64,000 bases of DNA from Marsupella aquatica (lineage: Eukaryota; Plantae; Marchantiophyta): NCBI GenBank assembly GCA_973895155.1, contig OZ316896.1, forward strand, positions 23,083,722-23,147,721, in the 5' to 3' direction. This document shows, one piece after another, positions 1 to 64,000 of the stretch. A program made the translations under genes and the position numbers. Positions within the stretch are counted from its first letter, which is position 1; each line of letters opens with the position of its first letter. Below the pieces are notes generated by a model, which ran no database searches, was not told the DNA's origin, and saw only the letters and a program-made list of their open reading frames with translations.

Positions 1-1
1 T

Positions 2-2282
2 TTGATCCAAAATCCAACAAATTTTAGCGCACCGTTTGTTCTTCATGTGGACCCAAGTGATTGCCCAACAGTCAAGGATTGGGACCAGTCTAAGTATATG
101 AACTGGAAGTATAGAGTGATTGGCGGGAATCATGGTGCACGGGCGAAGAATGAGTTGTTTGAACAATATGGGAAAAAGATCTTTGGAGAAGTTGAAGCAT
201 GGGTTTACGCTGGCCTCTCAAAACCTGAGTTTCGAAAATTGGGTTGGAAGCATAACATAGACCAGGAGTACAGGAAGACAATGACAAATACTGATAAACT
301 CAGGGCCTGTCATAATTTGTATTTGGAGTTCATGCAAACGAAGAAAAAAGATCTTCGATTTGCTTGTTGTGAGGAGTGTGGCCTTGTGTACAATCCGAAG
401 GATAGAGAGAGTGTTTCAAAATATGATCCAATGTTTCAAATTGCATTTCGGCACGGAGAAATATGGGATCTTACAGATACAATTTTGACAATGTGGTCAA
501 AGTTTGAGGTTCTTGGACAGGTGAAGGCAAAGTCTCCTGTAAAGCCTGCTCCTCCCAAGGGCAAAGGGAAATCAAGAGCAAGAGCAAAACCTGTATCCCG
601 AAAGTTGCACAAACTAGCAGGGGATATCAACTTCTTTCCATTCAGAGCACTTCAAGGTTTTGCAAATGAGGAGCAACAAAAGCGGTTATTGAGGAGGGTA
701 ATATCCAAAACTATAAGTCTTGATCAGATGCACCGTGAAGGAGAGCTCTTGAAAAAGCTCTTCAAGATAAGAAATTTGTTTCTCCAAATATCCGGTCAGC
801 CAGATTGGGCTACATGTTGATTCTTATTTCTTGAAGAAACTCAGGTTTCAGTTCTGACGACGTGGACGGAGAAGTTGAGCGACCAGGTAAAGGAGTTTTT
901 CATTACTTATATTGTTTTATATAGCTTGAAAGAGAGGAGCAATACCTTATCTGCTTCTCCATTGAATTATTTGTTATTTTCTTTCATTGTGGGTTCTAGA
1001 GTGGAACCCAATACGGATGTTATTTTTTTTAGATTGAAAAAGGAGATACTGGTATCTACTTCTCCATTGTGGGGTCCTGATTGAATCCCACTACCGGTAT
1101 CATTTTTTGGAGTTTGAAAGAGAGTAGTGATACTGGTATCTGCTTCTCCATTGACTTTTGTGAAGCCTTGCAGCTCAAAGCATACTCCAAAAGGAAAGTG
1201 ATACCTGTGGAGTAGACCAAGGTTCAGCCGGCAAAGCAGATCGAACTCCCGGCTAAAGACATTCCACATTCTTTCCAGAATTTTGTACTTGGAGCGATTG
1301 AGAAATACAACCGGCAACAGAACATCGCATCTGTTGAGATTGTTTCAACAGATTACACCTGGAAGAACGCTGACGGGGATTCTTTCCCTTATTCATTGCA
1401 TCTTGGAGATGTTCATCGTTTGGAGGGGTTCTTGAAACCCCAAAATTATACTTTCGCTGTTGCTGATGTACCATATGGTTTTAATGCCCCCGGGTCTGAG
1501 TTTGATGAAGTTCCTTTTTCAGAACAGGATGTCGTCGAGATGGTCACCTCTTTTTCCAAGGTGACAACAGCAAAGATTTGGAGATTCGTTGTGATGCATT
1601 CTCTTCAACAAGCTAACATGGTGATGCATGCACTTGAAAAAGTTTGCAACTGTGGAGTGGAAGCTGGAATATTGCAAAAGACAAATATTCATCAACATCC
1701 ATCTGGCCCAAGATTAGCTTGGGCCTTTGAGAATTGGACCATTGGGTACTACTCGGAGGAAGGAATTTGAAAAAAAGATATGTACAATTTTGAGCCAATT
1801 CAACGGATTTGAGGGTTAACATCATCAGTATCCCTTGTGTCACAACAAAAGCCCTAACACCACTGGGGTTTATTGTTAACCCTTATCAGAAGCCAGTTGG
1901 AGTGTCTGATTGGTTTGTGAATTATTTTAGCAACAAGGGAGATTGGGTGGCAGACTTGTGCTGCGGGACAGGGGCAACTTTGGTCGCGGCCCTTTTGAAT
2001 TCTCGCAACGGATGCACGGTGGATAAGAGCTCTACTCAAATTGAGTATGTCAAAAGTTGAATCATGACTTTGGACTCTGCTTGGAGTCTATTTGACAAAG
2101 CCTCAATTGTCGGAGATGGAGAAAGCTCTAAGGAGGTTCAACCTCCCATTGGCGGTGAGCTAGGTTTGATTGGAACGGATGCTTATGTAAACGAGTCGCC
2201 AAGGGAAGATGAAACTGAAAATGAAGAGCAGCTTCCGCAGACGCCCAACGATGAGGATCTTAATGAAATGTTGTTAGATTAG
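2..2282 (+). pseudogene. ParB-like N-terminal domain fused to a beta-class N6-adenine/N4-cytosine DNA methyltransferase; 5'-truncated by the window, disrupted
   Basis: ParB/Srx-like motif YRVIGGNHGARA...VEAWVYAGLS...LGWKHN. A phase-0 GT-AG intron at 887-1173 joins the frames. MTase motifs occur in beta order: LHLGDV, ADVPYG (DPPY-like motif IV), NPYQKP (HPTQKP-like), GDWVADLCCGTGAT (motif I), TVDKS. In-frame stops at 818, ~1213, 1768 and 2058, and a frameshift near 1790-1810. Confidence 0.75.
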
Positions 2283-3379
2283 CTAAATAAAACATTATGT
2301 AATATGCCACTCTTAGTTGTCATTATTAGAGCTACATGGGATTTGTACTTAGTAAATAGTAAATCTGATACCAGTATCTGGAATATCATTTGTAGCTTTA
2401 TATTAGTATGTACACTTTCTAGATGATAAATACTACTTGTGATACCAGTATTGGAAATCATATTCCAAACGGAGAAGGAATCAAATAGAACCCAAACTGC
2501 ACTTTGGATGTCTATTCTAAACTGATGTGGGACTGTTTTCTGTCGAGTGAAATAGTGCGACACTTTCTATGCAACTCAAACTTCAGTAGTTCATCAAGAA
2601 AATTCAGGGTGATTACTAAATGTGAACTTGTGTAAATTGTCTAGACAACTTCTGTGCAATGGATCATTATATCCAAAGCACAGAGGTTGTCAAGACAGTC
2701 TACATGAGTTATGTTTACATTTTTACAAGAGGGCAGTTGGTTTGTTAGTCAACAACCATCAAACTGATATGTGCAAGGCACAAAACAATAAAAAATACAA
2801 TGGAAACTATAAAATTGACGATGTTTGTACCTCAGATGATTTTAAACGTCTGAGGTAACTTCATCATCGATGCTATTCAAAGTATCATTATGCGATGCAA
2901 TACTATGAATATGACCCCATTTTGGGTTTGCTCTAAACAGCTCCGAAAGCATACCTTCTCGAGATTGCGAATGCAATATCCAGTCCATTAATATTCGTGA
3001 ACTCGATCTTGCATTCAATCTCATGAAGGCAAGCTTTCGGAACAAAGTAACCACATTTAGTGGCTTGAAGGTGGCTTGTTTGTCATTTGGTAAGTTATTG
3101 TTTCTATACACGGTTTATATGGCAATCGGTACACAACAAAGCGAGGAGCGATACTGGTATCGTATCTGGTTTTTGTAGACAATCATCTTTTTACATGTGT
3201 GAGAGATACTAATTTTGCTCGACGGAAATTTATTTTCACTATAAGGTATTGGTACACATTCGACACTAAAATACATTACCATTCAACAATATGTCCAAAA
3301 AAAAGCTGCTTCTTTATAATAAAATACTATTTACGATACCAATATCAAAAACCACATTTGTTACAACTACAAAATTTCT

Positions 3380-6300
3380 TCAAGCTGTACAATCATCTAG
3401 CATGGCTGCCTGAATAATTCTTCGTGTTTTTGCTGGCAAGGTGTTGTCTGCATTCAAAGAAAAATTGTAGGCATAAATTGCAGTTTCAGAAAGGCAGATC
3501 TCTCCATGCAGAGCTTTGTTTGATGATGCTTCCTTCTCAGGATAATATTTTCCTTCAATTGTTGACAACTCCTCAGAATCCATCGTGTACCATGTGATAC
3601 CAATATTGTCAGGCACTTCATCAACCTTGGTCAGTATTTTGGTAACCTTTGCCAGCCAAAAAGGCCTCCCATTTTGATCTGCATGGGCTGCAACACAAAT
3701 CATTGAATATTTGTTATTTACTTCAAGATCTTTAAAATCTCCTACCTCGGAAATCCTCTTCCGAGCTCCAGAGTACATGGCCTTCTCTGGACCTGCAATT
3801 TTCTCAATGAGATCAGGTTCAATTGTAGGCGCCCTCCCATCCATCACTAGGGTCTCTCGATGCTCGTTTGATTTTGGCCAGACCCAATCAAACATCCACT
3901 GTGCTGGCTTTAGGTGATTTTGGATGACATCTTCCTGTTTGTCAAAGAAATTTAGCCACCACAACTTATCCTTGTCGTCAAAATAATTGAATCCCTCCTC
4001 AATCGCTTTCCGATATTTCTCCAATGTTTCTCTTTCTACTTCACCAGTAGCATCTGCTCCATCCCCTCCATTGGTGCTTTTCAACGCCATTTGAGGTACG
4101 TGCAACCCAGAATGTGGTTGTTGGGATGTAATTCACAAACTCCACGGGATCACCCCAACTTGGGGTTGTTGAAATGTGTTTGGCATGAAACAAAACTTTT
4201 GGAATTCCATTTTCCCCAATCACACGTTTTATTCGGAATTGCTTTTGAAAACTGATCTGATGAAGTGGTTGCAAAACATGCCCGGTTGCCCCAGTCCTGT
4301 TGGGGGTTGATCTTTATCGCTCACACGAAAATCCACTGTTTCTTCTACAAATATTATCTCAGCTTTGGGATTGTACGAACCCTGTATAATGTCAACAAGA
4401 GTATCCACTCAGAAAGCTTTGCGTTTGTTCAGTTTTGAGGAAAATTTGCTGAACATTTGGTCTATCTGATCATGTGTGTGGCCAACCAGCAGAAATCCAA
4501 CCTTGATCTTCTGGAAAACCCCCAACTCTACAAGCATATTTAAGTAAGCAAACAAGAATTTATTCTTGTTCTCCCGAGCAGTGTTATCCAACTGTAAATA
4601 TAGCACCGGAGGTAGCACTCCCTCCCAAGTATTCAAAATATTCTGAATAACATGGATTGTAAGGTTAGAGTCATTGTGAATATTAGGGTAATTGAGATAT
4701 ACCTTGGCCTTCAACTGACCATTGAATATCAAACTGCCCACCACATGAACAGAAATAAAATATTTCTCATCCATGTTTTTTGGACATCTGGTGAAGTGCG
4801 GTAACTCCGTCTTCTTTTGGTCCATCCCATCAATACATATCCCCAAGTACTTTTCGGGGTGCTTGTAACATTTATTCCGGTGCTTTGCTAATTTCTCCCG
4901 CTTGACTCCTTGCGCTATACGATGCTTTTTCAACAACATAGCATACTTACCTGAGCAATATCAAATTGGTAACAAAGTTATTATAAAAAAATTATTGCAA
5001 CACTAGACTGCTGGTCTATTGGCATTTTGAGGTGTGTGGCAAAAACCATCTTCCAATGCCAAGACCTATAAATTTATAGGTTTTGGTATTCTAAGTTCAA
5101 TAACACATCCAATTCCAATTCATATGGATAAAACAAAAACTTACTTTTCTTTGATTCGAGCGTAGCTTTGTCACGGAGAGCTTTGAATTCTGTGCATGGA
5201 CCGCAAGTCGAAAAATGACTTCTTTTTGGAATACGAACTCAAGGAAAATGTTGCTTCCATGTCCGACAGAACCAAGAATATGTAACCCCTTGTTCTTGGC
5301 GCAACAGAGTTTCAGTTCGGAAGGCATCAAAGACTTCAGCTTTCGTCCAATTGTCAGGCAAATGAAAAATTTCCTTATTGGGAAGTCTTTCAACGTTACT
5401 CCTAAAAAAATCATTTAACCACTCTATTAAAGTAAGATGAGTGGAGGATTTTTTTCTACAAAATACATTGTTCTCGATACAAGAGAACATATTTTGGGTT
5501 ATCCTTTGAAGGCGATTATTTCCAATTGAAAATAATTTCTTAAAACCTTCTCGACAAAAAGAGTTTCCAGACACACTATACTCGCATGACCCACTCTGGT
5601 TATTCCTAACGCATCCTCTTAGAAGTATATTCTTCTCTCCACGGGTCAGGCCAAAATAATAGGTACGCTCTTTCGTTACTTCAAGTAAACCGAAAGTCCT
5701 CAAACACATATTGTCACAACATGGATACTTGAACACTTCTTTCATTTTTCTCCTCTTTAAATTCTAACTTGTAACAGTGTCTTTCTTGGCTATCCTATCC
5801 CTATGTTTCTTACTAGGGACTTTCAGTTTCACCCTATCCTGAAATTCCCTTGTTGAATCATCACTTCCACGGTCTTCACAAACCTCTTCGATGACGTCCT
5901 CATTGTCAGTGTTTGGCTCACTGAAAAGGTGGCTATAGCTACTCTGTGGCTCATTGCCTCCATCATCAGCTTCTAAACATTCTGACACAACTTGTGCAAT
6001 TACTTCGGACTCTCTATCGTGTACAGAGACATCTTCCAGACTTTCTTCATCACTGGAATCATCAGAAGATTCAAAACATACAATTGGAGTTCTGGGTTCT
6101 CTAAACTTGACTCGAACTATTGCATTACGAGAAATACCTACCCTAGGTAACCCATACCTTCTAACTAGAAATCTTGAAATAGTACCCGTCTGAACTGGCG
6201 TTGTCTGTGGACTATTCTCTTTAGGACCATTATCCTCATTTGGACAAGATTCAAAAAGTCTCTGCATACACTTTCCTCAAAGCATTCAAGATTGAGCGGA

Positions 6301-6817
6301 GATAGGACTTTGGAGTCCCATGAAAGCCACCCTATCAGTGGATGTCCGCCCCAACACTGGCAATGCTCAAGGCAATACGTGTATCACCTTTGGTATTCGC
6401 GACTCTGTTGGCTCTCGAAAAATCCTCCTTTGCACCTGAGAGCTAGTGCTCATTGAATTTCTCGGATCCAATCCTGACGCCGATACCCGTATCGTTCTTC
6501 GGATTCCTTCTCCATATCCAGGAATGGATGGTTTATAACAGCGTCGAGCTCCCAAACCTAGTATTGAAAGTTTCTCTATTCCTGGTCGAGGAACACTCAG
6601 TAGACGTCGTTTATTTGGCTTACTAAGTAGGGGAGACATAATAAGACCCTATCTCTGGCGTAGAACCACCGTCTGAGTCTGAACCGGAATCCAAGAGTTC
6701 GGGTATGACACGGTGGGACGGGGAAAGCTTCTTCAAGATATGAGAAGGTAGAAATCTTGTTCGAACATTAGGAGATGACTCCATAGAACTCTCTTGGGAA
6801 TCAGATGTATGAGACAT
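3380..6817 (-). pseudogene. DDD/E transposase, Sola-like / DUF7869-type, with one intron, frameshifts and stops
   Basis: Fragments 6623-6817, 6367-6639, 5764-6267, 5239-5745, 4409-4939 and 3380-4105 lie in order on one strand. Motifs: CCDNMC, FCREGFKKLFSIG, FSTCGPC, ICIDGMDQKK, LYLQLDNTARENKN, FLLVGHTHDQIDQMFS. GT-AG intron at 4951-5144 (minus). Confidence 0.8.
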
Positions 6818-6982
6818 GATGAATCAAAAACTCTATGGCAGTTCACATTCGTCTCTTGAACCTAGTGTTGCAAAGCTTGTCTCATGAACTTAGGGAAGAG
6901 AGATAGGGAGCAGAGAGATCTAGACAGCGAAAATGACTCCCGACCTCTAATGGAATGAAGTCCGATAACTTGAGCGTCCGCA

Positions 6983-7030
6983 CTTTTATAGTCACGGCGG
7001 CAGAAGATTTACGTGGCAATTTTTGATTGG
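6983..7030 (-). promoter_or_regulatory. Putative TATA and CCAAT boxes of the transposase gene
   Basis: TATAAAAG (6983-6990) and CCAATC (~7025-7030) on the minus strand, about 170-210 bp upstream of the ATG at 6817. Confidence 0.4.
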
Positions 7031-7550
7031 CTCCCGCTAAACGACAAAATAGTCCAGAGTCGGGCCTCCATAATTGGTCCCTGTATCTGAGTTTGGAATT
7101 GATGTTTGAATTTGAGCAACATTTAAATTAAGGTGGTCAAAAAGGTGAATGGCAATACCAGTATCGCTGTTTGCATTGGAGTCATTTAAATGTGATCCTG
7201 GAGGACGACAAATACCGGTATTGTTATGTCGTTTCTATCATAAAATGGGATACCGGTATGGGAATAGTTTAGTTTTCTTGATCTGTTTTCCTTGTAACCA
7301 AAAGTTCTATTTTCAAAATCTAACGAAAATGGAAATATTTATGGGTTCTATTGTCGCAATGAAAATGTTTGAAGTTAGTGAGGATATTGAAATTCACAAT
7401 TTGGGATGAAGCCAACATTCCTCGCGAAGTTGGGAACGATACGAATTAGTCGGTTTTGCAAAAATCATTGATTTTGCAAGAAATGTGTCGCGCACATTGT
7501 GAAAATTGGCGAAAATCGATCGAAATTGAAAACACCCTTCTCCATTAGGC

Positions 7551-7582
7551 GTCACACTTCTCGTTTGGTCCGTCACAGTGTT
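7551..7582. repeat. Right terminal inverted repeat of the MTase-carrying transposon
   Basis: Matches 11501-11532 directly at 29 of 32 positions, and matches 10236-10267 as a reverse complement. Confidence 0.8.
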
Positions 7583-7659
7583 GGTTCCAAATCCAGGCAA
7601 AGAAAATGTACCTTCATTTAGGGGAATTTCAACAAAAGTACAGGAGGATGCACGACAAC

Positions 7660-8348
7660 GGTTGTTGACTGGCAAGAACATGGTATGATTACACATTCCG
7701 TCGGTTCAAGATGTTCTTCGTTTAAAGTAATAGATTTGTTTAAAGTACGATTCATTTGTGTATAATGAGGTGGAGGTAGAACATAATGGTCTTAAGGTTT
7801 CATGATCTGCCCATTTTATATATATGTTCAGGAAAACAAGGTAGAAGTTCCGTGCGCGCAAGGAACTAGGAGCAGATTAAGTGGCAAATCACACGTTGCT
7901 GAAGACTCAAACATAGTAAGTACATATATAGTTCAGCCGCACTACGCAAACATATATAAAAATCCTGTTCAACATCATATGCTATGTAAGTTGTTTTCAG
8001 ATGTGAGGGGCCGTTGTTGTGCTTTTAAACATCCACCCTATCTTTCTGAAACTTTTGCAGGACTTTGACACACTCACTAAAGACGCCAAATTAGTGGTCT
8101 GCATGAGAGCCATGGGATTGATGAAGACATGCGAAGTGGATGCCAAGCTGCGCATGTTTGTTGCAGATACAAACAAGCGATCAAAGACTTCCCCCAAACC
8201 ATTCACCAAACATGCTCAAAAGACTGCGTCTGAGTTATTAGACATGGTGGCCAGGTGGGCTCTAGAGCAGAACAGAGTAATCATTAGAGATCTACCGGTT
8301 CTCAATGCGAAAGGCAAGCAAAGGATCTTCCCCAAGAATGCTGTATAG
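7660..8348 (+). pseudogene. Possible spliced 3' remnant of an unidentified (TE-associated?) gene
   Basis: Splice-like signals (GTTCAG| ~7831, |GTAAGT ~7916, TTTGCAG| ~8060) and an open 8019-8348 ORF with protein-like composition. No family recognised. Confidence 0.25.
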
Positions 8349-8689
8349 AATGTTGCTGAAGACTGAGGTAGTCAGATACCTAGAACATTGTCTGGTGAAG
8401 GGGCTTGGGGTTTATATATGTCTAGTTTTGTGACTCGTGCACGCGCTCCTAAATAATCAAACATTGTCACATCTGTATGTCTGTCAATTTGAATGAAGTA
8501 ACCCCAAGTATCCATGAATTTTTCCACGGATCCACCTCCCATGTACGCCTCCAATAACACTACATCCCCGGAATACCTTCAAAATACCGGCACACAAGAT
8601 CCACGGATGGCACACAGTGGACCCCTGGATGCCTCCAATCTGCGCACATCCGACAAATAACATCAGAATACCTCAGAAATACCCCCTCC

Positions 8690-9760
8690 CAAGTCAAAAT
8701 ACCCCAGCAATACCCCATCGCAATTAGGACTTTCACCATCCTCACGGGGGGTAGTTGGATGGTTGCGATGATGCACATCATCCTCCAATACATCCATGGA
8801 CGCCACATCATACACCTCCACGCCTGCAATTGGAGCACATCCGTCTGAATACACAAGCAATACCCTCACACGTAGGACTTTCACCATCCTCACGGGGGGA
8901 AATTGGATGGTTGCGATGCACATCATCCTCCAATACATCCACGGACACCACAGCCTACTGACACCTGTACGCCTTCAATTGGAGCGCATCCGTCACAATA
9001 CCATAGCAATACCCCCTCGCAAGTAGGACTTTCACCATTCCTGGGGGGGGGGGGGGGGAATTTGATGGTTGCGATGCACTTTTCCTCCAATACATCCACG
9101 GATGCCACAGCCTACACCTGCACGCCTTCAATTGGAGCACATCCGTCACAATACCCCAGCAATACCCCCTCGCAAGTAGGACTTTCACCATCCTTGCGGG
9201 GGGAACTTGGATGGTTGCGATGCACATCATCCTCCAATACATCCACGGACGCCACAGTCTACACCTGTACGCCTTCAATTGGAGCACATCCGTCACAATA
9301 CCCCAGCAATACACCCTCGCAAGTAGGACTTTCACCATCCTCGCGGGGGCAATTGGATGGTTGCGATGCACATCATCCTTCAATACATCCACGGATGCCA
9401 CAGCCTACACCTGCACGCCTTCAATTGGAGCACATCTGTCACAATACCTCAGCAATACCCAATTGCAAGTAGGACTTTCACCATCCTCGCGGGGGGAAAT
9501 TGGATGGTTGCGATGCACATCATCCTCCAATACATCCACGGACCCCATAGCCTACACCTGTACACCTTCAATTGGAGCACATCCGTCATAATACCTTAGC
9601 AATACCCCCTCGCAAGTAGGACTTTCACCATCCTCGCAGGGGGAAATTGGATGGTTGCGATGCACATCATCCTCCAATACATCCACGGACGCCACAGCCT
9701 ACACCTGCACGCCTGCAATTGGAGCCATCCGTCAGAATAGCCCAACAATACCCCCTCACA
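8690..9760. repeat. Tandem repeat (minisatellite), ~147-bp unit, ~7 copies
   Basis: Marker GTAGGACTTTCACCATCC recurs at ~8724, 8872, 9023, 9176, 9323, 9469 and 9616. Confidence 0.9.
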
Positions 9761-10063
9761 AGTGGGTGGTTGTACGTAGCTAAATTCCCCGGAGACACGT
9801 AGGGGAGAGGTCAAAATACTCAGAGTGTGATATACCCTGGTACCTGTGGGCTTCAGTAGGTAATTTGGGTGCATTACCCCAAGATGGCCGGAATACCTAC
9901 TTCTTTGTTATCAAACAATGAATTACCGGGGGAATGTTGGGAAATACCCTGCACCCAAACCATGCATATCCTCCTTGTGAGCTCTAGCTTGAGTTGCAGC
10001 GACGTCGAATCAAAGGGTGGTGACAATGAGGGCGGATGGAGTGAAGGAGATGACTGCGACTAT

Positions 10064-10120
10064 GGGATTGAACCGGGGATCTCTCGGTTCCAGGCTTATC
10101 GTCTAACCAACCAAAGTTGC
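10064..10120 (-). repeat. tRNA-derived (SINE-head-like) sequence
   Basis: Minus strand reads TGGTTGGTTAGACG...CCCGGTTCAATCCC, with A-box- and B-box-like motifs. No clean cloverleaf. Confidence 0.45.
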
Positions 10121-10235
10121 TTAATTTAGTCTTTCTTTTCTGCAGCTCAAGGCTTCATCTTCCGAGAGAGAGAGTACTCAACTCAGCTTAGTTAGTGTAA
10201 AGGCCCTTAGATATTCTACTCTTAGAGACAACACC

Positions 10236-11532
10236 AACAAAGTGATGAACCAAACGAGAAGTATGACCACCAAATGAGAAGTGTGTTTTTGATTTCCCAA
10301 AAAATGGCAAAAAATGACAAAAATTAATATCAAAAATGCTATTTTCAGGATGAATCCAGAATTTCATCCAACATTGGATTTCAAGTTGAGATATTGTCGA
10401 CCCAAAAACAAACAATTGTCACAATCCAGAATTTCGAGACACTTCACTTGTAAAAAGGGCAAAAACCCAAAACCTGGAAAACAGTGCTTTTCACGTCATC
10501 CCTTGACTTTGTTTTTGACCATAGTTGGATAAGGCGTATCCAAAGCTGATAAGGTGTATCCCCACGGCCTCTTATTAAACCAAATATATTTCATGGAGCA
10601 GATGGGGTTGATTCAAGGGTAGAATCCCAAAAACTCATCATTCATCCAAAAATGTGCTACAAAATAAAGTTCATATTCTTGAAAAGTATCTTTACAAAGA
10701 GCCCAAGATCATGAGCAGACCAAAACATGAACGGAAGCACAGGAATGAAGCTAACTCTAAGCTTCACGATACATATCCACGAGCCTTGCTTGCTGATCTT
10801 TCTCAAGATTGTGCCAGTCTTCTTGAAATCAACTTAGTTCAGACCTTGAAAATAAACCCAAAGAAATCGATTGGTGAAAGATTTGGGGTTTCCATCCTAA
10901 AAAACCAACATGAACATTCTGAAGGGGTTCTCCTTCGGGAATGTTTGTCAGCATTTCATTTACTTCCTCAAACTGGCTTCTTTCTAGTCTAAACATACCC
11001 CAGACTCGTGTACAAATTACGAGCTGGTTCCATTTCTTTGAGAATGATGCATGGACCAAGCCACACCATTGTTTTTAATTGCTTCAATCTTTCCTCAGCT
11101 GAGATCTTGGAGGAATCAAATTCATCCTCTATGCAACAAACTTTCAAAATGGGCCACATGAAAGTTTCAACGATCTCATCAGAAAGTCCATCCAAAAGCA
11201 ATCTGGATTCCCTTCCCAAATTTCATCGCAGTTGGTTAAAAGTTACCATTGAAAAGAATCATATGGGAATATTCTTAAAAGGTAAATCGATCTCAAAACT
11301 TTTACTACGTTTAATTTTTGTTTTTTTAGAATTCCGCGGTGGGATCCGAAATGGGATACGCTGTATCACTGGTTCGTATTCAAGTCAATTTTCCCATTTT
11401 TTAAAATCTAAAAACTAGTTTCTTGAGGGAATACCAATTCCGCATCCAGGACCTTTTTGCCTTAGACATTTTTTCCGTCGCGGGAAAAATGAGAAGTGTG
11501 GTCACACTTCACGTTTGGTCTGTCACTGTGTT
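10236..11532. mobile_element. Non-autonomous ~1.3-kb derivative of the Sola-like element, 4-bp TSD CACC
   Basis: TIRs AACAAAGTGATGAACCAAACGAGAAGTATGAC (10236-10267) and GTCACACTTCACGTTTGGTCTGTCACTGTGTT (11501-11532). CACC at 10232-10235 and 11533-11536. The empty site is visible in the paralogous repeat at ~25130-25150. Confidence 0.8.
10829..11219 (-). pseudogene. F-box-like gene fragment inside the 1.3-kb element
   Basis: LLLDGLSDEIVETFMWPIL followed, after a frameshift, by SFSKKWNQLV..W. This resembles the plant F-box consensus LPGLPDEI...WP.L....VSK.W..L. Confidence 0.4.
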
Positions 11533-11542
11533 CACCTATCTT

Positions 11543-11744
11543 CCCTAGGCCCTCACTCTATGTAAAAGAAGTGGACGCCCTGCGATCGGGCACTTTTCTT
11601 GTTTACCCCTTGTTATTTCCATTTTACTATTAAAAGTTCCCTTATTACCGGTAATAATTATAATTATTAGTTCAAAATGAATAAAAATTACCCTTCGAGC
11701 GTTTGCACGTCCTCCACGTATTAGTTAAGACTGAGGGCCCAGGG
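11543..11744. mobile_element. 202-bp MITE with 8-bp TSD (hAT/P-type signature)
   Basis: TIRs CCCTAGGCCCTCACTC / GACTGAGGGCCCAGGG (14 of 16 match). TSD CCTATCTT at 11535-11542 and 11745-11752. Confidence 0.85.
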
Positions 11745-11980
11745 CCTATCTTGCAATCTTTGCGACAGGTATTAAGTGCTCCAAGCCCAAAGACTCTAGG
11801 GGGTATTTGTTAAATTCTAGATTATATCATTCATGTAAGAATGAGAGGTACGTAGAGGACACAATGCTAGCCCTCACTGGTGAGTATATATTCCTTAATA
11901 GTACTCTCTTTAGCCCTTGCTGATGTGTCATTGTTTTCTATAAAAAGAATGGACCCTTTTTACTCAAGGCCTTGTATTCA

Positions 11981-12607
11981 TTATAGCTACATCATTCTAG
12001 TGCTTCATTATTTTAACTTATTGAAAAATATATCAAACCTAAGCTATACTATCATTTCTAAATTTATTAAAATACAATTTAAAAAAAAAAATGAAAATAT
12101 AAAGTAACCATAAAACTTGCAATTATGAAGAGCATGTGAATTGAAGCCCATCGAAAAATCTCAAACTCTGTGCCCAGGACAGGGAGGCGCCGGCCCAGAG
12201 GAGAGGTTGTTGGTCATGGAAATGTCAGAATGATTTCTACGTTAGATCTAATTAAGGTACAGCCTTGTCTCAATACATCTTTGTGGTGCAGTGGTGGAGG
12301 GTTCCAGTTTGAACCTTGACGTCACGAGTTCAAATCAATAATAGTTTTTCCTTTCCCTCCAATTAATGGCAGAGAAAAGGTGACAAAGATCTCAATTAAT
12401 TAAACCTAAAGGGGCTCAATCAATTTTTCTACATTGAATAATAAATGGAACATATATGGGGGTCCAAGTAATTCACACATAGAAAAAAATACAAGGAAGC
12501 CAGCCATGGGAGAACCAAATAAAAATAAAAATAATCACCAAAACAAATTAGAGTTGTGAGACTGAAACAGTGATGTACCATAAGGGGAAGTCCCAAAAAA
12601 TCTGTAG
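11981..12607. mobile_element. ~630-bp insertion with possible TCA TSD, containing a tRNA-like segment
   Basis: Absent from the paralogous copy at ~24915-24925. TCA lies at both borders (11978-11980 and 12608-12610). Internal GTGGTGCAGTGGT...GAGTTCAAATC at ~12283-12337 has A/B-box-like motifs. Confidence 0.55.
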
Positions 12608-13864
12608 TCAGTATCTCTAAACCTGACATACTTGGCTCATGTATTTTAGCTTTAGTGTCTGCGATGGATCTTAAAGTTACCCGAAGCTCGTGTTTTTGTA
12701 AAGCCCTCCTAAAAGTTTAGACAAAATAAGCTCTCCACCTGGGCCCACTCCTTGGCGTGTAGGATTGGTAGATCCATACGTGTATGGCCCCACTTCTTGT
12801 ACAACCAACAGCTGCAACAGTTTTCACTCCAATGGTGGAGATTTAATTTCAGAGTAATAAAATTAAATTAGTTCATGGACCCCCTGGTTACATTTCTTAG
12901 GCCTTGTTTGAGTAAAAAGAATGTATGTAATACTAGCTTTAACTCAAGTTGTGAGAGTCTATTAATATGGTCCAAAATGCTATGGTATCACAGATTATTC
13001 TGATGAGATAGTTTTACAAATTTTAGGGAAAGCATAATAGAAATTAATTACCTCATCCAAATGTGATTTTGCAATCTTCTTCATAATGACCAGGAAAATA
13101 AGGGCCTTTATCTTGCGTTTTGAGAGGCTAATGTGGTCCATAATGCTCAGCTGGCATACATTAAAACACTTAAGATCTATGAGATATTTTCACTAATTTT
13201 AGAACATTAATTAATAAACCCAAGGCACAATTTTTTTCCATTAGTTGATTTAGGCATTTAATGACACTATATTTGACCACTGAAGTGCCCTGGGTACTCA
13301 ATTTGAGTTGAGAAGATTAATTTCTCAAGATCAATTGAGATATCTGCTTTTCTCAACAAGGAACCTTAAGCTTTCTAGTAGCTGAGTCCTCTTTAGAATA
13401 TTTGTCGCCCGATTTGTCAATGTACTTTCAAATAATTGGAAATCTTGGAGATTTCATTGAAGTCTGAATTTGACAAGTTTGGAATTAAAGGTTAATAGCC
13501 TCATGACCTTCACTTAGAAGATAGAGTCTGATTAGGAAAGGAAACTTGCATTGTTTAGATTAGATTTTCTCACAAAATTACGATGGACCCGTTTAACCAT
13601 GGCCTGAGCAATTTGACAGTTTTTCAACGGCCACATGGATACTTTGCTTTGCAGGCCAAAATTGACAGGGTGATAATCACACATGAATACTCTGCTTTGC
13701 AGGCCAAAATGGTAGTTTGCCTAAATTACAAAAGACTAAAAATCTTACTCCATGTGCTAGTTACACTTTATCAAGTTAGTATTAGTTATTGTTTATTATA
13801 TGAAAATGCTTTTCAAATTTTTGAATTTAATTTTGGAAGGTACCTCTCTGGGTCGGTAATGAGA

Positions 13865-14987
13865 AGATTTAGAGAGGCTGACAGATACCGATTGACAGTA
13901 CTTTACTTATGTGGTCACTTTACAGTACTTTACTTATGTGGTCACTGCAATTGAATTGGACGATGTGGGCTAAGTTAGCTAAGAACTTTTGGAAGCTACC
14001 GAAAAATTCAGGACCTTCAAATGTCCACCTCCGTCAGATGATCGCCAATTTTTCGCGGTGCATATGCGGCAATCCCTTGGCCTCGAACATTGTCTAGTCA
14101 GAATTGCAACAATAATGACACAATTTCACTATTGAAATCATCCTTTGACGAACTCGTGTGCAGAAATATGGTCCTAATAGAGGGAAGAGATCAGCAATTG
14201 AATGCACAATGATGGGAAAGATGTTGCCGCCCCACAACTCACCACCGTCGCCAAAACCGTTACTTAGCTAAGGAGAATTTAAAGCCAAAATCCAAGGGGA
14301 AGATTGTGGCAAGTTTTCGACAGTCTAGAGTTGATAGTAGTAAAGTTGGCACTGCCAAACTCAAACTGGGGGGAACGTTGCCAAACCAAAGACACAAACA
14401 ATGCAGAAGGCTAAGCGGGACTCCACAGCATAGTTTATTGATTTTAATAGGGAAATGCCACATTTACAAAAGATTACAAAAGGGACATATACATATTGCA
14501 ATGTGAATTGGACTAGACAAAAACTGCTTTGGCCGAGGTGCACCCCGGGGGTGCACCAGACACAAGCAATAACGAAGGATTGTTACCTCACAACAAGTTT
14601 AGTGAGGTAACCAAACAAGTGTTTGGGAGAGTACAACAGTGAAATTGAATGATTGAGTGGATACTCCTCAAAGGGACATCTACTACATTGATTTCAGATG
14701 ATCAGATTTAGAGAGGCTGACAGATATCGATTGACAGTACTTTACTTCTGTGGTCACTGCAATTGAATTGGACGATGTGGGCTAAGTTAGCTAAGAACTT
14801 TTCATTGGAAGCTACCGAAAAATTCAGGACATTCAAATGTCCACCTCCGTCAGATGATCGCCAATTTTTCGCGGTGCATATGCGGCAATCCCTTGGCCTC
14901 GAAACATTGTCTAGTCAGAATTGCAACAATAATGACACAATTTCACTATTGAAATCATCCTTTGACGAACTCGTGTGCAGAAATATG
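13865..14987. repeat. Pair of ~290-bp direct repeats (13865-14170 and 14704-14987) around a ~530-bp spacer
   Basis: Near-identical AGATTTAGAGAGGCTGACAGAT...CTCGTGTGCAGAAATATG in both copies. Confidence 0.85.
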
Positions 14988-16312
14988 CTTGCAATGGAAT
15001 TCATGAACCGAATCAAAGGCCAATGACACGTTGGCCCGCACGTTGGTGAGAAGACGATGTCAAGGAGTGAGAGCCTCCCTACCCCGATCCTGTTGAAGGA
15101 CCCGGACCCATTAGTTAACGGCAGTGACGGGTATCCGAGGGTAGCCACCTGAACACCAAGTCTCAGAGACCAATGAGGCCATCTATGGAACATGAAGAGC
15201 CAGGTGAGTCAACGAGACAAACATACTCTATATAATGATCAGGTCGACACTTTCAAGTTTCAACATTCTAAAGGGATGGTGGTCCTTCTAGATTGGTACG
15301 GTCGGAATGATCGATTGACCGGCACTAGCTTACGTACTTAAACAACATTTCATGCCAGGAGTCGGATACTTGGCGAATCGGAGGTAGTATGAAAACACTA
15401 GGGTACATAGTCAGAGGCAGTAGATGGATTGCAGCTGAGAAAGTCAGTCTCTGGCCGGCCTGCATTGAGAGGCAGTAGATGGATTCGAGCTGAGAAAGGA
15501 ACTCATGCATACAAGGCCAGGTCTCGACCAAACTTACACTATATCACCTATGCCTCCCAAAAAGTCTGTCACCCTTTTACAAAAGGAGAAAAAAACCTGA
15601 GCCAATCTTCGCCCCTAGTCAAAAATTGATTTTTTTGGCACCTTAAAATACACCCATACATCGCTCTTATCAAATTTCTGCCGTAAGTTCAAGTTGCCCA
15701 ACCTATCCGAAATGAGAATTTTTCACACTCTTGGTAAGAGATAGCTTAGTATAGGGTTGAGTGATCCCTTATGTACGCCCGTATGTATGAAATGCAGGAT
15801 GAAAATAATGTCAATTTTTATTTTGAACATGAGGATAAAAATAACATAGTCTAACAACACATTGGCAAGACTGAAAAATAAATGTTGACACCTTATCTAA
15901 TTAAGGCAGATTGAAACGAAAATACATAACAAAAATTTCAATAAAACAAATTTAAACCTGAGTACCCCAAACTAGGTAACATCAGAATCATCTTGTCTAG
16001 CTTATTTGAATGACTTGCTGTATATCTTTATTAATGTCATTCTGGTCCATCCTCTATGCGGGACTCTATGGTGGGAACCCTTCTTGCTACCTTGTCTTAT
16101 TTGAACTACTGCTCAAAGCCTATATCTCAATATTAAATATTCTAGTAACCATTTCTAAAGAGATCCTAAAACAGACATCTTTGAGTAGGCTCAAATTTGT
16201 TCAGTAGGGTTTTTGATCTTTTCTAGTGGTTGAATATTCTCTGGGTTTCTCGCTCTTCCTTGGTTTTCCCCTTTGCCTATGGTAGCTCTTTTTCTTTTTT
16301 TCTCGTTTTGTG

Positions 16313-16373
16313 ATACTATACTATACTATACTATACTATACTATACTATACTATACTATACTATACTATACTA
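16313..16373. repeat. (CTATA)n microsatellite, ~12 units
   Basis: Direct reading of the sequence. Confidence 0.95.
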
Positions 16374-17165
16374 GAGACTCAAATGTGTGAAATGTGTGAA
16401 ACGTGTCCATCTTCGTCGGTGAAAGCTGTAGGAAGGAAATATGTAGCTCCCTGGCTATTGTTAGAAGACATCCAGAGTCCCAATAAGTTCGTGAAGGACC
16501 ATGGGTTATCTCGAAAATTGAAGGACCGTCTCTTCTCTGTGTTGACTGCACGCCTTGTCAAACGGACCTGGCCCCGGCCCGAATCCACTGGATTCCATGC
16601 CAGGACCTTGTAGAAACCATCCCACTATTAAAGGCTCAGACCTCTGCTGAGAACCATATCGGTCTGCCTTGATCACCTACACAATCGTGATAATGCAGCT
16701 TTCATTCTTGAGCTGCTCACTACACTGGATGCATGCAGACGACTAGCTGGTGTACCTTGGTTTTGATATTTCAGCGTGTTTAGTTCTTGAGTAATGTGGC
16801 TTCTGATCGAACGATTTGTGTGATCGATCAATCACAACAAAAATCGTCAGGCTGCGTGGTTTCTCTTTCTAGTCTGCCTTTCAGGACACAACAACGAGCC
16901 GTGAATAGTTAGTTCGTTCGTGATTGCGAAGCGAATCTGAAGGGAAGAGGCTGAGGTCAGGCTTCCTCCATTGAGCAACAGTCACATATTGGTGCTTTGA
17001 GGAATTCCTTCCCCAAGAAAGCATCCCTTTAAGCTCAACGAGTTTTTCACTGCAGATTCATCCGGCTCGACGTAGCAGCTGTGAGTTACTTAGGAGCCTA
17101 TCGAGAGGAGCACAACCTCCAGTAAACCTTCGCCCAGGGTGGTTCGCCCAGGGTGGAGCGGGGCA

Positions 17166-19490
17166 ATGGAGGTCCCCTTGCTGTGGATATTGGTGTGGTG
17201 TACGATCCCCTTAGCTTTCATGTTCCCGGCAGTTGTGCACGGCGACCCAATTAAGGTAACCTTCGATCACTGCCGGAATTCAACCTCCTTGCTTGATCCA
17301 CTGCGCGGCAATTCCTCAGAATCCATCCCGTGCTGTCCCGTCATGCCAACTAGGCCGATCGTCAACGGGCCGCCTCCTCTATTGACGGAACACATCAGAG
17401 TTAGACAAGCTGCGCAATGCACGGATGCAGCTTACGCTGCAAAGCTCAACAAGGCGTATGCGTTGATGCGGGCGCTGCCAGAAGATGACCCACGTTCCTT
17501 CTCTCAGCAATGGCAGCTTCACTGCTCTTACTGCGGGGGTGCATTCTTGACCGTTAACAGCAGTGGATCTCCTCAGGGAATCGACATCCACTGGAGCTGG
17601 CTATTCTATCCATGGCACAGGTACGTCAAATCATTACCTGCACCACTACACCAATGTCATCGATTCCAGACCAGTCTAGTCCTTGAAACATTCAGGAGCT
17701 GTTACAAAAAGTAATGTTTCAATTGAAGGATAAATTAGACAGGTTCACAGATGTTTGCGGGTACGTAGTCGCTACAATGATTTTTCCTTACAGGGTTAAT
17801 TACGATTCTCAAGGAAGTTTGAATTCGATCTCGATCACTGAGAAGCTGATAAGTGTTGCAACTAATGAATATATGCAGGTGGTACTTGTACTTCCACGAG
17901 AGGATCCTGCAGTCGCTCCTGGGAGACCCCGACTTCAGCCTCACTTACTGGAACTGGGATGCTCCCTACAGTGTAGGAGATGGGTCTTCCAAGAATGGAG
18001 CTTGCCTGAAACAGGGACATGATTTCCCAGCCTTCTACGCCGACAATTCCTCCGCCGCATACGATGTCAATCGATCTGCGAATGCGAAGGGATATGGCCG
18101 TCTGCACTTCCCCGATGTCAGTTACACCCCTGTCACACCTGCAATAACACAGGTTCTCTTCAACGCATCTGGAGAAGACATCATTGAAAGTAATCTGAAC
18201 ATATTGTACCAAGCATTGGTGAGCGGCGGAACATCGAAAGAAACCTTCATGGGTCGGCCATATCGCGCAGGAAACGCGGCAGGTGTGTATATAAACCGAT
18301 CGATTTGACTGAGAAAACTCTCCACATAAGCTACTTTAAGCCAGCCATAAAGAAAACAAGACTTTCTACCATCCCTAGGTAGCGTTAGTTACAAACAATT
18401 TGACTCTTTCCTAAAGAGCTTACTCGAATCATATCTTGAGCGCTTGCAATCCCAACGATGTCGGCTAACTCTTGTTGGTTTTGAATTCACAGGCACTGGA
18501 GGCCCAAATGGAGGTGCTGGAACGCTAGAAAATGGCGCTCACTCTGGTGTTCATTCCTGGGTCGGAACAGACCCGCCAGGCAACGACATGGGCCAGCTTT
18601 CACGCTCAAGCCGTGACCCTGCCTTCTTCGCTCATCATATCAACCTCGATCGTATGTGGCAGGTACGTCAGTTAATTAGCTCGAGATAATTGATTATCGA
18701 ATACAGATCGATGTCATTAATTTCTATGGTCATGGACTGATTAAATTTTGCAGAATTATGTTGATTGTTCAGCTCGGGAAAGCTGATATATTTCCGTGGT
18801 TGGCTGAAACAGGTATGGAAAGATATCGGGCCAGTACTAGGTCAGACTCATGAGGACTACTCGGACCCTGACTTTCTGAATGCTGAGTTTCTGTTCTACG
18901 ATGAAAACAAGGATCTGAGAAGAGTGAAGGTAGGAGACTCGTTAGACTCGAAAAAGTTGGGATATGTTTATCAAGGCGCTAATGATGCACCATGGGTCTT
19001 CTTCAACACTACCAAGTGTAATAAGCTTAGCTACAACGAACTTATTGCCCAAGCCGAAAGCTTGCCAGTGCCAAGCAAAGACTCGAGAGGATACTACCAC
19101 CTGAACGGCGGTAAGACATTCACTATGGTGGTGGAAAGACCAGAGAATCCACACGGCCTTGAAGAGTTCCTCACCATTGATGGAATCAAACTCGACAGAA
19201 CTCGGAACACAGGGTTTGACGTGTTTGTGGATTGGGTGAACCCGACCGAGCATTCAGTGCCAACCAAATGCGCTGAATTCTCTGGGAGATTCACCAACTT
19301 GGTTCAGAGCCGATCTGCTACTGAAGGGAAACCGGATTTGGACTGGAAGCAAAGTATTTCCAGAACACTAGATGATATTGAAGCTCCAGCAGGCCCTTCA
19401 AAGGTCGTCATCACTCTAGTGCCTATGTATCGAAAGGAAGACCCAGATGAGACCTTGATCAAATTCAAATTCATCACGATTGACATTTGA
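17166..19490 (+). CDS. PPO: Polyphenol oxidase (catechol oxidase/tyrosinase family), 4 exons, N-terminal signal peptide
   Basis: Exons 17166-17620, 17879-18282, 18493-18662 and 18813-19490, all with GT-AG borders. CuA HCSYC...IHWSWLFYPWHR; YWNWD; CuB HSGVH...RDPAFFAHHINLDRMW; DWL-like DFLNAEFLFYDENK; KFDV-like TGFDVFV. Confidence 0.95.
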
Positions 19491-19908
19491 AGAAGGCCGA
19501 CTTCAGTGACGATATATCTATACGCGATTATTAAACTTCATCGTAGAATCGTACGATGATGAATGATTTGTCGTTTCTCCTCACCTACATATATATATAT
19601 ATATTTAAATCTCCAGAGAGCCAGAATGGCTCACACAAGTAGACCTTTGACATTTAGCATCACCGCTTTTTCACGTTCCTGATAAATTCAGCTACATCAA
19701 TTAAATGGGTAGAGTTTCACTAGATCCTACATTTGATTGGCGAAAAAAATCAGTGCACAATTGGGCAGAGTTTCTATGGATTTTCTAGATTATTTGTGCC
19801 TAAGTAAGCAATAGACAGAGAATGATTAGGACTTCAATAAATTATACAATTTCTGGCTAAAGTTTCTTAATGATCAAATTAAGGAGAACTATCATTTTCT
19901 AACCAAAA

Positions 19909-20019
19909 GAAAGATTAACAACTCAGCCATTCGCATCAAAAACAATCTCTTGGCAAGAAATGGAACAGCTCAGTCATTCGCGCACCTCTCAGTGCTCCAG
20001 ACTGTGTTCGCATTTTACT
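19909..20019. repeat. ~110-bp direct duplicate of the transporter 5' leader region (23801-23911)
   Basis: AAAGATTAA.AACTCAGCCAT.CGCATCA...CAGCTCAGTCATTCGCGCACCTCTCAGTGCTCCAGACTGT...CATTTTACT occurs at both positions. Confidence 0.85.
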
Positions 20020-20474
20020 AACGGTATGTAAACTGTTGTACTTAGAACCCTCGATAGAATCTAAGCTCTCGGTCAAAATTTATTTAGCGTGTGTAGTGAT
20101 TGAACGCACAAGAAGGAAAACTCTCTGTTTGTCACCGTTCATCGTTCGTAAGTAGCATCCCTGTTCCGGTGTTTGTTGGCATTTTTTGTTTGGAGCGCAC
20201 AACGTACCGTAATTTCTTGTTACCGATTCGCCATCCCAGTAGGGTCTAGGTCACCTAAACAATGGTCAGATTGTCAAAGACGTGGACCACCCCATGAAGA
20301 GAATCCGTAATCTGTGGTTGGAATAGAGTTGTCTCATCGTGCATCTCTTTCGTACCAGTGAATAACATGATTGCATTTTGAAAGGGAGTGGTGACGATGC
20401 GAGTTTTGTCATGTTTTGTTCCAATTTTGGAGATTAGATCGTGAAGAATAGTTCCTGCTTCATGAACTTAGCTG

Positions 20475-23400
20475 TCATCGTCGATTCCCGTTTTTTAAAA
20501 CCTCGGGAAATGTTTCACTTAATTCTATGACACTCCATTGGTTCTCGAAATGGAGGAGTTCATGCACTGCATTCTCAAGTTCCACTGTCTCTCCCAAGAG
20601 GGACTTGAGGCTGAAAGTGAGAGCACTGAAGGAGAGCATTGCCGAGTTACTGAGCAATGATCCAGCCGGATTTTCCCTCTTCGCTGCAATGAATCCAGAA
20701 ACTACCTCCTCATAGCGGCCCTCAAAGGCCTCCATAGTTGACTGCATACTCAGAGGAGTTCCATCAATAGCTCGCTGCGTGCACTGCAGGAGCAAGAGAG
20801 GGTGGACATGACCAGCCAATTCGCGAAGATCGCCCATGGATCGCGAACCTTGAGTTGGTCCCAGCCCCTTTTCTTCGTCATCCACCCACGTCCATTTCTT
20901 GCTCAAGTGAACAATGTTGTGTTTCTTGACCTGTAATACCCGTTGGAGAAGATCTAAGGATGACAAAACTTCGTCTTCCAAAGCAACTAAAGATGTTTGA
21001 AGAGGCCCCACTAACATCTCGATCTGCTCCTTCAAGCAGTCTTCAGTTGCTGCGTGTAATGAACAAACCATGAAGAACAAGAGATCGAGCATGCGTCCTT
21101 GTATGTGGTTAAGCTTGGAATAGATCTCCATAGGGAATGGAACATTCCACAAATCTGGTTCCATGATTGCCTCACTTTGTAGATCAGCTTGCTCGGCAAA
21201 GCTGGCCCTTAGCTCTTGCTCAAGCTTTTTGATCCCTTGCACTACCATCCGACGATGTTTGGGACAATAGTTCCCTGTGTATGCAGCAATCACACTCGCA
21301 ACACAGTCTCTCAAACCCGTCAAACTCGAAACAAGATTCTCTCTACATAGGGATTTTGCTCTGTTTGGCCACACGACTATCTCCACAATGACCAAACTCA
21401 AGACCCCAATGAAATTTTCTACTATACGAACTAAGGCAAATTCTTGAATGCTATTGACCTTAACACGGGCTGGACCTAACATAATTATGGCTGCGGTCAG
21501 CCCAGCAATTACTCCAGCAGGTCCAAATATCCTGCAGAAACGGAGATAGCTTAGGAGTGTGACCCATGGAATCAAAGAAATAAGGATCAGGTAAGGATGA
21601 TTATGCGTGATCAATATCGCCAAATAGCCATAGATAGCCCCGAGAGCTGTTCCTTGCAGACGAAGGCTCCCCATCCGAAACGAACCCCCTTGATTCTCTT
21701 GAACGATAAACCCGATCGAGATATTGGCCCAGAATGCATACTTCGTGTTGTATTTAATCCCACCAACAGCTGCCATGGACATGGCCAGCGATATCTTGAA
21801 AGCCCGAACAAACTGGACACGATCCAACTTCAAGCCATGATCTCTCAGCCATTTCAGGCACGTCTCCCACCTCGTCATTCTGGGAAGCTGATATTCGCAG
21901 CCACAGCTAGTTGGTGCACCCAATTCGTTGCCACCCGACTTACGTGATTCGCCACCTTTGTTAGATGGTGATCGTTCCAGATTGTTGCTTGTCAGGCTCT
22001 GCTCGAGGGTGCGAATTCGATGACCGGAAGTGGCGATTTGGTGCATCCTATTGGCTATCTTACCAGAATCAACCATGTTCATTGTCTCGATGAAGAACAT
22101 TCTCAAGTTGAATAGAAAGAAGTATGTAGGCACCATAGTACGGAGCAACTGCTTAATGTTTTCGTTTGCAGAATAGCCGTGGGGATTGGGACTAGCAAGC
22201 AGCTCATCCAAAGATTGGTCCTCTGCTTTATCTTTGTAGTAGGTCTCCACCCTGGCCAACATGATAACGTCCTCCAGTAACCCAAATTCTGCTTTAGCCT
22301 CCTCCAAGCGCTCCTGCTTCTCAAGCAAAACGGCCTCTGACTTAGATAGTTTGGTGGTCAGCTCAAGAATGGCCTTACTTTTATCACCAATTCTCTTAAC
22401 GGGGCCCTTAAGAATGGAACTCATTATTCCAGGAGTCAGTAAAATGGTGCCAGACTGCAATGCCAAAGTCATCCCCAAGAGATGTAATCGAAGGCCATTT
22501 AGCCCCTTCACCATACGTTTGAAGGTTAGAATCAATCCAAAACCTCTTAATTCCCAGATAGCATGCACCTGATTCATTACGTGCCGCACATGATCAGAAA
22601 GATATCCTTTGTCACCGTACGAGCACTCTTGATGAGAATAGAGTCACTATCGGCTACGATTTGCGAAGGGTTTACCCCAAAACAGTACCAGCTGGTCACG
22701 CATTCGAAAATTCTCTCTAGCTCTCTGTTGATCGAGGCAGCATACTAAGGAAATCATGCAAAAGCGACAGAGGGCCTCTGCAGACACTCAAAAGCAAGGA
22801 GTTCTAATAGCATGTGCTCATACAAATTAATCGTCTTCACCATCCCCCACGAAGTAAGTTGCAGGAAAAAGGGCTGACAAGGTAAGGCTGAGAAAGGAAA
22901 ACACTGAAAGGGGATTTCTGCCCACCTGCCTACAATTCAGCTCGCTTATGTCGTCACATGCTAATTTATAAAGCAACTTAGCATGTAGGAAAATAGATGA
23001 AAATATGCACGCCTCCCTCGTACAGAATGCCTCCACTAAACTCTGAAATAGTTCAGAGCTTCCTCTGATTGCTGACCTTGCACACATGCGAGCCTCCCAG
23101 CATGCGAGTCCAGGCACCGGTACGAGAACCGCCAGAATCGCACAAGAGACTCCGATCAAACTGGTAGCCATCAGGCGGACTACGAAGAAGAGGCTACGAC
23201 CGTTCTGCCCCGTGTGAGCCGTGATGAAAATGATTCCAATTTGCCCCAACGCCACTTTTCTGGTCATCTCACTCTTATTGTTTGGGTATGCCACAACAAA
23301 ACTGGCCACAAAAATGCAGACGATAGCCGGAGCAAGCGACAGCTTGGTACCGAGCACTAACAGCACTGCAACTCCAATCGTCATTGCTTGAGCCATTCCG

Positions 23401-23714
23401 ATCAAAACACCGACAACGTTCCCAAAAATTGCCCCAATACTCGACTCGACTATGTTCAAGCAAATCACTAGCGAGAAGAAGGGAATTGCTATCCATTCAG
23501 TTACGGGGGATCCATATTCTAGCATAAGACCAAGCAACAAGCAGGCCCATCCGCTCCTGGCGGCCACTCCCAACCGCCGGAAAAATATTTTGCCATATAC
23601 AGATTGTAAACCCATGACCAACGCCTTGAACTTGGCCAGCACTCCCCCGGAATCTGAAATTGGTGCCGGAGAACTCTTGTCTCTGCTGGCTGCTGGATTT
23701 TCAGACGACCCCAT
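20475..23714 (-). CDS. ALMT-related / FUSC-like (aromatic acid exporter family) membrane transporter, 2 exons
   Basis: Exon 1 is 23714-22926, intron 22925-22569 (GT-AG), exon 2 is 22568-20475. Two multi-TM blocks, with motifs AFKISLAMS, GGSFRMGSLRLQGTALGAIYG, FALVRIVENFIG, WPNRA and EPDLWNVPFP. Confidence 0.85.
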
Positions 23715-24659
23715 CCTCAATGCTACTCTTTGTTCAGCTCCTCTCACCCACAGTTTGCTGAGAGCTCTCGTTCAAAAATCATTCAAAGCAGAATCATCAA
23801 GAAAGATTAATAACTCAGCCATGCGCATCAGAACAATCTCCTAGCAAGAGTTGGATCAGCTCAGTCATTCGCGCACCTCTCAGTGCTCCAGACTGTCTTC
23901 TCATTTTACTTATATATAAAGGGCCAACAGGGAGAGTACATTGTCTGGCTTCTCCAGTGACCCGTTGATTGGAGAAATTACTCTAAATTGAGACTCTTCG
24001 AGAGCAAAAAACTCCAGTACAGTGAGATCTTTAGATGAAAAGTGAGATGCTCTCCAACCTCATTCCATGTACAACCGAAAAGCAATTCGCTTGATAGACC
24101 TCATTCCTAGAGACAGACACGTCACGCCGCCCCGAGTTTCCTCTGACAATCTCGGTCTACAGTGAGCTTCTAAAAGTGACAATTGAGACTCGAACTGATG
24201 GGCCACCTCTAGCTGCTCTTCAAGCAGCCGTGACGATTATTTTGCGAGGATGGCTGTTCGATTATTCACCGGCCATCCTCATTCGATTCGGACCAACAGT
24301 AACCGTCTCATACAGCTCCAGGATGGTCGGGCTCGCATTCACATCAGTGTCTCTGATGAATGATTAACTCGTGACGTTCATAGCTGCTTCAGTCGCGTCA
24401 TGGATGTCGGCTACACTAGTGTGTGCTCAAAAAGCGTTACTGATTTGTCACTCAGCTTCATCAAAAGCCAACAAAAGCCAACAACAGGCAATTCACTGCC
24501 ATTGCTTTCGTGGATCTCCGTGAGAATCGGAAACATTTGGTCTGCTGTCGATTGATGATTAGTGGGTTTCGTCCGCTCTTGTCTGACTATATTGGCATCC
24601 AATCACGCTTGATGCCTTGATGATTTCGACTTAGGTGGGGAGAATGACACCCATAGCCT

Positions 24660-25200
24660 TCTCATTTTATTCCTCTGAAATTAAATCTCGGCCATTGGAG
24701 TGGAAACTGTTGCAGCTGTTGGTTGTACAAGAACTGGGGCCATACACGTATGGATCTACCAATCCTACACGCCAAGGAGTGGGCCCAAGTGGAGAGCTTA
24801 TTTTGTCTAAACTTTTAGGAGGGCTTTACAAAAACACGAGCTTCGGGTAACTTTAAGGTCCATCGCAGACACTAAAGCTAAAATACATGAGCCAAGTATG
24901 TCAGGTTTAGAGATACTGGATACAAGGACTTGAGTATATAGAAAACAATGACACATCAGCAAAGGGCTGAACAGAGTACTATAAAGGAATATAAACTCAC
25001 CGTTGAGGGCCAGCATTGTACAGTCCTCTACCTCTCATTTTTACATGAATGATATCTAGAGCTTACTCAAATTTAACAATTACCCCCTAGAGTCTTTGGG
25101 CTTGGAGCACTCAATACCTGTGGCAAAGATTGCAAGAAAGGTGCTGTCTCTAAAAGTAAGAATATCTAAGGGCCTGTACACTAACTGAGCTGAGTTGAGG
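24660..25200 (-). repeat. Dispersed ~540-bp repeat, copy 2 (uninterrupted)
   Basis: Reverse complement of the pieces between 10178 and 12862. Confidence 0.85.
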
Positions 25201-25941
25201 ACATATTTTGCCATGAAAATTTAATATACTTGCCCCATTCCTTGTGCAGCATAGTTAACTTTGGATACTCAGCATCCTAAGTAATGACATGGCAACTCAA
25301 TTCCCATTTCTAGACCACCTCCAGGGGTGGTTCTGAGAGATGTCCTATGTTTTAGGGAGGTATTTTATGGTGCAAGTAAAAAGGAATTTTGATAGCGAGG
25401 AGAGTGTTGTTAGGGAGTACTACTGGTTTTTAATTTCTTTTGGTTCTTGCTGCCTTTTATATATTTTAGTGTATTTCTAGGACTCCATATGGCTAGTAAG
25501 CTCGCAAGTCAAAAGAGAAGTCCAAAAATTGGATGTTATCAACAAAGTTTTGGTTGGCTAGGGACTAACTTTGCCAGTGAAGTGATTTTTTTTAACTCAT
25601 AACAGTCAAAACATTTCCTGTTTTTTGCATGCTACAAATACCCTGTTTTAGGGGCAGGTGAAACGTGCATTAAGTTTTGGTATGGATTCTAAATTCCCGA
25701 CAGCACGTTAATCTTGGCATTCAGTCTGGTACTCCTTTGGTTTTGGTCTACCTGGCTTACGTGAAACACCCCTAGATAAACGAGGAATCCAAAATTTAGA
25801 GTAGCTTTACAAGACTGGGTCTGAATTTGGGAATTTAAATCTTAGACCATCTTAGTAGGTGATTAGTTTATTTTGGCTGTGTGGCCAGCTTATTTTGTGT
25901 GTTTATCTCTAAACTTGGAACCCACGTTTAGAGATCAGGTG

Positions 25942-26063
25942 GCCCCCTAACCCAGAATCTGCATTTGACTCACTTTAAATGCAAAAACTCCTTACGAAAG
26001 ATGCAGCCCCCTAACCCAGAATCTGTGTTTGACTCACTTTAAATGCAAAAACTCCTTACAAAA
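25942..26063. repeat. Tandem duplication, ~64-bp unit x2
   Basis: GCCCCCTAACCCAGAATCTG..TTTGACTCACTTTAAATGCAAAAACTCCTTAC occurs twice. Confidence 0.8.
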
Positions 26064-27524
26064 GAGGCGGGTGCAAAAAGCGAAGTTACATATAGTATAC
26101 AGCATTCATCCCGGAACATGCTTGATATTTTGTCTTGTAGTGAAATGTAAATAGATAAAATATAAGAGAGTAGAACTAGAATACATATTAAGTGTGATTG
26201 TGATCAAATCTACAACTATAATAAGGGATCACTACTTTTTTTGTCCTCCATCTCAATACAAAGAAGCTCATGGGCGGGAGAGATCCTCAGCCATTGGATT
26301 TGATTAGCTATTTTCCCAGACCATGATGGAAGAAATGTGTACCCCTAGCACATATGTGCTTCCTGCTCTCGTTCCCGCTGCCCCATAAATGCTGCTCTCG
26401 TTCCCGCTGCCCCATAAATGCCCTACCCGACTCACTATAGACTAGCTTTCCTTGCAGAGTGCAATGCACTGGCATAGGGCTCGTACTATAAATCAAGCAC
26501 ATACTGAGTGACCAATGAAAAGTACACTCAAAGTGCTATGACACAAAGTCGCTAGGATGTGTGCACTTATTGAATCAATGTGCTTTATTAATGACTCAAC
26601 TCAATAATGACCATAAACTTAGGAACGAAACCATGAGGACGGGTGAACTTAAGACATGTGTTCACCTTATTTAGAATCATTTCTCTTTCTCATGAGAAGA
26701 ATTAAAAACTTTGTTCAAGTGGTAGAATTAAATCATTGGTTAATTTAAGAGATAACAAAGATTAAAAATTAAGGGGGATGCCAAAATGAGTTCAAAATTT
26801 CTTTAGAATACCAAAACTTAATGGGGTCCAGAAATAAATTAAAAATCCATATGATACAAACAATGCCCCCTTATTAATGCACATTCATTCAAATAAAATA
26901 CATGACACAGAAAATATGAATAAGACAACATGTGAAAGGTGGATTCACCATATATACACCTTCAAAAGGTTCATATCCATGGTGCTTTGGGTGTAAAGTG
27001 AGACAGAGTGTTACACAATCCATGGGGATGGGCAAACACACCCCTCGTCCATGAGCGCTAGATTTTCTGAAGATAAGAGGTCCAATAAAGGGAAAAAAAC
27101 AATGGAAAAATGACACGAATACCAAAGAGGCAAAAAGCCAGAGAGTCCCCCACAAAGCACCAAATGGGTGGACAAGATCTTGAAGGCACCAGAGCCAAGA
27201 AGGGGAGAAAAACAATGGGGTAATTCACACCAGACCAAAGCACCATAGAGTCCTGGCCCAGGCTTGTCTAATTCAATCACAAGCTTTGTCAGTTCCTCAA
27301 ACCTTGCTTACCTTGCTTCTTCTCGTAATCTCGTTTCTTTCTCGTGAAAGCGTGTCTGGTTTACGAAAAAGGTGCCGATTTAGCGTAAAGCTTTTTAGCA
27401 AGTGTGGATTTTGAGCTTCTCGTACTCCTGCAGCACCGTAGTCGCAAATTCGCAGTCGAGCCCGCTATCGACGTTCCAATTTGTGTCGAGCGATTCACAA
27501 ACAGTGACCAGGACGGAGATCGCG

Positions 27525-28307
27525 ATGGCCACATCGCGAGGGCATGGCGAAGAAGCGGATCCGGAACCGCTCACAAAGCAAGAGATTGTGGATCTGCGCG
27601 CGAAGCTGATCCCTGAGTTGCAGCAGGAAGAGTGGTACACGATATTGACGGCATGTACTGCATCCGCGCACGCCGGCGCAGAGGCAGTGCCTCTGATTTA
27701 CGAGATCGCCTCGGAAGAGGTCAGTGCCCTTGCGGGAAAAGAGGCTGATGAAATGGCGTTGAGGATACAGAGGCGGATTAAGGAAAGTCTGCTCAAGGGC
27801 TCGGTCCTCTTTGGCATCCCTGGCGCGCTCCACTCGGTCTTCGCTCTCCTATCGCGCACCCGCATGGAAGCAGCGCAGCACCCCACCCGCAACGACTCGG
27901 GGTTCTTCCTGCGACGAGGGCAAACCCTCGAAGGTGCCCGATCCCGTGGTTTGGGCCAGCTGCGAAAAGTCTATCGGCACAACTTGGATCCAATCCTAGA
28001 CGAAATGGTGCGTGACGACATGGAAGATCTGCGAACCCTCACCTTCGAATTCAACTACGGGTGGAATTTGAGCGAGTGCGGTGTTCTCGATTTCAAGAGC
28101 ACGGAATTGGTCATACTCGCGGCGCTGATTCCGCAGAATGCGAGGGCAGAGACTCTGTGGCACCTTAGAGGTTGCAGGAGGGCGGGTTCGTCCGACGATT
28201 GTATACGGAGCGTGAGGGATGTTTGTGTTGAAATTGCACAGAGGCTTGGGTGTCGGACCTCCCAGGTACCAAACCTCGAAGATGTGAAGGAAGATTCGAA
28301 CGAGTAA
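27525..28307 (+). CDS. Intronless AhpD/carboxymuconolactone decarboxylase-like protein (fungal-type), ~260 aa
   Basis: Uninterrupted GC-rich ORF. Duplicated CMD-like helical motifs RIKESLLKGSVLFGIPGAL and LDFKSTELVILAALIPQN..ETLWHLRGCRRAG. Confidence 0.7.
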   Translation: MATSRGHGEEADPEPLTKQEIVDLRAKLIPELQQEEWYTILTACTASAHAGAEAVPLIYEIASEEVSALAGKEADEMALRIQRRIKESLLKGSVLFGIPGALHSVFALLSRTRMEAAQHPTRNDSGFFLRRGQTLEGARSRGLGQLRKVYRHNLDPILDEMVRDDMEDLRTLTFEFNYGWNLSECGVLDFKSTELVILAALIPQNARAETLWHLRGCRRAGSSDDCIRSVRDVCVEIAQRLGCRTSQVPNLEDVKEDSNE

Positions 28308-29413
28308 CCGCCCCGGTGGCGGGGTGGTACGACTCAGCGATAATAACACAAGTCACTCGAGCATCGTTTCTGGTGGACTTGTGGATCCCTTTTCAGAAGG
28401 TTGTTCGTGAGGGAGTGGATGAAGACAGTGCTGATCTCATCACGATGTATTCTGACGTTTTCATTTGTCAGAAAACAAATGTAGCTCACCTTACCAAATT
28501 ACGGAGAGGGCACTTCCTTGGCGAGCACGCAAAACAGAGTCTGAGAATCAGTCCGAACATTTTGTTTGACGAAGAAGAGAAACGAGTCACGACGGAAGCA
28601 AAGAAAGTCATGCTCTGGAGCTCTCACAGAAACCATACGCTGTTCCTTGAACATTCTCTTTCATATTTGGTCCTCTGTCAAACAGGGATAGCAGCTCGAT
28701 CCAGTCATAGAGCAGCTTAATCATTAGGATATAGTGAGTGTCAAGGAGTCTTCCGTTCGCTCAATTCTCACAATCACGGCGAATCATGAATCAGAAATTT
28801 AGTCTTGACGTATCAGTTTTAGCTCGACCCGGAAGAAAGATGGAAGAACGTTTCCAACTCGGTGAAGAATTTGGGGCTTAGTGTACGTTTTAATTAGCAG
28901 CTTGGCCAACGATGAAAATCGGATGGATCCATTGTGTCCACCGTCAATAGCACAACAAAGCTGAAATGTGGATTCAGGACACGCGAGCAGCTAGTGTTGC
29001 TGTTCAAATGCATATTGTGTCAATTCCAAAGCTTGAAAAACTGTGCATTCCTTGAACAGCAGAAACCTGCATAGGAGACTGGTTCTTATTTAGACGTGAG
29101 GGTCTCGTCTCGGCACGAGAACTACTGACGATCCCTGGTCTATCCTAAAAGCAAGCGTCTACTCCCAACCGCTTGATCAATTTTACCTCCTTTCATATGT
29201 TTGTCAACACGTGGTCGATCTAGTCGCCAACAACCATTGAATGAATTTATTTTACTAGCTAGCAGGCAAGCTCAGGAGTAGCAATAAGCAGAAAGTTATA
29301 AGACATCTAGTAATCTGCTTGCTCAGGAATGCCCACAATTAGGAATGGAGTGGAACACTCAAAAGGGCAGTGAGTACTAACAGCTGATATAACTGAGAGA
29401 TGGCAAACGAAGC

Positions 29414-30265
29414 CTAATTTTCACACGAGGTGTCTGCTCGAAGCACCGTCATTGGGAACGTGAATGTACTGACGTATTCGAAAGCAATTGTGCTCTGTGG
29501 GGCTAATGGAGATCCGTCGTTAAGGAGACAATCATTGTAAGCAAGCCGCTTGAATAGAATTGGATCTACCAACTTCTCAGATGAGAAGTCTCCACAACCA
29601 ATATGGATATTGCTCAACGAGCAATCCAAGCAGGTATTTGTGAAAGTGACACGGCAGACTGGTAGGCCGTTGGGCGGATAGTACATCTCCTGTTTGTACT
29701 GCAAGTCCGTAAGATAGTTGCACCCAAGAGCATTCACACCAGCATTTAATGTGGGCTTTGGATGAAGACGGCAAGATACACGACTGTCGATGGCTCTCTC
29801 CCCTGTTAGTAACAGAACCCAGGCAAAACTTATTAGCAACCGTGAGCTTCATTACAAATCTGGATCTTAATTACTCTAACTGAACTAAGTCGTATTTGGC
29901 GCAAGTCTCAACTGCTGTGAGGAGAAACCCATTCGCAGCTATCGAAACGAGCCTACCTACTGAAGATGTTTGACCTCATTGCGTTATAATAACTAGTGAA
30001 GAGAAGAAATATTATCAACAGGCTCTAAACAAACAAATCAACCTGAATTTAGTCCATCGTCGCGCAGCTCAGAGAGTCTGTCGGGATTTTCAGCAATCAG
30101 AATGTTTGGGAATGCCACGATCTCCGCAGCACTTCCCTCACTGATAACCGGAAAAGCGCGCGTCGCTCCAGAGTATAGAGCCAAGGTGCTAAGAGAAGTT
30201 GCAAGGCACACTTTGAGCAAGACGTTGAGCACATAAGTCCCGCTTTCTTCTCCCGAACCACCCAT
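29414..30265 (-). CDS. TPD1: TAPETUM DETERMINANT 1-like small secreted cysteine-rich protein, 2 exons
   Basis: Exon 1 (30265-30043) has a hydrophobic signal segment; phase-1 GT-AG intron; exon 2 is 29802-29414. TPD1 domain NGLPVCRVTFTNTC..CSLSNIHIGCGDFSS..LVDP..FKRLAYNDCLLNDGSPL. Confidence 0.85.
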
Positions 30266-31046
30266 CTTGAACCTTCGGAGCGAAAATCTGCAGAATTGCA
30301 GGACCAGAATGGTGGATGATCAGCATAGTTAAGGTGCGAGAATGCATATTAAAATTGAGTCACTTGATCGAGTGAATGTGGTAGCAATCATGAAAATTAT
30401 GAGCAAGAATTGAATTGCCTTCCTTCTCAGATAGCAACATTAAGTCCTGAGGGGGAGCATAATTGACAAATCGAAATTCACAGCCAATTTCACAAGACAA
30501 ATCATGGGAACGCCAATGTATATGGCCAATTGCTGTACGTGCTCTACCCGTCGCGCAATTTACGTATGTTGCAAAAAAACGACCGCCAACGGATCGAGCT
30601 CGCTAACAAGAAAACGGGAATGCTGGAAAGCTGTTGCACATTCAAGCATTTATCTACTCTCACAATTGCAGACTCAAGCATTTATTTACTCTCACAATTG
30701 GCTACACAATTGTTTTGTTCAGATGCTTCGAAAGCAATCGATCCCGCAACAGTGTGTTCAATCACTGTCCCATGCAATTACATTTCAGATCCATCACTTC
30801 CGCGTAGTCACATCGTCTACAGAGCGCATCACTCTCTCCCATCGACTACCTCACCCTCCCTACCTGATTACGTGATCTGATTAAAACACACAGTGGAGGA
30901 CGAATAATTCCTCGCTTCGTCCTGTATACTGTGTTTCACAAGAACGACCAAAACAAAAAATGAAGGGCCAATTGAGGCATTTCACCATGATTGGCTGTCC
31001 AGAATTAGAATGCCTCATGAGGTGGTGGTCAGGCACTGCATTTAAT

Positions 31047-31214
31047 AGGGTGTCTCAAACCTTGGAGTTGCAGGAAAAAAACCAAGCCCGGAACTATTAG
31101 TTTTGGTCGCAATTCAGCAGTGTGCGGACACAGATTTTTGTGTCTGCCATTTTTTCCCCTGGAATCTGTGGCTGACCACCACCGGAGGCAGCAAGGCAAC
31201 GTTTGAGACGCACT
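31047..31214. mobile_element. Small MITE-like element
   Basis: Inverted ends AGGGTGTCTCAAAC / GTTTGAGACGCACT, with AAT on both sides. Confidence 0.45.
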
Positions 31215-32449
31215 AATACAGTTGTAAGTGTAATAAGCGAATGTGTGTAATAAGTGTGCACTCCATAAGCTCTTAGTATCTATTAATGCCTCTTACTCTC
31301 TATTCATCAGGTCATCCTCTTCTTTTACTTCAGACTTGGGGGTCTCACTATATGGAGGCCTCCACATCACCTGTAACATTTTTAGGCCTGGGACTCTCCA
31401 AAATGTAATTTTATTTTTTATTTTTTACTCCTATAAATTAGAATATTCATGGAATATTACAAAATTTGGATTAAAAAGACCCAAATGTTTTTATAAGTTT
31501 CAAAATTGGATTTAAAATACCCTACTATTATTCTGAGAAAATTTTTAAGTCTTCATGTAGAATAAAATAATGACCCTATTTTTCGTCACACGTGATGTGC
31601 CATTTTTGTGAAAGTGAAACCCCCGAGACTTCAGATAAGCATATTTAAGCACTTTTTCTAAGCGCACACAAGGCTAAAATCATTTCACTAAATGAAAATT
31701 TCATAAACACTTACCCTCAATAAGTATCTCTATGCTCTTATCATGTAAATGCACAAACTCTTAAAATTGCATTCACAGATATTAAAGCCATGCCCATTCT
31801 TAGTAGAGTATAGAATCCACTTCAGGAGAGTACTTGGGCATAGAAATTGGGCAGCAAAACAAAGGACAAGAGTGACTACTCACTAAAGGAGAGGCTCTAA
31901 ATTTAACAAATGAATCTTTAAAAAGTGCACTTATTGATAAGTGCACTTTGGGGGTGTGCTTATCAAGGAATGCAACACCTAGTTTAGTGCATGCCAGATC
32001 TGTTGTCCCAAGAGTGTGCACTTATGGAGAGTTATCTGCAGTGAAGTGACATAACAAAAAATGACAGCGAGTTCTTTTCAAAATACAAGCTCAAGAGAAA
32101 ACCAACAGTCTTGGGAAAGTCATTGCTGCCCATTTAGCAGTCTCCCCATGGAACGAGAAAACAAGGGAATGCAAAGCTTTTGCCAATTCTCCCCATGGAA
32201 CGAGAAAACCCTGCACATTCTTGTGGGCAATGTGCATTGTGCAGTCCTTGTGATGAACAATGTACCTTGTATGTGAAGTTGGGGAGGTACTAGCAATGGC
32301 AACAAGCCGTGGGAAGGACTATTCAATTGAGGAGTTGCTACATCATCCTACATGTGTCCCAAGACCTTGCTCCAAGATCCATGTGTTGGTTATGGGCAAA
32401 GGGTGGAGAGGTTTTGGGAAAGAGTGCAAGCTTAGAGCACTATGAAAAG

Positions 32450-34000
32450 CACAGCCTGCATGGTAAATAATCTAGGGGTCAAAAATTGTTGGAAGGAACG
32501 TGGACTGACATCAAACACAATGTGACAAGTTCATTGGAGTCTTTTAGCAAGTTGAGGACCTGCAAGCTTTGGGACAAATGACTATAATATGTTGATCAAG
32601 GCCAAAGAATTATACATACGTAACCGCATCCAAAAGGTAAAATAATTCCATCTATTTTGGGTGATGCTTTTGGATGTTAAAAGATTGCCCACGATGGGGC
32701 ACTCTGTCAGAAAAAATGTCTTAATTAATTTGAAGAAAGGAACAAAGTTGTAGCCCATAGTGTGCCCATTTCAAATGAGAACTCCCCTTCAGGCCCAATT
32801 GTTATTGAAAATGATTTCTTTATCGATAGTAATGAATAGGGCCTATAGGATGAAGCCAAGGATGTTGGGCAATTATGTCACAACATGAAGAGACCTCAAC
32901 GCATTAAGAGGGCCAAGGAGGTGCCAAGAGATGAAAGTTTGAATGGGGTGCTTTGAAGGCAAGTGTGATTGCTCACAAAGAACTGCCTTCTGCAAATCAA
33001 GACTGAGTTGGCGCTATGCAAAAAAACACAGTCCTCAAACTGCTCACAATGCCTATTGACCACTTGGCACCAGCAGTGTGTGAGTTTGTGATGCAGGGCA
33101 GGGGACCTAAAGAGGCAAATATTTAAAAATGAGAGCAAGTATGGAGAAACCTGCTCCACCACCACCTCGGTTTGTTCAACACCCAGTGACTATTCAGTAG
33201 AGATAAAAGTTCTGGCTCCAGAAGTTCTAGCTCTGAAAATCCAGCCAGTCAATTTATTTTGTCCCAAACAACACCCAGTGACCAATAGGATTTTGAGAAG
33301 GAGATGACCCACCTCATCTAGAATATGACACATTTATTAGTATTCTTTTCAATGAGCAATTAACCCGGAGTTTAAAAAGGATATCTTTACATATGACAAG
33401 ACAACTTAATTTGTAATATTGAGGCAATTTTGAATAAACGGAGTTCCAAACACCGATTGTTATTGGCTCTGACTGTATGTTGTGCAACTTATGTATGGTT
33501 GTGAAATTGGGAGCTTGCAAATATGTCAGCATCAATTCTAGACACAAGAAATTGAATGACCATAAGATATATATTGTCATCCCGAATCGCGTTGATGAAG
33601 GTCAGTTGTAGAGAGTCCAATGCTAATAAAATGTCATGGAATCCCTTACGATCAATGACAGAACTTGTAATGCCTCAAAAGGCAGCTCAATTTCTTCTGT
33701 TCCTTGCCTACTTCAACCTTCTGTATGTCCCCTCCTTAAAAGTGATGTGAGCCATTCATTTTCTGGTTTGATTTTTTGGCCATTCAATGTCTTAATTGCC
33801 TCGTTTATTTTCTGGTTTGATTTCTCCATGCTTTAAATCCATCCAATGCTTTGACGTACTCCATCCAAATCATCCACAAGTTTGGGGTGGCGGTAGATTC
33901 AAGAAAATCCGGTGGCTGAGGTTTTAGCAAGTTTTACAGGCTACAGTTGGGGACTTTCTTAGCGGTTTGCAATCACTACACCACTTAAGAGATGCTCTTA
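32450..34000. mobile_element. Highly degenerate PIF/Harbinger remnant (Myb/NAM-associated-like ORF on +, transposase C-terminus on -)
   Basis: Eroded W..I...V.KF.G...A.ELY....W.LKDCPRW pattern at ~32480-32700. Minus-strand ARxEIExAFxALQ-like remnant at ~33665-33710. GAGATGCTC|TTA Harbinger-like terminus at ~33989-34000. Confidence 0.45.
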
Positions 34001-35924
34001 GACTTCCTCCTTAGTTACCATGACCATGATCAGATGTTTCATTAATACCCTAACTTAATTCTTAACAATCATGATTGATGAGAAGGGTCCTTTCAAAAAC
34101 ACCAGTTATTGACAATTTAAGCATCTTGGGGGACCACTCCAATCCATGCAGGATTGGGAATTTCTGGTACAAGTGACCTCTAAATCTAACGTAAAGCCGA
34201 AATGGCCCAAGAATATGATAAATGCAAGCTTTACCTCTAGCAGGGCCCAAGGGGTGTCATGGTACTAAACAAGAAAATATGTGACAACAACGCTTTCAAA
34301 TCTCAAGGATCACTTCTATAGTGCCCTGACCTTGACCTGGCCGTCCAGCTGTTGATCTCCTACCTTGGTAGCCCTCACTGTCCACTCTGTAACATACATA
34401 CCCACTTGCTCCTTGAGACCACCTATAGATCTCAAGTTGTGGTCCATAGTCCACAGACTGTCACAAAAATGATACCATTGGCAAGACATGCACCACCCCT
34501 CTCCCTTCTCCCCTCCCCAAGGATGCACCTCAAGTTGGCTTACAAGAATAGTACGTATGTCATTGTAAATTGGGTTGAAGGTACCAAGAAAAGTTAGAGT
34601 ATTATGATTATTTGAATACACACGATTGGACACATAGCAAATGTAGTATAAGATTGTCATATAGTTACATCATTTGACACCATCTATAATTGTCCATCAA
34701 CAAAATTGTGGGTGGGGAAGATGCGCAAGAGGTATGGCTGCAAGAGGCAGAAAAGGAATTGAGGTGAGAGCTGGGGTGAGTATGTCAATCCAGACAAGAA
34801 ACTCGAACATTCTAGTGCATTGCAGCTCTTACCTATTAAAGATGTACTGACCCCAAGATTTTTCTATGCTCCTTTCCCACCCTCCAATCTCCGTCTTGAT
34901 TTCTTTTGTTTTTGAGCAGTTTTTTCCTCACACAAATCCAACTCACTTTTTTTGCTTGCTTTCCATTCTCTATTATTTATCTGATTTGATGAGGGTCATT
35001 AGAGTTCTGGGAACTACTTGTTCCTTCCAATTTGTTTAGGAAGCAGGTCCCCAATCTAACTAGGCAATAACATCTCAGCTCAAATAAACTTGAGACTACA
35101 AAATAAATTATGGCTAAAGCTCTTTTGATGCATCTTAGGATGCCTACATACCCTACTAGCAAAGGAACAGATTTATAAAAACTTGAAAAGAATAATTGAC
35201 AAACTTAAAGTACTGTTGATTGAAAGTGCACACTGACCCTCACCATTAATCATCAACATCTTATCTTATTGGTCAATGTAAGAAATCTGACAGCATGCAC
35301 AATAAGAGCTTGTGACTATTGTGCATTGTTGTCTACTGTTGGACAATTCTACCCCCATTGCCTATTATTTGACATTTTACTTTTGATATTTTTTACAGTT
35401 CCTGCGTCCAGATGTGTTTGCTAGCCTTCAGCCAAATATCCATGCAGGTCTTATTTGATTATTGTTGCAAACATACAGTCACACTACTAACTGTTTGTGA
35501 TGAAAATATTGATGTGGTTGCATGTGGTGCCAGAGAATTGGGACAGCCAAACACTTTCCATGTTTGGGGGTTTAACTATATGGAGCCCCCATATCACCTA
35601 CGACATTTTGAGGTCTTGTACCCCCTGAACCTTAAGAAATACCCTCTATAATTTGGATTCAAAAGACCCTAATGGACTCCATAAATATTTGGAGTCTTCT
35701 CTTATAACCAATAGAAAGACTCTATGGTTTGTCGTATGTGAAATGAAACCCCTGAATCCCCATGGGAGTATGTAAAAACTTCAATCAAACCGATCATCAA
35801 CGAGACTACAAAGAGAATGTGGTGTATGCCCAGGTTGATGCATGCTTGGGATGTGGAGGCATAGCCAGTTGTACTGTTGTCAATCATGAAAGATAGCCCT
35901 ATGCCCGTGCGTTGCACGAAAGAT

Positions 35925-36300
35925 GTCAAGGTGATAAAAGATGTTGAGGTGATAAAAAGATGTTGAATGATAAAAAAATGTTGAGGTGATAAAAAGATGT
36001 CGCGTGATAAGTCATCTCAAAGTGATAAAAAGATGTCGAGGTGATAAAAAGATGTCGAGGTGATAAAAAGATGTTGAGTGATAAAATAATGTTGAGTGAT
36101 AAGTGGATGTCGAAGTGATAAAAAGATGTCGAGTGATAAAAATATGTTGAGGTGATAAAAAGATGTCGAGTGATAAGTGAATGTCGAAGTGATAAAAAGA
36201 TGTCGAGCAGATAAAAGGGTGTCAAGTGATAAAAAGGTGTTGAGTGATAAGCAGATGTCGAAGTGATAAAAAGATGTTGAGGTGATAAAAAGATGTTCAA
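35925..36300 (-). repeat. Helitron subterminal tandem repeat (~19-20 bp, TTTTTATCACCTCGACATC)
   Basis: Many copies of GATGTCGAGGTGATAAAAA. Inverted counterpart at 45040-45510. Confidence 0.9.
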
Positions 36301-38529
36301 CAAAGAAGAAAATGTTGAGATGAGCAAAAGATGTTTAAGTGAGGCACAAATGTCAACATGATAATGGGATATGGCAAACATCATGAAGATGAAGATTTCA
36401 AGGAGAGAAAACTATGCCAAGGTGAACAAAAGATGCCACGGTGAGCAAAAAATGTCAAGGCAAAAGAAGACAAAAATGTCGAGGCATGTTTAAATGTACA
36501 TTGCATTGAGGCAAAGATTTGGGGTGATGTGAACATTTTGACTCGAGGCAAAGAAATGCAAAAAGATGCAAGTGAGCCAAAGAAATGTAGATAATGCAAA
36601 TTAATGTAAGCAAGGCAAGAAAGTTGTTTAAACATCTCATATGTTGTTACGACCATCTCGTCATTATGATGATGCAATCACTCTGGCCATGAGGGTGTTG
36701 TGGCTATGTTGGTCTTGCGGCCATGTTGTTGCCAAGCCCAATGCCAACGCATTGCAAAGATACATTTAGATAAGGTAAAGAACTATTGATTAAAAGCTGA
36801 GGTTTTTAGGTGGATCAAACTAAAATATTGGATTTCCATAATTCTTTCTTGCCCATTTCATGTGAAAAGTGTTGTCAATGCGGAGACCTTGTTCAAAATA
36901 GCACATGAAATTATGTAATCAAGTAATGTAATTCAAGTCAACACAAAAATATGGGATAAGGTGCAAATGGGTAATGAGAGTACATGGGCAAGAGTTGGGC
37001 AAGAAATCCTTATTGTTAATGATACAAAAGATGGAACAAAAGACTGGACAAAAGATGCAAATGGGGGCAAAGAGTTGGGCTCCAGACTTGGAAAAGAATT
37101 AGGGCAAAAGCGAGACTAATAGAGATGAAGGGGCATGTCAAGCATACATATCTTGTGGAGAAAAGATGTTGGGAGCTTGATCTTCTTGGTCTTCATTAAA
37201 GACGCATTTTTTGAAAAGATTTTCAATGAGAATGTTGGAGGTATAGATGGAATAACAAATTTGGGACCGATTTTGTATAAAACATAAAAAAATATCTAAC
37301 TACTATAATATGCTTGCCCGCCTTTTTCCAAGAATCGTCTGCTTACAAAATGAAGAATTGGCGGGACTCAATTTTGGCTGTCAGATCCCAATGAGTATTT
37401 TCAGCACCACTGGATGAAAAAACGACCCACCCTGGACCACTGTTTGAAAAGGACCATCATGTCGTCTCATCTTCGGACAACTGCTGCTTCTTTGCGCTCC
37501 ACGCCACATAAAAACCTGACAAAGAATTCTTGCACCTTGGTCCAGGCGTTTTGACACGTCACACATGCTCACGGGGATTCACTCCAGGCGTTTTGGCAAA
37601 TCCAAAACCTGACGCCTCCCACCGACGCACCTCACCCCACGGCCATGACGCCCACCAACAGAGTCATCGACACCCCACCTGACGCGCGCCTGGAGTCAAC
37701 ACCCCACGGCCCTCCTGCAGCACCCACAGTCACACACCTCACCCATGGCCTGACGCACGGCAATGGAGTCATTGACAGTGCACCTGACGCGCCTGGAATC
37801 GACACCCCACGGCCGTCCCGCAGTCCCGCACCTCACCCCACGGCACACCCTCCTCCCTCCTCTTCAGCGCGCCCTCCTCCCCTCCTCCCCACGCCTGGCT
37901 CCTCCTCCCCAGCCTCCCTCGGCCCGCCTCGCCCCTAACTCCCCTCCTCCCCGCCACGGCCCTCCTCCTCCTCCCCTCCACGGCAGTCCTCCTCCGCCAC
38001 GGCTCTCATCCCCGCCACGGCCCTCCACTCCTCCTGCCCTCCACGGCCCTCCGCTCCTAAACGGCCCTCCTCCCTCCTCGACGCAGCGCCCTCCTCCCCA
38101 GCTCGGCCCTCCTCGCTCCCCCTCCCCGCATCTGCTCCTCCTCCCCTCCACGGCCCATTGTTGGAGTACTGTACTCGCCCATCATGGCGAGTACTTTCTC
38201 CCGCAGGGAGGGAGCAAGTACTCGCCTTGATGGGCGAGTATACTCCCAAAGTGAGGGAGCTTCATTCGACCCTCCCCCACTCCTTCCCTCCTCGGCAATG
38301 CGCCTGGCCTTGGCCCACCCATTGACCCTCCCTCGCTCCTTGGTTGCCAGCTCGCTCCTCGCGACTCCCTCAGCGCAACTCCCTCCCCTCATCTCGCAAC
38401 TCCCACCTCTCATCGCCCCCTAGCGGCCTGGGGTGCAATACGGCCCGACTCTGCCTTGCCCCGACAATTAGTCCAGGTGCGGCAATTAGTCCAGGGCGGT
38501 GCACGACACCCTGATGCCGACGCGGGTGT

Positions 38530-38745
38530 CACGCTTGCGGCAGTTTAGTCCAGGCGTGTTCCGGATGCCCTGACGCCGACTCGGGTGTCACGCTTGCGGC
38601 AGTTTAGTCCAGGCGCGTTCCGGATGCCCTGACGCCGACTCGGGTGTCACACTTGCGGCAGTTTAGTCCAGGCGCGTTCCGGATGACAGTTTGAGTCCAG
38701 GCATGGTCCGCGGGGCGCCCTTACGCCGACTCGGGTGTCACGCTC
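38530..38745. repeat. GC-rich tandem repeat (~59 bp) in the Helitron 5' region
   Basis: GACTCGGGTGTCACGCTTGCGGCAGTTTAGTCCAGGCGCGTTCCGGATGCCCTGACGCC repeated ~3.5 times. Confidence 0.85.
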
Positions 38746-39661
38746 GCCCTCTGCTCTCACTCATAAGTTAGTCGCTTGGGGTGCGGCCGTGTATCATTTG
38801 CGAGTATTTCTCGGTTGGGGTCCAAAATTTTATTGGCAGAAGTGGTCCGGGGGTGGCAGGATCCCAGAAACATATATAAGGGGACTAGAAGTCTTCGAGG
38901 TGAGTGAGAGGCGGCCCCGCATGGGAAACAACAAAAGCATGGGTGACAATGACCAAAGAAAGGATGGGCCATCCCTTTGGGAAGAGGGCGATGGGGGAGA
39001 TATCTAGAGCCTTTGGGTGTCCCAATATATTGAGGTAATTTGAAGGGGTGACAGCCACATCCCCTTGGGGACAGCCATGGGAATGGGTGACCTCCCCCCC
39101 CCCAAAATGTGACCGTTGTCCAAAAATTTCCGGAACTCTGATTTTTGGGGTCATCACCATGACTTCACCATCCTAGGATACTTTTGGGAGACCCTTTGTT
39201 TTTTGGGGTGATTGCCATGTGGAGAACCCCAATTATATTTTTGGCCCCGTTCATATTTTGGGGATTAGCATGTGACCTTAGCGGGGATCTTGGCACAAAA
39301 TTTGTGAACCCTTTTAATTTTGGTGACAAGGGGTTTGCGAATTTGCGGCATCTGGGAGATCTTTTAGTGTGTTTGCATGAGCGGAAGCAAGGTAAGAGGA
39401 TACCACAGGGGCAAGAGACATCTTGGATCGCCTTGAAAGTTGGGATTGAGGGTGAGATGAGGGGTCCCGGTAAGCAGTATCCTCGACGGATATTGGGTCC
39501 CCATGAAAGTCTCAAGTCTCTTGCAATGGTGTGGCCCAGCCGGCGTTCAATATACTTAGGGGTCTGTCAAGCTTGAATGATTTTGGGTTTTAAAAATAAT
39601 CATCCGTTTTGTGGGTTGGATGGATGCAGATGATTAAGGGGATTGGACTGTTTTGGGCAAC

Positions 39662-42600
39662 ATGAGAACTCCGGGGGAGAGATCAGAGGCAAATCGTGAG
39701 CGATATGCTCAGAACAAGGATGCAATAAATGCAAGGCGTCGCCAACAATACGCTCGACGACGGTTGCAAGTAGAGAATAGTGTGCCCCAGGTCCATGCTG
39801 AACCTGAACAAAGTGTCTCGCCCAGTGTGGGGCCCTTGGTTGCAGCAGTAGTTCCCACACCATGTGTACCAACTACGACGGGACAACTGCGACGGGAAGC
39901 AAGGGCTGTACAAGGGGCATCAGCAACATCATTGGCACCCATTCAGGAGAAAACTTTGGGCCTATTGCAGTGTCTGGCCGTGCAAGTAGTGTGAGACAAT
40001 TGCTTTGTGAAGCAAGAGCGATGCACCAGGGTTCAGCCAGATCCATGGCCATCACAGCCAGTCAAGAGGGTGCCCCGAGTGCCTTCGACGCATGTGAGAC
40101 CGAACACCCTTTGGAGCAATTTGTTCTTACCCCTCCATGTGAGCCCGCAACCAACAATGAGCCCAGAGATCCCAATGTCTTTGATGAAGATTGGCTCATT
40201 CATGGTGCTTTACAGGATGGAGCTAACTCGATGTGTGTCATTTCGTCTTGTGAATCAATACCAAATAGTGTACGAGTTGACCCTGACATCTTTGACGAGG
40301 ATTGGCTCATTGATGGTGCCTTGCATGGGGCAGCGGGTCCTGTTGTTGACGATGGTGGTGGTCACTTTGACACGTTTGTTGAGGGCACCTTACATTTGTC
40401 AGATGAAGAGGGGGAACAAGACATTGATGATATCCTCCAACAAGAATTGGGAGGGAGTAACCTTGCACCGGTTACCCCGGCTCAACCCAGTGCAGAAGAT
40501 ATTTTGAGAGAGTGTTGAAGATTGGAGCAGATACAAAGTTTGCCAAAGGCACGACAACCTTTGGATCCTGCGATGGGACGACATGTTTTGGGACGGATGA
40601 ACATTGAGTGTCCATGTTGTAAAGCTCTTCATTGGATTGAAGAGTGCAAGTTTGGAACGCAATGCCATCCGTGCTTCACGATGTGTTGTGCCAATGGGAA
40701 GGTGGATTTGCCTCCAATTGGTGCTCCTCCGAAGCCTTTGCGGAGTTTGTTGACCGGAAGTAACGCTGTGGCTACAACCTTTCGGAAGAATATTAGAGGG
40801 TACAATAATGCCTTGGCATTTACATCGATAGGTGTTAAAATTGATGAAAGGGGGGGTAATCAGGGTCCGTATTCATTTCGCATACAAGGAGCTTTATATC
40901 ATCGGGCCGGCAGCCTCTTACCGCCTGATGGAGAGGGTCCCAAGTTTTCTCAACTCTATATTCATGACACGGGGAATGAGTTGGGCAACAGGTATTTTGC
41001 ACAACTTGAACCATCTTCCTCTTATGACGCACCATCTTCCTCTTATGACGCATTTTTGTTTGCAACAAGTTGAGTCTCATTGGATTTTATGTTGGGTTGC
41101 AGGATGAATCGCATGCCGCAATTGGATGAGGCGGTGCTTGCTTCTTTGCAAGAAATGCTCCATACACACAACCCTTATGTGCGGATGTTCAAAAATGCCG
41201 GGAGCCGCATTGATGACACTGAGGTGCCAGAGGTTTTGCTGCGTATTGTAGCTGAACGTGACACCGACCCAAGACGTTACAATAAACCCACGGCGGATGA
41301 GATTGGTGTGATCATGGTTGGGGCTGAGGATATTGAAACATGTGGTCGAGATATTATCCTAAGGACAAGGGATGGGGGCCTACGTAGGATTTTGGAGTGG
41401 CATAGGTCCTATGCTCCTCTCCATTATGTCTTACTCTTTCCGCATGGTCAAGACGGGTGGTCTTATGACATCCCATTGGTGGGCCATGAATTTCAAGATG
41501 GGGTCATTGTGGCAGTTGAACCCCAAGCAAGGGGTGGACGCAATGGCTCCAAAAAGGTTACACAACTACAATACTATGCATACTTGCTACACGCAAGGCG
41601 AGGTGATGATTGGTTGCTTCGTGGAGGGCGATTGCTAAAGCAATATATTGTGGATGCATATGTATGCATAGATCAAACGCGACTGACCTATATTCGCAAC
41701 AATAAAAAAAGTTGCGCACAGAACTATATCAAGGGCTTCAAGATGCAGTTCAAGACGGAGATGCACGTGCAAGTGATGTGGGTAGGACCTATATTTTGCC
41801 ATCCTCATATGGGGGTAGCGCCCGCAATATGATGCAGGCATACCAAGACGCCATGGCCATTGTACGCACGTATGGTCCCCCTAACCTTTTTACCACATTT
41901 ACGTGCAATCCTAAATGGCCAGAAGTCAAAGCGGAGTGCTACCCCTATCAGACCCCGGCCGACCGGGATGACATTGTTGCTCGAGTGTTCAAACTCAAAT
42001 TGAAGGCACTTTTGGCGGATATTCGTGCAGTGGTCTTAGGTAGACCTGTTGCCTCTATGTATGTCATCAAGTTTCAAAAGAGGGGTTTGCCGCATGCCCA
42101 CATTTTGATCATATTGGTTGAACGCCATAAACTACGCACGCCGGAGTTGGTGGACCAATTAGTTTCTGCAGAGATACCGGATGTGAGGGTGTATCCGCAA
42201 TTATTTCAGACTATAACAAAATGCATGACGCATGGACCGTGTGGTCGGGGGTACCCCAACTCGCCTTGCATGGTCGACGGACAGTGTAGCAAGGGCTACC
42301 CGAGACCATTTTCAGTTGAAATAGTTTTTGGGGATGATGGGTATCCCATGTATCGACGTCGAGATGATGGACGCAATTTCACAAAGGACAGAAGCGGGTT
42401 TGAGTTTGATAATAGGTGGGTTGTTCCTCACAGTCCATATTTGAGCATGAAATACAATGCTCATATTAACGTGGAGATATGTTGCTCTATCAAAGCCATT
42501 AAGTACTTATATAAGTACTGCTACAAAGGGCATGAAAAGCAACAGTGGAGGTAGAGCAGCGTGATGAAATAAAAGAGCATTTAGATGCTAGGTATGTTTC

Positions 42601-44850
42601 TGCTGCAGAAGGAGTATGGCGGATTAATCAGTTTGAAATGTCAGAGAGTAGTACTTCGGTGCAACGGCTACAAGTGCATTGTGAGGGGGAACAATTGATT
42701 ATGTTTCATGAAGATTCTGAGATCATTGATGTGGTCCAACAAGAATCTCATAGGGATACAACTCTAACTGGGTGGTTCAAAGCAAACGCTTTGCATGAAC
42801 ATGCAAGACAGATTCTGTATACAAACTTTCCTCATGACTTTGTATGGAATCCGACAATACGTGCATGGACTCCTCGAAGAAGGGGGTTTAGCATTGGAAG
42901 GATGTATTTTGTGCCACCTGCTGCGGGGGAACGATACTACTTGCGAGCACTTCTACTTCATGTCAAAGGTGCAACATCATTCCTTGACCTTAGAACTTTT
43001 GAGGGCATTGTATACCCAACTTTTCAGGCAACGGCTCTTGCTCGGGGTTTGTACGAGAATGATGAAGAATGGGATAGATGTCTTCGAGAAGCGGCAGGTA
43101 TGCAGACGGGTGCACAACTTCGACAACTATTTATCACAATCATGTTATTTGGAGGTGTTGCTAGACCGTGCGACCTATGGACCCAACATGCATCCAATTT
43201 GAGCGATGATTGTTGCTATCGTCTGCGTTCAATGGGTTTTTTGGATCCCACTGAGGAGCAACAACAGAGCTTTGCCCTATATTTGATCGACGAGGCTTTA
43301 AAAAGTATTGGTAAAACATTGTTGGCGTTTGGTCTTCTGGTTCCAAGTATGCAATTTTTTGAAGAACCGGAAAACAGGAATCGCTTGATACGAGAGGAGA
43401 CATGCTACCCGATTGATGCACTTCTTCAACAACTTGCAGAACAGGAGCCATTGTTAAACGACGGCCAAAGGGCAGCCTACACTACAATACTTGCAGCGGT
43501 GAGGGCTCGAGATGGAGGAACATTTTTTGTTGATGGGCCAGGGGGGACGGGAAAAACATTTGTCGATAATATTCTATTGAGGAGAGTGCGTGCAGATGGG
43601 GAGGTGGCATTGGCTGTGGCTTCCTCAGGTATTGCAGGTCTTTTGTTAGATGGAGGGCGCACTGCCCATTCGCGATTCAAGCTTCCGTTGAAACCGATCT
43701 CAACGTCAACATGTGCTGTTCAAAAACAATCTGACCTTGGTGGGTTGTTACGGAGGGCGACTTTTATCTTATGGGATGAAGCACCCATGATCCATCGGCA
43801 TGGAGTTGAGGCGTTGGATAGAACGCTACGTGACATACGAGATTGTGACCAAATTTTTGGAGGAGTTGTGGTTGTGTTTGCAGGAGATTTTTGACAAGTA
43901 CTTCCTGTGAAGGCAAGGGCCAGTCGTCCGGAGATTGTGGAGTCGTGTTTGAAGAAATCTTACATCTGGAGTAGTATACAAACGTACAAACTAACAGAGA
44001 ATATGCGGGCAAGAGGAACATTGGCATCTCCTGAGTTTGGCAATCTTACATTTGCAGAGTGGCTTCTTGCATTGGGCGATGACAAACTCCCAAAGGAGGG
44101 ACCTTCAAATAACCTTATTAAATGTCCGGAGTCTATGGTGGTGGAGGGAGGACGTGTGGAATCTTTGATTAGTGCAATCTACCCATCTCTTTTGAACGTG
44201 GATGATAAGTTCTTAAGCGAGAGGACTATCCTAGCACCAACCAACGACGATGCGCTCAAAATCAACAATTGCATTCTAGAAGAACTTCATGGGGAGTCAA
44301 AGGAGTTTTTAAGCGTCGATCGTCCGGATCAACTAGAAGGGGAGAATTTTTATCCTACGGAGTTCTTGAACACGCTAACACCGAGTGGTTTACCACCTCA
44401 CAAGCTGGTACTGAAGGTTGGATGCCCTATAATCTTGCTAAGGAATATAGATCACTCGCTTGGATTATGTAATGGCACAAGGCTCATTGTGAGATCCATG
44501 AATCATCGTGTCATTGAGGCACGAGTCCTTGCAGGAAAATATGCCGGAACTATAACGTTCATCCCACGCATTCCGTTAACGTCTGATGAATCACTTCCTT
44601 TTATATTACGTAGGGTCCAATTTCCAATCCGAGTGGCATTTGCAATGACCATCAACAAGGCTCAAGGTCAAACTTTAGAACATGTAGGGTTGCAACTTTC
44701 AAAACCTGTTTTTAGTCACGGCCAGTTGTATGTAGCAAATGTTCTCAAGAGCAACATCGCCTAGAAGTATTAAGGTTTTGCTTCCAGATTCTGAGGAGGG
44801 TCATGCAAGGTTGACCAAAAATGTTGTATATGATGAAGTTCTTTATTGAA
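39662..44850 (+). pseudogene. Helitron Rep/PIF1 helicase (RepHel), disrupted
   Basis: Zn motif CPCCKALHW...CCANGKV; intron ~40991-41102; Rep motifs LFTTFTCNPKW, VIKFQKRGLPHAHIL, KYLYKYCYKG; helicase motifs GPGGTGKTF, DEAPM, FAGDF*Q, AMTINKAQGQT. Stops at 40516 and 43892; frameshifts at ~39990, ~41705, ~42540 and ~44740. Confidence 0.92.
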
Positions 44851-45039
44851 CACGAATAAAGTTGGCATGCATATGGTATCAATTATCTTCATGTATTTGC
44901 ATTTAAGCATGTTATGTATTTCATCTTCATCATGTTTGCCATATCCCATGACATCTTTTTTCCAGACCTTGACCTTTGTGCCTCACTTAAACATCTTTTC
45001 TCTTATGGACATATTTTGCTCATCTCAATATCTTTTGCT

Positions 45040-45510
45040 CATCTCAACATCTTTTTATCACTCGACATCTTCTCATCACCTCGACATCTTTTCATCACTT
45101 GAGTCTTTTGATCACCTTGACATCTTTTTACACCTCAACATCTTTTATCACCTCGACATCTTTTATCACTCGACATCTTTTTATCACTCGACATCCTTTT
45201 ATCACCTCAACATATTTATATCACCTCGACATATTTATATCACTCGACATCTGTTTATCACTCGACATCCTTTTATCACCTTGACATCCTTTTATCACCT
45301 CGACATATTTATATTACTCGACATCTTTTATCACTCGACATCTTTTTATCACTCGACATCCTTTTATCACCTCAACATATTTATATCACCTCGACATATT
45401 TATATCACTCGACATCTGTTTATCACTCGACATCCTTTTATCACCTTGACATCCTTTTATCACCTCGACATATTTATATTACTCGACATCTTTTTACCAC
45501 TCGACATCTT
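45040..45510 (+). repeat. Helitron subterminal tandem repeat (~19-20 bp)
   Basis: TTTTATCAC(C)TCGACATC repeated more than 20 times. The 44846-45601 ORF is an artefact of this repeat. Confidence 0.9.
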
Positions 45511-47798
45511 TCGTGCAACGCACGGGCATGGGGCTAGTCTTCTCATATACGATGTCAGATCAGTATCATCTCTTATACTTTGTATTTTACTAATAAAATG
45601 AGCATATCATTTGACATACCTGGTCAATCAATCCAAGGGTACAAAAAAATCTTTGAAAGAATCTGACGGCTCGGGTTTGTTCCCTCCATTTCTGAATTTG
45701 TAAGCAGACGAAAGAGCTTTTTGGCGGCATTGCATATTATAGAAGTAGATACTCTGTCATGCAATTATGGGGAAAACACAAATCCACTATAGGGGCTTGC
45801 CTAACAAAGCCCCTGACTTTGGAGTTCAAAGGCTCCCAAGGAAGCTTTGAATTAGATTCATTTCTGCAACACCAAGGAGGGTTTGGACTTAGTTTAAATT
45901 AGTGCCATCCTTCACAAACAATAATTTGTGTTATTTAGGGTGGAGAATGACCTGTTGATAGACAAGAAGACATTGGATGATCATGAAGTAAGGCACGTGA
46001 CAATTGCAATTTAGGTAAAAGGGACTAATCGGAAAGCTCTCACAATAGTATTGATTGTTACTTATGAGACATCCTACTGATAGAGATATCATGAGTGGAA
46101 AAATACGGTTGAATATTTTCTGGGTTGAATATTGTTTGTCCAACAAATGCAATCCCATCACACACAAACATAGGAAAGAAGGTTCAATGTGAATTGAAAC
46201 AAAAAAATTCAATGTCCACACTTATCACCATAGGAGAGGCAACACTAACTAAGGGAGCATTGCCAGCCCAGGCTTGAAGCTCCAACTTGCTTCTCCTTCC
46301 CAAGTTTGAAGTTGTTGAAGTTCGCTGCTGTTGAATTGCCATTCTTGCTGAAACTCATTGTTGCTTCTACCATCTTGTTTTGCTGCTAGGTTCTTTGTGT
46401 GCATTTGTACTGCTAGCTTTTTTGTGTGCATTTTTGCTGCAAAATGTTCTATAATCCTCAAGTACTTGCTACCACCATTGGTCTCGCACTTCTGTGCCGA
46501 TAGGTAAGTGTCGACACCCTTTCTCGAGTACTCTACTCTAGTGTTTCCTTGTTATTGAGCCTGCAAGGATTTGTCCAGGAATTTCTGTCTACCGTTGTTA
46601 GAGCACTTCTACTTCAGCTTGATCGCTGCTAGTTCGCAAGCTGCTCAAGCTCGCTCACTGCTGCAGGTCTTGCCATTGTTGCAGAGCCCATAAACATCAT
46701 TGTTGAAGCTTGATCCTGCTGAAGGTTGCGAGCTGCTCAAGCTCGCTCACTCTTGCAAGTGAAGCCTCTCATTGGTTTTGGCCTTGTGCTGTTGCTGCGA
46801 CTTGTGCTACTGTTCAACCTATATTGTTCGAATCAGCCTAAATTGTTCAACCTATGCCGTGTGGGACTCTTGGGACCTCTTAATTTTATCCGTTTGCTAT
46901 GGAGATCTTTGGGGCGCTACACCCATCCTTTGATTGGTTCCTACGTTCTTGTGCAGTTCGTCAAGTGGAGGCCTTCACTCCTGGTGTCTGTCATCATGAC
47001 ATTTTTTAGATAAATGGTGTCTATTGCGCTTCCGCGGGCACATGTGTTCACTATTCTTTGTAGGGGTGAGGCTGTTGGTCTTAGGGCCTATAGTAGGATT
47101 CCTTTGCTTGACCCTCCTATGTAGTTCACACCGGAGCTCTTCAGTTTGCGGATCCGTAAACTTTGCGATTTTGGTTTTTGGGTCCGCGGTAATTCTTTTG
47201 TTTCATTGCTTCCTGGCCTTCTGGTTGTCCCCCTTGATTGGGTCTTTTGCCTGAGGTTGAGCACCCTTTGTTTTTGACACTCTGAAATATATCACTGGTT
47301 TAGAGGCCAGGTTACTAACTAGAATTTGTTTGGGGGTAGGGTAGGAAAACACAGTTAAAAAAATAGGGATGCCTTAGTGCATCCAACGAGAATCGCACTA
47401 ATTAATTGTTCTTGTTGCTAATTAAACGAGATGTTAAGCGTGATTGTCGTAATGATACGTTCCTATCCGACGAGGTTAGGGTTCCATCTCATCTCATGCG
47501 ACTCGAGTTTATATGTCGGACATTGAAACTGGACCTTCCTTTTCTCAGGTTTTCTCGTCGTCACCTTCCACCTTCCTTCTCGCGACCGGAATTGCGTGAG
47601 CTCACGCAATTGCACTTGGCCATCGATCTGCATGTAACCTTCGCGAATTGGATCATACTTGTGGTAAGTCCCCATTCCCAGCACCTCCTCACGCACAGAA
47701 TGAACTCCGAAAAGCTCGTCAAAACCCTAGTTTGTCCTTCTCTCACCTCGACTGTTTCGCGCAGGATGAAATTGTCGACGTTCTGGTGGATTGAATAG

Positions 47799-49444
<1,646 letters not shown>

Positions 49445-52400
49445 AAATATGAGCGACAAGGATTTCCGATTCTAGTATCAAGTCATGGTTAATTATAACT
49501 CTTCAACTTGCAATTTATCGTTCTCTAGATTTTGATCCAGGCATCGGTATGTTCCCGAAGGTTATTTTTGACTGCCTGATGCCCCCGAGTGAGTATGTCT
49601 CCTGCGCAACGCATAATTTACGTTGATTACTGACGATATTGTCGATATGCACGGAAGATGGCCAATACCTCGTGCCCGGGGTTTCTCTTTTTAGGCCCAG
49701 ATGCGTTGCACTTGAGCGGCCTCACCTATTGTCATTCCACAGCTGTTCTCTTTAGGTTCCACAAAATTCTGCGAACACGTCCAGAGACCTGATAGTTGTG
49801 GAGATTGTCTCTTAATTTCATCTTGGGATGGTGCGCTATAGCCGTGGCAGCTAGGTTGGTATGTTTGGCCAGCGGTATTATGTCTGCTGATTTCTCATCG
49901 GCCTTGCTGAGTTTCTCAGAGTCTTTCATCCTGCACCCTCGATTTGTACATTTCTGTGCATTTGCTTTGTAAGTGTGCGTTGGAACATGGTCTCAGGTCA
50001 TCTCTAGGTTCATGACTGCTTAAGTCAAATTTGCGTAGGCATAACAGGAGCAGTTTCGAGGATTTCATTCAGCGGTCCCCTTAATGATGCATGAAATAGA
50101 CAATTCTTTTATCGTAAAGCAATCTGCCTCCTGAGCACATAATTCTCGTCGGTGCTTAAACCATCCTTGGCAGAAATCTCCTAAAAGTCTCTTGTAGGAG
50201 AAACTGTTGTCCTAGCAGTAAAGTACTGCTACCAGTTTTATAGACCTTGTTTTGCTTAAAGAAAGTGAAAGCTTAAGTTTCATCTATTCCAAAGAAAGCA
50301 AAGGCCAACTCAATGCTCATTAACATAGTTGGCGGATATGATTGTTGGCCTCGTAGATTAGAGAGCGAAGGTGCTTACTATAACTGTGATCTACTAGTGG
50401 AGTCTTGCCACACAGGAATTAGATGGCTGATATCTGGATCTGAATACTGTGAACTGATTCTGAACTGAGTCGGGTAGTCTAAAGAGCGGTAAAGACTAGA
50501 AACTTAGAATGAAGAAAAAATCATTGCGAGCCCTTCATTAAAAATAAACCTGGAGGATGATCAATATGAAAGAGACTTACTTTCTGTGGTCATGGTTTGT
50601 CAACTGGGGCCCGGCCATGGCCATATATCCACCAGTACTAACATAATTACGTAGGAAGTCGAGGTGGATGTGTTATGTTTAACTCAATGTTGTAGCTTTT
50701 ACTCTTTTCAGTGCCTGAAGAAAGAGGGTGTTTGTTGCATTACGATTGCTCAAGAATTCACTATATCTGTGTTGGTTTTACGGCATTGTTTTTTGTCACC
50801 ATCCTATGCAACTTACTGCTGAGCTTTACCTGGCATTTTAATTTACTAGTGAGTAGGCTGAGAGTCCTCCCCGAGGGCAGTGAGCGAGAGGGGGAAGAAC
50901 CTGGGGGAAGAACCTGAGACCTCCGAGTGCCCTGGGTTCACAAGCATATGAGCCATGGGGAGCCATCTTGGATGAGTTTGTGAGGTCCTTAGTTTTCCAG
51001 TCCTTCAACTCCACAGATGGCAGTAACATATTGACTGAGAGGAACCCTACTTGTCAGGTAGGGCTTATGACATACAAACTGGAAACCCAATGGCAAGGGC
51101 TCGAAACTTTTAGTCTTTGAGTTGTGTCCTTTAAGATCAGAATAAAACAGACAACATAGTCCTTTAAAATCAGAATAAAATAGACAACACGGTCAAACAA
51201 AACAATACAACCAAAAATTAGAAGAGAAGGAACGAAACAATACCAAAAAAAAAAGATAAGAGAAGGATTTCGTGCACTTCACAAGTCACAGGACAAGGAG
51301 AATATAAATGGTGCAATTCAGGTAGTGGTAAGGGCCCCTATTTTTTAGGACAGTGGAGATGCTTTTTTTTAGGAAGTCCCTAAATCCCGACTACAGTTTA
51401 CTCTGATTCTTCACCTGAAAGTTGGGTATGAAAATGGATAACCTGGGGCTAGCAGGAGGACCAAAATCTCATAACCATCCATAGAAATGATACAAATAAA
51501 AACAGACAAGAGATTGGGGGACTTATGAGGTGACAAGTTGTCGTCCATTGGAAAACCTGTAGTCTGGGCACACGACAGCCTTCCGCTCAATAGGAAAGCT
51601 GGTGATAAGCTGGACACCAGGTGCATGCTAAAGTTACGAGCATCTAGACTACACGAAGACAAATGGATGATCGATAATGTCAAAGGGCAATGTTTAATTG
51701 ACACTCAGTTCAACGAGCTCTTGGGATACGATGCCATGCTGCGAAATTGATTCGAGGTGAAACTGTAGTCAAGTTTACTGGTGACAATGATTGTTGATTG
51801 CTTCAAAATCTTTCCAAAAGAATTTAATCAGTGTTATGAATTCAGAGTTTTGAACTAATCCTCCAAATTTGATGATTGCGGACATAAATCATCCGTCGAC
51901 TAGCTATGCTCATGAAACAATAGTTATCTCGATTGTAGCGATGATCAGGGTATGTAGAATCGGATCTGGTTCGCTTGATATGTCGTAACTGAGCAAGTGT
52001 AGAAGACGACGCTCTACCTAGCGACTGATGGAGAAAGATGATACGTATCGCGTCTACAGCAGCGTCGTCATCCACATGATTGTGATCGGGAGACTAGTGA
52101 TTCATGCTTGAATATTAATTTATAGTGGTTTTCATCTTTACTAACCACATATGTCCATCAGTCAAAGCTGCAACGCATGACTGTCGAAGTGAGTTTCAAA
52201 ATCAGCTAGCAAATCGAAATCTGGAAGCCCACTCTCTGAACTTGACGATCTAACATCCAAGAGGATGGTACCTGAAGGGGTACCAGAAGAGACAGACCGA
52301 GACTGCGTTGCGTAAATCGATTCATAAATGAATCAATTCATAAAACATAATAAGAATTGTGTACCGCGCATTATACGGTGGTCAATTCAACAAACCAGTG

Positions 52401-55132
52401 CGTCAGCAGTCGCTCGAACGGTCGTTCACCGCCAACCTGTTGTACGTGTACAGGACCTAGGTGCTTGCCCAGTACGGCTACGATCAGGGTTTCATCGATC
52501 GTTCATTCAGTCTTCATGGATCGACCCACATCTGGACCTGCCAATTCCTTTCCCAAATCAATTGGGTCCGCATTGTGTCTCCAAGTCAATTCCCTTCGGA
52601 CAGAAATAGAAAACATCTACAGTCTCATCCACTAAATTAATAAAGGAACGTTTAATCATGTACATCAGGAATTGCCTTGTCATGTTTCGATTCCTGGTTA
52701 GGATACAGCAACAGGCACTGCTGTGGCACGGTATTGTCCCGGTCTAATTACAATCCTTGAGTCCTTCGTACGGTAGTTGGATACGGTCTGGTACAATTCT
52801 GTCGAATGGGTGCAGATCGCGGGATAATGTGTAGTTTACCAACAGAGCTTGAGACAATGATTTAACAGACCTCCTGGCAAACAACAGTATGTCTCTAACA
52901 TCTACTTAGCATTGTGACCCGCATGTAACTGTTATTTCAACTTTCAAGGCATAAGTTGAAAGTTGTCGAATACACCCCGACTACATAGTATTCTTCCACT
53001 GTGTACCAATTGGAGCAGCTTTTTGTTGTTGATCTGCTCAGTCCAATACAGACTCCCCAATGCAGTACTGTGCCTAAGCAACCCTAGCAGTCTGTTCACT
53101 TCTGAATTCTGGAATTCCAGCAATTGACATTTGAGTGCTCACGACCAGACGGGGCTTGGGGGTTAGCGCTTTCAAACTGCTAGCCAAGCCCAATCTAGTA
53201 CGTTGCCTCCGCTTCCATCGACCTGACCGGGGACATGACAGACAGAATAATAGCTGCGAGAATTGAAAACATACCTTTGTCCTTAACTTTGAGTTTTGTT
53301 AAGACCCCGGTTAAGACACAAGCAAAATGTGTGATATAGATAGTACTATTGAGACTCAAGTGTCTCAACCTATTGCGGACTCAGTGAGCACATCGTACTA
53401 TTGCAAGTCAGTGCAGGCTGTACGTACTTCAATCAAAACAGATAACATTGAATGCATAAGTTGAGTAACGTGGCGGTTCATATGTGGAGAATACAGTTTG
53501 TGACGTTTCACTGTTTGCAAAGATTTCACTGCTGTAGACTGCTTATGATTCAACCCGATTCCAGTTGCTAAAGACGACATACGCAAAGCTTGGCATCCAA
53601 ACGCATTGATCAATGAAAGAAATGGATTGCAACAGTGAGAGATTTCAATGAAATGAGAACTTTTCAAAGAGAGCAAATGGTTTCTGAAGCTGTAGCCCCG
53701 GCTGTAGCTACTCAATTCATTCCGATCCCTGACGCTAGATCAATTCAGTTAAATTTTATATTATTACCGGGGAGAGAAATTCAATCCAATCTTATTTGTG
53801 ACCCTGGCGCGCCGTAATATAGTTAATGTAATGAAACTAGGGAAATGAATAAATTGATTTTACAAATCCAATGAGGTTTTTTTGAGAAAAGGGGAAGACA
53901 ATTCAGTACTTTTAACAAAGCTTAGCTCAGACAACCCTTTTCTTTGATTCTAATGTTCATTGACCAGTAAGAATTCAAAAGGATAAGAAATTAAACCTTG
54001 ACACGTTAAACTATTGTAGTGCAATTTCTTCAAGAAATATTCAACTGCGTGATTGTTCTCCACTGGTAATTGAATGATTGACTTCAAATCAGTTTTGCTT
54101 TAGTTGTGATTCTTAATTCTTAAAAAGCCTACATAAGTGCAGTGCAGCTTCCAAACAATGGACCGTCTTGCACCCAGCTGCTGGGCTATGCATGCCTAAT
54201 ACAAGTATTGGAAGTAATAGGAATCAAATACGAATTTGCAGCATGAGCGAATGAATTAGAAAAGGACAATCAGTAGAACTTACACTTACATTGAGAATGT
54301 ATTCCAAATATAATATGCCAATACATCACAATTAGGATATCCAATTTGACCGCGATCCAGTTTGAGTGGATCCACCAGAACGTGATGGAATTCAAGATGT
54401 GACGTGCTCATGATAGTAAGGACTCAAGTGGAAAATGACTGCTCTTAAAGAGTGATCACATTTATTTGGTTGTTGCTAAGGGCTATAGTAAGTCTTTACA
54501 AGGGAAGTAAAGAAGAACTAAAACAGAATTCAATGTACCCACGATACTCCATGAACAATTAATTTCCTTGCTCTGAACTTAGCCTTCAGTTGGATTTATT
54601 ATTTTAACACTATATATGGTCATCTCTTTCGAGGTAAACAGACTCGATCAATTAGACATAAATGAAAGGTTGACTTTCATAGACATAGAAATTGCAGTTA
54701 TGTTTCAATCACCAGAAGCAACAGTGAGTCCGTACTTTGTAGCCCTTTTAAGTGGTTGGGTTAACAATGTTCAATGAAAACTAAGGAGGTAATTTCTCCT
54801 CACGATGGTGGGGCACCTCAGTCCGCTCCGCATTGAAAGCATATTTGCAAAGCCATTACTCCATGGCTTACAGTGACTACCATGACTAAGAATTCTCCAG
54901 GTTGTTTAAGTCGAACCAGACTCTCAGATGGGAAAGGTCAATTATATCAATCCTTCATGTATGTCTAAGAGTTGAAATTTGCTGAGCAGCAGGTCTGACT
55001 TGTGGAGAGGTAGTGTAGCTATGGATTCATTTCTGTAAAGTGAGAGCAAAGAATCATGTCCTATGGAGCTGTGCTTTTGTAATGTGGATGATTCTTCGAA
55101 TCATAAAATGGTCTTCAAACACAAGCATGTTG

Positions 55133-56305
55133 TTACAAGTCGAAGTCATCAAGGTTAGCAACGAGATCTGGTCCTGGAGAATTGCGCACGCTTGCGCGTG
55201 CACTTCCTGGGCGGCTGCGAGTGGTAGGGGTCTCATGAGGATCAAATCCAGGCCGTTCTGGTGAGTGACTTTGTGATGGAAGCCGTGAAGGAAGCCGTGA
55301 TGATGCTCGCGATGGCACCATGGAAGGATTCAGGGATGCATTCTTGGAGACATTCCTTGAAGGATTCCTTGAATTTGAGTTGCTTAAGCCAACAGGGAAG
55401 CCAACAAGAATTGATGGACCTGAAATATCATTCGCAGCTGCAAGAGACATTTTGGCAACACCCCGTCGACGCCTCTTTGCTGGTGGCGACTTGTTGCGTT
55501 TGCCCACTGTTTTCTTTAGTTTCATTTGATGAGCTTGTTGTATACTTCTAGACTTACCCCTTCCTTTTCTTCCTCTTCTTCTCCTCCGTCGCCTCCTTCT
55601 ACCTTTCCTTCCACGACGATGATGTCTTGAATGTTTCCTGCCTCGTCGTCTCCTCCTTCTACGCCTCCTCCTCCTTCGTCGACCTTTCTTTTTGTGTTTT
55701 GACCTCCTCCTCCTCCGTCTCCTCCTCCTCCTCCCTTTCCTCCTCCGTCTCCTTCTCCTCTTATGTCTCCTTCCCCTACTTCTGCTCCTACTGCCGCTCC
55801 TACTTCGACGACGTCTACCTCGCCGAAGCGAATAACCCTTTGAGTCCTTCACGAGCTTTCCTTCTTTCACAAGTTTCTTCATGACGGTGTTGAACCTTTT
55901 GGTGTTAAGTGCTCCGGTAAGAGTGAAGCCATATCTTTCTTTGATTTCCCTTTTTATGGTGCCCACCGGACAACCATCCCTCTTCTTCAACTTGGCAATA
56001 GTAGTTTGCACAAGCCTTGTAAGTCCATCATTACTCTTTATATTATGGTAGTGGGAACTATGGGACCCCCTTTTCAATGGTGGATCCAATGAGAAATCAG
56101 TCGTTCCTCCACTCATAGAACTACCACGACTGCTTGGTCGACTGCTTTGTCGACTACTTTGTCCACTGCTGCTTTGTCCACTGCTTTGTCTGGATTGACT
56201 AGTACCATGAGATCTGCTTGATCCCATAGACGCATCAGAGCAACTGGAGTATCCACTCCTTGTCGACCCCGCGCTAGACACACTTGGGCTTCTCTTTCGA
56301 ACCAT
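55133..56305 (-). CDS. Protamine-like sperm nuclear basic protein (linker histone H1 winged-helix plus long Arg-rich tract), intronless, 390 aa
   Basis: Ser-rich N-terminus; H1 globular-like LVQTTIAKLKKRDGCPVGTIKREIKERY...MKKLVKEGKLVKDSKGYSL; ~95-residue poly-Arg/Lys/RS tract; SR(N/L)P repeats at the C-terminus. Confidence 0.85.
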   Translation of the reverse strand: MVRKRSPSVSSAGSTRSGYSSCSDASMGSSRSHGTSQSRQSSGQSSSGQSSRQSSRPSSRGSSMSGGTTDFSLDPPLKRGSHSSHYHNIKSNDGLTRLVQTTIAKLKKRDGCPVGTIKREIKERYGFTLTGALNTKRFNTVMKKLVKEGKLVKDSKGYSLRRGRRRRSRSGSRSRSRGRRHKRRRRRRRKGRRRRRRRRRRSKHKKKGRRRRRRRRRRRRRGRKHSRHHRRGRKGRRRRRRRRRGRKGRGKSRSIQQAHQMKLKKTVGKRNKSPPAKRRRRGVAKMSLAAANDISGPSILVGFPVGLSNSNSRNPSRNVSKNASLNPSMVPSRASSRLPSRLPSQSHSPERPGFDPHETPTTRSRPGSARASVRNSPGPDLVANLDDFDL

Positions 56306-57479
56306 GTTGTTTATCGTTCATTCATAGATATCTCGATTACGACGGGGACGACATAGTTACAACATTGCACTAGAAGTAGTCACGAAAACACAAATGTCTA
56401 ATGCAAATACTCAAGAAATTGAAAGCACATTATCTGTCATTGTGTCCTACAAACTGACATTCACACTTTAACTGTAACTATTGAAGAGAAACAAATGAAG
56501 TTAGACACATATGGGACCGGACCAGCCTATCGTTGATCCCATGATTGTCATCATGAGAGAAATTAGGCGCAAGAAGGATGAAGAGATGACAAACGTGTAG
56601 GGGTTTCGTGCAGATGGTCCATTTCCTCAAGAGACACCAATCGAAACCACAACCCTTGGCACCAAATCTGCTCCAAAAACAAAGCACACGGATCAACCTC
56701 TCTCTATTGTAACGAAAAGTCATACCTGTTCGTGTGTCATAACTCATTGCAAGTCATGTGAATAATAACGTGTTCTTTCCCATTTCCCTTAGCAGATCAA
56801 TATGACCGGTAGTTTCCAGAATTGGCTTAATCTAGTTAATGGGAAACAATATGTACCCGCATCTAATTGTTCTCATAACACACTGAAAGGGTTTAGTGAC
56901 CCTAAACCCTAAACTGGCCAAAACCCCAAATAAAGAGAAATGCAACTCATTTTACAACACGAGTAATATTCGACTGAAAGGAGTATTGTTGTGAACAGTC
57001 CTGCCCCCAAGAGTAACACCTATTAATTATTGTTGTGATCCTGATCTAATGCAATTCTGACCTCACATTCATGTGACAATATTAGCCGACATTGTCTCAA
57101 CATCTCTGAGTTCCTATTTGAGTTTATGATATATTTGCATGATTTCCAATAATATCTAGCGTTCCACTATCTTCTGGGGAGAGAAGAGCAAGAGCCTAGA
57201 AGTGAATGAAATGAACCTTTTGCTCGTACTAGTCTGCACATTAATTATGGATCCTGACTCGTTAGGGTGTCTTCTTTCTAGCAAATCCTTTACTGACAGT
57301 TTCACTGGCCTCCAAAAGCGACATGCTTTTCTAGAGCAGACAAACGACATAATTTGAAACAAATTAAGATGATCTCAAAATCTGCCCTCTTCAATTTAAT
57401 CAGTTTGGTTCCCAATTTTGTTGTGCAGCTCTCTTCCTTTCAATTGACATTTTTCAGCTCTAAGTGACACTTTGTTGGC

Positions 57480-57592
57480 ATGGGCTTGATTAGGCAGATT
57501 CTTCTCCTTTTGAGAAATTAAATCGATGGGTTTTCCCCGTGGGCTTGATTAGGCAGATTCTTTTTGTTTTGAGAAATCGGTGGGTTTTCCCG
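57480..57592. repeat. Tandem duplication ~59 bp x2
   Basis: TGGGCTTGATTAGGCAGATTCTT...TTTTGAGAAAT...TGGGTTTTCCC occurs twice. Confidence 0.75.
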
Positions 57593-60244
57593 GACCAGAG
57601 TCCGCAGGCCAGTCTTACTGGTGCTCAAGCACTATGGTGGGCTTGGATTCTGGAAAAGAGATTCCCATCACTCCAATCATGTCAGTTGTCCAAAATGCCT
57701 AAATAGACTTTGCAACTCAAATTTATCAAACTCTTATATCTACTCTAGTAGAGTATGTTGTATTCGTACACTGCAGATTTGGGTTGGATTTCATGAGGGT
57801 TGTGTTCAATAAGGTTAGATACAACTGTCGGAGCATCATTTTCTCAATTATTTCCCTCTTGTCATTTTATAAGTTTCAAAGTTCTTGAATGAAATGGTCT
57901 GTGACAAAAGTGAAATTAAAGTAGTCCCCGTGGCCTTCAGCATTGTATAAATATATGGGTGAATGTCAATTTGTACCAAACAAATGCTCAGATGGGCCAC
58001 TCCCATGAATTTTGCATCCCTGATGGCCCAGGCCAACCTTTAACACAAAATGTAAGTGAATTATCTATTCAATTCATATTTTCTTTGCGAAAAAGAGAAG
58101 TACTATCTGAGTACAAAAAAACGTTCCTTTTCAGTCTTTCCCAGATGTGCAACTCCATCCCAGCATCTAGCATCGATCTGGGCTTATTTTCAGGTCCATG
58201 AGGGCTTCAGTTCCCAAATAGCACTCGCTGCAATCTTAATAAATATTTAGATGTGTTTCAATCATACAGTTTTATAAACTTCTCAAATGTGATTTTGTGT
58301 ATACTTTACATTAGAGCCTTAATGTTTGTACCTTACAAGGATGCTATGATGAAACTGTCATTCTAGGATGAGAAGCCATCATTCGGCGACGTGGGTTACA
58401 ATCATATGGCAAGGCAGCCCATACACATGTATTTGATCTGCTGGTCAAACGCGTTCCATCCCACACCCTTGCGAAATTGCAGGCCAATAGTTTTCAGCTG
58501 CCTGACTTATCGAACCAGAGCCTCAAAGCTGCTGCAGGCAAGGCTATTGGCATACAACAGCATGATGGCGTCAGGGCAAAAGAGGGATTTTGCTGCCGCG
58601 GCAAAGACAATTTGAGATTGACCACAACGACTTCAATATGCACTGAAACTATTGAGATGCATGGCCGCTTGCTGCTCCACCAGCGTTTTTAACGAGCCCT
58701 TTTCTTCACCTGCTGCTGTTGCAGCTTTCTAGCTTGCATCTGATCATTACTAACGTGACTGTGCTTCCCAGTACAGCGATCGACAGTCAGCGCCTGGGAT
58801 ACAGCATGATTCTACGTTGTTTTTCATTTTCTCGAGCAGTTGTGCAGTAGGGTGTACAATCCGTCCCAGCAAAGGCTTGCCCCTAAGAGTACATCCATAT
58901 TGTCCACTTGCAGATTCGGTGACCATACTAGATATGGACCGACCATATTAGATATGGACGATTACATTCTGAGATTAATATTGCAATGGTAGATAGATTA
59001 TTCTAGTGTTCTAAGTTTATTGCTATATTTGCTATATTTTTCTTGAGTTTGGTGTTTGTCTACTTTTGCTTTTACTCCACTGTATTTTGTTTTGAACTTT
59101 TAATAAGTTATATTCTTTACTTTTCCAATCCTAGAATCACAAGAACCACAATTCTATCTTGTTTTACAAGGTATCGACAATAGCTAATAATTTTATCTAA
59201 TTGTTTGTCCATATTGCGGCAGAGGGAAGTTCGAGAGAACGAGCTCGTACATAGGCCCAGGCAGAGCTTCTTCTGCTGCAGTTTTCTACAGTCAGTCTGT
59301 AGCTTGCAACTGATCCCTAGTAAGGCAACAGACGTATTCCCCAGTCAGTGACAGTTCGATCGGAACAGTATATTGTCTCTGCCATACTGTCTTAATTATC
59401 GAACAGCAGCCCGGACCGAGATCCACATTCCACATTCCATATAATTATATTGTTTTGCTTGGCTTCAACGTATCGACACTACAGTAGCTGAACGATCGAA
59501 TGATGTTGTCGAGAGACAGACTGATGGAGTTCCAGAGAACGACCTAGTAGACACTGTGTACTTCCTGGGCTGTACTTATTCTAACTCATGAGTCTATCTG
59601 ATATGGAGATTGCATGACACTGCACATGCTTGCTGGACTCCCGGCTGGACTAGTTGGTGAGTAATATTTGTTAGGTACATGCAGTAGTTGACGACGAGCC
59701 AGGATAACAAATTGACGACGAGCCAAGATGACCATATCGACGTCGATTCGAGATGCTTGGGGCTTGAGCTGCCACGCACCCACCAGAGAGGGTAAAGAGA
59801 GGCTGAGGATCGAGCTGAATGGTAATTAAATTGCTGTGATAGTCAGTGGACTATGAGAGGGTACATTACTCACTGTAACTCCCTTGGAAATGAGAAAAGG
59901 AGAATTAAAACAGCAGGTCTGCATGCTTTGGCCCAGGCTGAGAACGCGATTCTGGGGCTTGAAGAACACGGTATAACTCACTGTTCAATGCCTTGCTTTC
60001 GAGTCACTCTCTCAACAGATTCCTGAAATTACATATCCAAACTTTCATGCTTGTTATTTCACCATGATCAGGATCCCCCAAATTCCCTCAATGATAATCC
60101 CTCAATGATTTCTTATAAACTCGGAAAATGAGGGAAAAGGACTGTGCCCTGTTTTACAAGGTTTCCTAACACTATTATATCGATTAGCCTACAAGGGCCC
60201 AAGGGCATATCCTTGCTTCTGCACAAGGATTCAAAGTCCATATA

Positions 60245-60415
60245 ATGATTATATTAGAGTACAAGTATTAAAGTACTGACTCTAATACACGTGTAGAATA
60301 CAAAGTACATATGATGATTATATTAGAGTACAAGTATTAAAGTACTGAATCTAATACACGTGTAGAATACAAAGTACATATGATGGTTATATTAGAGTAC
60401 AAGTATTAAAGTACT
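60245..60415. repeat. Tandem repeat ~69 bp x2.5
   Basis: ATGATTATATTAGAGTACAAGTATTAAAGTACTGA.TCTAATACACGTGTAGAATACAAAGTACAT repeated. Confidence 0.85.
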
Positions 60416-62539
60416 CTTATACATGTGGTTGTTATCCTGTATGCAAATGTACTTTCAGGCATGTAAGAATACATTGGCATTATAAAATTTGGCTTTTTGT
60501 TGTGGATGAGATGAATTTTTATTACAGCCGGACCCCCATGGGAAGCCCTTTCAATCCAAAATTCCTAGATGCACAAGCCACAGTAGCACAATAAATTGGT
60601 CACAAACAAGAACAGCTACTTATGCAAGAAGTACCAAATTTGACTATTCTTGTTTGAAACAAGACACAAAAAAAAGGATTAGACCCTCTAATAATGTTTC
60701 ATATAAACAATAAAATAAGTAAAATAAGGGGGAATAAAATAACATTTGGATGGGTTGTGATTGATAGATCAATGTTTTCTGGTAATCTGTTTGAGTTTTT
60801 ATTTAATCTACACATTTTTTAAATAATAATGAATAGAAAATAAGTATTCAACTGCTCAACATTTGCCCAAGGTAAGGAAGGAAACCCAAAAAAAAATTCA
60901 ACTTTCTCTAACATTTACTAAGGTAACTTAATTAAGAAACACTTTGACTTATTATAGATAGAAGAGTAACAAGCAAAGTTAGGAAACACCATAACTGTTA
61001 TTAATGGGCAGAGGAATACACTCTTATTTGTTGTCAATAAAATTGCTTTTAGAGTTAGTGTAAATGGCTTATACAAATTGCTTTTAAGGTTACAGTCAGG
61101 GTCTACTCCTCAAACCTTTTCCTTTGGGTTAATCTTGTTTTTTGTCCTCTTTTTTAAAAAATCATGCAGGAGGGGAGAAAAAGGGAGCGAATTGGGAGCA
61201 AGGTTAGGGAAAAGGGAAAAGGAAAGACCTCCCTTGATGTAGTGGGGCACTACCACTCCCGGCAAGGCCCCAGCCACCATTGCCCATCTTGCACTCCCGC
61301 TGCCCTGCCATGGCCATGCCACAGCATTGCTTTGCAACAACATCACCCAAAATGACAACGTTGTGTAAGACCATAAAATGACTGCAGAGACAATAAGACC
61401 TGTTCGAATAGCAACACTTAGTTGCCTCACCTCGACATAATGCCCAAAAAATGTAGCATCAACTACAACATTGCATATATTGTCTCAGTAGTGCAATGCA
61501 CAGGCAATAGGCTATAAGATATCTCAAATATAAGGATGGATCCTGATGCATTGGGAAGGGTTCGTGCTGAGAGGTACGTGGGCTGTTACCTGCATTGGAC
61601 ACTCTCACGGAAGATTTCACTAGGCTTCTTTACATTTTCTGTTGGAGGTCTGAATCGTCTGGACTCTCCTTCAAAGGAACAAACTAACCAAGCTGTTGTA
61701 AAAAACTTAAGTGTCGTTGCAATAGTTCACTCTCAATCATGTGATCCGTTTACGATACAGATGAAAGAAACCCATGTCTCTCGATAGATGAGATTCTTTC
61801 GTTGGTGCCAAAAAAGAAGACACATGTCGCCATTGCTCATGATAAACGTTCAATAGTAACCCCTTCCACTCACCTAGTAGAAATGCATGTCCACAATTAC
61901 TTCAGATGGATCGAGTGCTTGAGAATAAGATGTGACGAACACTGCATTTAGGGGTGGAGGACTATGTATTTGTTGCTCCCACGAATTGAAGTATCAGTGG
62001 GTAAATCTTCATGTCAGTGTGATGGTGCGCCATTTCCAGAATTTTCCAGAGGGTCATGTCGATGATAGGATTCGCTTCTCTCAAACACCGTACTGGATTA
62101 TAATTATAAACCAATGACACGGAGTGAATGATCATAATTATGAAAATGAAGACCGATCATTCTTCGATCATTCCTACACGAGTGTGCCATAATGACGCCA
62201 AAACACACATCAAGTAGGTGGGCATGGGCTCCCTATTCCAATGCATTTAAGTGCTGCCCCTGTACTGAGACATTAATGCATAAAGCACAGGAGAGTGGGC
62301 TCAGGGAATCAGGGATGGTCACACGACAGTGAGGATTCGAAAGTAAACGAGGTTTGCAAAGCTTGATTGGCAAATTATCCGTGCTTAAGTTCTTTCATGT
62401 GCACATGCATCGAGCCTGGTAGAGAGGGGCAGCTGAAAATGCCTACGTCACCTAATCTGAGTCGCAAGCACAATCATCGTGCTGATCATGATCACCTACT
62501 CTTACTAATTAAGGCGTCCTAACCTGGATGCGTTCATCA

Positions 62540-63190
62540 GTTCATGGCCTTGATCATAATCTCAGTGGAATTCAGGTCTGCAGCACACTAAATTCATGGC
62601 CTTGATCATAACCTCAGTGGATTTCAGGTCTCCGGCACACTAAATTCATGGCCTTGATCATCACATCAGCGGATTTCAATTCAGCACGAAAAGCAATCTC
62701 GAGGCTCATAAAGAGCCTCCTGTACCGGACTGCCCACATTCCCTGCCCGCTGCCCGTGTTTGTTGCGAATGGTGACACTATTTTTTTAAGTGTCACTAGG
62801 GTTTGAATGAACCCCACTTTTGGGTGGGGTGATTGTTAAAAGGATCATACATAACTTGCCAGGATTTGACCCCCCCACCTATCACTTCCCACTCAGACGC
62901 TCTACCATCGAGTCCCTAACCCAATGATGAGCACTGCCGTTCGCATATAGTATTTACCCTAATAAAAGCGTCGGTTACAGCGGGCAACAGGGGCGTACGC
63001 ACGGGCTAATCATTGCTAAGAAGCATTGATTAGTCTCGATATTGCTTTTCGTCCTTAATGGATTTCAGGTCTACAGCACACTAAATTCATGGCCTTGATC
63101 GTAACTTCAGGTCTCCAGCACACTAGCTTAATTCATGGCCTTCATCATAGCATCAGTGGAATTCTGCGTCTGGTCTCCAGCACACCAAAT
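62540..63190. repeat. ~50-bp tandem repeat interrupted by a MITE
   Basis: TTCATGGCCTTGATCATAACCTCAGTGGATTTCAGGTCTCCAGCACACTAAA units lie on both sides of 62679-63059. Confidence 0.75.
62679..63059. mobile_element. MITE copy A, 8-bp TSD GGATTTCA, internal tRNA-like segment
   Basis: TIRs ATTCAGCACGAAAAGCAATCTCGAG / CTCGATATTGCTTTTCGTCCTTAAT. TSD at 62671-62678 and 63060-63067. Confidence 0.8.
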
Positions 63191-63550
63191 TCCTATCTCG
63201 TACTTGTGTGAATACTATTCGTGCCTGTGCAACAAAGACCTGGTACTTCTTTTCTAAGTATGCGTTCATTCAATAGGTACAGGTTGAGTGCAAAAGCCCC
63301 ATTGGTCAAGCATCGCGGCAATAAATAGAAGCCAAGCTAGTCTTAGCATAACGAGATCAGTGAGCTCTATAGGCATGTACTGTACATTTCTAATTTCTTA
63401 ATTTTTGGTCACTACGTAAATGTATTTATTTATCATATTAAGTGATAAAATAAAAGTTAAAACAGCTTTTATAACAGTCAGCCAATCGTGAGGTCACGTA
63501 GGGTTTTCAAAAGGACACATCCTCCTTCAAGATGTGATAGCCTGCTCTCA

Positions 63551-63894
63551 ATTCACGACCAAACTCAAGCTCGAGGCTCATTAAGAGCCTCCGTACCTAG
63601 CTGCCCGCATACAAGCCCGGGCGAGTCAAAAAAATTCTAGTGTCAATAGGGTATGAATGAACCCCACTTTTGGGTGGGGTGAATGATAAAAGTTTCCTGT
63701 GCTGAGAGGATTCAAACCTGAGACCTCCCCTGCCCCACTGAGCACCTCTACCATGCAGCCCATAGGCAGCTGGTGACCATTTCGAAACGCGCCCAGTATT
63801 TAACTTAATTCTCACGTCACGGGAAGTGGGCAGCGGACAGCTTAGTACGGGCTAATCGCATTGATTAGCCTCGATCTTGAGTCTCGTCCCTAAT
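63551..63894. mobile_element. MITE copy B (same family), 8-bp TSD TGCTCTCA, internal tRNA-like segment
   Basis: TIRs ATTCACGACCAAACTCAAGCTCGAGGCT / AGCCTCGATCTTGAGTCTCGTCCCTAAT. TSD at 63543-63550 and 63895-63902. Shares TGAATGAACCCCACTTTTGGGTGGGGTGA with copy A. Confidence 0.8.
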
Positions 63895-64000
63895 TGCTCT
63901 CATCAGTAAACTCAGAGAGACATTTGTGTATTAATTTGATTGGTCACCTATAATGGCCAATATACCTAATTTTTCCACACTTGTGTACTGAGATTGGTGG

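Follow-up and report, generated by a model that had tools for sequence, protein, structure and literature searches.

DNA methyltransferases that travel with, or lie close to, mobile elements have been described several times in eukaryotes. Retrotransposons of Symbiodinium and Klebsormidium carry C5-cytosine DNMTs for which self-methylation has been proposed, the latter case lying in the streptophytes (PMC5890265), whilst adenine-MTase folds occur in DIRS elements, where they are called likely inactive, and as Dam genes near transposons in Trichomonas (PMC4738411). The two proven acquired amino-methyltransferases (amino-MTases) of multicellular eukaryotes, MpDN4MT1 (bioRxiv 2021.02.12.428880) and the bdelloid N4CMT (PMC8885841), are host genes with introns, a prokaryotic-type beta-class fold and an SPPY-type motif, and produce 4mC. 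Land plants are reported to have few N6A-MTases (PMC4738411), and the N6_N4 domain has switched repeatedly between 6mA and 4mC (PMC8885841). A ParB-family domain joined to an amino-MTase is known from phage ParB-terminase loci (PMC4738411), and bacterial ParB combines an N-domain with a helical domain and acts at short palindromic parS sites. Amongst cut-and-paste elements, the Sola superfamily has a DDD-type transposase, short terminal inverted repeats (TIRs), a 4-bp target duplication and a length of about 10 kb, and is present in early-branching land plants (PMC10741241); it was formerly without a Pfam domain (PMC5751038).

Here we analysed a window of 64,000 nucleotides from the liverwort Marsupella aquatica (contig OZ316896.1, positions 23,083,722 to 23,147,721). 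Positions 1-7582 belong to a decayed copy of a Sola-like cut-and-paste plant transposon with two genes, of which they form the right-hand part. The element begins upstream of base 1, and its two broken genes are convergent: a DUF7869 DDD-type transposase on the minus strand and, on the plus strand, a spliced gene whose product is predicted to join a ParB fold to an amino-MTase. Bacterial contamination was considered and rejected because the spliceosomal introns are conserved and the window contains plant genes. A polyphenol oxidase and a FUSC/ALMT-type gene lie nearby, as does a Helitron.

Results

Two convergent genes

The ParB-like exon of the cargo gene (1..886, plus strand) starts before base 1, has GGNH at 122 and is 53% identical to the intact exon of a relative (L005, see below). 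It is followed by a phase 0 GT-AG intron (887..1173) containing two copies of the palindrome described below; the position of this intron is identical in all five relatives covering it (L001-L005), whilst a database protein, P0034, is continuous across the exon junction without an intron. The beta-class amino-MTase exon (1174..2282, plus strand) has an acidic tail and carries DVPY at 1465, NPYQKP at 1878 and DLCCGTG at 1953, so that catalytic motif IV precedes SAM-binding motif I in the beta-class order; these motifs and GGNH were located as the initial annotation had described them. Positions 1794-2057 match PF01555 (N6_N4_Mtase) with an E value of 8e-8, better than the curated cut-off, and the exon has 14 relatives at 59-70% identity. 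A search for longer proteins using positions 2-817 as query gave no match.

On the minus strand, the catalytic exon of the transposase (3380..4950) contains IDGMD at 4834, LDN at 4591 and GHTHDQID at 4483, and is 55% identical to the open frame of L006. The motifs IDGMD, QLDN and GHTHDQID are present in both the window and L006, in agreement with the DDD triad of Sola transposases; the catalytic aspartates are presumably those within these motifs, judging from the usual motif patterns. Positions 4412-4960 match PF25273 (DUF7869) with an E value of 5e-43. An inferred phase 1 GT-AG intron (4951..5144) also has a counterpart in L006, and positions 5424-5137 are 71% identical to that locus. The upstream coding region (5145..6838, minus strand) is interrupted by stops and its 5' limit is uncertain; upstream of the part matched by L006 it consists of reading frames alone. 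The nearest clusters of the transposase are DUF7869 clusters of streptophytes and molluscs; it had no PDB sequence match, and DUF7869 was named in no paper searched.

Predicted folds of the cargo protein

Three domain profiles had been expected from the initial annotation, and two of these, N6_N4_Mtase and DUF7869, were recovered, whilst ParBc gave no Pfam match in the window piece; the ParB assignment is therefore based on a fold model of the intact L005 exon. This model (pLDDT 76) comprises an N-domain and a helical region, and all seven of its Foldseek hits at E<=1e-3 were ParB or Noc. With VIA-align the first ranks were PadC (Z 9.8, rmsd 3.1, 100 aligned), pNOB8 ParB, KorB and sulfiredoxin, and the HTH_ParB profile matched weakly (E 9e-4). 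In canonical ParB CTPase clamps the arginine patch is GERRxRA (GxxRxxA), whereas all 17 of the 18 aligned rows that cover it here read GGNHGARA, with GNHGARA in the place of an intact GxxRxxA, and distant relatives have a patch of the GGGHxREA type. Since the GERRxRA arginines are missing from the patch, CTP clamping may have been lost in the ParB part. In the Atlas, the clusters nearest to the ParB exon were fungal DUF3723 clusters (0.95), which is a lead only.

The model of the MTase protein P0003 had a low mean pLDDT of 51.5, with higher values in the core blocks. Foldseek matched it to CcrM, TTHA0409, PvuII, RsrI, N4CMT and MboIIA, and M.BceJIV was also amongst the fold matches in structure searches. 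With VIA-align every one of the top 11 chains was a DNA amino-MTase (best Z 12.4, rmsd 4.8, 196 aligned), the next unrelated chain having a Z of 8.1, and the N4C enzymes PvuII and N4CMT scored no more than about 2 Z below the best match. The amino-MTase fold expected from the initial annotation was recovered by PF01555, Foldseek and VIA-align. Motif IV in the close family is D-I/V-P-Y rather than DPPY or the SPPY of MpDN4MT1 and N4CMT. Amongst 105 aligned rows of the family, the motif opens with D in 97 and with S in three, SPPY occurring in a single row. Throughout the family motif IV retains its D..Y pair, and both PxQKP and the SAM motif D-x-x-x-G-x-G are conserved.

The right end and a non-autonomous element

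The right TIR (7551..7582, minus strand) is followed by GGTT at 7583-7586, the predicted target duplication. Its terminal 21-mer (7562-7582) recurs at 11512-11532 with two mismatches (0.00 expected by chance) and, inverted, at 10236 with four mismatches. These copies delimit a 1297-bp non-autonomous element (10236..11532) which contains no coding remnant and no exact palindrome, and whose two ends have 27/32 and 29/32 of their positions in common with the first 32 bases of the 7582 end. Because CACC flanks both sides of this element, the 7582 end belongs to a true TIR family with 4-bp duplications; the TTAA-specific duplication which defines Kolobok (PMC9587614) is thus not the one found here. 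The right end at 7582, previously defined by its TIR, is confirmed by the flanked element, and PF25273, the DDD motifs and the 4-bp duplication of the flanked element are in keeping with a Sola-like/DUF7869-type transposase.

No inward-facing TIR copy was found in 1-7560; the best plus-strand match apart from that at 10236 had seven mismatches. A left TIR was likewise not found in seven related metagenome loci, with best matches of at most 14 of 21 bases, and the TIR pattern had no match in viral and prokaryotic contigs. When four sequencing runs were compared with positions 1-12000, one contig continued from 7586 leftward into unrelated letters, like an empty site. Summed contig depth was similar over both genes in run X3, although this is not a copy number, and read depth jumped at 7201-7600 because this end is common to other elements.

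Decay of the window copy

The copy is dead, as had been stated, with stops and frame breaks in both genes. Premature stops interrupt the cargo gene at 818, 1213, 1768 and 2058, and its frame shifts within 1791-1812; the transposase is stopped at 4411 and at 5241, and its frame breaks near 4231-4135. Contigs of three runs which cover 4411 differ from the window at that stop. Six stops could be aligned with open relatives, and five of them are TGA where the relatives have Arg, as if the copy had been inactivated mostly by CGA-to-TGA changes at CG sites methylated by the host. The ratio of observed to expected CpG is 0.61 in the element, 0.81-0.86 in close relatives and 0.59-0.77 in other regions of the window.

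Linked relatives and selection

A metagenome scan with 56 candidates yielded seven loci (L001-L007), which all belong to a single dataset. In four of these (L001, L003, L005 and L006) the transposase is convergent to the MTase gene at a spacing of 320-470 bp, being represented in L005 by its last 31 residues at the contig end. In L002, L004 and the distant L007 the contig ends 300-510 bp past the MTase, and no transposase lies in that short stretch. Linkage of the MTase gene to the same transposase elsewhere was thereby established and, together with the TIR, the intron and the folds, upholds the earlier view that a spliced gene for ParB and a beta-class amino-MTase is linked to the transposase in a TIR transposon. 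Amongst the window, L001, L003 and L006, identities of the MTase and of the transposase rank alike, a comparison of four taxa only.

All five complete MTase exons of the relatives are open, with dN values of 0.07-0.32. Nine of the ten exon pairs are synonymously saturated (dN 0.15-0.32), whilst the closest pair, L003 and L004, has a dN of 0.066 and a dS of 0.88; these exons are under purifying selection. The cargo gene has stayed under selection within a transposon over a long divergence, which argues that it serves the element. L002 and L005 have a further upstream exon encoding a common 180-residue domain (38% identical to each other), for which neither Pfam nor NCBIfam nor PDB sequences gave a match, and the element is therefore at least about 9.8 kb long. 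Relatives extend at least 2.1-2.3 kb beyond the point that corresponds to base 1.

The wider ParB-MTase family

At E<=1e-3 a profile search for the MTase family matched 1315 proteins, a figure that falls to 154 at 1e-10. Twenty family proteins that were looked up comprised six from Chara braunii, one each from Riccia sorocarpa and Ginkgo biloba and 12 without an organism name, and the ParB-exon profile was also matched by 15 of the 20 family hits of at least 500 residues. The fusion is thus no one-off cargo and belongs to a large eukaryotic family including Chara, Riccia and Ginkgo proteins. The description of the cargo as phage-like holds for its architecture but not for its sequence: phage MTases were 23-32% identical in the MTase part only (20 best of 268 records), and the ParB exon had no PHROG match. 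No relative was confirmed in viral contigs, which were scanned with the alignments of both domains as well as with P0092 and the transposase, or in prokaryotic genomes, for which the MTase alignment served as query; the method needs near-exact short peptides and may have missed distant relatives. A midpoint-rooted family tree of 52 rows covering both motifs, built without a prokaryotic outgroup or DN4MT1 and with weak deep support, points to no donor. A prokaryotic ancestry of the ParB and MTase folds is plausible.

A family of dispersed palindromes

A feature missed in the initial annotation is a set of ten palindromes of the form GATAC-NN-GTATC, starting at 1045, 1129, 2367, 2441, 3150, 3335, 6374, 6482, 7154 and 7249 and thus dispersed over 1045..7260. 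With one mismatch allowed, the window as a whole has 11 copies where 1.09 are expected, and 10 of these fall within the element. Taking the window element and its relatives together, palindromes precede the cargo gene and are present in its introns, in the stretch separating the two genes, in the transposase 5' region and near the right end, as well as in the L006 transposase intron. The corresponding palindrome of L001-L004 and L006 is GA(G/T)AC-NN-GT(A/C)TC and that of L005 is CCGAT-N6-ATCGG, whilst no palindrome family was found in L007. Of the 56 exact copies in L001-L006 and the window element, 55 fall in 8.5 kb of non-coding DNA; the remaining one, in an uncertain exon, is the only copy within 21 kb of assigned exons. 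The spread of one family-specific palindrome through the non-coding DNA of both genes links the two as one element.

The non-autonomous element moved and duplicated its target without an exact palindrome, and palindromes are therefore unneeded for cutting. The palindromes suggest a sequence-specific reader distinct from the end-cutting activity and are candidate parS-like sites, although they could equally be transposase sites; we infer that the reader is the ParB part.

Discussion

Proposed function and alternatives

We consider it probable (roughly 0.58) that the ParB part recognises the palindromes of the element and that the MTase marks nearby element DNA, more likely with 6mA than with 4mC. 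The DDD transposase would cut at the TIRs and would also mobilise short non-autonomous elements, whilst the ParB helical domain would bind the dispersed palindromes much as bacterial ParB binds parS and, once bound, would bring the methyltransferase to the promoters, introns and ends of the element. The mark might favour expression or transposition, or distinguish copies of the element from other DNA. Any protection from host silencing is incomplete, since the window copy has decayed by CG deamination. The fuller picture, a eukaryotic transposon with its own ParB/parS-like addressing, in which a ParB-fold reader sits at the palindromes and the fused MTase writes 6mA, is put forward only tentatively.

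The second gene might instead encode a transposition accessory, as other two-gene DNA transposons do, that binds the element and acts in transpososome assembly or targeting; its MTase fold would then serve to bind DNA or to flip bases, and the palindromes would be sites for the transposase. The non-canonical D-I/V-P-Y of motif IV and the presence of palindromes in the transposase intron and the subterminal region would fit such a role, as would the accessory enzymes of several Kolobok lineages (PMC9587614) and the presumed inactivity of the DIRS adenine MTases (PMC4738411). However, the whole family has retained the three signatures named above (D..Y, PxQKP and the SAM motif) and the non-autonomous element moved without an exact palindrome, and we regard an accessory role as rather unlikely. 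We rate slightly lower an active MTase working in trans or on another substrate, be it as a 4mC enzyme, on host DNA (for example in sperm, like MpDN4MT1) or on element RNA. The domain by itself gives no base specificity (PMC8885841), eukaryotic amino-MTases have often moved to RNA (PMC4738411) and PvuII and N4CMT come close to the best structural match, but the prevailing D at the start of motif IV differs from the TSPPY of MpDN4MT1 (bioRxiv 2021.02.12.428880), and a fused ParB DNA-binding fold together with element-restricted palindromes indicates DNA in cis.

It is improbable that the MTase gene falls outside the mobile unit, whether as a neighbour or as a host gene captured once, with the 7582 TIR stemming from a transposase-only element or a small insertion. 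Such a reading could draw on the left end of the element, which was seen neither in the window nor in the seven loci, on the depth jump at an end common to other elements and on the three loci without a transposase in the short stretch covered, yet it has to contend with a convergent pair retained in four loci at synonymous saturation, one palindrome family running across both genes up to 7260 and the absence of an inward-facing TIR copy between 1 and 7560.

Should ParB-guided marking of element DNA hold, ParB/parS-like addressing would give early-branching plants a transposon-made, non-canonical DNA mark, and plant amino-methylation would have an unrecognised source in the fusion family, which spans charophytes, liverworts and Ginkgo. 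A cut-and-paste transposon family carrying such enzymes would be a concrete source of plant 6mA/4mC with predicted target sites, and a transposon-borne amino-MTase would add a new weapon to the conflict between transposon and host. Intact relatives of the MTase gene exist for assay.

Comparison with known systems

Our literature search, outside which most subscription papers lay, found no description of a DNA transposon with a ParB-amino-MTase gene, and in PMC4738411 no member of the window family was present amongst all 14 Selaginella/Physcomitrella entries, the comparison covering two of the 390 ParB entries. Compared by description only, the element resembles Sola in its transposase, its right TIR, the 4-bp duplication of its TIR family, its size and its host lineage, and differs in adding a convergent, spliced ParB-MTase gene and dispersed palindromes. 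It shares with the Symbiodinium/Klebsormidium systems a transposon-borne DNA methyltransferase, but those are retrotransposons with C5-cytosine enzymes whereas this is a cut-and-paste element with a beta-class amino-MTase and a ParB part (PMC5890265). The DIRS and Trichomonas enzymes, which also associate adenine-MTase folds with eukaryotic mobile elements, belong to groups 2 and 3 and have no ParB fusion, whilst the window family is of the circularly permuted group 1 (PMC4738411). MpDN4MT1 and N4CMT share with it the beta-class fold, introns and a eukaryotic setting, but are host genes making 4mC, whereas the window family has D-x-P-Y, a ParB part and a place in a transposon (bioRxiv 2021.02.12.428880 and PMC8885841); its identity to N4CMT in the structural alignment is 16%. 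With the phage and bacterial systems it has in common the ParB-family domain joined to an amino-MTase, the N-domain plus helical domain and the short palindromic sites, and it is set apart by its degenerate arginine patch and by being a spliced gene in a plant element. Transposons carrying methyltransferases are already known; the present element adds to them a predicted ParB-amino-MTase on a cut-and-paste transposon.

Relatives of the cargo gene

The first exon of the spliced cargo gene, which is predicted to encode a ParB-like domain and a beta-class amino-methyltransferase (MTase), carries a 180-residue domain that is conserved between two of the metagenome loci with relatives of this gene, L002 (643–1200) and L005 (393–950), and for which a search for a family match returned none. 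A further metagenome locus, L007 (1–1986), represents a more distant family member with additional introns within the MTase region, and no palindromes were seen within its short sequence context. The Chara braunii protein P0054 has two tandem ParB-MTase units in one gene model, suggesting that these are adjacent copies. Within the element itself, the spacer separating its two convergent genes, the cargo gene and the transposase gene, contains a hairpin with 26-base arms (window 2942–3041).

Other features of the window

Other repeated and mobile DNA comprised a tandem array of ~150-bp units that are ~87% alike (window 8693–9766) and a Helitron Rep-helicase region with several long plus-strand frames (window 39800–44800; PF14214, PF05970). 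A polyphenol oxidase gene was found in several pieces (window 17094–19487, plus strand) and is probably split by introns, followed by a FUSC/ALMT-type transporter gene (window 20478–23771, minus strand) and a 302-residue frame (window 27399–28304, plus strand) whose weak match to carboxymuconolactone decarboxylase (E 4e-4) fell under the cut-off. Finally, a 394-residue minus-strand frame (window 55136–56317) matches the linker histone H1 family (PF00538, E 5e-7) over one domain, after which come long arginine runs, so that the product resembles a protamine-like sperm chromatin protein.
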